Below, in pieces: positions 1 through 64,000 of a DNA stretch of 64,000 nt. The position numbers were made by a program, and so were the translations under genes. This stretch comes from Schmidtea polychroa (Eukaryota). Every line of letters begins with the position of its first letter. Position 1 is the stretch's first letter. The DNA lies in contig CM097886.1 in assembly GCA_044892525.1 (NCBI GenBank), positions 103,912,001 through 103,976,000 on the forward strand, written 5' to 3'. Under the pieces are notes generated by a model that was not told the DNA's origin, made no database searches, and was given only the letters and a program-made list of their open reading frames with translations.

Positions 1-1569
1 ATTATCTTTCCGCATTTGGTAACAAAAATCTTAAGATATTTTATTTCTCTGCGAAATAATAGTTATTAATTTTATTAATAATTATTTGTGCATGTGCAAT
101 GCTAAAGTTTTATCAATGTGATTAATCAACGAGTTCAATAAAAGTCCAATTAAATGAATAAATTAATTTTATTAATTCATGAAATCTATAATTTGAATGG
201 AAGAGATATGTGTAAAATATTGAGGATTCACTAAAAATATTCTAAATACTAAAAAGAGAATAGAGATAATAGATAAAAAATATTCCTATATTAAGTTGCA
301 GAATTAAAATTAAAACAAAAAAAAAATTTAAAGTTTGAAATGGACGTAATTAAAAAGCGATTTAAGGAAAAAGAAAAGTTTTACTATGACTGATCGAAAT
401 AAATTTTTGAACGGTGTAGTTAAAACATTGTAATATGTATTTATCTGATATATGTACAAATTTCTCATGCCATTAAATGCAAAGATTATTTTTTTTGTTA
501 AATAGAGAGCTTATTTTATTTTTCAACGAGCTGAAGTTTTTTATACGGAGGAAGTCGCTATATATTAATTAAATATATTATATGTTAAGAGCTACACTAT
601 TATTTTTAATGCAAACTTTATTGATATCGCTTAAGATAACATAACAATAAAATATAGGTTTTTTGATAATTTAAAGTGTGATAAATTTTTAAGCGTCTCC
701 ATTGTATACACCTTGTTTGGGAGTAAATACTTCGCAATAAAATTGAGTCGCTAATCTCTGACCAGAATCCTTCGATTTGAGTTCATAATGCAGGCTTTTT
801 TGTTTTACTAAGAATAATGTTACGTTTTCCATTTAGTTTTTGTACGTTCTTGAGGTTTTTTCACTGTAATATTAATTAGTTGTTCAATTAGTAATGTGAT
901 AATTTAATCACTTTTTCGTTTTATGCGTTTTGACGGTTTTATATAGAATATAATAAATGGTTTAACTTACTTTTATGTCTCAAAAAATTAAAATTTCTTA
1001 TCACTGTAGGGATTTACTTTAAATTTCTTACATTGAAATAAACTAATCTTCTCAATAAAAACAACTGGTACGGTTCGAATGAAAAGCAACTATTTCTATG
1101 ACATCCCGAATGTTGAGTAATGTTACAACCTTACTGTCACTCCATGAAAAAAGTAGTGTATTGTGTTTCTTGATTACTTAAGATTGTTTATTTCGGAACA
1201 TCCCCTTTATTTGTTCACAATGTGTAAGTAAGATGTTATTCCATTTTCATTAACTTATTTGGCAACGATATACTAGTATAAATTTTATGTCGTTTAGGAT
1301 TGTCAACGTTATCAGCGTTATTTCTTAAATAACTATACAAAACTCGAGATTCCCTGGAAAGATCTGGCCTAAGAATATTTTCTGATGTTATATTGACACA
1401 ACACAAGATTATTTTGTGAATAAATTCTGTATATTAAGTCAATAAACAAAAGTATTAACGCAAATGAAGCTGCGTGCACTAACGACTTAATGAAGTTCAT
1501 AAAGTGAAACCCTTTGAAAAGGTAAACTGAGGAGATTTGAGGATACTATTACAAATAAGTTTTATGATA

Positions 1570-2135
1570 AAATGGTATTGAACAAAATGGTACTAGGATT
1601 AAGTGGTACAATGTACAAAATGGTATAGATTTAGGTCTATGTAATTCGTAATATGTAATTCGTCGCGGACAATTAATTTCAAAGACAACATAAAAATTGG
1701 AAAAATATATGGTTCTATTGAATTTTTTAAATTAATTGAATATTAATATATAATAAATTTAAATTTTTTAAATTAATTTTTCTTAGATTTTTCATATGTA
1801 ATGGAATTGCGTTCAAATCGATAAAAAATGACAAAATTTATAAAAATAACAAATAATTATCCATTAAGACTGACTTATTCTTATTTAGTTATGGTATAAA
1901 TTATAATTATTAAATCTAAACTTAAAGCATAACATTTATAATACATATAATATTAATAACACAATAAATGATTTATTTTATTGTTTTCATATGTATTACA
2001 GATTTCTGCTCTGAATTGTCCGCGCCGAATTGCCCGCGACGAATTGACAATTTAAAAGTAAACTTATTAGTCTATTTAAAAATCTATAACGTTTTGTCCG
2101 TACCATTTTGTCCGCTATCATTTTGTCCCCGCCAC
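1570..2135. mobile_element. Probable nested non-autonomous DNA transposon(s)/MITE
   Basis: Inner inverted repeat AATTCGTCGCGGACAATT (~1656-1674) vs AATTGTCCGCGCCGAATT / AATTGCCCGCGACGAATT (~2014-2045); outer ACAAAATGGTAC-type words (1570-1625) vs GTACCATTTTGT-type words (2090-2130). No TSD resolved. Confidence 0.4.
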
Positions 2136-2414
2136 CTTACAAATATAGAGTACATTATAAATAACTTTGCAGAACGCTTGTCGATTTCTAGTTTTCCGTA
2201 GACTCCCATACCTGCCAAATATTGAATTTTTCAAAACTTAATAACTTCAAATATGTTTTTGATAGCTGGCATGGTGCTGCTAAACAGAGGTATAATATTT
2301 ATTCATACCACTAATGAAAAGTCACAAAACGCAAGTATATATTTGGATTTGGAACAAAACAAATCAGAAACTAGTATAATTCTTAAACAAAATTAATAGA
2401 CAAATAATGTTGTA

Positions 2415-3960
2415 AATGAGAGGGACAAACCTGATGCTCTGATAGCAATTGTTCAACATTAGGCTTCAAATTAGTGATCTCCAAGTTCAGTGATTTGTAA
2501 TCAGTTACAGTTTTTCATAAGAAAATTGACAACCGCACTAAAACCCCTTTCTATGAGGTATACTCATGAAAAAGCTACCAGAAACATTTTTTCGAGAGTC
2601 CTAATGCTGGATAAAAACAGATACATCTTTCTGTAGCCAGTATTGATGATACCTCCTTTTGAACTGCACTTAGCTACATTTTAAGATAAAATTTATATAA
2701 CGATTGAAATGCACACCTGATTAAAGCTGTGCCGAAATACTGTGTATCTTATATATTGTTTTGATCTATAGTTTTACAAATATTAATATAAACATTATTT
2801 TTTCTATTTAATAAAGACTCATCTTTTTTTGTTCCCAGAAATTGTCGCTTTACAATTGTTCTATTCAGATATTGCGAATGACAAATAATCACATTGGCAG
2901 AAAGATAATATGAAATCTGCATTGACAAAATTCCGATAAAAAAGTACACTATGTTTTCATAAACAATACTCGATAATGCCTGAGTCAACAAAACTCTAAA
3001 ACCTTTCTCAAAAACTGCAAAAAGTCTTGTAAAAAAAGCCCTCCAAGAGCCAGTGTGAAGAAGTAATCGATAAAACTCGCCATTTTCTTCACACAATTGC
3101 GCAAATAACCTAGAATTTATGACGAATTGAAGAGATTAATGCAATTAAACATTAAAATTTTTAACACATTGTATGCGGGACACGTACTAGTACGTTCTTT
3201 TACGATTGGCACTTGAGCGCGGGTCACGTACTAGTACATTTTTTGACGTTCGATGTAATGTAATTCGAAAAAATTAAAAATATATATTTATATTTAAATT
3301 TTCATATTTACGATATTATTATAAATGCTCCCAACAAAATAAGAAATGTTGGTTAAAAATTTAAATAATTTTCGATTTATTGAGATTTTACTGATAAACT
3401 AAATTTGCGCTTAAAAACCCGCTACAGCACAACCCCGCCAAAAAATGTACCGCATACAAAACATTGTCGATGAATGACTCAGTGAATTGGAAGCGCCCAA
3501 TGTAAATTTTGTTTTAAATGGCTTAAAAACCGCGGTCTCCACCTGCTGCTGCTAACATTATATTTGATAAGGAAATCACCTTTCCAAGAAATGATCTTTG
3601 AAATCGTCGAATATTGATTCGCCTTTAGAGCATAAATTTCTTGGTCCATAACAAAACGAACATATGCTAATAATAGTGCTTCATTACCAGATAATGTTGA
3701 CTAGTCCAGTTGAATAGAAAAATGATTCGTTTGCAAATAATTACATAATAAGCTTTCAACATCATGGCTCACTTAACCAATACGTCTTTGAAATATGTTG
3801 TTACTCAAAGGAATTCTTTTAAGTATATCATATTTAGGCTTGTGTAAAACAGTTTTTAAAACCTCTTCAAAGGCTGGCAAAATCAGATGTTCCTCGATTG
3901 CTGATAGAACTTTGGTAATTGTTGACTCGGGTTTTTTCAGCTTTATTCCATCCATGTTAA
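2415..3960 (-). pseudogene. Degenerate Buster/Charlie-type hAT transposase (SCAND3/ZBED-like)
   Basis: Minus-strand motifs in the expected order: EHLILPAFEEVLKTVL..IPLSNN (ORF 3773-3955); FSIQLD*STLSGNEALLLAYVRFV (3720-3650, catalytic LDES broken by TAG); LCEENGEFYRLLLHT (ORF 2749-3096); YLIERGFSAV..LKPNVEQLLSEHQVCPSH at the C-terminus (~2560-2415). Multiple stops and frameshifts. Confidence 0.8.
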
Positions 3961-4069
3961 AGTTGGAGATGAAATAAATTCAGTCGAAGTGTATTGCTTG
4001 ATATCAAACAAAACGATGAATTCATACAAACAAATAACTTAGGCTTTAAAACTTCTTGTTCTGCGCGCA

Positions 4070-4200
4070 GTGCATACGAAAATTTGGTTGATTTCGATAG
4101 AACAGTAGTAACAGTATTCACAGCTGAATTTCCTACGGCAACAGAAACAAGTTGTTATTTTCACCATTTCCAGAGCATGATACACAAAGAAGGTGATATT
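4070..4200 (+). pseudogene. MULE (Mutator-like) transposase fragment
   Basis: ORF 3994-4251 contains LVDFDRTVVTVFTAEFPTATETSCYFHHFQ, matching the MULE DFE..A..FP..C.FH..Q motif. Confidence 0.5.
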
Positions 4201-4356
4201 GGTATGAAGATTAACTGCCAAAATACATTGCTAATTTTATTTTTCCTATAGAAATAATTTACACATTCCAATAACTGCAAAAATAGCATCACGAGCCAAA
4301 TATCCTTTAAAGCACTTAAAATTATTTACAAATGTACTTTGCTTCATACATTAAAC

Positions 4357-4605
4357 CAGCCATGGCCAACCGATGGTCCGCGAAGCGTTTTGATGTGGCC
4401 CGGACACAATTTTAAACATCAAATCAATAATTGTCTTTTTTAGATTTCATATTCGAATTAAGCATGTTTTTAATTTAAAAAATTGATTCTAAGTTTACTT
4501 GAATCGTAAAAACGAGTTATATTTATTTAAATGAATTTATTGTGGCCCGTGATAGTATTTTTCCGAAAATTTGGCCCTTCGATTGATTTGGGTTGGCCAC
4601 CACTG
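4357..4605. mobile_element. Buster-type hAT MITE, copy 1 (249 bp)
   Basis: TIR CAGCCATGGCCAAC ... GTTGGCCACCACTG; perfect 8-bp TSD CATTAAAC (4349-4356 / 4606-4613) with central TA typical of Buster. Confidence 0.9.
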
Positions 4606-5181
4606 CATTAAACGAATATAATCAACTTTTTAAAAAAATTACTACATAAAATTACAATGATAATTAAATTACATGACAATGGATTTTCAAAATCTTTATT
4701 AAATTTAATGGTGAGTGAAACTGTTGATAAGTGTGTTGATAAGCTGAACATGATTGATAACATAATTTCACCTAAAGAATCCGTTTAAATCTTTTGAGAG
4801 TGTTCCTTTGATTAATACGGAAAGTATTGTAATGGATATGATTGATGATACTCAAGTGAATCGCGTTAAGAACTATAATGAGAAATTTGCAAAAATATTG
4901 TTCCGCTGGTGTTGGTTCTGTTATAAACCTTTCTTTTTCTGAAGGTTTTAAATAATTAGGAAAATTTATTTTAAAATTATTTCAAACTCTCGTAAAGTTC
5001 GTGACATTTTCAGTAATAAATATGTAAAACCAGTTTATCTATGTTCTGATTTCGTATATTGTTTCCTTGTAATAATTTCACATACATTGAAAAGAGACTA
5101 CTCTTCATTACTTAGGAGTAAATGAAAAAATTAATATAATTGAGTTTAATAAAATCTACAATTTTAAAGTATTATCTAAGG

Positions 5182-5430
5182 CAGTGGTGGCCAACACAAA
5201 TCAATTGAAGGGCCAAATTTTCGGAAAAATACTATCACGGGCCACAATAAATTCATTTAAATAAATATAACTCGTTTTTACGATTCAAGTAAACTTAGAA
5301 TCAATTTTTTAAATTAAAAACATGCTTCATTCGAATATGAATTCTAAGAAAGACAATTAATGATTTGATGTTTAAAATTGTGTCCGGGCCAAATCAAAAC
5401 GCTTCGCGGGCCACCGGTTGGCCATGGCTG
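5182..5430. mobile_element. Buster-type hAT MITE, copy 2 (inverted relative to copy 1)
   Basis: Reverse complement of 4357-4605 with a few substitutions; own perfect 8-bp TSD ATCTAAGG (5174-5181 / 5431-5438). Confidence 0.9.
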
Positions 5431-6670
5431 ATCTAAGGGTTTCTGGAACTATTCGAAACTTATTACTTATGAGACTTTGATAATAAAATCATTTACCAAA
5501 CTAAAGAGCGCACAAAATGCATTATCTGCGCTATTTTGAGTAACTAAATTTACTAGGATTACTAAATTTTATTGGATTCCAATCATATGATTATGTAATT
5601 ACTAACGAACTTATAAGTATAACCGATTTTATTAATTTTGTCTTGCGCCTAATGATGATAGCTGAGTTGTCGAAATATATTACAAAAAATATGTTTTAAA
5701 AATTAATGCTCATTTATCTATATTAAAAAATTAAATATTTTATTTAACCGCAAATTTGACAAAGATGTCGATTTTGAAAAAAAAACTTGGTTTTGTTTAA
5801 ATTCACTCTTCATTCAAGATCAAACAAATTATTATTTGGAACTTGCCAAAAAATGCAACTTTATCGCCGTCACATGTGAATTGCAAATTCCAACGTATTA
5901 TTTTTTGAACAAATCTGACACAACTTTTATTGAAATTTATGGAATTTGATAGCTTGAATTTCAGTTTGGAATAAATTTAGCCGATTATAAATAGAAATTT
6001 GCATCATTTTAAAATTTAAAACTGACAAAAACAAATTTGTAATTTTCAAAAACCATTTATTTTTTTCATTCATTTTCATGCAATTAGTGCCGAATTTGAA
6101 TTTACTATTTGCAAAATTAATTAAATCGTTTGATATTAATTAATAATTGATTATTAAATTTTAATTAATAATTTTTAATTAATAATTATTAATTAATTAT
6201 TACAATTTAACTTCACAGCTACTGATGTATGAATGGAAAATTTCCTTTTATTAAATGCAGATTGGTTTTAATGAATTTAGATGATAAATATTTTGTATCA
6301 ATTTTTATTAAAGCTTTATTTTGTCAATTAATTGTTTATGATTATATTTTCAAAATCAAATTAATAATAATTAAAATCTAAAATTGACATCTTTTAACAA
6401 TTCATTCATTTTTCTTACGACTATAGATCAAATTATTTATTTAATATTCGATTGAACAACTGGCAGATTTTTTGAAGAATAAATTATAAAAGTCGACTCT
6501 GCGTTCTTACATGGCGACCACGCTGATTACGAAAAATTTGATACCAGAGGAAAATTATTGAGGAAATAAAAATACACCCGTTTGCACTGAATAAACGCAT
6601 CCTATAATGTAAAAATAAAATCAATACGTGTATATTAAACATACAAACTTACGTGTGTGTTGATCTCTAG

Positions 6671-6926
6671 CGTTGCAATGAATAAACGCATTTAATATAG
6701 AAAGTGAGAAAGTGGTAGAAAAAATAAACTGACACACAAAAACACAACACACAGTAAAAAATGCGTGCAAATTTTCGATATGTAGAATCGTTGCAATGAA
6801 TAAACGCATTTAATATAGAAAGTGAGAAAGTGGTAGAAAAAATAAACTGACACACAAAAACACAACACACAGTAAAAAATGCGTGCAAATTTTCGATATG
6901 TAGAATCGTTGCAATGAATAAACGCA
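6671..6926. repeat. 118-bp tandem repeat, ~2.2 copies
   Basis: CGTTGCAATGAATAAACGCA recurs at 6671, 6789 and 6907; the first two units are identical by eye. Confidence 0.9.
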
Positions 6927-7959
6927 CTATAATAAATCATTTACAGACATTTTTAGAATTTTTTAGAAAAAATTGAATGAAAAAATTTTTAACGAAAATT
7001 CTGAAAACTCAACTTTGAGTTCTATAGATAATAAAGACATTATTTCGTAAGATTTATCTTAAATTTTTAATAAATTTAATAGGTTTTTAGTGAGTTGTGC
7101 AAATTGCAGTCCATTACAAATTGTAGGAAAACTATTTATAACAAATGCGTTAAAATAAAATTTATTGTAGCAGAAAAGGTAATAAAATCATATATATGAA
7201 TTCAGTCATGTTTCATAAAATACTCAAAGTCATTAAAATTAAAGTTGTTTGAATAGTTTTTTGAAGAATAAATTTTATATGTCGACTGCATTCTTATATG
7301 AACATAAAAATAAAATGGTTAATAAGATAAACATGAACATAAGACTTATATGAGGGGTTCATTGTCATCTTCAGGTAGAAACAAAAAAATTAAAAAAGGT
7401 ATAAAATATTTTAAACCATACATAGGAATATACATTGGAATGACTACTTGTCATCACAGTACTCAAGTTCTCGATCACTGACAGCTGATTAATAATAGTG
7501 AGCGCAATACGAGATTAAATAATTATGTATGTGCAAAGAATGATTAGTTTGGGTTTGTATCGCCGTATTTTAATTGGTACATAGAAAATAAATATGTAAA
7601 ATGATATGAATGTAAAAGTTATTATATCTAATAAAAAATGATTGTTTAAATTAAAATATTTTTAAATTCTCTAATTTTGAATTAATCTAAAGATAAAATT
7701 TATTTCTTAATAAAATTAATTAATTATTTAATGTATAATTGTTAGAGTTTTTAGAATTTTGTTAAAATAAGCAATTTAGAATAAATATATTATTTTTCGT
7801 TTCAAAAGAATAATGATAGTTAACCTGTCATAAATATATTGTTATGTACAATTGGCGATTTTTAATAAAAATGACAGTCAAATTAAACAAAAAAACTCGA
7901 CAGGCCTAGTAGTAGTAGCAGGTTAAAAGCATATTTGAGGTTGCTGTATAGTGCCACCT

Positions 7960-8290
7960 GGCCGTCTCATCGTGCACTATACAAATAATATGGGCGGAAT
8001 TGACACTGCAGAGCAATATCTCTTCCTACTGATTTCTTCGGTGGAAAAAGTTGTTTTACTGGTGACTAGGTTTACATTCTCTACTTGTAATGCAATAGAA
8101 GCAGTACAAACTTTTGAATCACATAAAGTACGGGGGTCAGTTGATGGAGGATCTTGTTGGCAACTTCCGTAAGAGAACTGCTGCAATTAAACTGGGCGAA
8201 CTTCCAATTCGGACAAGGATAAAGGACTAAATGAGAAGCTCCATCTTATTATTCAACAAATACTGTATTGTGTGTTCCAAACGAATGTGC
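7960..8290 (+). pseudogene. piggyBac-like transposase remnant
   Basis: LIVHYTNNMGGIDTAEQY (YNxxMGGVDxxDQ-like) in ORF 7951-8172 and YCIVCSKR (cysteine-rich-domain-like) at ~8261-8284. Confidence 0.55.
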
Positions 8291-9104
8291 CTGATGGAAG
8301 AAGAAAAATCTTCACGTGAAATTTCTTAAGGCTATGCCGAAAATCAGTGTTAACTATAAAGCAAAATTATTGATCGATAGTCCAAAAAAGAAATAAACGA
8401 AATTAAAATATTTGATAGTGTTGTTGAATTCATTTTGTAATTAATTTGAACAATATTCCGCAGATAAGCGGTTCACCATTATTTCCTATATGTATTTATT
8501 AAATTTTGGCACAGTTTATATAAAATATAAATTTAAACAACAAATTTTATGAAGTAATAATAATCTCTATAAATCGGAAATTAATAATAAACGTAAACAT
8601 TTATCATGTGTTTGTTGACTTTTGTTTGTATCATTAAAAATATAAAATATATTCATTATGAATCACTTTAGGATTAATAATTATTATGTCAAATAATATG
8701 AAGAAATAAAATTTCCTATTACTAAGCACGATGTCACTGAATAACATAAACTCTGTTGGAATCTTCGGACGAACTCAATAAAATACGACTTTGAAGAATT
8801 ATCTAGAAATACAATTTAATTTTTCTTAAAAATAAACAAAAAAATTAAACTATTTTATGATATAATGTTCTTAATAACATTCGTTTAATCCACTGATTCC
8901 CAAACTATGGGTTGCCATACAACAGGGGTCCCTGACAAATCGCCATTGGTCACCTAAAACCCCCTGTTAATTAATTTTTAAAATAAAAAATGGTTTTTGT
9001 ACAATTCTACAATTTCTAATTTGCAACTTTCTAAAGTCTACTGTAATGAGTAAGGTAATTATTTTTTGACCTTATAAATAAATAAATAAATAAATAAATA
9101 TATA

Positions 9105-9540
9105 CATGGGCGTCCGCAAAGGGGGGCAACTGGGGGCACTTGCTCCCCCCCCCCTGAATTTCAGAAAAACAATTCTATTTTTCGATTAATTTAAACACAT
9201 TTTAATAGATGCTCTCAAAAAAAATTAATAAAAAAATTTAATTTAAAGAGGCTTCCAGTTTTTTTAATGTTATTAATTATATCTGGAAATCAATGATTTC
9301 AAATCATCTTATTTGTATAAAAACTTTCAATATTAACTGACGTTCTGATTTTATAAAAAGTGTTCTATTTTGTAAATAAACGAAAAAAAATTCCTATTTC
9401 TTATAATGCCGCAAATATTTATTATACAAATGCATTTTTTCAACTCCTTTCCCCCCTAGAAAAATTGTCTACTTGGTATAAAAAATATTTTTGCCCCCCC
9501 CGCCCCCCCCCCCCCCTGGAAAAATTCCTGTGGTTGCCCA

Positions 9541-9542
<2 letters not shown>
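9105..9542. mobile_element. hAT-type MITE (438 bp)
   Basis: TIR CATGGGCGTCCGCA ... TGTGGTTGCCCATG; 8-bp TSD AATATATA both sides; inserted into a (TAAA)n/(TA)n tract. Confidence 0.8.
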
Positions 9543-9578
<36 letters not shown>

Positions 9579-9958
9579 AAGCAATAGAATAAGCAATCAA
9601 TGTACTTAAGAGAAAAACAATTTTAAACAACAAGTAGTATCCAAAAAGGTTTATATTGTAACAGATACTGCAACATTGATATTGAAAGAATAAGTTCCGA
9701 TTCTGTAAGATAGAAAAAAACAAAAAATTAGCAATTTTATCAACTTCAAAATCCTCACAGAATTTTAAAAATTGAGGTATGTAATGAGATTAAGTGGTAA
9801 TTGATAAACAGTGACATGATCTGAAGACCTAAGCATTCAAGGACAATCAATCAAATACTTAGGCATTAATGCATATTATTTATGAAGATAACATAACATA
9901 GGGTTTAAAACTATCAAATATTCCAATACAAATACATTATAAGATGCATTCTAGTTAA

Positions 9959-11047
9959 CCCCTTTACAGTGGAAAAATGTTTTTCGTTATGCAAACCGTG
10001 TATTTGTTTCTTTCATAATTTGATATGTTATGTTGTCCGGATAAAATAAAAAGTATTTTTAAGTGAGAATGAGTTGTCTTTTAGAAAGTGTGAGGAAAAT
10101 AAGAAAAACCTGAATTTTTGTACTTTTTAAAAAAAAATTTTTAATTAATTTAACACTGCTTTAAATGTTCTATACTAAATTGTATTGTTTAATAACGAAC
10201 ATAACTGATACGTTTGATATCAATTGTTTTTAATAATCATATTTGGGGTAATAAACACCAAAACATGGAGCAGCACATAGTGCTGTATCACACTCCGAAC
10301 AATAGTATCGTGTCACTTTACGAAATTTTCTTCCATCGGGACCAGGTCTTTACATCTCTTTGTAGGTGCTTTTTACAGAATTGGCTGAAATGAACAAAAG
10401 GAAATGTTGAGCAGTTAGACGTAGAGGATTACCAGTAGTGTTCGATGGTCTACCTCAGCGTTGCAATTGATCAGGTTTCTCGATTAGTATTTCTTGAGAA
10501 GTCGTTCGGTCAACTTGACAGCAAATTGTAAATAACTAAGTTTTGGTGTATTTGTATTTTTTGGAACAAAATGTAACTGTTTAGAACAGTCTGGTTGACA
10601 AGATAGCGAAAATGTTTTTTGTACCACACCTTAGTGAGCTTATGCTCAATTGTAAATGCTGCGAGCATTTGATCGCCGACATCAACCGCACCCATGTGCT
10701 GGTTGTAGGTCAGAATAGCAATGCGTTTCACTGTTTCCACACCACGTTTTGTGACAGTTTCCATGCAACTTGTATGATATGTGGACAAAACAGTCACTTC
10801 GGTTTTGTCTATCCACTTCAAAGCCATAAGATCTTCTGTAAAACGGGATATTGTTTCACAACGTTTTATCTTCTTCTTGAGGTCCGCCGTCATATTTTTT
10901 CTGTTCAGTCAGAACTGGCTGTTGGATTAGCCGCTCTATGCATTTCTTATGCTATTTTTGTATTAACACGAGTTTACTCGGGACGCACGGCACACAGAAG
11001 ACTTTTACATCTGATGACGAGTTAATTCGTGACACATGGTAAAGGGG
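9959..11047 (-). mobile_element. Internally deleted piggyBac element (1,089 bp)
   Basis: TTAA at 9955-9958 and 11048-11051; TIR CCCCTTTAC / GTAAAGGGG. ORF 10510-10893 has ALKWIDK..V.VLSTYH and YNQHMGAVDVGDQ. A downstream frame carries the CRD (RKVTRYYCSECDTALCAAPCF). The N-terminal catalytic region is absent. Confidence 0.9.
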
Positions 11048-11753
11048 TTAATAAAATGAGAAAAATGAATTATTCATACAATTGAAAACTGCCATATACC
11101 AAAGTAAATGTGCTTCAACAAAATAATTGTCTACCACATCATGTACAATACATATAAATAAATTGGAAAAACCCTCAAGATTTTACACCAAATAATTAAG
11201 AAACACTTGGATTCTGCTGAAAATTCTTGGACCTATAGAGATTTTCAACAATATCAGAGTAAAAATATATTAATAAAAATCATAGCCTGGGAAAGCAATA
11301 AAAAAATCTCTTATTTTAAGATTTAATTTTCATCAAAGAAAACATCCAGTGAAATTGCAAACCTTATTGTTTGTTGACCTTTTTGAAATATTTTCATCCT
11401 TTCACAAAATATGGTGAAGCTTTATTGCTTAGTTTATTTTTGAGACAACTTTAAAAATGAAAAAAAGAGTTAAAAGAATAACAAATTAATTTGAAATCAA
11501 AAATAAATGAAAACAATGGAATCAAAATTAAAATATGTAATTCTGAGGTTTAAAATAGTTTTTAAAGATTTTTCGAAAAAATTCAAGAATTTAGAATATT
11601 GAGTATTTTATTTTAAATTTCTTTAATTATTTAAATTTGATTTGTATCATATGAATATGAAAAGAATAGAGTTTAAAGAAAACAGAAAATCACATTAAAA
11701 ATTCCAGCTAAATTCTGAAATATATTGAAAAGAATTATTTAATAATTGAACAT

Positions 11754-12105
11754 NNNNNNNNNNNNNNNNNNNNNNNNNNNNNNNNNNNNNNNNNNNNNNN
11801 NNNNNNNNNNNNNNNNNNNNNNNNNNNNNNNNNNNNNNNNNNNNNNNNNNNNNNNNNNNNNNNNNNNNNNNNNNNNNNNNNNNNNNNNNNNNNNNNNNNN
11901 NNNNNNNNNNNNNNNNNNNNNNNNNNNNNNNNNNNNNNNNNNNNNNNNNNNNNNNNNNNNNNNNNNNNNNNNNNNNNNNNNNNNNNNNNNNNNNNNNNNN
12001 NNNNNNNNNNNNNNNNNNNNNNNNNNNNNNNNNNNNNNNNNNNNNNNNNNNNNNNNNNNNNNNNNNNNNNNNNNNNNNNNNNNNNNNNNNNNNNNNNNNN
12101 NNNNN
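11754..12105. other. Assembly gap (others: 19849-20003, 26781-26916, 28014-28141, 28757-28989)
   Basis: Runs of N; indicates a scaffolded assembly. Confidence 1.
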
Positions 12106-13416
12106 TCATTGCTGTATTAAATGTTTATTTTAAATATTTTTTAGTAAAATTAATATTTTCTTAATAGGTAATAAGTTCAATATCAAATTTACTTAATTAT
12201 GACGCATTAAAAAATCGTTATTTTTTGTTTTGATCTAATTTTTGTTAATAATAACATTTTTTGCAACAATTGCGTATTATTTGTCTCTGTAACAGAGGTC
12301 AGGTGGGTAAAAAACAACAAATTAAGCACAAAAGTTTAAAATAGAAAATTTAATTTTCCTATTTCAAATAATGCAATTAACAAAAATTAGCAATAAGTGC
12401 TGTCAATCACCATTCTCAATTTGCCCTTACTAGTTTGTTTTCAAATATTTTTGTATCTTTAGATTTCACCTCAAAAATAAAACATGAAAATATGACAAGT
12501 TTTTTTTAAACGGTTTTTCTTCCTTAATTTTTCGATTGAAAAAAATGTTGTTATTAGATTTCATTGTTTTTATCTACTGATTTTTATCCTTGAATTTTAG
12601 TTATTTATTTAATGATTGTTTTCAATTACAGTTTTTTCAATAGTAAAATAATTAGAATAACGTTTTCTCAATATTTTCCTTTAAGAAATTTTGAATGTTT
12701 TCCCATTAAATTTTGAATATTCGGGAGAACCCAGGAAAAAAGTAAGCCTTTCTTTAATTATTTATAATTAGTATTTTATTCAATTATATAAATAATACAA
12801 GACAACAACAATAATAATAATCATAACGATTGCAAAACAACAATTGCAATTACAATAATTACAAAAATAATAATAATTACAAAATTAATTACCATAATAA
12901 ATATGACAAAATTGTCGAATATTATTTATTTTTATATTTAATCGAGCATTTCTATTTAATATTTTCTTTAAATAACAAATGTTTTAATTTGATCAATGCC
13001 ATTTAAATTAAAATAAAAACAATTTTTTTGATAATAAACTGTTTTTGTATTAAGACAATTTTAAAATATTTTTTTTCAAAACATTCACCGTAAATCTTGC
13101 GTGCTTATTGTACCATGGAAAGAATCATTAATAGAGTTTAAAATAACAAATCATCAGAAGCTCTGTAAATTTTAATAAGTTTAAACAAGATATTATTTAT
13201 TGCAGAAATAAACAATAATCTTTAACCGTTATTAAACCGTTATTCAACCATTATTCAATTGGATTTCTATAATAACCAAAATATTCTATAATGAGTCTGA
13301 ATTAAATATTTCTAATAAAATCTTTGATTTGCCAATATTTAATAAAATTTCCAATTTTTTCGAATAAAAAAAATTTAAACCAATTTTTGCAGTCTTAATC
13401 GTGTATTCCTTAAATA

Positions 13417-13770
13417 GACCAATCTCTCGCTTAACGAATTAATTCGTTCCCAAAAAAGTGAACGTAAATCAAAATTTCGTTTCGCGAATTTTTATTTTAA
13501 TTATCGGTTATTACCAAGAATTCTAATTTATACAAAATATTAATGTTCTACCTATAATATTCAAGTAATCAGAACAATAAATACATAATTCGTTTGTTTT
13601 ATTTTGCATTCGGTTTCTGTATATTCGTAAGGTGTGGTTTCCCTAATTAAATAAAAAACAAAAATTTGTAAATTTAAAGTTTTTTCGTAAAGAGAGACTG
13701 TGAAATTTTTTCTAAATTACGTTATAGTGAAACTTCGTAAAAAGAGACTTCGTAAAGCGAGGGATTGGTG
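13417..13770. mobile_element. Tc1/pogo-type MITE
   Basis: TA-GACCAATCTCTCGCTTAACGAA ... TTCGTAAAGCGAGGGATTGGTG-TA: ~22-bp imperfect TIR with TA TSD. Confidence 0.65.
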
Positions 13771-14679
13771 TACTTGCATTGGCATTAATTAACATGAGCA
13801 CGTGGCGAACCAATCCAAAGCATTCATCACTGAGCATGTTAATCAACATCAAAACAATTTCATAAGATACTTTTTTTCTAAAAATAAAATAATTTTGATA
13901 GGCGACACTTCGCATTTATGCGAACAGACTCTGCGTAATTTTATTTTGTGAGGAACTTATTATTTTATTTTGTCAATACCTCTCGAGGTTTCTACATGGT
14001 TTGTTTTTCCACATCTCTCGGGTTTCCAACTTAGCTACTAAATTATTAATTTGTTTTTAATTAGTTTATATTTTTTAAATATTTTTTTCTGTGGATTGAT
14101 TTTATATTATTATTTTATATTATTTGTCTCATTATTTCCAATACATACTTACCCATTCCCCCCGGAGTACGTCAATTTTTAATTTTTACAAATTTTTAAT
14201 TAATAATTATTGATTTTTACAAATTTCTAATTACTTAATTATTTTTTAATTTTTATAAATTTTTCATATTTTTGATTTGCACATTTCTTTGTACATCCAA
14301 ATTTCTTTTGAACGTTTGCAAATATTCCCGCTGTAAAAAGTGCGTTTTCTAAACTCATTTTCAATCTTATTTCAAAAAATTTTCAAATAATAATGTATCG
14401 TGGACATTGAATACTTAAATTAATGCAATAGATAAAAAGTTTCTATGTAATACACTTCAGGTACGACCCTCGAACTGTTTTGAATAATTAACAAAAACTG
14501 ACAAATAAACATTATCACAGAACAACTTTATTTACAAACTCAAAATATTACAAAAAAAATGTTAAGCATATGGAAATTTAAAAGATATAAAAGAAAATAA
14601 ATTTTTTTATTTTTTTATTATTCGTTCCAAATAATTATTGAAATTTTTTAATAAAATTTTAAAATCAGACATATCTATT

Positions 14680-14840
14680 TTTCTCGAATACAATTTACAT
14701 GTTATGGGTGTAATGTCACATTCATTGGAGAGACTTCCCGTCACATCTGTATTAAAGCTTGAGGACATTATAGACCGAAGGCATTGGTCAATATTAGTGA
14801 GCACAAAAGGGTATACAAGAGAAAAATAGGTATGTATGAT
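14680..14840 (+). pseudogene. Penelope-like GIY-YIG endonuclease fragment
   Basis: Translates as IQFTCYGCNVTFIGETSRHICIKA*GHYRPKAL; clear paralog of 32000-32160. Confidence 0.75.
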
Positions 14841-16312
14841 TTTAAAATTTTTTATTATTGTAAATAATTTTTTTTATTTGACAATAAATTTCAATACACA
14901 TGAGTTGAGAAATTTTTTTGAAAATTATAAAAAAAATAAATTTCAAAATATAGTTTCAATATCGAGAAAATAAATAAATTAATTAAATAACGCATGAATT
15001 GTACACAAAAAACATTTCTAAAAATAGATATTATTTTGATTTGAAAAGTAAAATGAATTCGAAATTAATAAATTACATCAGCTCCTAGACAAATTTATAG
15101 AGGATATTTATTTTGACAAATTTAATGAGCTCTGAATCAAAATTAAAAACAATAATCAAATTGAAAGTTGACAAAAACTTTTTTTTGTAAATTTAATATT
15201 ATTTTTTTGGGAATAACATTTTTAATAAAAATATATTTTTACCCAATCACAGTAATAAAAATCTGCGACAAATAAAAGAAAATATTAATAATTTTTTTTC
15301 CAAAAAATATTTATAACTAAAAAAATCACAACTAGAAAAATCCAGTTGTTATTGAATTAAAAAAAATATACCTAAAATTCCCAACTCGAGCCACCTGATT
15401 TGTCAGCCACCTACGCCAAACTACTCATAAAACAAATTTTGCAAATGGATGAGGGTTGAATGCATGTCAGAGAAACAAAAATGAACTAACTACTTTTACA
15501 CATTTTATTTTGTTTCATACAATATTATTTCTACTTTCAAATTTTGGAAATATTATTTTTTCCTTCATCATAAATTTTGATTGTAGATTTTCTCTTGATT
15601 CTACGAAAATTTTATCTCAAAATTCGCTTTCTTTAATTGAAAAATCGATATCTAGTGAGAGGGAAATTAAAATTTTAGAAATTTTGTCTTTAAATTTAAA
15701 TATTTTATTTTTTGTTGAATTCTGAAAGTTTTCTATCGACATTGTTTATGTTAAAAATTTTGGGAAGATTATTATGTGTCTTTCAGTGACAATAAAATAT
15801 AAAATTCTCAGAAGAAAATTTTCTTAATCAAATCAAATAAATGATAAATTGTTCAATTGTTTCACAATTAGATGTATTGAGAGAGATACTATAAAATAAA
15901 TTTAGATATTTATAGTTTTATTCATATAGTTTTTAATAATGACTGCTTAATTTTAATCAAAAAAAATCGTATTTCATAGTGGGCATGTTCAATTTTAGAA
16001 TTTTTATAATAATAGAAAAAATATTTATTTATTAGTCATATTTATATCAAGATAAATATTTTAGAATAATTGTATCAACAAAGAAAATTAAACATATTTG
16101 ACATTAATTTAATTGTTTTTTAAAAATTAATTTTAAATTATTATTTGATATTTTTCATGTATTGTTAATTTCATATTTGTGCTATGGAAAATATCGGTAT
16201 AGGTATTGATATAAAAGTAAACGGTAAATATTGGTGCATTTATCATTAAGAGGCTTATTAACATATTAATTGAGTGGTTAACTTGAAATCATATAAATAT
16301 TTTTTATTAATT

Positions 16313-16313
<1 letters not shown>

Positions 16314-16373
<60 letters not shown>
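16314..16373. repeat. (TAA)n microsatellite
   Basis: Direct observation. Confidence 0.95.
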
Positions 16374-16374
<1 letters not shown>

Positions 16375-16583
16375 TGTAAGGAGAATATTTATATATTTAT
16401 TTAATTATTAATTACATTTAATTTGTATATTTATAATTACCAATGTATGATTGTAATTTATGATGAATGAATAAATTATGATAAATATGAAAACATTATT
16501 TCTCATACAATTTGTTATATTATTTAAATAATATACTTTTTGACTCGATTATTAAATGACACGTTTTAATTCATACATGATGT

Positions 16584-17165
16584 TTAATCGTCCTTTGAAG
16601 CTTGGTCCTTATTATCATCATCCGCGTTTTCTCGACGGAGCAACTCGTACACTTCATCGGCCACCTCATATTCTGACAAAAAAATGGAACCTGTATCATT
16701 AGCTGCGGTGATTTTCTTGACTTGTAATTTCTCAATATCTGCCTCATGTGCTGGTGGAGGACCACTCTGTTCAAATTGATTCATAATACTCGTTACCCAC
16801 TTGTCGAAACTTTGATCTGAAAATATGTAATCTGACAAATCGGATCTAAAATCCAGCGGCAGCAATCCACCAAATAAATCTGATATTAGTTGGCCAAAAA
16901 CACCATCATTTTCGTTTGTAGTACTTCCAACAGAAATATGACGAATAAGATGAAAAACATTCAAGGCATCATCATCATTTTCCATTGAGTTATAACGAAT
17001 AATATGAAAAGCATTCAAGGCATCATCATTATTTTCCATTGAGTTATCAGATTCAAGTCTTTCAATAAATCCATCCTTGCACGTCACACATTTACCATCC
17101 TGAGATATGTGAACGTCCCTGTTGCATTGGAGAGCATAGTAATTCGATTTATTAATTGAATTCAT
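16584..17165 (-). CDS. RNF126/RNF115-like E3 ubiquitin ligase paralog with degenerate zinc fingers (possibly pseudogene)
   Basis: Intronless ORF (likely start M33 at 17165). N-terminal zinc-ribbon-like YYALQC..KCVTCKDGFIERL; LSDYIFSDQSFDKWVTSIMNQFEQSGPPPAHEADIEKL (conserved pre-RING motif); RING start degenerate (TGSIFLSEYEVADEVYELL) with the RING core missing. Internal 57-bp duplication at ~16940-17050. Confidence 0.65.
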   Translation of the reverse strand: MNSINKSNYYALQCNRDVHISQDGKCVTCKDGFIERLESDNSMENNDDALNAFHIIRYNSMENDDDALNVFHLIRHISVGSTTNENDGVFGQLISDLFGGLLPLDFRSDLSDYIFSDQSFDKWVTSIMNQFEQSGPPPAHEADIEKLQVKKITAANDTGSIFLSEYEVADEVYELLRRENADDDNKDQASKDD

Positions 17166-17399
17166 TGAAGAAAATCCCAAAATTCGATGTAAAACCATAT
17201 ATTTTCCAAAAAGACAGGAATTCAAAAATCCAACAATCAAAGCAAAATTCAAATCGATCAAAACTCACTAATTCGAACTCTATCCAACAAAAACTCCAAA
17301 ATAATAATAATCACATTCACAATTGTCCGCGTCTGTGTGCGCACACAAAAGCCTCCAAAAACCAGTACAAAGCGCACACAGACGCGAGAATCGACAATT

Positions 17400-17580
17400 A
17401 ATCACATGAGACCAATGATACAGTCTATGAAGCTTCCAAAATTATTTAAACCAGATGACGATTTAGAAAAATTTATTGAAGAAGTTGAAAAATTTCTTGA
17501 GCTAACGCAGATAATGGAAGAACTCTAATCAAAGTTTGTGAAAGCGTTCTTATCAATTGACGCACTATAGAAATACGATG
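17400..17580 (+). pseudogene. Gag-like N-terminal remnant of an LTR retrotransposon
   Basis: MKLPKLFKPDDDLEKFIEEVEKFLEL resembles Ty3/gypsy gag N-termini; integrase remnant downstream on the same strand. Confidence 0.4.
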
Positions 17581-18919
17581 AATAAAAACCAGTGTATATA
17601 CGAAACTGAATCTTCATTTAAAAAATGTGCACATTTAGCTTCAAATTTGAGCGCTGCTTTAGCTTAGCGAACGAGTAAACGAGTTAATTCGTTTGATGAC
17701 CAAGAATTGAAGAAAAATATAAAAATACAAAGTTTAAAAAATGTCAGACATTAAAGAAAGAATAAAAAGAACTGAAGAAGTAAAGAAAAAAATCAATATG
17801 CTACAATATAGTTTACAGAGTATATTGATTTTTTTTTAAATTCAGTATCATTCAAAGTATCCATACAGTTGTAGTTTTGTTTTAAATCTGATCCAGCAAG
17901 AAACGTTGGCGAAGTCGATTGTCTATTGAAACTACAGCGCTGTAGATTGGAGTTATTTAGGAGATTTCAATGTCGATCGTTGCCATCTGAAGTAAGAGAT
18001 TCGTTCTGTATTTGTTCCATTTCCATGGCTGGAATTGGCAAAAACAAACAAGTGGCCATAACTAAATTTAAAATCGGTGCATAGGGAAGATTTGTACTCA
18101 TTAATTGATTTAATTGGAACATAATGTGAGAAACAATGTGTGCTTCATGAGCAGTGAAGCAAGAAATTGAGGCTGAGTGAAGACATTTTGTGAATTAACA
18201 TTTTAATATTTTTAATATTATTTTAATAAATGGATTCTCTAATATTTATTTAATATACAACATTACTTTTGTGTATTATTTTATTTATTAGTGGTTTGTT
18301 TTGTTCTTCACTTAAAATGGCCACCAGTCCCCATTGTCAAAATTTAAATTCAAAATATTCTATAGCCGATAATCTTTCTCACATTTGAATAATATATTTA
18401 TTTTTATATATTTTTTAATATTTTTATTATTAATACTAAGTTTGCTAATGAATACTGGTCAACCGTTAAAAATTTTACCAATAGTTGCTATAGAATTGGT
18501 GTTGATTTCGTTATTCATTTTGAACTGATAAATAAATAAGTCAAGGTATAAAATATATATTTCATAACATAATATTTTCGAACATATTTTTCATGACTTC
18601 AATTTTGATGATGTGCTTAAATTTTTAGATGAAAATCAAAATATTTAAATTCACATCAGACATATTATATAATAACACAAATTTAAAAAATTCAAATATT
18701 AAAATTCATAAATTTGTGAACAAAAATTTTTAAAATATTAAAAAAAATAAAATTTAAAAATTACTAAAATTAAAATTTCAGTAAACAAACCTTTAATTAA
18801 ATTTAGCTAATTTTTTTAGATTTTAAAATTTAAACCCATAATTCTTCAGAGCTTCTCTCGCAACGACAATTATAAATCAATTTAGTAAATTAGTCTCATA
18901 AAACCTCGTGCCAAAATTA

Positions 18920-19420
18920 GATGAGAATACGACAGTAAAAACACTTCATTGGATTATGAAATACGGAGCCCCAAAGAATAGTCATTGTGATCATGGAAAG
19001 TCATTGGAATCACAGTTATTTAAAGGTCTGGAGAAGAACCATAATATAAAAATAGCATACTCTAGTCCTGGGGTGTCCAAAGATCATAAAATAATTGGCA
19101 AAAAATAGGTCGATTACAAAAAATTTGGCCGCAAAAAATTTTCAATTCAATTCAATGCATGAACCAATGAGCTCTATAATATATAATAATCATTTTTTAA
19201 ACAAACTTATTTATAAAGAAAAACAAAAACACATCGATTTTCATAAATTGAAAATCAATTTTTATTTTCTGAAAATAAAATGTAACAAAATATTTTTTAT
19301 ATTTTAATCAAAATCACAATGGCCGCACAAAAATGGGAACTGGCCGCATAAGTTTAGTCTTTACCACCACTCTTCAAACGGATTGATAGAAAGACAATTT
19401 CGGACCATTAGAGATGTAAT
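18920..19420 (+). pseudogene. Ty3/gypsy-type integrase core remnant split by a MITE
   Basis: WIMKYGAPKNSHCDHGKSLESQLF..IKIAYSSP (to 19069) resumes as YHHSSNGLIERQFRTIRD from 19362. Confidence 0.75.
19070..19361. mobile_element. hAT-type MITE remnant inside the integrase
   Basis: Begins GGGGTGTCCAAA (hAT-like end) with internal TGGCCGC words; right TIR eroded; flanks TAGTCCT / TAGTCTT resemble a decayed TSD. Confidence 0.55.
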
Positions 19421-20688
19421 TCATTTATTATTACATGACAAGGAGCATTCAAATTTGGCAGATCTGTTAACAAATAATAAATGTATGTTAATTGCAACTG
19501 CATAAAGCACTATTTGATCCAATTGAACTAGTTTATTGAAAAAAAATTAACAAAATGTGGTATCCGAGGTTAAGCGAAAAATTGAATACAAGAGATTATA
19601 CTAAACAAGAGATTTTGATTAGAAAAGAAGATAAAACGAATATAGGAGAGAAAATAAAGTTAGAAACTGATTTAATAATTAATTATATTAAATTTACATA
19701 TTTATAATTATCAATGTATGATTGTAATGTGTGATGAATGAATAAGTTATCATGGAATTGTTCAAAATATAAAAACATTATTTCTTCAACAATTTTTTAT
19801 ATTGTTTAAATAATATATACTTTTTGGTTTGAATTCTAAATGACACGTNNNNNNNNNNNNNNNNNNNNNNNNNNNNNNNNNNNNNNNNNNNNNNNNNNNN
19901 NNNNNNNNNNNNNNNNNNNNNNNNNNNNNNNNNNNNNNNNNNNNNNNNNNNNNNNNNNNNNNNNNNNNNNNNNNNNNNNNNNNNNNNNNNNNNNNNNNNN
20001 NNNGTAATGTTTTTTATTGAAATTATTTTCTTATTATTGTTCTGGTTATTAACTTTGTTAATCTTTAATTGGGGCTTATGTTCTGATATTGAAAAGTTTT
20101 AATTACCTTTAAGGCATCAAATGATAACAATATTTCACTAGTTATCTATCACATTTAAATAATATTAATTTGAATTATAAATATTCTGTTGGTGATTTTT
20201 GTATAAATCCAAAAATTTCATATTAAATTATTTTTTGAAAATTTAAAAATAACTTTAAAAGTAGTTTTTAATTTAATTTAATATATTTATTTGCTCAATT
20301 TTTGAAATAATAATATAATAATATAAATTTTAAAATGAATTATAAAATCAAAATTATATAAAATTCCTAGGAAATGGCGAAACATAGATTTATAAGATAA
20401 ACATTTGAATGATACATGTTTATAAAAAAGGAAAACGAAATACATATTTTTCAAAATTATTTAAAATATTTCCAGGAAATTTAATTAATATATATTCCAG
20501 TTTTTTTATAAAATAAAGAAGTAATTGGATACCATTATAATTTGAATAAAATAATCTTATTAAGTGGGGTTTCTTAAAAAGAAATATAAAATGGAGAGCA
20601 GAGCAAGAAGAAATTAATTCTGACAATTTATCAATAATTGTCATTATACCCATCTTTACTAAATGAGATATTTGTGTATTTTTAAATA

Positions 20689-20916
20689 CCGTAGATACTC
20701 GAGCATACCGCGAGGTTTTTGTCACATAAAATTGAATAAAAACTTGTGGGTCGCGTTATATTCGAGACACTGTAGATATAAAATTGTAAGTTTTATGTAC
20801 CGAAATGGTTTCTGTCCTTCGCCTTATATTCCTGGCTTGAACTTTTCGTTTATTTCTGATATAAATTTCTATCTTTCACGTTACTCTCGGGTGGCGTTAT
20901 ACTCGAGTATCTACTG
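20689..20916. mobile_element. pogo/Tc1-type MITE (228 bp)
   Basis: TA-CCGTAGATACTCGAGCATA ... TATACTCGAGTATCTACTG-TA; TA TSD. Confidence 0.75.
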
Positions 20917-21419
20917 TATGTATATTTATCAAAATCTGTAAATTAAAACAAACATATTATTGGAATTTCATTCAATTAAATAAAATTGAATAATATACAA
21001 AATATGTTGTTACTTTACTCCTCAACGAGAACTAGATAATTTTTTTCAATTTGTGCTGAAAGAAAAAAACCTATTTTCGTTTAGCGATATTTCAATTGTC
21101 TCGAGGACCTAATTTCTGTCCTTAATTAAGAATGGAACCAAATATATTGACTGCAATGTCCTGTTTAGGTCTTTTCTTAACGATACTTATGTATGGGTTT
21201 GCAATTGCTTTTGGTAGACATAACTACCAAAATAACTACAGAAATAACTACCAACATAACTACCAACAACTATGTGAGGTTGAAGATATTATTATATTTT
21301 CAAGTAATCTTATACTTGAAAAACGCTGTGCTGAAATATGGTGTAACTTACATATTGTTTTGATCGATAGTCTTACAAATATTAATATGCAAATAATTGA
21401 ATTAAAATAAAAATGTTGG

Positions 21420-21560
21420 TTATCTATCTTCTTTAGTTAACGCATTTAGCATACAATAACCTCTACGCGGTTGTTAGACGTTGTCTCTCTTTTTGACGAT
21501 TACTAATGATGACAATCAGTTTCCCTGACTGGGCTAAACGAGGTTCAGTTTTCGCAGTTC
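21420..21560 (-). pseudogene. Highly decayed gypsy-type reverse transcriptase fragment
   Basis: LV*PSQGN*LSSLVIVKKRD...GYCMLNALTK resembles PS.SPWSSP.V.VKKKD..DYR.LN..T. Confidence 0.4.
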
Positions 21561-22169
21561 TTGAAATTCCTATTAAAAATCAAGCACAGATTTGCTTGTG
21601 AAGATTGTTTGGTTGAAGGATTTTGTCCACGTTCTTCCAATACTAGATAATTCATCCACTTGCGAAAACCAATTTTTGGCATATGAAAAATAGTTGAAAA
21701 TTCTTACCTGCAGAAGATTGTTTTCACCAAATGATGGGATCCCACTTCTATTACCATTATAGTCATCTTTAGTCAATGATATAATTAGTGTTTTTAAATA
21801 TTCATTATTCATCACATTCTGTAAATTAAAACAAACACATTTTACAGTTTTAATTAAAACTAATCAAATTAAATAATATACAAAATATATTGTTTTATGT
21901 TAACTAAGGAGTGTTCAAGCATTTTTAAGCATTAAAAATAATAATAATAATAATAATTTGACTGAAATAGCAATAAAAATAACAAAACAAATAATACAGA
22001 AAAAAATAAAATTTCCACATTGACATATGTAATCTGATTATTTGATAAATATTATTTCACTTTTTTAGAAGTAAAAAGATTGGCTTAAAAGAGGGATGTT
22101 GGGTATCATAACAGTTCATTAAAGAAAATTCATCTTTGTTGAGTGAAATTTCTGATTTATCAGGTGATT

Positions 22170-22854
22170 TTAATTAGATTTCTGGAAAATAAATCGGATG
22201 AATATAAGTTAATGGTTAAAATATGATCATTTAAAGGAATAAAGAGATTTTATTGGATGGACATTTAAGAAAACTTATAATTATAAAAGGGATCCAGTCG
22301 GTTAAAAGTGAACGAGTAATATAAAATAGCTGTAATTTTTATATTTTTAGGAGATTGTGGTTTATCTTTAGTACAAAGATTTTATTAATTATTTTTATTA
22401 TTAAAATTTTTTAATTATAACTGGTTTTGTTGAACTTACATGAGTTTCAATAGATTTTTATAAATTATTTAAGGTTAATGACCAATTTGATGTTAAATTA
22501 CTTGATTTTGGATGTTTTATAGTATATTTTATATTATAGTATTTTATAGTATAGTATATTTGTGATATTAAGGAATTTAATGAATATTATTGCGATGATA
22601 TTAAAAGGGGGATACATGATCTTTTACAGAAACTTATCGCTAAAGTAGCAATTTTTAACAATAGAATTATAATATTTTAGGGATATTTGATACTTTTTAG
22701 ATGATTTTAGGATGAATCACTTTTTGCTTGGTTGTAAGTACTTATTGGTTAGTAACTGGTTGTTGGCACCTGGTTGTAAATATATGGTAGTTAGTATTTC
22801 ATTTTTGGTATATGTTTGTAAGTACTTGGTTGTTAGTATCTGGTTGTTAGTTGA

Positions 22855-22890
<36 letters not shown>

Positions 22891-23470
22891 AATAATATTA
22901 TTATTATTATTATTCACAAAAATTTATTTCATTCAAATTTGCATAAAAACTTTCTTTGTAAATTATTGTATTATAAATTTTCATTATGTTTTCAAATTAG
23001 AAGATTACGATACTTTAAAATTTGTTACATTAATTTTAAATTATTACTCTTACTTTAATTTACTTTTATTTAATATAAATTATTACTTTAATTTCTCCGA
23101 CCCTAATTTACTTGATTTTAAAATATAATAAAATTTCTCAGAAGAAATCGATTCTTCAAAATATCTTACCATAAATTTAAAAATAATTACTTAACTTTAC
23201 TTTTCATATTATTACACTTATTTCTCATAAAATGTCTAATCTTCCAAATACATAACCATAAATTCCTGTACAAAAATCCTTGAGACCTAAAATAACCCTC
23301 ACTATAGTGTAATATTCACATAAACGTTAATATACCACGGGAGCACATGGTTTTTTAGCGAAAATTTATTTTAGACTTTTTAATCGAAATTTTTAAAGGC
23401 TTTTTAACAAGAGCTGAATTCCTTGTACAAAAACCCCTGAGACTAAAATAACCCCTCCAGATTGACATAA
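22170..23470. mobile_element. Diverged, shrunken relative of the right arm of the 40335-54836 element
   Basis: Modules in the same order as in the arm: AAATCGG..TGATCATTT (22195-22235 vs 49005-49040); TTAATTATAACTGGTTTT..AGATTTTTATAAATTATTT (vs 49145-49195); CTTATCG..TTTTTAGATGATTTT (vs 49320-49390 and 49500-49570); GTT/GGT repeats followed by (ATT)n; CCCTCACTATAGTG with GAGACC words (23270-23460). No AG..CT terminus found. Confidence 0.7.
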
Positions 23471-23949
23471 ACCCTTCTAACACTGCACCCTCATTCAATT
23501 TAATATGAAATCTTTTAACCATAAATACCCACTGACTTTAGTGCATCAGATTGACATGCTTCGGATGGTCTTGCTGCAGTGTCCAGATATCTACAAAATG
23601 TTATGCTTATTTTTCAGTAAAAATATGGCAGTTCGCTATGAAGTAGTCAGACATTTATGTGTTAACATTTCCTCCTAACGAGCATAGCAATAGATTTTAA
23701 AAACTAAATAACTTAAAATTACAGAACTAAGAGGATAAAGAAATCAGAATAAATACATAAAAAATAAAATTAGCAATTATCAATAGTGGCTTAATTTATC
23801 TCGTTAATTGCAAAACAGTTTGTAATAACTAAAATCTGAAAAAAATTTGAAAAGATGTCAGCTTAAACAATATTTTTAATTATATATTTATTTGTAAAAT
23901 AAATTAAAATATATTATTAATGAAATAATAATAATATTAATATTTAATT

Positions 23950-24138
23950 AATTTATTAAAAAGAGAGCTTGAAGACTATAAATCAGTAATATATCGATGT
24001 TTTTTGATACTCACGAATTTTCGGCACTGCCTTTTTTAAGTGATTCACTAGAAAAAGGCAGTGCCGAAAATTCGTGAGTATCAACAAACATCGATATATT
24101 ACTGATTTATAGTCTTCAAGCTTTCTTTTTAATAAATT
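23950..24138. repeat. 189-bp near-perfect palindrome
   Basis: Arms of 94 bp symmetric about position 24044, ~4 mismatches, 1-nt centre. Confidence 0.95.
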
Positions 24139-24982
24139 CAATGGAAAAAAGAATTGGAAGAAATAAAAGTTCTTATAATATTAAATTAATTCCATTCATC
24201 ACGAATGTATTGCATTTTATTTACAATGTTGAAAAAAAATTAATTATTTTATTAAAAATTTGAAATCGAAATTTTGTTTATTTTTTAGACTAATTTACAA
24301 AAATTTTTTGTTGGAATCATCGTGACTAATTTGAGGATAAAGGCCCAATTCCAGCTTGCCAATAAATATTAGTCATAGAAAAGGATGATGACATGTTTGG
24401 TGCATGACTATTTGTGCACTAAATATTGATTTGCTGTCATGTGCAGAGGCGGAATTGACATCAATTGTTTTAATTTATAAAATTATTAATATTATTAAAA
24501 TATAAAAATGATGTTTTAAAAATTTAACCCAAAAATATCATAGAATAATTTATAAAAAACACAAAGACAAAAAATTTTTATTAAAAACTAAAATATTTTA
24601 GATATTTTACTAAATTTAGCGGCTGAATTAAAATGAACTTTTTTCGTGTCTTAAACAAAATTTTGGGTGGTTCTTAATTGCCTACTTTAGAGTTCTGACA
24701 TTTCCATCTTCAATTATATATGACAATATTTTTCTTGACCGTAATTCTCAGAAGTTCTATTTATCAATTTAACTATTAGTATAATTTTAACCCCCATCAA
24801 ACTTTTTTTGTTATCCGCTTTTGATATTGGAGCATCATTTTTAATTTTTTAAATTGTTTATGATCTTTTGTCAAAAAAATAAATGAAATATTAAAAGAAA
24901 ACAGTTCAAAGGATAAATATTTTTGAAATAGCGGATAATAATACTTTGGATTGTAACTGGTATCGTATCAAACCTTTAATAT

Positions 24983-25075
24983 CAGTGGCGTCACTAGGAG
25001 AGGGGGTGATGCGTGGGGTGTGATCCGCACTGGGTGACACCATCATAAGGGGGGACACCAAAATGTAAAATATCA
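24983..25075. mobile_element. Partial CAGTGGCGTCACTAG-family MITE end (second partial copy at 37615-37670)
   Basis: Shared CAGTGGCGTCACTAGG..CCGCAC.GG.TGACAC; opposite ends not resolved. Confidence 0.55.
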
Positions 25076-25899
25076 CAATCTATGATTCTATGTCACTACA
25101 TGAAATTATTCTTATGGATTGTTTCAACCCAGCGGCCCAGTGACATTTGTTGATTATTATTTTGAATTATAAAAATATCTCTGTTCTTTTAGGTATAAGC
25201 ACAAAAACGTGTTATAGTTTTGCGAATATAATAAATACTCCAGAATATAACATTAGGTTTGTTCGTTTCTTTGTACTAACTTCTGATAAGTTGCACCGAA
25301 ATAGCACCAAAATTGAGGTGGATAACGACACGAGCTGCGGCCGACTGGGCCGTTTACAGAATGGCGGCGGTGACGCGCACTTTTTTAGAGGCCCGCTTTG
25401 GTGTTGTCACAGCACTGGTTCTTCACACTGTCAAAAACATCGATTTTTGGGTCGCCGGTTGGCTCCCTGGCACTCCGTTACGGCTTTTTCGTACAGTTAC
25501 CAAGTTTATGTCTAACATAACCTATAATAGATTTTGTTTTGCCCACTACACATGCTTAGAAACGCTTTGTTTTTGTCTTTGTTTGGACGTTGGTGGTTTT
25601 GAAGTTGCTCTTTTTGATAATAGTCTGGAATTTATAGCATCAATATTGTGTATTGTGGTAAGCGTTTATTAAGCGTTTATTGGCCAGGTATGAGAGAATA
25701 ATGATTGTGAAACTATATCAATAACTTTAGGTATAAATAGTTTAACTAAATTAGCAGCCCGAGGTCTTTTACTTGCTGTCTGCATTTTCACATTTCTCTG
25801 CTACCTCTACTTTTGGTGTGATGTGGTTGAAAAATTTAATCTTACACATCTGTACTTTCAGACTAAGGCCGTAACTTTTGACAAGGTAGTGATAAAGCT

Positions 25900-26360
25900 A
25901 GAGACTCTAAATTTTTTATGTACGAGCATCGCAATCATCTTGTGGAGCAGGCAGACCAATATGGAATTTCATTAGAGAGCAGACCCAGGTTCAAGGAGAT
26001 GATGGCTTGTGATAAAACAGGAGATGCTAGACTTACTCTTCAAGAAGAAAACAAGAGAGTGAGTGTATTGAGTGTATTGATCGTTTTCATTCGGAATTCC
26101 AGATCAGATCAAGAGCCTTCAAGGAAGTAGCAACCATGCTTGAGTCTGTTCAAGCCAAGAGTTTGATATCTGCCACTGAAGAAGAGTTACTGGTGTCGAT
26201 TCCAAAATTGACCACTTTCTATGATGAATTATCAGAAGTAGAGCTTTTATTAGAAATATCAAGGTTGAGAAGACACCTGAAGGCAATTTAAATTGATCTC
26301 GAAGTACTCAAAGACTCGTCAGTACTTGACGTTTTGAAATTCATAGTAAATGAAACTTTC
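25900..26360 (+). pseudogene. hAT (ZMYM1-like) transposase C-terminal remnant
   Basis: TTFYDELSEVELLLEISRLRRHLKA..SVLDVLKFIV in a broken frame; upstream ORF 25918-26130 is compatible. Confidence 0.45.
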
Positions 26361-29300
26361 TAGAATATCTTCCATATCTTTCAGTGAGCCTATAGCTTAT
26401 AGTCAACGTTTACTTTAAGCTGCGCACGTATATGACCGCGCAGTAGTTTTGAAAGTCCCGCATAGTTATCACAATCTATTGCATACGTCAAAAATGTTCA
26501 GATCAAACCAAATTTTTACTATTTGAATTGAATTTGAATTTTCTAAAATATAAACAGAAAAGAAATTCAAAAATAACATTAACTACGAATTTTAAGTCAC
26601 CAAATTTTATCAGTGTTAAAATGATGTTGGACTTGTACATTTGGTGATTTGGCCTGTTCAGCCTTTTGGTTTTTCATGTAGAGACTCTCTCGTCCTAGAG
26701 AGAAAATTGCCTATAACTGAAAATGAATGAATACCTAGTTAAATTATTTAATAAATTATTACTCGATTTGAGAAAGGACTNNNNNNNNNNNNNNNNNNNN
26801 NNNNNNNNNNNNNNNNNNNNNNNNNNNNNNNNNNNNNNNNNNNNNNNNNNNNNNNNNNNNNNNNNNNNNNNNNNNNNNNNNNNNNNNNNNNNNNNNNNNN
26901 NNNNNNNNNNNNNNNNATTAAAACAACATATGTGGTGCAATTAAACGGTATTTCATTCGAAAAAAAAAGAAAATTACTAATATTGATCTTTTACCAGACA
27001 TTATTAGAAAAGTCACCTTAATTTCTGTCAACTACAAATGAACTTTATACAGAAGGCTGAAAAAAATTAGTCATCTGTTAAACTAATATGACATCTTTTT
27101 AAATCGTTCTGAAACTGCAAATTTCAATTCAACAAATGTCAATCAAACTTCAATCACTTCAAGGCGTGATTGGACAAAAAGGAATCAATTATTGAAATAT
27201 TTTTAAAATTAAAAAAATCTTATTTTAAATTATTTAATAAACATATTTATTGCTTGTGCAAAATAAGAATATTGACTTTTATTTTCTCAAAAAAATCGGT
27301 AAAATTTTCGGTAATTTATCATTTCATTTCTTCAGTAAACATTAGAAAATATTAGAAAATAGAAACATTACAGGCATTTTTGGCTCGATTAATTGTTGGA
27401 TTGATAATTAAATTTTTTAATTAAAAGTTACTTGATGATGGAATTGTGTTTAAAACTAATTGAAATTTGATAAACTATTTATCACTTGATTCCAGCATTA
27501 TTTTGAAATTTTCTTAAATATTTCGAGATTTGATAATATAAAATAAACCTTATGGTATGGATGTCGAACTTAGCTGCTACAGTTGGCGGCATGTAGTTTA
27601 ATGATACAACTGAACAAATGAACAGGCTGTAGGCAGCAGGCTGAACAAATGAGCTTGAAACTTTATTGTCAGTGTAAGGATAAATTATTTCCTAAATGAC
27701 ATTTGAAAAAGTAGTGCCGCTAATTTGTATTAAATAGAAAACATTAATCTATTATCGAAAACTTAATGAAGATAAACGAGTGATTTAAAATTTATAAATT
27801 TTAAAAAGTTTAAAAATTTAAAATATACTCGACTATTTTTGTTTGGAAAGAACAGTTATAAAAAACAAAACAAGAAAGATATTCAGTTGGAAAGATTGCA
27901 ACATCAAATAGGATGCGTATTAGATTAAAAAGAAATGTTTAACAAAAAATATCTTTGAAAATATTTATGGGTTGAACTTAAAATGCTTACTCATTTAATG
28001 TATATCATTTACTNNNNNNNNNNNNNNNNNNNNNNNNNNNNNNNNNNNNNNNNNNNNNNNNNNNNNNNNNNNNNNNNNNNNNNNNNNNNNNNNNNNNNNN
28101 NNNNNNNNNNNNNNNNNNNNNNNNNNNNNNNNNNNNNNNNNGAAATATGAAATAAACAATTATTGATGTAACTCCAAGGGTTTTACATCTGGTAACAACA
28201 AAAACTAATTCCAGACAATATAAACTTTTATTGATTAACAACAATGATTATACAATTGCAACGACACCAAATGTTCAGCATCAAAATCAATTGCTATAGA
28301 GAGCTTATTACAAACTTCGAGATGAATAGTACTTTTATAACGATTTCAGATACACGACAGCTCAACTACTACTGCCGACAATAGATAAAATTGATGTGGC
28401 TGCTTTCTTATTTTGACTTGTGTGCTTCAAAACTTTAATATTAATTTTATTCAGAATACTCGTTACAATTTTGTAGACAAGCCTCTTTTCTTCTCTTTCT
28501 TTATCGTTCATTTTATTTATCTATGATTCTAATTTTCAACTTCTAGGTATAAATTTCTGTTTTTCAGTTTATGTTTGTGATTTTTATAGTTTGTTAGTTG
28601 CCGGAAGTTGGAGATAACTTTAAGTTTTTCAATTTTTGCCTTCAATTTATGTTAGCTCAGACAGCTATCGAGATATAAATCACCAATCGATTCTCTCTTT
28701 ATTTTTTCCTCTTCTTTTGCTCACTTCAATAATTATTTAATTTTATAATTTGCGTANNNNNNNNNNNNNNNNNNNNNNNNNNNNNNNNNNNNNNNNNNNN
28801 NNNNNNNNNNNNNNNNNNNNNNNNNNNNNNNNNNNNNNNNNNNNNNNNNNNNNNNNNNNNNNNNNNNNNNNNNNNNNNNNNNNNNNNNNNNNNNNNNNNN
28901 NNNNNNNNNNNNNNNNNNNNNNNNNNNNNNNNNNNNNNNNNNNNNNNNNNNNNNNNNNNNNNNNNNNNNNNNNNNNNNNNNNNNNNNNNAATCTAAATTA
29001 ATTTTATTTATATATAATTACCTTTCAACTTATTTTAATGACTTTAATTTTTGTACGAAAAATAAAATAAAAAATAAATTCTGTTGTAAAATGATAAAAA
29101 AAAATTTCTTCAAAAACATTCTTAGTGAATTTCAAGCGAAATCTTTCCATTTATTTGTTTGTCTTCGAGCAAAATTTGTTATTTCTATGCACTATCTGTT
29201 TTAACCCGTAAGGTAAAATTTTCTTGCTTGAAGTTTTTATGAATTAATTAAATGATATAATAAAGCCAAGATAAAGTAATTACTTAAATAATTTAGGAAT

Positions 29301-29622
29301 TATTGAAAAATAATAAATTTGAAAATGAATTAACTGATTTTCAATAATTTATATAAAATTATATTTCATTGAATTTTAATATTTCTAGTCCCACAATTTT
29401 AGAATAAAGATTGTTCACAAGAACAAAAGTTTCAATATGTATAATTTATTTGAAAATAGAGGCTTTCTAAACTATTCCAAACTAAAATGGGAAATAAAAC
29501 TCGCCTGAAATATCACAATTATATAATTATCCAATGCTTCTATTTATTCCTAATGAGATACAATATTAATAAATAGCGAGATTCGAAATAAAGACCAAGA
29601 AGGATATGAAGGACCGTATACG

Positions 29623-30268
29623 TAAAATGACCAGATTTTTAGATGGGCAAAGCGGGAAAACTTTGAAGGAGGGGGGGGGGGTAATAACAAAAATGTTCAT
29701 ATAGAATAAAAATAATATTTTTTGATTTTTAACATAAGTACAATTTATAAATATAAAAAGTTGTATAATAATATTTTATTGCTTGACATATTTTTTATTT
29801 GAGTGAATTTCTTTCAGTAGATTGTTGTCATTTTTTTAAATATTGTAAAAATCTTCACCAGAATTTGTCAAATTATGTTTGACACTTAAAATGGCTTTCA
29901 AAGTTTCAACACTTAATTTTGATTTTTCTGATGTCCACGCTTGATTTACTGTAAAGAAAACGCGTATAAATATAAATAAATAAATTACATTAATTTTCTA
30001 TGGTAAGTAGCAGATTTGTAATATTTATTTGTTTAATTAGCTTCCTAGCATGCAGCACGAACACGAAGTGTATCATCTGAGAAACAAATACAATATAACT
30101 GGGTAAGAAAAGCAATCTGTTAGTCTTAGTAGTTCGTAGGATTCTTAGAATGCAAAACAATGATTTTCATAAATATAAAATTTAATTTAATTCTAAAAGT
30201 CGGGACTTTTGAAAAGAGTTTCGGGACGCGGGATAAATCGTGAAAAATTGGGACGTCTGGTCACCTTA
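29623..30268 (-). mobile_element. Internally deleted hAT element (646 bp)
   Basis: Ends TAAAATGACCAG ... CTGGTCACCTTA; perfect 8-bp TSD CGTATACG (29615-29622 / 30269-30276); retains hAT dimerisation-domain remnant RVFFTVNQAWTSEKSKLSVETLKAILSVKHNF (~29965-29870, minus). Confidence 0.85.
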
Positions 30269-31389
30269 CGTATACGATAATAAAGAAAATCCACGAATAA
30301 AGGCACCTCTTAGAAGACAAAGAGAGAAATGGTAATAAGAAATATCGAGATGAAAGATTTTAAAAGGTTGAAGAGAAAAAGTGAAAAATCATAGTTTAAA
30401 ATCTTAAAATCTCAAAAAGGTTATTTAAATCTAAATTAAGGATTGTTTGCTGAAATTTTAATTTTAATGATTTATCAATTTTAGTTTATTGTTAATGCAT
30501 GAATTTTGATATTTTGATTTTAAAGAGTATTATTCCGTGTGCATCAGAAACAACTGTAGTTTCCTTTCTTCGTGAATATATTATAGCAGATTTTGATAGC
30601 AACCGCCTTGTTCTGAGGATAACAGTTGAAAATACTTATTCAAACACCATGATAAGTGAAAGGTTGATGGGAAAATGGATACATCGAAAATTCAGACATA
30701 ATCTTAAGGGAATCTTTCCTCAAAAATCCTAAAATATTTTGAAAATATTAAAATTCTTTTGAAATGAAAGTCAAAATCTCAAATATTTAGACAACCTTTA
30801 AACTAATTAGATATAATAATGTAATATCTGAAATGATAATTAGATATCTTAGACTATTCTCGTCGATCTTATCAAATTTCTTTTAAATCCTGCTTTAATA
30901 ATTTAAGCATCACATATTTTCTATAGTAAATATAAATTTTTATCAAAATTCCATCATTTTTGATGATTTAAATTCATATGCAACTCAGATGCAGTTGAGC
31001 TGCATCTCCTTTAATATTATTGTAGCAGGTATATTTTTACTATAGTTAATTTTAAAATATTAAATTTCATATTTTTTGTTTACTTCATATTTAACTTCTA
31101 TTTAACTCTCGTTAGTTCCTCATTCTAATGGAAACTATGGGTGTTAATGGTCACTTTCGATCAATGAATAGTTTATTTATTAAAAGTTCATAATATGTCA
31201 TTTTTCTTTTTTACATTTGTATTTCAGTATCTTACAATTACAAAACAAGAACTTAAGTATTTATTTTCACAATATTAGACATTATGTTTATGGTCAAAAT
31301 GACCACAAAAAACAATATGAAGTTTAAGGAAGTGTTTTTCAATATTTATTTGTTTTGATATTTTTCTTATATTTGAAAATCAGAGGCAT

Positions 31390-32195
31390 GTTGAGCCGTT
31401 TTTGCATTATATGAATAGTCTACATAAAAACATTGTATTCACATGTGAAACGAAGAAAAAATCATCACTTGCTTTCTTGGATCTGTTAATGAGACTATGA
31501 GACAGAGATATATAGAAAACCAACTGATACTGGTCTCTATACTTCATCTGATAGCTTTTGTGAATTCAAGTATAAAAGAAATATGGTAAAAGGGTTGATT
31601 TATCGTTCATGGTCTTTGTCTTCTACTTTTCAAAATTCGGTAAAATCTGTTGACAAATTGGTTGAATTGTTAATGAAGAATGGTTATTCAAAATCCTTTT
31701 TAGTAATTATGGTAAAAGAGACTGTTGATAAATTTAATAAAAATCCTAAGGATCTATGTTTAAGAAAATCTGGGTGTGATGTTGTTGAGGTGTGTGAGTC
31801 TGATGAGTTAAATAAATTAAATAGTGTGAGAAAGGATAATGAGCCTAAATTAGTATTGCCGTACTCAGAAGGTTTTAAGGATTATAAAGTGAAGATAAGA
31901 AAGCAGTTAAGGAATTTAAACTATAGGATAGTGTCAGCATAATGGAAAGTACGCAATGTTTATTAATAAGTCTGAATCTCCGGTCGAATTATGTTCCGAT
32001 CTCGTTTATCAGTTTACATGTAATGGGCGTACATGTAATGCCACATACATTGGAGAGACTTCCCGTCATCTCTGTATTCGAGCTCGAGAACATTATAGAC
32101 CGAAGGCTTTGACCCATATTAGTGAACACAATAAGGGCTGTAAGAGTCAAATAGGTATGTCTGATTTTCAAAAATATCATCAGTCATACTAAAAC
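31390..32195 (+). mobile_element. Penelope-like retroelement 3' fragment (RT C-terminus/thumb + GIY-YIG endonuclease), degenerate
   Basis: FLHYMNSLHKNIVFTCE..LAFLDL; IYRKPTDTGLY; MVKGLIYRS..LLMKNGYSKSFL (ORF 31583-31942); LVYQFTC..TYIGETSRHLCIRAREH (ORF 31956-32192). Confidence 0.85.
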
Positions 32196-33308
32196 TAAGA
32201 CAGATGGGAATTGTTTAAAAAAAAATTTGAAAAAGTTCCATGTCAAAGACTTCATAACTCATCCTATGACTCTATTATCTTTGTTCGGCAAATTATGACT
32301 CATTTCCTTTGTTGGTCTATATGACTCATATCTACCTACATTATATTGAATTCCGTATTCCGCTAACTTCTTGAATCTAGTTGAAGTTAATAGTTATTTA
32401 AAATTTTAACTATTTATTTAAAAATTAATTCATCAAAAATAATGAAATAAAAATATTAAAAAATTGTTATATAGCTCCTAGAAATTCAAAAAGACCCTTG
32501 TAGACAAATAAAGTTTCTTTCGACATTTTTTCTTTAAAGATTTAGTGATGATTTTTTGAAGCATTGTCCTTTTGTTTATGCTTTTTTATTATGAACCAAA
32601 ACAAATAATTAAATCAACTTCTAAAAACATTTTAAATTTATTAAATTAAAACCGATTTTAGCATGTTGACGGCATGAGAACCAGACAAAATTTAATTGAA
32701 AAAAAAATAATATTAAAAAACAAAATCGGTTATTTATTTACTAGTAATAAATTAGATAATTATGAACAAAAATCAATAAATAAACAAAAAATAAAATTCA
32801 AAACAATTATTATTTAGGTGAGTCATTTGTGAATAGATTACAGAAAACAAAAAAAAATTCAATCGAAATCTCATTCTGTTTTTGATATAATAATAAAAAT
32901 ATTTTTTTAAATTTTTCAGATATAATTAAAAATTCCTCCTTCGATTGATAGAGATCTTAATCTCTGTGAATACGGGTTTGTTTACTTGGATATTGTTGTT
33001 TGAACAATTAGAGCAATTAGGAATATCATGCACTGTAATTGTAAATTCTGCCATAAAGACTGAAAGAAATATACTTATAAAAAATACTACACAAATAAAG
33101 TTTTCTTTAGTAAAATAAAAGTCGAAATCAAAATGTAATTAGAAAGAAAATGACAAAATTAGGATTTAATAATTTGTCAGTAACAAACTTTGCTTAATAA
33201 AATAAATTCAAGAGCTTTGAAAATATTCAAAATTCATGGAGTTCTTTTAAAAGACTTCTAAGATATATTTAAAGATATTATTGTATATTCGTATGTTTTT
33301 GGTATGTT

Positions 33309-34830
33309 CTGGGATGCTACCCGAGCGGGTACGTGTATTTAATTCGGATAGCGGGTAATTATTATCGGGTAACGGAACCCGAATTCGGGTAATATTCAAA
33401 TAAATTCATTTTTTATTCATTAAAACAAAGGGAGCATTGTATCAAAGTTATCTTGATCATTTTCAATAAGAACTAAATTATGATTATATCTCAAAAATAA
33501 AATATCATCAACAAGATTTGATGAAAGATTATGAATATGTTTATGAAAATTAAAATATCTTTCAACAGCTGCTTCACTTATAGAAATTCCAGAAATTTTA
33601 TGATTCAAAAATAATTGCAATCTTTTAGGAATGTTCGCATGAGGATTGAATTCAATATCAGCTGCATCTTGATTAAATTCAGGAATGTTCAATGAATTAA
33701 GCCATCTAGATAGAATAGAGTAATCATTATCATTTAACAGTTTTTTTTCATTTACAAATTGAATCAATGTAATAATAGGATTCGCAATTAAAGGAATTCT
33801 TTTTTCAATAATTTGCATCCATGAATTTCTTTCAGATTTACGAATTTGCGTAATCACACCTTCAAATATTTTATGAAATTCAATCCAATTTGAACCATCT
33901 TTTTAAGCATAATTTAGAGCATTAATAATTGGCTCTATCGTGGTGATAGCATTTTGAATTCTGTGAATCAATTCTTCATTATAATTTGAATTTTGTTCAA
34001 TTAATTTCAAAAGTTCAATTAGTTTATCAAAGACACTATTCCAACGTATTTCACAGTATCTTGATATCGTTCCATTATTGATGAATTCTAGCAAAATACT
34101 CAATGAGTTTCTCAACATTTCTACTTCTTTAAATGAATCTTTTATAAAAGTTCAAAATATGAGCTGCTAAAGGAAAAATTGTAGGATTCAAGTTGTAGCA
34201 GCTATCATATTTCTGGCATTATCAGTAACGATAGCAATAATTGTAATTTCATACATACTCAAAAATTGAATTACTTCAAAAACACAATTTGAAATTGTAT
34301 CTGCGGTTGAATCATGGATTTGGAAGCTTTTGAAGAACACAGTAATTGATGGTCGATCGCCAAAGAAAAATATTAAAGATAGATGTTTGTCATTTGAAAC
34401 TTGGTTTTTCCATCCATCTAACGCTAAATTTATCCATTGTTCTCTATTTTTAGAAAACAAAAATTCACATTTCTCTCTAGCCATTCAAATAATTTCACTT
34501 CTAACAATCTCTCGAAATTTTTGGAAGATTGAAACCTTTTGAAATTATGGGATCTTCCAAAATTTGCAATGGAAGTACGTTTCGACTTGAACTAAGAGTT
34601 AATACATATCTTTCAATTAGAGACATAATTGATATTGTACTCTCAGAAGAATTTTGAAAATTGAATTTGAGTAGGCTAGGTTGATTAGAAGATATTGAAC
34701 ATTTAGACTTCTCTTTTGCTTCAAGAACTTCAGGATGCTTGCTTTTTAAATGTCTCAAAAGATAGCTTGTTCCTGTTTTCTTTCGATTATAAGAAAGTTT
34801 TGAAGAACATTTTGCATATAGCGACATCTA
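33309..34830 (-). mobile_element. Degenerate hAT (Ac/Tip100-like) element with BED-finger transposase
   Basis: BED finger (AKCSSKLSY..GTSYLLRHLKSKH), LALDGW, IVTDNARNM, AAHILN, IRWNS and ISEAAVERYF spread over four broken ORFs (33420-34827). End-like GGGATGC plus ACCCG/CGGGT subterminal words at 33309-33395. Confidence 0.85.
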
Positions 34831-35080
34831 GAACATTAGTTATAACAAAAATTGTGAATAATTAGACATTGGAGTCATTGTTTCAATGATTTCTTTATTA
34901 GTTTGTTTTGTTCTTTCCACTTTTAATAAAACCTCGATAAAATATTATATATGATGGATGGATAGAAAAAATATGGAATTTATTATTATTTCATTGAAAC
35001 AAGTGTAGTAATTTCGCTACTTATCATAATTTATAATGCGATTATTGACTTTTTGAATACTAAATAAATTCTTTTTTAAG

Positions 35081-35084
<4 letters not shown>

Positions 35085-35146
<62 letters not shown>
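35085..35146. repeat. (TA)n microsatellite (others 9545-9574, 37192-37266)
   Basis: Direct observation. Confidence 0.95.
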
Positions 35147-35153
<7 letters not shown>

Positions 35154-37187
35154 ATGAAGTTTTCGATGATACGTTCGTGCTACTTGTGTACTATCTATTT
35201 ATATGCTATCTTATGTAGGTTATTGAGTTTTTATTAAATCTTTTTATTAATGCTTGTGCAAAGGAGAAATATTGCAGAGCCCAGCCGAGTTACCAGTAAA
35301 TAAACTGTCTCGGGAGTGAATGAAAATGATTATTGGAAACTGTAAACCATTTAAACATTATAAGAGAATTAACTCAATGTATTTCTGTCCATGTCATAAG
35401 CGCATAAACTCTTTTGATTTTGTCTTCATTTTACTAACTAAGATTAAATGTTTAGTGTGACATAAATGTTTTTAGATTATTTGGCCAGAAATCTTTCAAC
35501 ATGTAGTGCACGGCCTTATAAATAATTTGCGGCGTTTAAAATATTAAACTTAATTTGACTTGTTTTGTTTTAATATTATAAGTAAACAAAGTTATTTTAA
35601 ATAATAAAAAATTGAATGTAAACTATTTACTCAAAATTTTAATTAATATCGAAGAACTTAATTATATTATAATTTAGGCACTGATTTTTCATGTATTATT
35701 TAAAATATCACTTAAAACACTGTCGACAATTTGTGTTAAAAGAAAACATTCAACTCTAATTGAAAGCTAAATAAAAACAAATAAAATTTAAAAAAAAATA
35801 GATCAAAGGTAAAAACAAATAAAATTAAAAAAAAAATAGATCAAAGGTAAAGAAGTAAAATATAAATGGCGCTACTGAAATATAAAAATTAAAAATCTAA
35901 TAGTAGGAACTCTAAATTTTTAAATAATTAAAATTATTAAAACATTTAAGACTTAGAGTGATCGCCCGCAATTTATATTCAGTAAAATAATTATCAAAAA
36001 TTCCAAAAATTATAGAAAATACTGTTAGGTTTTTTTTGCAAAATAAACAACATAATAAAATAAAAGAATAATTAAAAAATGTCAAAATGAAAATTTCATA
36101 TTTTCTAACAAATTCAACTCGGTTTTCTGATATTTACTTTTCTTTCGAGAAAATCCGATTTCTAATCATTCTCAATTATGACTTACTAACTCAAATGCCC
36201 TACCACCTTCAGGAGGGCATATAGTCAGATTAATTAAACGATATAATGTTAATTAATTGTGACATAATTATAAAAAAATATATTGTTCATGCCAATGTTC
36301 TTTCAGAATTATATTAGTCTAATCTAAGGTATTAAATTGCTATATTAAGTCTTTCAAAAATAAAATATTTAGATTAAAAATACTTGTCTGCTGCTAAAGA
36401 ACCTCTTAATTTTAATTCGGAATTAAAAATTTAAAAATAAAACAAATAATAAAATTTTATGATTAAATTGAATTAAACAAATTAAATATTTTATTTCTTT
36501 GTTCTGGTGCTTTTGTGCAATAATTTGTTTTGTATTAATATGTTTCATAGATTTATTGTGTACTTCTTTCACTTTCTAAAGAATGATCTATCACTATATT
36601 TATTCCAGGGTAGTAGTCTACCACCACGGTTTTTCTTGATAAGTAAAAAAATGTTTAAGTAGCAAATCATATAATAACCAAAATATTATGCCAGCAATTG
36701 GTAAATAATTAGGATTACAAATATATTATTAGTACACAGCCCAATCCGCTCATCATGCTTTGCAAATAGATTTTTGTAGGGCAGTATTATGATTGGAGGT
36801 CTCGATGTTATGTTAGTGCGCACTAGTATGTAAACGTCTGCACATCTACGTCATACAACGTCATACCAAGCGTCAAGCCAAAGATGGTACCTCGTAAGCA
36901 TAAAGCACTCTGCTCAAGGAAACGCCTCCTAGTCTATTGATCTATTCTAATTATCGCGTTCGTAAATAACTTCAAATTTTGATCCGACCAGCTCTGAATC
37001 TCATTAAAATGAGTCCCAGATGCTACTGCAGACTTCATAGTGGCATACTGACCCAGTTCTGCCTTTTAGTCATGTATTAATTTAACTATGATCGGTTATC
37101 CACTTATGAAATACGACTGGACCGAACAACGTCTGCTCTGTAAAATTTGCAATTATTTCTTTGGTGTCACCCCTCTGAGATAATGTC

Positions 37188-37267
<80 letters not shown>

Positions 37268-38083
37268 CAGATTATAAGGAAGATTTTAATTATAAGATTT
37301 TCATTCATTTGTGCAAAATAGGTAATAGGTTTATAAATAAGTATAAAATTCTGGTTGGATTGTGTTCAGATTTCGTTTATCAATTTACATGTAATGCTAT
37401 TCTCAAGTTCTTGAACAGTGTTGACTAAAGGGAAAAATAATATTAGTAAGTAAAATATGTATGTTTAATTTTTTTCTAAATTACCTGATGATGGCAAGAA
37501 AACTGTGGAAATATATTGTGTTGGGGGATGTTGGTGAAATATTAAATTAAAAAAAAATAATATTATTAATATATATAAAAAATAATAATTTTTTTTGGTA
37601 ATAGTAATTCAATCCAGTGGCGTCACTAGGGGGTGCGGAGTGAGGGCCGCACCGGATGACACTAATTTCTTAATTTGTCACCAAAATGAAAAAAAAAACA
37701 TTTATTTTTGTGAAATTTAAAAATTTTATCAATATCTCTAACATAGTTACGGTATACATAATATTTAAAGGAAATTAGGACAGGACAAAAAAAAGTTATT
37801 TTTAACGGATTTGTGGACCATTCGCTTAACTTGTGCGGTCAACACTCTTTTGCTGAAAATGCTTCATGTGTAACTTTTTTCAATTTGCAATGAATTCCAA
37901 ATGATGTAAATTTTAATGACTAAACTCAAATATAACCTTTTTTCCAAAACATTTCCTCTGCCACAATAAATTCTTCGCGAGAAACACCATTATTAAATAT
38001 ATTATCAATGATCCCTCAACTATTACCTTAATTTAATTTTGAAAATCACAGATTATTTTTCTGAACTTTTTTACTCCGACAAG

Positions 38084-38235
38084 CAACGTTCCCTCTAAGC
38101 TGCGCGAGTGCGCTCGCGCAGCACCTCCAACTACCCAGCGCAGTATATTTAATTCAACTGCTCATTTGTATTTAAAGGCTGCTCAGCGCAGCTGACTTTG
38201 CGCGCACTGCTGCTTATGGCTTAGAGGGAACATTG
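38084..38235. mobile_element. hAT-type MITE (152 bp)
   Basis: TIR CAACGTTCCCTCTAAGC / GCTTAGAGGGAACATTG; 8-bp TSD CCGACAAG / CCAACAAG (1 mismatch). Confidence 0.8.
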
Positions 38236-38753
38236 CCAACAAGCCGCTCAAAGCAGCAGTTGGTTACTTAGGGAGAATAATTATACGCTCAGATCGATTC
38301 CCCAAATTTCCTTCATGACTTGACAAGAATCTCCCATACGGGTGCCCGTGATGATGTGTCACGTTGTTAATGCACACGCCGGTCGGAACTTATAAGCAGG
38401 TGAGCCCCTGTGTTAGGACTACTCCCTGTAAGGTTCACTGTACGGGTTCTGGAGTGCCGTAGAAGGACTTACCTCATCTTGTTATTTGATCAATCTAGTA
38501 CGACCCTGGTCCAAAGGGACGATCTTACCTACTCAGTACTGAGATACTACAAAATACGTCAGGATCTAACTCAGACAAACTACTTAACAATGATAAAGCG
38601 CGAGACAGATATTAACAACATTTATTACATATGATGACAATACTTGAGTTTAGCAGATAATCAGCAGTCATGCCTTATAAACAGTTTATTTAGTTTCAGG
38701 GCGAAGATCATTTAGTCGCAAATGGTGTCGAAGGTATCCTTCAAATCTCCTGC

Positions 38754-39077
38754 TCACAAGGGCATTTCTTCCTCGGCTAACAGGGCATCGATATCTACCT
38801 GTAGCCACGGGTCTTCTGGGAGAGGAAGTGTCTCAGACGGAACAATTTGGTAAGTCTCTGTCTGTACTGGCAATTTCTTATCTGTCTCTACAGTGCTCCC
38901 AATCGTAAGATTTTCGTCCTCTTTCATCTGTGGCGGGGAGAACCACGTGTGCTCCAGTGTCTCAATACGCTTCTTGAGAATCCCGATGTGTTCCTGCAGC
39001 TTTTTGATGTCCGCATTTATATCAGAGCACAAAAAGCACGGTTTCGGCCTGCGTGGAGGTATATTTGGCTCTGACAT
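38754..39077 (-). CDS. Orphan 107-aa protein (MSEPNIPPRRPKPCFLC...), CxxC + coiled-coil-like segment + acidic tail
   Basis: Uninterrupted ORF in a GC-balanced island; TATAAAA (39134-39128) ~50 nt upstream of the ATG; AATAAA (38690-38685) ~65 nt after the stop. No family recognised. Confidence 0.45.
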   Translation of the reverse strand: MSEPNIPPRRPKPCFLCSDINADIKKLQEHIGILKKRIETLEHTWFSPPQMKEDENLTIGSTVETDKKLPVQTETYQIVPSETLPLPEDPWLQVDIDALLAEEEMPL

Positions 39078-39516
39078 TTCTGAATTAAAGATGATAAATA
39101 CCGATCGTAACAATAAGAACTTGGACGTTTTATATTGGCCTACCCTATCTTTCTCCTTTCGACGAAGTTTCGCTTTAGAGTCTAATCATATTCATTGTCG
39201 CAAGATAACACATTTCATATCGCATTTTAATGTTTAGGGTAAGACTGGATCAAGATAAAATGTTGAAGAACAAAAAAAATAGTTTAATTATTTCTGCATT
39301 CTAATTCAATAATTATATTAGTTATCATATGTGAGTTACATGTAGAGTGCATTTTGCGGTGATTTATGAGATTCTGTGATTACCGACGTTCTTTGAGGGT
39401 TGTTTCTATCTCTAGTTATTATGAAAATTGAAATGAGTTCTAACGTCTAAAATTTTAATTCATTGGGTACTGTTAGTTTCATTATAAAAATTTCACATAG
39501 TTCAGATAATTCTAAG

Positions 39517-39772
39517 CAGTGGCGTAACTAGTGGACGCAGGACCCTGCGTTGCGGGGGCCCACCAGCTATAGGGGGCCCAAAATTATTACTAAAAAAATA
39601 TTTACAATCATTTTCTGAAACTTTTTCCCCGCAGTTATATTTGCCTACAAACATAAAACTTTCATTGAATAGCGGCTGCTGTGAATAACTATGTATTAAA
39701 CTTTAACCGAAAAATTTAAGTGGAATTATTTTACATTGCGCGGGGGGCCAAAATTTTGAAGTTCCGCCACTG
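39517..39772. mobile_element. hAT-type MITE (256 bp)
   Basis: CAGTGGCGTAAC ... GTTCCGCCACTG; perfect 8-bp TSD ATTCTAAG. Confidence 0.85.
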
Positions 39773-39789
39773 ATTCTAAGGGCATTTAG

Positions 39790-40334
39790 ATTTCCACTTT
39801 ATCGTCAAATACTTATAAACAATTGATCACTGCCCGTCCGGAAACGGCTATAACTGAATTAGAGATTGTTTATATGAAAATACTGGGTGGACGTCCAGAA
39901 ATTATCGTGCGAATTAATTTATTTTGTTTATTCACGGTTATTTACAGTGGCATGATCGGAAGTTTTCAGCTAAACAATAGTTTGTGTATACATCTCGATT
40001 CGTGAGGACAGTAACCTAAGATCGCGATTGACGTTGACGATTCGAAAACTTTGTTTACTGGCTTAAATGATGTTGGACATTACAATATTATCACTACCGG
40101 ATGCGATGATTATTTACGAAATTTTTGATTCGTCTGTCGATTAGTCTATGACTTCTATTTGCGTGGAAATTTTTAACGATACTTGAACAAGAAAATGAAG
40201 CAGCGGGAAGAAAATTGGCTTCTAACTCATGTACCATTCCTACAACTATAGAAAACCGTGTATTCAGTTGACAGATTATAATAGGAATTTCCTACGAATT
40301 TTCCGATGGAATATTTTACGGAACTGTCTGAGGG
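39790..40334 (+). pseudogene. Possible decayed cadherin-repeat coding sequence, continuing at 54843-55150 beyond the giant insertion
   Basis: Broken-frame words FTVIYSGMIG, IAIDVDD, IQLTDYN.N..EFSDGIFYGTV(S)E and, after the element, DDLCENSNITY, resembling cadherin DxNDNxPxF..Y...V.E / A.D.D motifs. Requires frameshifts. Confidence 0.3.
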
Positions 40335-40435
40335 AGTAGGTAGATAGTAGCGCCCGGCAGCAATGACCCCCCCGGGGGGGGGGGGTTCTGCTGCCGTAAT
40401 TTTTTTGCTGCAACTTTTGATTACGCAATTTTTCA

Positions 40436-41510
40436 GACTATAGTGAGGGGGTCTCGATGGTCCTGGGATTTTCAATACAAAAAAATTTTTTCTATACAAA
40501 AACGATGGTCCTGGGATTTTCAATACAAAAAAATTTTTTCAATACAAAAACGATGGTCCTGGAATTTTCAATACAAAAAAATTTTTTCTATACAAAAACG
40601 ATGGTCCTGGGATTTTCAATACAAATAAAATTTTTTCTATACAAAAATCCGACTACCACTAAAAAAGCATGGAATTTTCAATACAAAAAAATTTTTTCAA
40701 TACAAAAACGATGGTCCTGGGATTTTCAATACAAATAAAATTGTTTCAATACAAAAATCCGACTACCACTAAAAAAGCATGGAATTTTCACACTATAGTG
40801 AGGGGGGTCTCGATGGTCCTGGGATTTTCAATACAAATAAAATTTTTTCAATACAAAAATCCGACTACCACTAAAAAAGCATGGAATTTTCACACTATAG
40901 TGAGGGGGGTCTCGATGGTCCTGGGATTTTCAATACAAAAAATTTTTTTCTATACAAAAATCCGACTACCACTAAAAAAGCATGGAATTTTCACACTATA
41001 GTGAGGGGGTCTCGATGGTCCTGGGATTTTCAATACAAAAAATTTTTTTCTATACAAAAATCCTACTATCAATAAAAAAGCCAAGGATTTATCACACTAT
41101 AGTGAGGTGAGTCTCCTTGGTCCTGAGAAATAGGTGGTCTACACTAAAAAAGCATGGTAATTTAAGGTCTCAGGATATTTTCAATACAAAAAGCTGGTCT
41201 ACACTAAAAAAGCCAAGGATTTTTCAGACTATAGTGAGGGGGTCTCGATGGTCCTGGGATTTTCAATACAAATAAAATTTTTTCAATACAAAAACGATGG
41301 TCCTGGGATTTTCAATACAAATAAAATTTTTTCAATACAAAAATCCGACTACCACTAAAAAAGCCAAGGATTTTTCACACTATAGTGAGGTGAGTCTCCT
41401 TGGTCCTGAGAAATAGGTGGTCTACACTAAAAAAGCCAAGGATTTTTCAGACTATAGTGAGGTGAGTCTCCTTGGTCCTGAGAAAAAGGTGGTCTACACT
41501 AAAAAACGTG
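40436..41510 (+). repeat. Subterminal composite array (43-bp and ~101-bp units; mirrored at 53860-54730)
   Basis: Recurring CTATAGTGAGG, GATGGTCCTGGGATTTTCAATACAAA, TCCGACTACCACTAAAAAAG and GTGAGTCTCCTTGGTCCTGAG words. Confidence 0.95.
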
Positions 41511-42480
41511 GTAAATTATTCAATTAAAGTAAATAATGGTCCAAATTTTTAAATTAAAGTAAATAATGGTTCTAAAAAATTAAATTACAGTAAATAATGG
41601 CTCAAAAAATTTAAATTAAAGTAAATTATGGTTCTAAAAAATTAAATTACAGTAAATAATGGCTCAAAAATTTAAATTAAAGTAAATTATGGTCCAAATT
41701 TTTCAATTAAAGTAAATAATGGTCCTAAAAAATTAAAGTAAATAATGGTCCAAATTTTTGAATTAAAGTAAATTATGGTCCTAAAATTAAATTAAAGTAA
41801 ATTAAGGTTCTAAAAACTTAAATTACAGTAAATTATGGTTCTTAAAAATTTAATTACAGTAAATAATGGTCCAAATTTTTGAATTAAAGTAAATTATGGT
41901 TCAAATTTTTAAATTAAAGTAATGAATGGGCTCAAATAACTAAAGTAAGGTTCTAAAAAATTAAATTAAAGTAAATTAAGGTTCAAATTTTTCAATTAAA
42001 GTAAATTATGGTCCAAATTTTTGAATTACAGTAAATAATGGTCCAAATTTTTGAATTACAGTAAATAATGGTTCTAAAAATTGAATTACAGTAAATTATG
42101 GTTCTAAAAAATTAAATTACAGTAAATTATGGTTCTTAAAAATTAAATTACAGTAAATAATGGTCCAAATTTTTCAATTACAGTTAATTATGGTTCTAAA
42201 AAATTAAATTAAAGTAAATTAAGGTTCAAATTTTTCAATTAAAGTAAATAATGGTCCAAATTTTTTAATTAAAGTAAATTATGGTTCAAATTTTTAAATT
42301 AAAGTAATGAATGGGCTCAAATAACTAAATTAAGGTTCTAAAAAATTAAATTAAAGTTAATTAAGGTCCAAATTTTAAAATTAAGTAATCAATGGTCAAA
42401 AATTTTAAATTAAAGTTAAATAAGTAAATTAAAGTAATAATTTTTAAATAAGTAATGTAATAAGTAAATTAAAGTAAGAT
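41510..42480 (+). repeat. ~30-bp AT-rich minisatellite (AATTA(A/C)AGTAAAT(A/T)ATGGT..AAA; mirrored 52890-53860)
   Basis: Direct observation of ~30 degenerate units. Confidence 0.9.
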
Positions 42481-42729
42481 TTTAAAATTTATTAACAAAA
42501 AGTTGAAATAATAGAAGGTGTTTGAGAATTGAAATTTTTTAATGAAAATTTTTATGAAATAATTTTTTAAGTAATTTTTAATAGAAATTTTTATGGAATA
42601 ATTTTTTAAGTTAATTTTTAATGGAAATTTTTATGAAATATTTTTCAATGATAATTTTAGATGGAAATTTTTAAGATAATTTTTAATGAAAATTTCTATG
42701 AAATATTTTTCAAAGACAAATTTTAATAA

Positions 42730-43810
42730 TAATTCAACAACAAACCAACAACTTAGTACCAACAACCAGTAACTTATGAACATGTATTAACAATCAGATA
42801 CCTACAACTAGTTACTAACAACCTGCTACCAAGTACTTACAATCAGTTACCTGCTACCAAATACTTTCAACATGATACCACGTACTAAATAACTCTCAAA
42901 CAACCAGATACTTACAACCAATTACCAGATACCAAGTACCTACAACTAGTTACTAACAACTAGTTACCTGATACTAAGTACCTACAACCATCTAACAAGT
43001 ACTAACAACCAAAAACAAGCAACCAACTAGGTACCAAGTACTAACAACCGACAACAACCAGCTAACAACTAACTACAACCTACCAAGTACCTACAACCAC
43101 ATACTAACAACTAGTTACCAGATAGCAACTACTCACAGACGTCAACAACCAGGTACTAAGCATTATTAACCAACTACTAAGTACCAACAACAACTAACTA
43201 CCAACTACTAAGTACCTACAACCACCTACCTATTAACTAGCTACAACCACCTACCAACTAGCTACCACCTACCCATTAACTAGTTACAACCAGCTAACTA
43301 GGTACTAGATACCAAGTACTAACAACCAGTTACCTGCTACTAAGTACCAACAACCACCTACCAAGTACATACAACCAACATCAACCAGGTACTAAGCATT
43401 AATTACCAACTACTAAGTACCTACAATCACCTACCCATTAACTAGTTACTAAGTACTATCAACCAACTAGGTACTAGATACCAAGTACTAACAACCAACA
43501 ACAACCAGGTACTAATCATTAATTACCAATTACTAAGTACCTACAACCATCTACCAAGTACATACAACCAAGTACTAAGCATTATTAACCAACTACTAAG
43601 TACCAACAACCGACTAGCTACCAACTAGGTACCAAGTACTAACAACCGACAACAACCAGCTAACAACTAACTACAACCTACCAAGTACCTACAACTAGAT
43701 ACTAACAACTAGTTACCAGATACCTACTACTCACAGCCGTCAACAACCAGGTACTAAGCATCATCAACCAAGTAATAACAACTAGATACCTAGTACTTAC
43801 AACCAGATGA
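42730..43810 (+). repeat. Strand-skewed AAC/TAC-rich degenerate array (mirrored 51560-52635)
   Basis: Words TACCAAGTACTAACAACC, CTACAACC and AACTAG; plus strand is G-poor. Confidence 0.9.
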
Positions 43811-44326
43811 CCACATGAAATTATTGGTTAAATAAGTAAATTAATGTCTAATTTTTAAATTAAGTAATCAATGGTCTAAAATATTAAAGTTAAAGTTAAT
43901 TTAAGATGAAGATTTTCTGGGATTTCCAATGTTAATTTTAGTAGCAAATCTTCGTCAATTAATCAATGACCACATGAAATTATTAGTTAAATATGAAAAT
44001 AAGGGTTATAATTAGTTGTTTAGTAAATTATGGTGTAAAATTAAGAAATAAAGAATAATTAGGTAAATTAACGATAAATTAAGGAAAATTAAGGTTCAAA
44101 ATTTAAAATTAAGTAACCAATGGTTCAAATTTTAAATTAAAGCTAAATAAGTAAATTAAAGTAAGATTTTTAAATTTATTATCAAAAGATTGAATAACCA
44201 CCAACTTTTTTGAGAAATGTAATTTTTAATGAAAATTTAAATGGAAATTTTTTTTAAGTTAATTTTAAATGTAAAATTTTTTAAGTTAATTTTAATGAAA
44301 TAATTTTTTAAGTTAATTTTTTAATG

Positions 44327-44327
<1 letters not shown>

Positions 44328-44393
<66 letters not shown>
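44328..44393. repeat. (AAT)22 microsatellite (mirror (ATT)22 at 50974-51039)
   Basis: 66 bp in both arms. Confidence 0.95.
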
Positions 44394-47300
44394 TCAACAG
44401 TTCCCAACAATCGGTTACTAAATATTTTTAACTAGATGCTAACAAATACTTTGAACATGATACCACGTACTAACTAACTCTCAAACAACCAGATACCTAC
44501 AACTAGTTACTAACAACCAACTAAGTATTCTTTATTGTATTTTATGAAATGTTTTTAAATTAATTTTTTATCTGTCTTTAAAAATATGTTTAATTACAAT
44601 CAATAGAAAACCTTTTCAAAATGTCTAAATTTAACAAACATGTTGACTTTCATCAAAAAACCACAACTCAATCACTTTAAAACACCACGTGAAATTCAAA
44701 ATAATTTAAATTACAATGAAATACTAATGAATTCTAATTTACAAAAACATCTTCTTTTAAATGATAACTTATTATTGCATCGTAAAATCACATTCAATAA
44801 ATACTTATTGTTGATCAGTTTTATTATATATACTCTGAGTTTATCCGACAGGATGTTTTGACCCCCTAAGGGTACAGGTCGTAAGGGTACTGGTCGTAAG
44901 GGTATTAGTCGTAAAGGTTCTAGTCGTAAGGATATTGCTAACTCTCAACCCCCACCTACCCATTAACTAGCTACTAAGTACTAACAACCAGTTACCTGAT
45001 ACCAAGTACATACAACCAACATCAACCTGTTACTAAGCATTATCAACCTACAACTATATAACAACAATCAGTAAACAACACTCTACCAACTATTAAATAC
45101 AAGATACCAACAACTAGATACCAACAATCAACTAACCACACATAAAAATAATAGCAATTAAATACAAAATATTCTTCATCACATACACTATCTTCTTATC
45201 AAAATCTAAAAAGTCAATCAGATACCAACTACCAACTACCAAGTACTAACAACCAACTACCTACAACCAACAACTATGTACTAACAAATTGATCTTTAAA
45301 AGAAAAATACTCATCACTTGAAAAATTAGATGGAAAATTAATTGAACTCAAGACATCAATAACTTGGTAAAAATTGATTAAATAATTGCAAAAATTTAAA
45401 TTTACTCAAAATAAATATCATAAAAATTTAATTAATAGACAAGAAAGAATTCTATTCATTAATCATCCAGTAAATAAAAAAATACTGATCATTCAAGTTG
45501 AATCAACTAAGATAATAAATTAATAAGATAAGATTTAGTAGATAATTGATTTAGATTGAATAAATTAATTGAAATAAAATTAATTTTAATTATTTTTTTT
45601 AAAAATAATACATGTACTGAAATTGATTGACTGAATGCTCAAAATATTCAAAAATCAGTATAAATTCATTAAAATTATCAATGTCATCAATCTACAATAA
45701 AAATAATTATCATTAAATTCCAAAAGAGACTAGAAAACTAACAAACCAGAAAATTCATTCAAATGACAATAATTGGTATATTCAAGCGAATTCTCTAATA
45801 AAATCATCTAAAAAGAATCATTTCGCCTGAAATATCTCTATTTTTAAAGATTAGTATCTTATCGATAAGTACTTGTTAAATATAATATATTCACCTCAAA
45901 CTAACAAGATTCCTTAAAATCCCTTAAATGACTATATTTCTACCCTTAATCAATATTATTACAAATAATTCAATAAAATCATCTAAAAAGCATCAAATTT
46001 CCCAAAAATAACTCTATCTTTAAAGATTAGTATTTTATCGATAAATATCCTTAAAAGGTTATATATTTACCTCAGACTAATAAGATTCCTTAAAATCCCC
46101 TTTAAATGACTATAATTCTAACTTTAATTCGTATTATCACAAATATTTCCCTATAAAACAGGTAAAATCATTAACTCTAAATAATTTATAAAATCTAATG
46201 ATAAAACCGGTTATAATTAAATTTTTGTTAATCACTGTACTCGAAATTTAAAATAAATATTGCTTGAAATTTGACTGTACAATATAACTGAGTAGTTGCA
46301 TAGAAAGATTAAATTTATCCATATTTCTTCAAATGATCATTTTTACCGATATCCAACCGATTTAATTACTAATTAAAATCAAGATTTCTCCCAATAAAGA
46401 TCAATTTTCTTTAGTCGACGTTTTAAATCAATATTTCCAACTTTTGTCGTTGTCCGTCTAAATAAAGATAAAAAATAATTTAAAGTTGATATCAATCCCA
46501 ATTATCTGTAAAGTTTTCATTGTCAAAACCAAGTAAATAGATTATCCCTACTTAATAAAACATTGTTCTAAAACATAAATCTAAATTAATTTACTGTGCA
46601 TTAATCACAACCTAATAAAACAATATAATTATTATTGATTCATAACTAATGTATTGCAATTTCCCTTAAAACATTGATATTTTGCCAACATCACCATTAA
46701 AAAAATCATATATTCCCATCTTAACCCATCCTTAATTAAATTTAACCAACTATATCCCCTCAAAAGATCATATTTTCCCACCTTATTCGATCCCTCATTA
46801 AATCTAACCGACAATATCCCATCTTAACCGATCTCTCACCAAATATTTCTACCCTTTTAAACATCTAACCAAATATATCCTTCAATTCTACCCACTTGAA
46901 TCCTCCTTTAATTCAATTCAGTCTTAAAATCCTTAGAGAGAATTCTTCAAAAAATATGACTTTTAATTAACTGTTAAAGACACCAGACATTCTTCTAATG
47001 AAATAATTTAGTAGCTAAATAATAAGAGCCACTAAAAGGTCAAAATTCACTAAAATTTTCTACAAATATTCACCATCAAATACCTAACTGGAGATGATAC
47101 ATATATTAATTGATGATAATTCTTCAGCTATTCAACCAATCATTTTCAAGCAGTAACAGCAAACTAAATTTCTGTATATCCTACAATAATTATCAAGTAA
47201 ATTTAAAGTCCTTGATAAGGTTAACTGTTTCTTAGCTTATGTTTTTTAAAGTTCATCAAAGTGTAAATATTCTTAGAAAAATATTGAAAAATTATTTATT

Positions 47301-47966
47301 CAAATACATTACAAAGTTATCATCAAAAATCACTTAATTATTAACCTAATTGTCAATGAAATTAATTTTTATTTAAAAACTATTCAATAAAATACAACTA
47401 ATTATCAAGAAATTAATTAAATTTATCAATTAAATTTATCAGTCAACATGAAATTCTTAGAAAATTATTCAATATCCTCATAAAAATTTATCCACTTGAT
47501 TATTGTAAAAACTCTAATTATTAACATTGAAAATAAATTTTATTTAAAATTAAAAAACCAATCAATAAAAATACATTCAATTATCAAGAAATTAATTAAA
47601 TTTACCTTAGAATTAGCATTAAATTACAGAAATTCACAAAAATAATGGAAATTCACAAAAATGATAAAAATTCACAAAAATAATAGAAATTCATGAAAAT
47701 GATAGATTACGGAAATTCATGAAAATATTAGAAATTCACAAAAAATGATGGAAATTCATGAAAATGATAGAAATTCATAAAAATGATAGAAATTTACTTG
47801 AATAAAACCATCAACTCTAAAAATTATCAATGCCTTAAACAACAAATTTGTCTAAATAATCATTCAAATAAAAGCATTAAATACCTTTACGACTAATACA
47901 CTTACGACATGTTGAATGTGAGTAGTACCCTTGTGAGCAATACCCATAGGGGGACAGAATATTTTT

Positions 47967-47989
47967 TCGGATAAACTCAGAGTATATAT
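47967..47989 (+). promoter_or_regulatory. Conserved 23-nt motif TCGGATAAACTCAGAGTATATAT (also 50519-50541 + and 44826-44848 -)
   Basis: Exact identity between core and arm copies while flanks are diverged; preceded in each case by TTACGAC repeats and AGGGGG. Function is inferred. Confidence 0.45.
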
Positions 47990-48881
47990 TAATTAACTCA
48001 TTCAAATTTATCATTGAATCAGTAAATTATCATAAATTTCGATAAAAATTCTAATGTGGTAAGCAATGAAAAGAGAAATATTCTTTAAACTTAGATAAAA
48101 CTAACAATGAAGGTGGTAAGAATCATTAAAGTGAGAAAATTATTCATTACTCGATGATAAATTCAAATGGATGAAAATAATTGGTAGAATAATTTATTAA
48201 TGGGCATAGATAAGAAAAAAGGTTGATAAGAATGGAAATATATTAATTGAATTTATTTAAAATTATTTCATAAAATTCATAAAAAAAAAACTTTTAAAAG
48301 AAATATTTGTGGAGATGTTTTAGGTGAAAATTAATCAAAATCGGCGGAATATAATTGATTAAATATCGAGGATGGGGGTTATAATTAATGGAAAATCAAT
48401 GGGATACAAATGATTAAATAGTGGAAAATCCGGGAATATAAGTGATTAATTAATGGAATATTGAGAATCGGAGGAATATCAATGAGAAGGATATATAATT
48501 TAAACTAGTTTATTACATAACAAGCCGCGACTAGTTTATTACATAACAAGCCGTGAATGGTATTTTACCAACATTTTTAAAGTATGTTATTTAATTTTAA
48601 TTTTATTTTTAAATTGTACATATTTTGAATATCATTCTATTGTTTAATTTCGATAATAAGTATAAAAAGTCTATAATGATTAATAAATTAATATCTTGTT
48701 AACATTTACCAGAGAATTTAAAAAACTTTACTTAAAATTTAGTGAAGTATTTAATTTTGATTGTACTTTATAAGACATATATTTGAGTATTAACTTATTT
48801 TGATTGAAGTATCACATTCAATATTATGATGATTTTTGGTTGAATAGCTGAAGAATTATCATCAATTAATATATGTATCAT

Positions 48882-50973
48882 CTTTAAATTATTTTTTATC
48901 TTTATTTAGACGGACAACGACAAAAGTTGGAAATATTGATTTAAAACGTCGACTAAAGAAAATTGATCTTTATTGGGAGAAATCTTGATTTTAATTAGTA
49001 ATTAAATCGGTTGGATATCGGTAAAAATGATCATTTGAAGAAATATGGATAAATTTAATCTTTCTATGCAACTACTCAGTTATATTGTACAGTCAAATTT
49101 CAAGCAATATTTATTTTAAATTTCGAGTACAGTGATTAACAAAAATTTAATTATAACCGGTTTTATCATTAGATTTTATAAATTATTTAGAGTTAATGAT
49201 TTTACCTGTTTTATAGGGAAATATTTGTGATAATACGAATTAAAGTTAGAATTATAGTCATTTAAAGGGGATTTTAAGGAATCTTATTAGTCTGAGGTAA
49301 ATATATAACCTTTTAAGGATATTTATCGATAAAATACTAATCTTTAAAGATAGAGTTATTTTTGGGAAATTTGATGCTTTTTAGATGATTTTATTGAATT
49401 ATTTGTAATAATATTGATTAAGGGTAGAAATATAGTCATTTAAGGGATTTTAAGGAATCTTGTTAGTTTGAGGTGAATATATTATATTTAACAAGTACTT
49501 ATCGATAAGATACTAATCTTTAAAAATAGAGATATTTCAGGCGAAATGATTCTTTTTAGATGATTTTATTAGAGAATTCGCTTGAATATACCAATTATTG
49601 TCATTTGAATGAATTTTCTGGTTTGTTAGTTTTCTAGTCTCTTTTGGAATTTAATGATAATTATTTTTATTGTAGATTGATGACATTGATAATTTTAATG
49701 AATTTATACTGATTTTTGAATATTTTGAGCATTCAGTCAATCAATTTCAGTACATGTATTATTTTTAAAAAAAATAATTAAAATTAATTTTATTTCAATT
49801 AATTTATTCAATCTAAATCAATTATCTACTAAATCTTATCTTATTAATTTATTATCTTAGTTGATTCAACTTGAATGATCAGTATTTTTTTATTTACTGG
49901 ATGATTAATGAATAGAATTCTTTCTTGTCTATTAATTAAATTTTTATGATATTTATTTTGAGTAAATTTAAATTTTTGCAATTATTTAATCAATTTTTAC
50001 CAAGTTATTGATGTCTTGAGTTCAATTAATTTTCCATCTAATTTTTCAAGTGATGAGTATTTTTCTTTTAAAGATCAATTTGTTAGTACATAGTTGTTGG
50101 TTGTAGGTAGTTGGTTGTTAGTACTTGGTAGTTGGTAGTTGGTATCTGATTGACTTTTTAGATTTTGATAAGAAGATAGTGTATGTGATGAAGAATATTT
50201 TGTATTTAATTGCTATTATTTTTATGTGTGGTTAGTTGATTGTTGGTATCTAGTTGTTGGTATCTTGTATTTAATAGTTGGTAGAGTGTTGTTTACTGAT
50301 TGTTGTTATATAGTTGTAGGTTGATAATGCTTAGTAACAGGTTGATGTTGGTTGTATGTACTTGGTATCAGGTAACTGGTTGTTAGTACTTAGTAGCTAG
50401 TTAATGGGTAGGTGGGGGTTGAGAGTTAGCAATATCCTTACGACTAGTACCTTTACGACTAATACCCTTACGACCAGTACCCTTACGACCTGTACCCTTA
50501 GGGGGTCAAAACATCCTGTCGGATAAACTCAGAGTATATATAATAAAACTGATCAACAATAAGTATTTATTGAATGTGATTTTACGATGCAATAATAAGT
50601 TATCATTTAAAAGAAGATGTTTTTGTAAATTAGAATTCATTAGTATTTCATTGTAATTTAAATTATTTTGAATTTCACGTGGTGTTTTAAAGTGATTGAG
50701 TTGTGGTTTTTTGATGAAAGTCAACATGTTTGTTAAATTTAGACATTTTGAAAAGGTTTTCTATTGATTGTAATTAAACATATTTTTAAAGACAGATAAA
50801 AAATTAATTTAAAAACATTTCATAAAATACAATAAAGAATACTTAGTTGGTTGTTAGTAACTAGTTGTAGGTATCTGGTTGTTTGAGAGTTAGTTAGTAC
50901 GTGGTATCATGTTCAAAGTATTTGTTAGCATCTAGTTAAAAATATTTAGTAACCGATTGTTGGGAACTGTTGA

Positions 50974-51040
<67 letters not shown>

Positions 51041-54000
51041 CATTAAAAAATTAACTTAAAAAATTATTTCATTAAAATTAACTTAAAAAATTTTACATTT
51101 AAAATTAACTTAAAAAAAATTTCCATTTAAATTTTCATTAAAAATTACATTTCTCAAAAAAAGTTGGTGGTTATTCAATCTTTTGATAATAAATTTAAAA
51201 ATCTTACTTTAATTTACTTATTTAGCTTTAATTTAAAATTTGAACCATTGGTTACTTAATTTTAAATTTTGAACCTTAATTTTCCTTAATTTATCGTTAA
51301 TTTACCTAATTATTCTTTATTTCTTAATTTTACACCATAATTTACTAAACAACTAATTATAACCCTTATTTTCATATTTAACTAATAATTTCATGTGGTC
51401 ATTGATTAATTGACGAAGATTTGCATCTAAAATTAACATTGGAAATCCCAGAAAATCTTCATCTTAAATTAACTTTAACTTTAATATTTTAGACCATTGA
51501 TTACTTAATTTAAAAATTAGACATTAATTTACTTATTTAACCAATAATTTCATGTGGTCATCTGGTTGTAAGTACTAGGTATCTAGTTGTTATTACTTGG
51601 TTGATGATGCTTAGTACCTGGTTGTTGACGGCTGTGAGTAGTAGGTATCTGGTAACTAGTTGTTAGTATCTAGTTGTAGGTACTTGGTAGGTTGTAGTTA
51701 GTTGTTAGCTGGTTGTTGTCGGTTGTTAGTACTTGGTACCTAGTTGGTAGCTAGTCGGTTGTTGGTACTTAGTAGTTGGTTAATAATGCTTAGTACTTGG
51801 TTGTATGTACTTGGTAGATGGTTGTAGGTACTTAGTAATTGGTAATTAATGATTAGTACCTGGTTGTTGTTGGTTGTTAGTACTTGGTATCTAGTACCTA
51901 GTTGGTTGATAGTACTTAGTAACTAGTTAATGGGTAGGTGATTGTAGGTACTTAGTAGTTGGTAATTAATGCTTAGTACCTGGTTGATGTTGGTTGTATG
52001 TACTTGGTAGGTGGTTGTTGGTACTTAGTAGCAGGTAACTGGTTGTTAGTACTTGGTATCTAGTACCTAGTTAGCTGGTTGTAACTAGTTAATGGGTAGG
52101 TGGTAGCTAGTTGGTAGGTGGTTGTAGCTAGTTAATAGGTAGGTGGTTGTAGGTACTTAGTAGTTGGTAGTTAGTTGTTGTTGGTACTTAGTAGTTGGTT
52201 AATAATGCTTAGTACCTGGTTGTTGACGTCTGTGAGTAGTTGCTATCTGGTAACTAGTTGTTAGTATGTGGTTGTAGGTACTTGGTAGGTTGTAGTTAGT
52301 TGTTAGCTGGTTGTTGTCGGTTGTTAGTACTTGGTACCTAGTTGGTTGCTTGTTTTTGGTTGTTAGTACTTGTTAGATGGTTGTAGGTACTTAGTATCAG
52401 GTAACTAGTTGTTAGTAACTAGTTGTAGGTACTTGGTATCTGGTAATTGGTTGTAAGTATCTGGTTGTTTGAGAGTTATTTAGTACGTGGTATCATGTTG
52501 AAAGTATTTGGTAGCAGGTAACTGATTGTAAGTACTTGGTAGCAGGTTGTTAGTAACTAGTTGTAGGTATCTGATTGTTAATACATGTTCATAAGTTACT
52601 GGTTGTTGGTACTAAGTTGTTGGTTTGTTGTTGAATTATTATTAAAATTTGTCTTTGAAAAATATTTCATAGAAATTTTCATTAAAAATTATCTTAAAAA
52701 TTTCCATCTAAAATTATCATTGAAAAATATTTCATAAAAATTTCCATTAAAAATTAACTTAAAAAATTATTCCATAAAAATTTCTATTAAAAATTACTTA
52801 AAAAATTATTTCATAAAAATTTTCATTAAAAAATTTCAATTCTCAAACACCTTCTATTATTTCAACTTTTTGTTAATAAATTTTAAAATCTTACTTTAAT
52901 TTACTTATTACATTACTTATTTAAAAATTATTACTTTAATTTACTTATTTAACTTTAATTTAAAATTTTTGACCATTGATTACTTAATTTTAAAATTTGG
53001 ACCTTAATTAACTTTAATTTAATTTTTTAGAACCTTAATTTAGTTATTTGAGCCCATTCATTACTTTAATTTAAAAATTTGAACCATAATTTACTTTAAT
53101 TAAAAAATTTGGACCATTATTTACTTTAATTGAAAAATTTGAACCTTAATTTACTTTAATTTAATTTTTTAGAACCATAATTAACTGTAATTGAAAAATT
53201 TGGACCATTATTTACTGTAATTTAATTTTTAAGAACCATAATTTACTGTAATTTAATTTTTTAGAACCATAATTTACTGTAATTCAATTTTTAGAACCAT
53301 TATTTACTGTAATTCAAAAATTTGGACCATTATTTACTGTAATTCAAAAATTTGGACCATAATTTACTTTAATTGAAAAATTTGAACCTTAATTTACTTT
53401 AATTTAATTTTTTAGAACCTTACTTTAGTTATTTGAGCCCATTCATTACTTTAATTTAAAAATTTGAACCATAATTTACTTTAATTCAAAAATTTGGACC
53501 ATTATTTACTGTAATTAAATTTTTAAGAACCATAATTTACTGTAATTTAAGTTTTTAGAACCTTAATTTACTTTAATTTAATTTTAGGACCATAATTTAC
53601 TTTAATTCAAAAATTTGGACCATTATTTACTTTAATTTTTTAGGACCATTATTTACTTTAATTGAAAAATTTGGACCATAATTTACTTTAATTTAAATTT
53701 TTGAGCCATTATTTACTGTAATTTAATTTTTTAGAACCATAATTTACTTTAATTTAAATTTTTTGAGCCATTATTTACTGTAATTTAATTTTTTAGAACC
53801 ATTATTTACTTTAATTTAAAAATTTGGACCATTATTTACTTTAATTGAATAATTTACCACGTTTTTTAGTGTAGACCACCTTTTTCTCAGGACCAAGGAG
53901 ACTCACCTCACTATAGTCTGAAAAATCCTTGGCTTTTTTAGTGTAGACCACCTATTTCTCAGGACCAAGGAGACTCACCTCACTATAGTGTGAAAAATCC

Positions 54001-54836
54001 TTGGCTTTTTTAGTGGTAGTCGGATTTTTGTATTGAAAAAATTTTATTTGTATTGAAAATCCCAGGACCATCGTTTTTGTATTGAAAAAATTTTATTTGT
54101 ATTGAAAATCCCAGGACCATCGAGACCCCCTCACTATAGTCTGAAAAATCCTTGGCTTTTTTAGTGTAGACCAGCTTTTTGTATTGAAAATATCCTGAGA
54201 CCTTAAATTACCATGCTTTTTTAGTGTAGACCACCTATTTCTCAGGACCAAGGAGACTCACCTCACTATAGTGTGATAAATCCTTGGCTTTTTTATTGAT
54301 AGTAGGATTTTTGTATAGAAAAAAATTTTTTGTATTGAAAATCCCAGGACCATCGAGACCCCCTCACTATAGTGTGAAAATTCCATGCTTTTTTAGTGGT
54401 AGTCGGATTTTTGTATTGAAACAATTTTATTTGTATTGAAAATCCCAGGACCATCGTTTTTGTATTGAAAAAATTTTTTTGTATTGAAAATTCCATGCTT
54501 TTTTAGTGGTAGTCGGATTTTTGTATAGAAAAAATTTTATTTGTATTGAAAATCCCAGGACCATCGTTTTTGTATAGAAAAAATTTTTTTGTATTGAAAA
54601 TTCCAGGACCATCGTTTTTGTATTGAAAAAATTTTTTTGTATTGAAAATCCCAGGACCATCGTTTTTGTATAGAAAAAATTTTTTTGTATTGAAAATCCC
54701 AGGACCATCGAGACCCCCTCACTATAGTCTGAAAAATTGCGTAATCAAAAGTTGCAGCAAAAAAATTACGGCAGCAGAACCCCCCCCCCCCCCCCCCGGG
54801 GGGGTCATTGCTGCCGTGCGCTACTATCTACCTACT
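48882..54836 (-). repeat. Right inverted arm (5,955 bp)
   Basis: Mirror of the left arm; lacks two ~101-bp subterminal units and has C18 vs G12 in the terminal homopolymer. Confidence 0.95.
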
Positions 54837-57605
54837 TGAGGGTTCTCTAATCATTCAATGAAATTTCTAATTGGAAGTTTTTACCTTGAAAATACGATGA
54901 TCTTTGCGAGAATTCAAATATCACTTATATAGATCGCTTGTCTCTTAGAACGTGAATCTATTGGAGTTTTTATGATCTATTTTATAAATCCTTCATCACA
55001 AGATGCTTCCTATCACTGTTGCTCCTCGATGACGACTCCCACTCTCTTAGAGTTAATTCATTTTCACATACCGACTCTTACGGCTTCTCCACTTACCCTG
55101 GCTCACCTGGGGACAACCGGTACTAATACCGACTATCTCCAGGCGGCCTCGATAGACGGATCAACCCAACTCAAAAAAAATGAAAACATAAATTCGAATT
55201 TTTAAATGCTCATTTAATGGATTCATCATATCATCAATAATACGAATTAAATCATATATAAAATCTACCTGGCGACCATGCCCTTTGGCTCGGAATATAA
55301 TATGCCTCTCCCTCAACTGAAAGTTCAACATCTAAACTATATTCTTCATTGAACAATTCAGCCATTCAGTATCACAAACTTTCACGCGTCTGACCTCATA
55401 TTACATCTATAATTTCCATCTGGATACTCGCACATGCTCAAAATTAGCATTCTCAATTCATTATTTTCATCATACGAGTCATGGGCTTTCATATTCAAAG
55501 TACACAAACGGCATCGTCAGCAGTCCCATAAAGAGAAAAGTCGAAATTGTCATTAATATAATATTTTGCTCTATCTAATTACGTATTACAATCATAAAAA
55601 TAAAATATTCATTATTACTTAAAATCATGTCATGAATAAAAATAGTAATTATTACTTGTTCCTTCTGATTTATGGTTCAAACTCTATTCGGTGTATTACG
55701 GTGAAGCTTTCGTAATATTTACTGAAAATTACGATTCGATGGATTCCCAAATAAATAAATTTAGAACTATATGAAATTCGTTAGTAGTCTTCAATTAATA
55801 GTCCTCAAGTAGTTCCTGTAATAGTCCTTTATGAAGTTTGGTAGAGTCTGTAAACAGTTTAGTAGAGTTTTAATCTATCTATTAAAATTAAATTTTACCC
55901 GTAAACAGTTTAGTAGAGTTGAGGGAATGACCAAGTAGTCTACCTTATATAGAATATTTTATCCAATCAGGACTTAGTTAGGTTGTATTTTTATTATTTT
56001 TATTATTTTTTTGTGTTTTAAGTGTTTTTTTTGTGTGCAGTTTGTTGTTTTAATTTTCTTTTGTTTTTATTTAATGTTTTATGCAATTACTTTATGTTTT
56101 CTTATTTAAATTTTACTCTCCTAATTCCAATTTTTATTTCGTTTAATTATTTTTTCTTTTGGTCTGTTGGTTATGGTTGGTGTTTTGTGTTTCATTTTTG
56201 TGTTTTCATTTTTGTTTCATTGTTCCTATTTCTCGTGATTTTTATTTTTTAATTGTTTCGTCCTTATTTTATTATCTGTTTTAATTTTTCTTGGTGATTC
56301 GTTCAACTCTCCTTACTGCAAGGTTTATTTTTCACTTAATTTATTTAATAATGAATTTTTGTGTTTATTAATTTTTATTTTATAGCTTCCCGTACACCTA
56401 ATCCAGCCCAACACAGCTCACAAACTTTTTTAAATGGACGGAATGCCATTCCTAGCGGCTTCAAATATTTATTGTCACTGTCTATTTTAACTATGAAGTT
56501 AGAAGGAAATTTAGCGGTACATGCATTGATTCAGTTATACAAAAAGTATAGTGGCTTCAAATATTGGTTGCCGTAGTTTATTTTTAGCTATGTAGAGGAT
56601 GTGCGGTACATGCATTGTAAGTACTATTCATGCAGTTCACTATCTGTAAATAACTAAACATTCTTTTTTTCATTCACTGTAAATGGCTAGAAGAAGCATT
56701 TGCTTTTATTGAAAATTCATGGATTAGTGAAAAGTGAAATTCTAATTCTTCAGAATTTAATTCCGATTCTTTGGTTGAAGAAATTGATGCTAGAAGTGAG
56801 AATAATTGTGAAGATGATAATAATTGGAAACCAGGTAATCACAACTTCCAGACTGATAACACTTATCAATTCAATCCAAGACGCAAACATGGATCTTGAG
56901 CTCCTGAAAAAAGTCAGTCCAAACCTAATATTAAATTCCGGAGTGAGAGTTAATCGACTAATAAAATATTTTTAGAAAGGTTTTTATGTCAATATATTTC
57001 CCATGTATTCCCCTATAAGAAAATTTTAACTATTTCACTATCAAATTAAGTCTATATTTGTTTTAATATTTAATTCTAAAATGCAATTAACTACTTTCAT
57101 TTTTAAGTAGTACGACTGCAAAATAATATTCTTAAACATTCATGCTTGTAGAATAAAAATTATCGCATTTTTTAATTATAAAAAATAAAATTTATAAAAT
57201 AAAAATTTTAATTCTGTAATCGTTTTAAAACTTTGAATAAAAATATCATTCCTAAAATTATAATTTTTTTGTGCTTTGCTAAAAAGAATTTATTTATACT
57301 AACAAAATTGTTTATATTGAAAAGGATATATTTTTGAAATTTTTAAAAACTTTTATTTTCATTTATTCTATTTAAAATTTCACATATTTTTTTATATACT
57401 TTTTACTAAAACAAATAATTATCATTTTGTCATTATAGCAGAGACTGATAATTATAACCCAATTTATTATTTATTTGTTTGTTTGGTTTCATTCAAATTC
57501 GATTTTTAAGACTTTATAAAAAATTATAAACTAGCGGAAACTATTCTAATTAAACAGTAATTTAATACAAATTAAAACCAAATCTTTTTGCATCTGTGTT
57601 TAGTT

Positions 57606-58198
57606 CCGCGGCGGATTTAAGAATGCGCCGCCCCTAGGCACTTTATAATAATTTTAGTGTAATTTGAATTTAAATAAAAAGAACATTGTATTATTTAATG
57701 ATTTAAATTTATTTATATTTTCTTTCAAATTTTTTGATTTACAAATGTATTAATTATCTCTTCAAACTCGATGTGCATAATCGAAATGTCATTTAATTTG
57801 TTTCTTTTATTTGTGAATGAAGATAGCTTATTATTCTTTTTAAACAAGAAAAGGATCTTTCAGCAGAACAATTTGTTACTGCTAGTGACAGATAAATTCT
57901 GAAGATGGTTTTGAAAAATGTTATTATATTTTTTTATAAATAAAAAATTGTACTGATTTGCAATGCTTCTTTCATATTCAGATATATCACTTTTCTGTAA
58001 AAGCTGTTTAAAATGAAGAATTGACATTATATAAACCTTTTCTATATATTCATTTTTAAAATATTCAATCCTAGAAAAACGAAAATTTTTTTTAAAAATT
58101 TGAATTTTATTTATCGGTTACATGGTAATTTTTTGCCACCTCTTAAATTTGCCGACCTAGGCATGTTCCTAGTGTGCCTATTTGTAAATCCAGGGCTG
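57606..58198. mobile_element. hAT-type MITE (593 bp)
   Basis: CCGCGGCGGATTTA..GCCCCTAGGCAC ... TAAATCCAGGGCTG; 8-bp TSD GTTTAGTT / GTTTAGTC. Confidence 0.7.
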
Positions 58199-58509
58199 GT
58201 TTAGTCACCAAGAATATAATCACTTTTATTACATGCCTCATTTCAATCCTATTTAAATACCGTCGTTGTATATCTTCACTATATTGTCATCCCATAATTC
58301 TTAGAGGACGTCAATGAATTATGTCAACAACTTTTAGGCAACCACTTCCCCCACCCTTGTCAATAATTGTCAAACTTCCAGTGACCCCCTTAATATAATT
58401 ATGTTTAACAATTTTTGTCTCTCCTCCAAAAACTAATAACATTTTTTACGGCTGTCTAGCATTTTTTAAATAGGAAATATAAAGATTATAAGGTCTACAA
58501 ATAAATTTA

Positions 58510-59960
58510 AATACATTTTACATGTTTTAAACAAGTAAATAACAGATTTAAAATATAATTTCCTGAATCAGTATTTATTACATTCCATTCTCCATCCACC
58601 GTATCTTGTTTCTGTACTTTATCTGCAATATCTTTCTTTATCGCTACAGTCATGGTATCAACTTCTTGATCCCACCCTCTGTCACTAGAGAGTCGTTTTA
58701 CAAACGAACAAGCCGGTCTCAACCAACATGCAACAGGAAAATCTCCGACCATTTGCCCAGCCATCGAAAATAATTGTCGCTTAGTGACGCTCTGTTGAAC
58801 GTCATCAATTTGATTATCACGGTTCCAGATTAATTTTTCATATTTTCTGACACATTTTAATCCAAGGACTCGAGTGCTGTTAATAAACTCTGGATCCTTT
58901 GCCTCCAATCAAAACTTTCACAGGTGTTTGACCACAGATTCTGCTGGGACCATATTCGTGTTCATAAATATATTGTCTATATATGCATCTGTTGCTTTGC
59001 TGATATCTGCATCCATTGACAGAACATCTTTCAAAACAGTAATCATGATTTTTGGAGTGACTTTGAGACCAAACTAGTGTCCTGTGAAGGCAAACGTCTT
59101 TCCCATGAAATTGACTAGTTGAAAGGTCCACAACGATTCATCAATTTATATTTGTAAATATGCTTGTAAATGGAAAGATATTCGTCTCAACCAACATGCA
59201 ACAGGAAAATCTCCGACCATTTGCCCAGCCATCGAAAATAATTGTCGCTTAGTGACGCTCTGTTGAACGTCATCAATTTGATTATCACGGTTCCAGATTA
59301 ATTTTTCATATTTTCTGACACATTTTAATCCAAGGACTCGAGTGCTGTTAATAAACTCTGGATCCTTTGCCTCCAATCAAAACTTTCACAGGTGTTTGAC
59401 CACAGATTCTGCTGGGACCATATTCGTGTTCATAAATATATTGTCTATATATGCATCTGTTGCTTTGCTGATATCTGCATCCATTGACAGAACATCTTTC
59501 AAAACAGTAATCATGATTTTTGGAGTGACTTTGAGACCAAACTAGTGTCCTGTGAAGGCAAACGTCTTTCCCATGAAATTGACTAGTTGAAAGGTCCACA
59601 ACGATTCATCAATTTATATTTGTAAATATGCTTGTAAATGGAAAGATATTCGTCAAATGTCCGATAATCCAAAGCTGGTCTCACTTTTCCTTTATTTTGT
59701 TGGATTACCGCCATCAGGGGGAGTACCAATTAGATATTTCCACTGTAAGATTGGGGCCATCCATTCATGATCAATCATTCTGCAGCCCCATTGAATTCAT
59801 CCTCAGCCTTATAGAAAACTTTATACTGATATATCGAAGCCATCACACTTGTGGAGTATTCTCGACCCAATTCTACTTTACTATCCACGCCTTGCCAGCA
59901 AACCATGCCAAGAAATTCTTGTCTTCGATGTGATTGAAGGAATTCAGGATTTTCCTTGAC
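58510..59960 (-). pseudogene. BEL/Pao-like retrotransposon RT/RNase H remnant
   Basis: TPKIM..VL..DAYIDNIF (YxDD-like), TRVLGL..W, TKRQLFS, FPVACWLRPACSFVKR..WD; stops and frameshifts. Confidence 0.65.
58716..59654. repeat. Perfect 468-bp tandem duplication
   Basis: GTCTCAACCAAC at 58716 and 59184; identical ORF pairs offset by 468 in the track; GTC microhomology at the junction. Confidence 0.95.
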
Positions 59961-60779
59961 TCCATTACTTTATGCTGATTTGTTTAAACATTGAAACCCG
60001 AACAGCAGATTTCTTGTGGCATTTGTTTATTATCCGACTCCACCCTAGTTATTCGAACTATTAAATCTTTTAAAAAGGAATATCGCATCTATCCCTAACA
60101 AACCTCACATCCCACAATGACCTTTGGCGTAACTGAAATATTTAAATTAATTTAAATTAAATTTAAATTAATATAATTTCAATCATATTTGCGAGCATCC
60201 AGTATCGAAAAGCGCTTGCATACTAATTCCATCTACTTGAATTGGTATTTATTATGGTAGTTTACTATACTAATTTAATTGTTGTTTTCTTATTAATTTA
60301 TGTTTAGAAGATGTTTAGAGCCAGACAGCGTCTCCTGTAAAAATATGTGGCGGGACAGTCGGGATGCCTGTATGTATTGTGTATTTGAGTAATAATGTTT
60401 TTAAAGATTATGATAAAAATAACAACGAAACGCAACTAACAAATAATGTTACTAAACTTTTATTAAGAAACAAAAAGAAAAACCCTTATTAATTGTCCTC
60501 GGTTAGGATTTCACTGAAAGAGTAACTTTCGTCTGTAGCTAATCTGTAATTAATAGTTCTTTGACTAGATTTAAATCTGTAAATTATTGTTCCTTGGCTG
60601 GATTTTAATCAGTAGTTAATAAGTCTGTAATTGATTTTTTTCGATTTTTTTTCGAATTTTTTTTAAACATTTCATTTCCCTAACACTACTGGAACAAAAT
60701 GATAGTAATAAAAAAACCTAATTGATGTTTTGTTTTAACTCATAAAAACAATAAAAATATAACATTCCATTACAGTATT

Positions 60780-61400
60780 ATTGGTGCGCGAAAATTCCAT
60801 TGGCCGAATCCGGTCACGCTGACTGATCGACCATACCGTTTCCCGATATTGACTTAAGAATTTTTTGCATAATGACCAGAATTACCATACTTATGGAATT
60901 TCAATTTCGTGCATCGAGAGCTTATATAGCAATCTTTCCACACTTGTAACATTTGATGCGAATTCTAGAAATGGAACAAGCATGATTCGTCATATCCAAT
61001 TCATAAGGCGTTGACAGAGACTTTGTTATTTCTTTTTATTGTAACAAGGGACTTGAAAGGGCATCAGGACTGGTACTTATTTGGACTGTTAGGTCCTTTG
61101 GTAGATTATTAACAAAAATAGTCCTAGCAAGCCATCTAATTCAGTGTTCCTAGATTTCCCAAGTGCACGTCCAGATTTTTTTCTTTAATTCAACTATACT
61201 GTAATCTAAGGTGTTTTGCAAAATGTTTTCCCCAATGTTGTGAGTACATCTTCTAACGATATCTTGTTTCTCTAATTTTCTTCTAGCATATTGAATGTTG
61301 CATATGCATTTCCAGCCAGAACCAATGGTAAAATTTCCAAAACGTCTGCTTCCCCAAACAGCTTAGCAGTTCTAAAAATAACCAAATAACAAACTTAATT
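60780..61400 (-). pseudogene. Decayed piggyBac-like transposase central region
   Basis: Minus-strand words ELDGLLGLFLL, SNVTSVERL (cf. NVTVDEQL) and P.KYG..FWSLC; heavily broken. Confidence 0.45.
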
Positions 61401-62596
61401 TAATAAATTCTTCAATTTTGAAATCTCCCATGTTTTATTCAACTGCTTATTTAAACAAAATACTTTAAACAATTACACATAGCAAAATTAGATGAGTTCA
61501 TTGGGAAAAATAATTCATCAACTTTATGTGTATTATTTAGGGTCGTGCAAATACCATTTGCGTAGAGGGTTATAAAATTATCTTATTGGGAAAATTCGGA
61601 AGTTTAGATGATATCAAAAATTACTGACAGACTTTCTTTAGAATAAGACAAAATAATTATGTTGACGTAAATTATAGAAACAATAATTTTGACTAAAGGT
61701 GGTTAATAAAAGGTTTTTTTTTAAATTTTCAAATATGTAAAAATTAGGTCGGATTACTTATGGGATAACTTGATAATATCATTACAAACAAATCTTTAAT
61801 GAAAATTAATATTAATAGAATTATAAACAAAAGCAAATTATAAAAAAATTGTAAATTTCCCTCATAAGAAGCCCGTTGTAAATATTTATTAGATAAACAA
61901 TTCAATGAGTCTTAAGTGCTCATAATAAAAGTATCTATTTTTAATTTTTTTCACTTAATGCCTGGACTGTTTATAAACCATAAAACTTAGCCATTACTAC
62001 ATACTTAATTGACGTGAACGTTTTAACAATTATTTATTATTTATTTTATTTAGCGTAAATAAATCATTTCTGAAAATTTTCATTAAAAATTTGCTATTAA
62101 CAAATAGAGGTTAATGGAGAAAATTAATCAAGTGATGAAATTTTATTCTTCCCGTAAATAGATAATATATATTATCACTTGTCAGAGGTTCAAAATATAA
62201 TTAAATCATCAAGATTTAGAAAACTTTTATAAACTGATCAACAAGTATTTTGTTCAAGTTCAGAATTAAACACGATTAAAGAACAATAAAAAGGGAAGAA
62301 ATATTCAATTACAGATGGAGAAAATCGGGTGAAGAAAAAATCTAATTTATCAATCCTTCAATTAATAAACATTGCGAAAATGGCTTACTTATTCATTTGC
62401 ATTATAAACACCACATAGTTCTATATCTAAAATGTAGGTACTTAGTAGTCCGCTGTTCCATGTCAATGTGAATCACTACACCAAACACCACTGAGATAAG
62501 TTCTCTATAGTGGTGGTTGGCGTGTAAAATCACTCACCAATTTATTTACCAATTGTAATTGGTTGTACACCCGATTCCGAAATTTAATAACCTCTA

Positions 62597-63602
62597 CACC
62601 TAACCGCGAAAGTTAACATTGTCTATAATATAAGTTGGTGTGCACACCACCTGAGGTGAGTCACCAATTATATGACAATGTTAACTTAATTTCATTTATT
62701 CAATTTTCCAAAAATCGTTTAAAGGTAAGTTTTTGCATTGAAGTAATTTTTAGGACTTGAATTTTGATTTTATATAATTATGAGATCATTATTCAAGTTC
62801 TTAAATATTACTGTTAGTCAGCATTTATAATATTGATAATATATAACATTGATAATTAAATTTCAGGTGTTTTTTAGGAATTTTATGGTATTTTATTTGG
62901 ATTTATTTGGATTTATTTAGATTTATTTGGATTTATTTGGATTTATTTCGTAAAAATGTAAGTTAGATATTTTTATAATTATAAATATGTAAAGTAATCA
63001 CTAAACATTTATTTTTTAAAGACATTTAGTAAAGAATGGATAAAATATTTTTTAAGTTTTTGTAATCTTCTTTCGAATTTTGTCTATTTCTGTAATTCTA
63101 TGAAAATATTAATTTGTTAAAATAATTTATTAAAATTTACGATTTGCGATATTTTTCCTGCAAATTCAAAGATGTCGAAGGATCTTCTTCAATATCTGTA
63201 AATCTAAAGAAATTTTATATTCTAAATTATTTTATAATTAAATCTTACGATGTATTTACTTCTTTTTCCCTAAAGCTCAACGTAGAGCAGTCGGAATCTG
63301 ATTCAAAAGTTTTTTTGTACATAATTTTTTAAATAATTTTAAAATATTGATATGTTAATTATATGTTAATCAATCTGAATTTCGCATGAAAAACACTTTA
63401 CTTAATTTTGTATGTATTTTTCATTATGTGTGCTGTGCTTGTATGCTTAATTATTTTCTCTCACTTTTTAGATTCCTATAATAAATATGTTAAATTTCGC
63501 GGCATTAAATTTCTACACACAGGTAAGTTTGTGTGTTCCTATAATATATATTTATTGATTTTTTTTTAGATTATAGATAATGTTATATTTCGCGGTTAGG
63601 TG
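62597..63602. mobile_element. Tc1/mariner-type non-autonomous element (1,006 bp)
   Basis: TA-CACCTAACCGCGAAAGTTAACATTGTCTATAAT ... ATTATAGATAATGTTATATTTCGCGGTTAGGTG-TA; ~33-bp TIR with 3 mismatches; TA TSD. Confidence 0.65.
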
Positions 63603-64000
63603 TATAATTCACCAGTTGAGGTGAGTCACCATTTACGTGAAAATGAAGTTATTCAATTTCATTTACATGTATTCAATTTATTAAAAATGGTTTCAGGTAA
63701 TTTTTTTAATTTCAAGTAACTTTTAAGACTTGAATTTTGATTTTATATAATTATGAGATCATTATTCAAGTTCTTAAATATTACTGTTAGTCAGCATTTA
63801 TAATATAACATTAATAATTAAATTTCAGATGTTTTTTTAGGAATTATATGATATTTAATGCATTTATCTGGAATTATTTAGTTAAAATGTAAGTTAGATA
63901 TATTTTTAACTAAATAAATAAACTAATCACCGAATACATTAATTTTTTAATGCAATCTTCCAAATTCTTGGTAATTGTCCCCATTTTCAAAGGCATTAAT

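Follow-up and report, generated by a model that had tools for sequence, protein, structure and literature searches.

A gene-less 14.5-kb palindromic insertion with Polinton/Maverick-type ends in Schmidtea polychroa

Boundaries, architecture and coding content

The window, a stretch of 64,000 nucleotides of Schmidtea polychroa DNA, contains a palindromic element of 14,502 bp (40335-54836) that lies between exact TGAGGG duplications on the forward strand (40329-40334 and 54837-54842). The original prediction had placed a 14.5-kb element at 40329-54842; the element is there, but these coordinates take in both target-site duplications. The perfect 6-bp duplication was confirmed and cannot be extended, because the adjoining bases differ on either side. 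The chance of a 6-bp direct match at the given composition is p ~7e-4. At the left end, the 16-mer AGTAGGTAGATAGTAG (40335-40350, forward strand) opens the element with AG, and the right arm ends in CTACTATCTACCTACT. The 16-mer occurs once per strand across the window, at the two element ends only, so the termini are indeed in exact inverted orientation. Since the flanks (~1 kb per side) are unrelated, with alignment scores of 25 direct and 25 inverted against shuffle maxima of 34 and 33, the palindrome stops at the termini. There are no N gaps inside the element. Five N gaps of 128-352 bp are found elsewhere in the window, as is a 468-bp tandem of 100% identity (58716-59654) that resembles an overlap error.

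The left arm (40335-46485, forward strand; 6,151 bp) and the right arm (48882-54836, reverse strand; 5,955 bp) together make up 83.5% of the element, in agreement with the predicted lengths and share (~83%). Aligned end to end, they differ by four substitutions (40354, 43942, 43943 and 44919) and three indels, i.e., 6 G within a run, one 203-bp block in the subterminal array, and 1 T. Tandem arrays cover 56% of the left arm, and internal duplication reaches 78% when dispersed direct duplications are counted. From the terminus inward, the forward strand of the left arm carries a GC-rich subterminal hairpin (40355-40396), which is present in both arms (z -2.8, -3.5 and -4.2 for three folds), followed by a subterminal array of 48/49-bp, 102/110-bp and 72-bp units (40428-41520), a candidate protein-binding array that also holds the 203-bp length difference. 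Further inward lie a 30-bp tandem array of ~30 copies (41522-42423), a first copy of an AT-rich module (42385-42900), a CA-rich array of 14/21/42-bp units (42761-43813), a second copy of the AT-rich module (44110-44530) with (AAT)22 at 44328-44393, a module with a 15-bp unit repeated 4.3 times (44811-44936), and two copies of a 176-bp unit (45797-46149). With long modular inverted repeats, internal tandem arrays and a non-coding middle, the element conforms to the structural definition of a foldback element.

The arms enclose a non-coding spacer of 2,396 bp (46486-48881) with 23% GC and 19% tandem arrays. At its inner end, the right arm carries an exact 48-bp copy of spacer sequence, reached by a 606-bp jump: the block at 47092-47139 (forward strand) recurs in perfect inverted orientation at 48836-48883, a stretch that continues the right arm, and the match scored 96 against a shuffle maximum of 49. 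As read from the sequence, this block implies that the jump probably took place at short microhomology. In comparisons of spacer tiles with the arm, 2 of 24 tile-orientation tests passed, both representing one module, an older inverted copy (47880-48001, reverse strand; 72%) of the arm module at 44814-44936. Two other symmetries were rejected. An apparent older inverted repeat of 300 bp and 64% in the spacer is merely the perfect 48-bp block, beyond which the score was 33 against a shuffle mean of 32, and the two halves of the spacer, although mirror-like in G/C skew, show no detectable homology (33 against a shuffle maximum of 43).

No recognisable ORF had been noted before, and none was found: neither the 6 frames of the whole element nor 18 shorter ones matched Pfam, and no stop-free stretch rose above shuffled sequences (63 aa against 70 in the spacer; 84 aa against a 95th percentile of 95 in the inner arm). 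Protein-primed PolB and rve integrase were absent from these 24 frames, whose ORFs stay within shuffled length. The same frames gave no capsid module (MCP, mCP, ATPase, protease); the Pfam capsid models are possibly poor, and no ORF is long enough. The idea that repeat-built terminal inverted repeats replaced the genes gained no support, as no remnant of any gene appeared in the frames scanned. Outside the element, 13 ORFs and 12 flank frames contained no Polinton gene remnants. Against Pfam, right-flank frames gave 0 of 6 matches and the left region 1 of 6, which was weak, off the junction and below the cut-off (E 0.018). A search for one interrupted gene across the flanks, with the left-flank frame alone against 1.84 billion representatives, returned no matches. 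Neither Rfam (37000-57000) nor a contamination search of prokaryotic genomes with a 27-bp subterminal motif produced a match. Remnants of MULE, hAT and piggyBac transposons are present in the window, together with a RING-ligase-like pseudogene that has one protein match; a 143-aa ORF and the hAT fragment had no matches.

A compact relative and the probable growth of the arms

At 22090-23595 on the reverse strand lies a compact, diverged (60-71%) relative of a whole arm. It is ~1.5 kb long, colinear with the whole arm in the same module order, and has a degenerate terminus near 23595. Similarity to the arm was evident for the 176-bp unit (score 97 against a shuffle maximum of 48) and for the AT module (112 against 59, and 81 against 54). 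For the first 29-35 nt of the element, the best match in the ~99 kb outside it was the predicted end of the relative with all four query versions (scores 11-13; next best 7-9). Local alignments of the terminal and subterminal parts of the relative were not significant (18 against a shuffle maximum of 23, and 31 against 32), nhmmer missed the terminus, and the subterminal hairpin was not seen (z -1.0). The relative lacks the first five bases of the element, and its start can be read as TGTAG, which fits the Ginger TGTNR pattern. BLAST and motif searches of the window found no partner arm for it, and no target duplication was found either. In all, the 64-kb window holds a single full copy plus one diverged arm on its own.

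The two copies of the 176-bp unit are more alike (80.4%) than either is to the single unit of the relative (66.0% and 70.1%), as expected if the duplication postdates the split. For the AT module, the copies share 65.5% with each other, and copies 1 and 2 share 63.9% and 70.6% with the relative. This duplication seems to predate the split, and the relative may therefore owe part of its compactness to deletion.

With 78% of the arm consisting of internal duplication, a 1.5-kb relative present and a 48-bp block copied inward, the most likely origin of the arm is a terminal repeat of ordinary size that was enlarged by tandem amplification and inward copying, as in the foldback elements Galileo and Tetris. 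An ordinary repeat of ~1.5 kb would have reached four times its size within one arm, through slippage or unequal exchange. Pairing of the arms, in a panhandle during replication or in chromosomal repair, may then have copied each change to the opposite arm, and template switching during such pairing would have pushed the repeat boundary inward. In Galileo 2T/2RT elements of the P superfamily, repeats are similarly described to grow longer through tandem expansion within them and through the recruitment of inner sequence, and the longest occur in non-autonomous copies without transposase (PMC3573991). The original prediction of terminal inverted repeats several times the normal length holds for the 6-kb arms, for which a more fitting picture is an arm skeleton of 1.5 kb that swelled about fourfold by duplication and inward copying, as described for Galileo. 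The internal duplications are old (65-80% identical), whereas the arms and the target-site duplication are pristine, so the element probably moved in its inflated form.

Affiliation and mobility

The evidence supports a real-looking, young, non-autonomous insertion. It also supports the view that AG..CT ends, a 6-bp duplication and a length of 14.5 kb fit Polinton/Maverick elements better than the other 6-bp-duplicating groups compared. We favor, at a probability of roughly 0.55, a non-autonomous element that has Polinton/Maverick-type ends only and is moved in trans by the integrase of an autonomous Polinton. Such a Polinton elsewhere in the genome would supply the integrase, presumably the rve-type enzyme that made the 6-bp duplication, and its protein-primed polymerase would probably copy the element.

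Six base pairs is the stated Polinton duplication length (PMC10045372; PMC8097293). The element further resembles Polintons in its AG..CT ends, whose first hexamer comes close to a short reiteration, in having long terminal inverted repeats and in length (PMC8097293; PMC10748475); its 14,502 bp lie inside the Polinton/Maverick range of ~13-25 kb, with 12.7-24.6 kb given for intact vertebrate Mavericks (PMC8097293). Unlike these elements, it has no pPolB, integrase, ATPase, protease or capsid genes. Its arms of 6 kb also contrast with the repeats of 46-1,447 bp described for vertebrate Polintons and of ~2 kb for gene-bearing Pieris polintons (PMC8097293; PMC10748475), and exceed a general range of ~0.1-1.5 kb; the compact relative has ~1.5 kb. 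Very long terminal repeats are known among Polinton relatives, i.e., the ~2 kb of Pieris and up to 2.3 kb in EMALEs (PMC8547959), and for cryptophyte PLVs the labels of a figure axis for repeat length reach 6.5 kb.

Some observations stand against the Polinton reading. There is a single full copy, hence one duplication length, and a foldback layout, having arisen in several superfamilies, is no guide to classification. The end motif AGTAGG//CCTACT matches the published (AGT)2 at 5 of 6 bases, the motifs compared being vertebrate, and is neither exact (AGT)2 nor (AG)3. The predicted Polinton-like ends show AG..CT but no exact motif. More generally, a young gene-less insertion with fitting ends, duplication and length was recovered, but membership in the Polintons was not established, as no pPolB, integrase or helper was seen, one full copy was present and the motif fits at 5/6 bases.

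The zebrafish 'N' families in Repbase are non-autonomous Polintons. Such families share the proposed lifestyle of the element, with Polinton ends moved in trans. In contrast to the element, Polinton-N1A_NV retains a capsid gene (PMC11296320), and Pieris polintons without polB are described as retaining other genes and cargo. EMALEs, PLVs and transpovirons are likewise linear with long terminal repeats, and would resemble the element in helper dependence, but as described all are gene-bearing, occur in protists and depend on giant viruses (PMC8547959; PMC12220804; PMC5499653); EMALE duplications are mostly 3-5 bp rather than 6 bp (PMC8547959). We found no account of such an element in full-text literature, a scope that leaves out Repbase and most subscription papers.

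The layout can also be explained if the element is a giant foldback form derived from a cut-and-paste transposon (MULE, P/Galileo, Ginger, IS3EU/GingerRoot-like or unclassified), in which case the subterminal arrays would be transposase-binding sites and the Maverick-like end incidental. Flanking, tandem outer and inner domains around a non-coding middle are described for both Tetris (PMC4079207) and Galileo (PMC3573991), and Tetris/Foldback elements share the modular long repeats, tandem arrays and lack of an ORF, the Tetris helper being given as unknown (PMC4079207). The TGTAG reading of the relative's start and the MULE, hAT and piggyBac remnants also fit this reading, and IS3EU/GingerRoot elements produce 6-bp duplications (PMC10045372). 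Their termini, however, are TA..TA or TG..CA, whereas the young element has AG..CT at both ends (PMC10045372). Duplications are 8-10 bp in Tetris, which is assigned to Mutator and has repeats up to 1,735 bp (PMC4079207), and 7 bp in Galileo, with repeats up to 1.26 kb in elements of 1.7-2.2 kb (PMC3573991). Ginger1 and Ginger2 combine TGTNR ends with 4-5 bp duplications and 40-270 bp repeats, none of which the 14.5-kb element fits. Transposition efficiency is also said to drop as length grows. We consider a cut-and-paste origin unlikely.

It is improbable that only the ends and the insertion are real and the interior is an assembly product, in which a collapsed repeat family was walked out and back, inflating arm length and identity or mixing copies. 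Such elements are reported to disturb assemblies (PMC8547959), the five N gaps of the window are typical of scaffolded assemblies, the 468-bp tandem looks like an overlap error, and several of the differences between the arms (homopolymer lengths, a TA/AT swap) are of the kind that read errors produce. On the other hand, the element has no internal gap, its spacer is unique sequence, the arms are non-identical (the 203-bp array difference, substitutions at 40354 and 44919), and the palindrome stops precisely at termini flanked by a duplication, an outcome not expected of amplification chimeras. Decay in place is very unlikely: here a gene-bearing Maverick would have inserted, lost its interior, and had arm copied onto arm by repair without ever moving in its present form. 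Reports that 96% of vertebrate Maverick copies are degraded (PMC8097293) and that truncated mavirus-like elements/EMALEs regenerate their terminal repeats (PMC8547959) agree with it, as does the 48-bp block as recent inward copying. Against it, the 24 scanned frames contain no gene remnant, the element still measures 14.5 kb, and the 65-80% internal duplications must predate the pristine target-site duplication, unless the locus is older than it appears.

Possible packaging and significance

A stronger version of the preferred Polinton reading makes the element a true satellite of an animal Polinton virus, gene-less, copied by the helper's protein-primed polymerase by way of a 6-kb panhandle and packaged in the helper capsid, with the arms as stuffer since only ~15-kb genomes would package well. 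We regard this as doubtful, and selection for capsid length on the element, like the predicted snap-back form, is a similarly tentative proposal drawn from one length, that of the integrated copy. Animal Polinton particles are treated as not observed in PMC8097293, where the argument for them comes from constrained genome size. If the proposal is true, a satellite family whose lengths fall within a narrow range would indirectly support the formation of Polinton particles, and a gene-less element at full Polinton length offers a clean test of particle formation. Cut-and-paste parasites tend to shrink, so packaging would be indicated if the family clusters near the length of the helper, and simple inflation of the repeats if its lengths vary widely.

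If there is no packaging, the element would still carry the foldback pattern, which is known for Mutator and P elements, over to Polinton-type ends and to arms about four times as long. For the genome that carries it, the 12-kb palindrome would probably give rise to rearrangements, hairpin RNA and new satellite arrays.

Borders of the element and its surroundings

The palindromic element spans 40335-54836 (14,502 bp) and is flanked by a 6-bp target duplication, TGAGGG, at 40329-40334 and 54837-54842, which cannot be extended to 7 bp (p ~7e-4 for a 6-bp direct match by chance). A search of the window placed the terminal 16-mer only at the two element ends, in inverted orientation. The arms, i.e., the terminal inverted repeats (40335-46485 and 48882-54836), measure 6,151 and 5,955 bp and account for 83.5% of the element. 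Duplication, inverted termini and arm lengths all agree with the original prediction. Four substitutions and three indels separate the arms, which are more than 99.9% identical over aligned bases; the indels are six G in a run, 203 bp of the subterminal array and a single T. No similarity was found between left and right flank past the target duplication. The element contains no N runs, with five gaps elsewhere in the window, and we consider it improbable that its interior was produced by assembly.

The TGAGGG hexamer also occurs in the subterminal repeat of the element itself (40444, 40799, 40901, 41002, 41235 and the mirror sites); that target and repeat share it is probably coincidence. The flanks (39790-40334 and 54837-55205) resemble decayed coding sequence with long frames and few stops, and the element may have inserted within a pseudogene. 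The left-flank frame had no relatives in a homology search.

The window is gene-poor (27% GC) and holds remnants of piggyBac (transposase, 10510-10908; PF13843, E 2e-19), hAT (33420-34827; zf-BED, DUF659), MULE and DUF7047, and a Penelope-like frame (31493-32192) recognized by eye without Pfam support. This composition and mix of remnants suggest that the host is an invertebrate animal. The weak MULE fragment (3973-4248, E 0.043) adjoins a 260-bp inverted pair (4351-4610 and 5177-5436, 95%). Inside the DUF7047-bearing, retroelement-like remnant, a 468-bp tandem duplication with 100% identity (58716-59654) has the look of a misassembled overlap or of a very recent event. A zinc-ribbon/RING E3 ligase, which we take to be of the RNF115/126 type, is represented at 16587-17264 (-) by a pseudogene-like copy that lacks introns, contains an internal duplication of 54 bp and is decayed at its RING end (Pfam zinc ribbon E 0.0019; 69% to one database protein). 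The GC-richer segment 38329-39240 (44% in 38001-39000) has on the minus strand a 143-aa stop-free frame, with a CxxC followed by a coiled-coil-like stretch, that had no Pfam, homolog or atlas match; the segment possibly belongs to another mobile element. A MITE-like, near-perfect palindrome of 189 bp (94-bp arms at 96%) is present at 23950-24138, and further short elements with small inverted termini, likewise MITE-like, occur at 20690-20920, 37605-37632, 38083-38236 and 39507-39760.

Arm architecture and a compact relative

From the outside inward, each arm starts with an AG-rich terminus of 16 bp and a GC-rich hairpin (40355-40396; z -2.8 to -4.2 in predicted folds). Next come a 1.1-kb subterminal array built from 48-, 102- and 72-bp units and an array in which a 30-bp unit recurs about 30 times. 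Further in, two copies of an AT-rich module, the second with (AAT)22, bracket a CA-rich array of 1 kb, and four 15-bp units, two 176-bp units and a unique segment complete the arm. Of the arm, 56% is tandem array, and the duplicated share rises to 78% once dispersed copies are counted; tandem cover of the background is 4.5% on the left and 14% on the right.

The right arm tracks the left to 46485; past this point its sequence is a perfect inverted match to 47092-47139, which lies 606 bp deeper, and a short microhomology marks the jump. Beyond these 48 bp, the similarity drops to chance level. The spacer (46486-48881) also holds an older inverted copy of an arm module (72% identity). Both the block and the module copy are putative traces of template switching between paired ends. 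Such ends convert each other, so arm identity cannot serve as a clock. The internal duplications are only 65-80% identical, while arms and target duplication are pristine, which suggests that the inflated arm predates this insertion or was homogenised over a long time; the former, a mobile family, is simpler. In Galileo, arms lengthen both through tandem expansion and by taking in sequence from the interior, and the longest repeats occur in transposase-less copies (PMC3573991); mavirus-like elements that were truncated restore their terminal repeats (PMC8547959).

A diverged, compact version of one whole arm is present at ~22090-23595 (-), with 60-71% identity and unchanged module order; no partner arm was found in the window. 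Alignment scores with the arm were 97 for the 176-bp unit and 112 for the AT module (48 and 59 in shuffles). When the first 29-35 nt of the element were searched against ~99 kb outside it, the predicted end of this relative was the best match for all four query versions (scores 11-13 vs 7-9 for the next best). By ordinary local alignment its ends were not significant (18 vs 23 and 31 vs 32 in shuffles), nhmmer missed its terminus, and the hairpin is not conserved there (z -1.0). The first five bases of the young end are missing from the relative. Judged from this one decayed copy, its end may have one GTAG unit less and a mutated first base, or may be a Ginger-type TGTAG start. The two 176-bp copies match each other at 80% and the single copy of the relative at 66% and 70%, which favours arm growth in the young lineage. 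Between the AT-module copies identity is 65.5%, below the 70.6% between copy 2 and the relative, which leaves room for partial loss in the relative.

Coding content and candidate movers

Reading through stops, no Pfam family was detected in six whole-element frames (E 0.1) or in 18 shorter frames of spacer and inner arm (E 1), and Rfam gave no match. Stop-free stretches reach at most 63 aa in the spacer and 84 aa in the inner arm, no longer than expected from shuffled sequence. The predicted lack of a recognisable ORF holds, and the element cannot move itself. The accompanying proposal that former genes were replaced found no backing, as the scanned frames give no sign that genes were ever carried; decay in place is a very unlikely origin.

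Mobilisation in trans by a Polinton, which would supply the enzymes, is the reading we prefer, at a probability of about 0.55. Polinton duplications are 6 bp (PMC10045372), and intact vertebrate Mavericks are 12.7-24.6 kb long, have 46-1,447 bp repeats and terminate in (AGT)2, (AG)3 or (AC)3A, motifs thought to permit jump-back priming (PMC8097293); nematode work cites duplications of 5-8 bp and repeats of 100-1,500 bp (PMC10748475). The element shows this duplication length, a total length within the Maverick range and five of six bases of (AGT)2, a motif taken from vertebrate Mavericks. Membership as a non-autonomous Polinton would call for an autonomous helper and further copies. Movement by some other transposase is a less likely alternative, and the candidates fit worse: IS3EU/GingerRoot ends are TA..TA or TG..CA (PMC10045372), whereas the element has AG..CT; Ginger starts with TGT and makes 4-5 bp duplications (PMC2836005, PMC10045372); and duplications are 8-10 bp in Tetris (PMC4079207) and 7 bp in Galileo (PMC3573991).

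Non-autonomous Polintons are listed in Repbase. Long terminal repeats already occur among Polinton relatives: ~2 kb in Pieris polintons, with genes and in some cases without polB (10.1101/2025.02.07.637071), 744 bp in C. elegans (10.1101/2024.01.15.575659) and up to 2.3 kb in EMALEs (PMC8547959); for cryptophyte PLVs a repeat-length axis extends to 6.5 kb, which reflects axis labels, not data points (PMC12220804). Polinton-N1A_NV carries a capsid gene (PMC11296320), PMC5499653 and PMC4028283 deal with transpovirons and Tlr, non-autonomous copies were apparently absent in an Anolis survey (PMC3014272), and 12 of 15 passages of a giant-transposon review describe no comparable element (PMC6431247). 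Full-text searches yielded no gene-less, full-length, palindromic Maverick, which is weak evidence because Repbase and subscription papers lie outside their coverage.

The element is not an autonomous Polinton, and a packaged satellite is doubtful. It works like a foldback element, and it looks like a genuine giant member of that class with Maverick-like termini.
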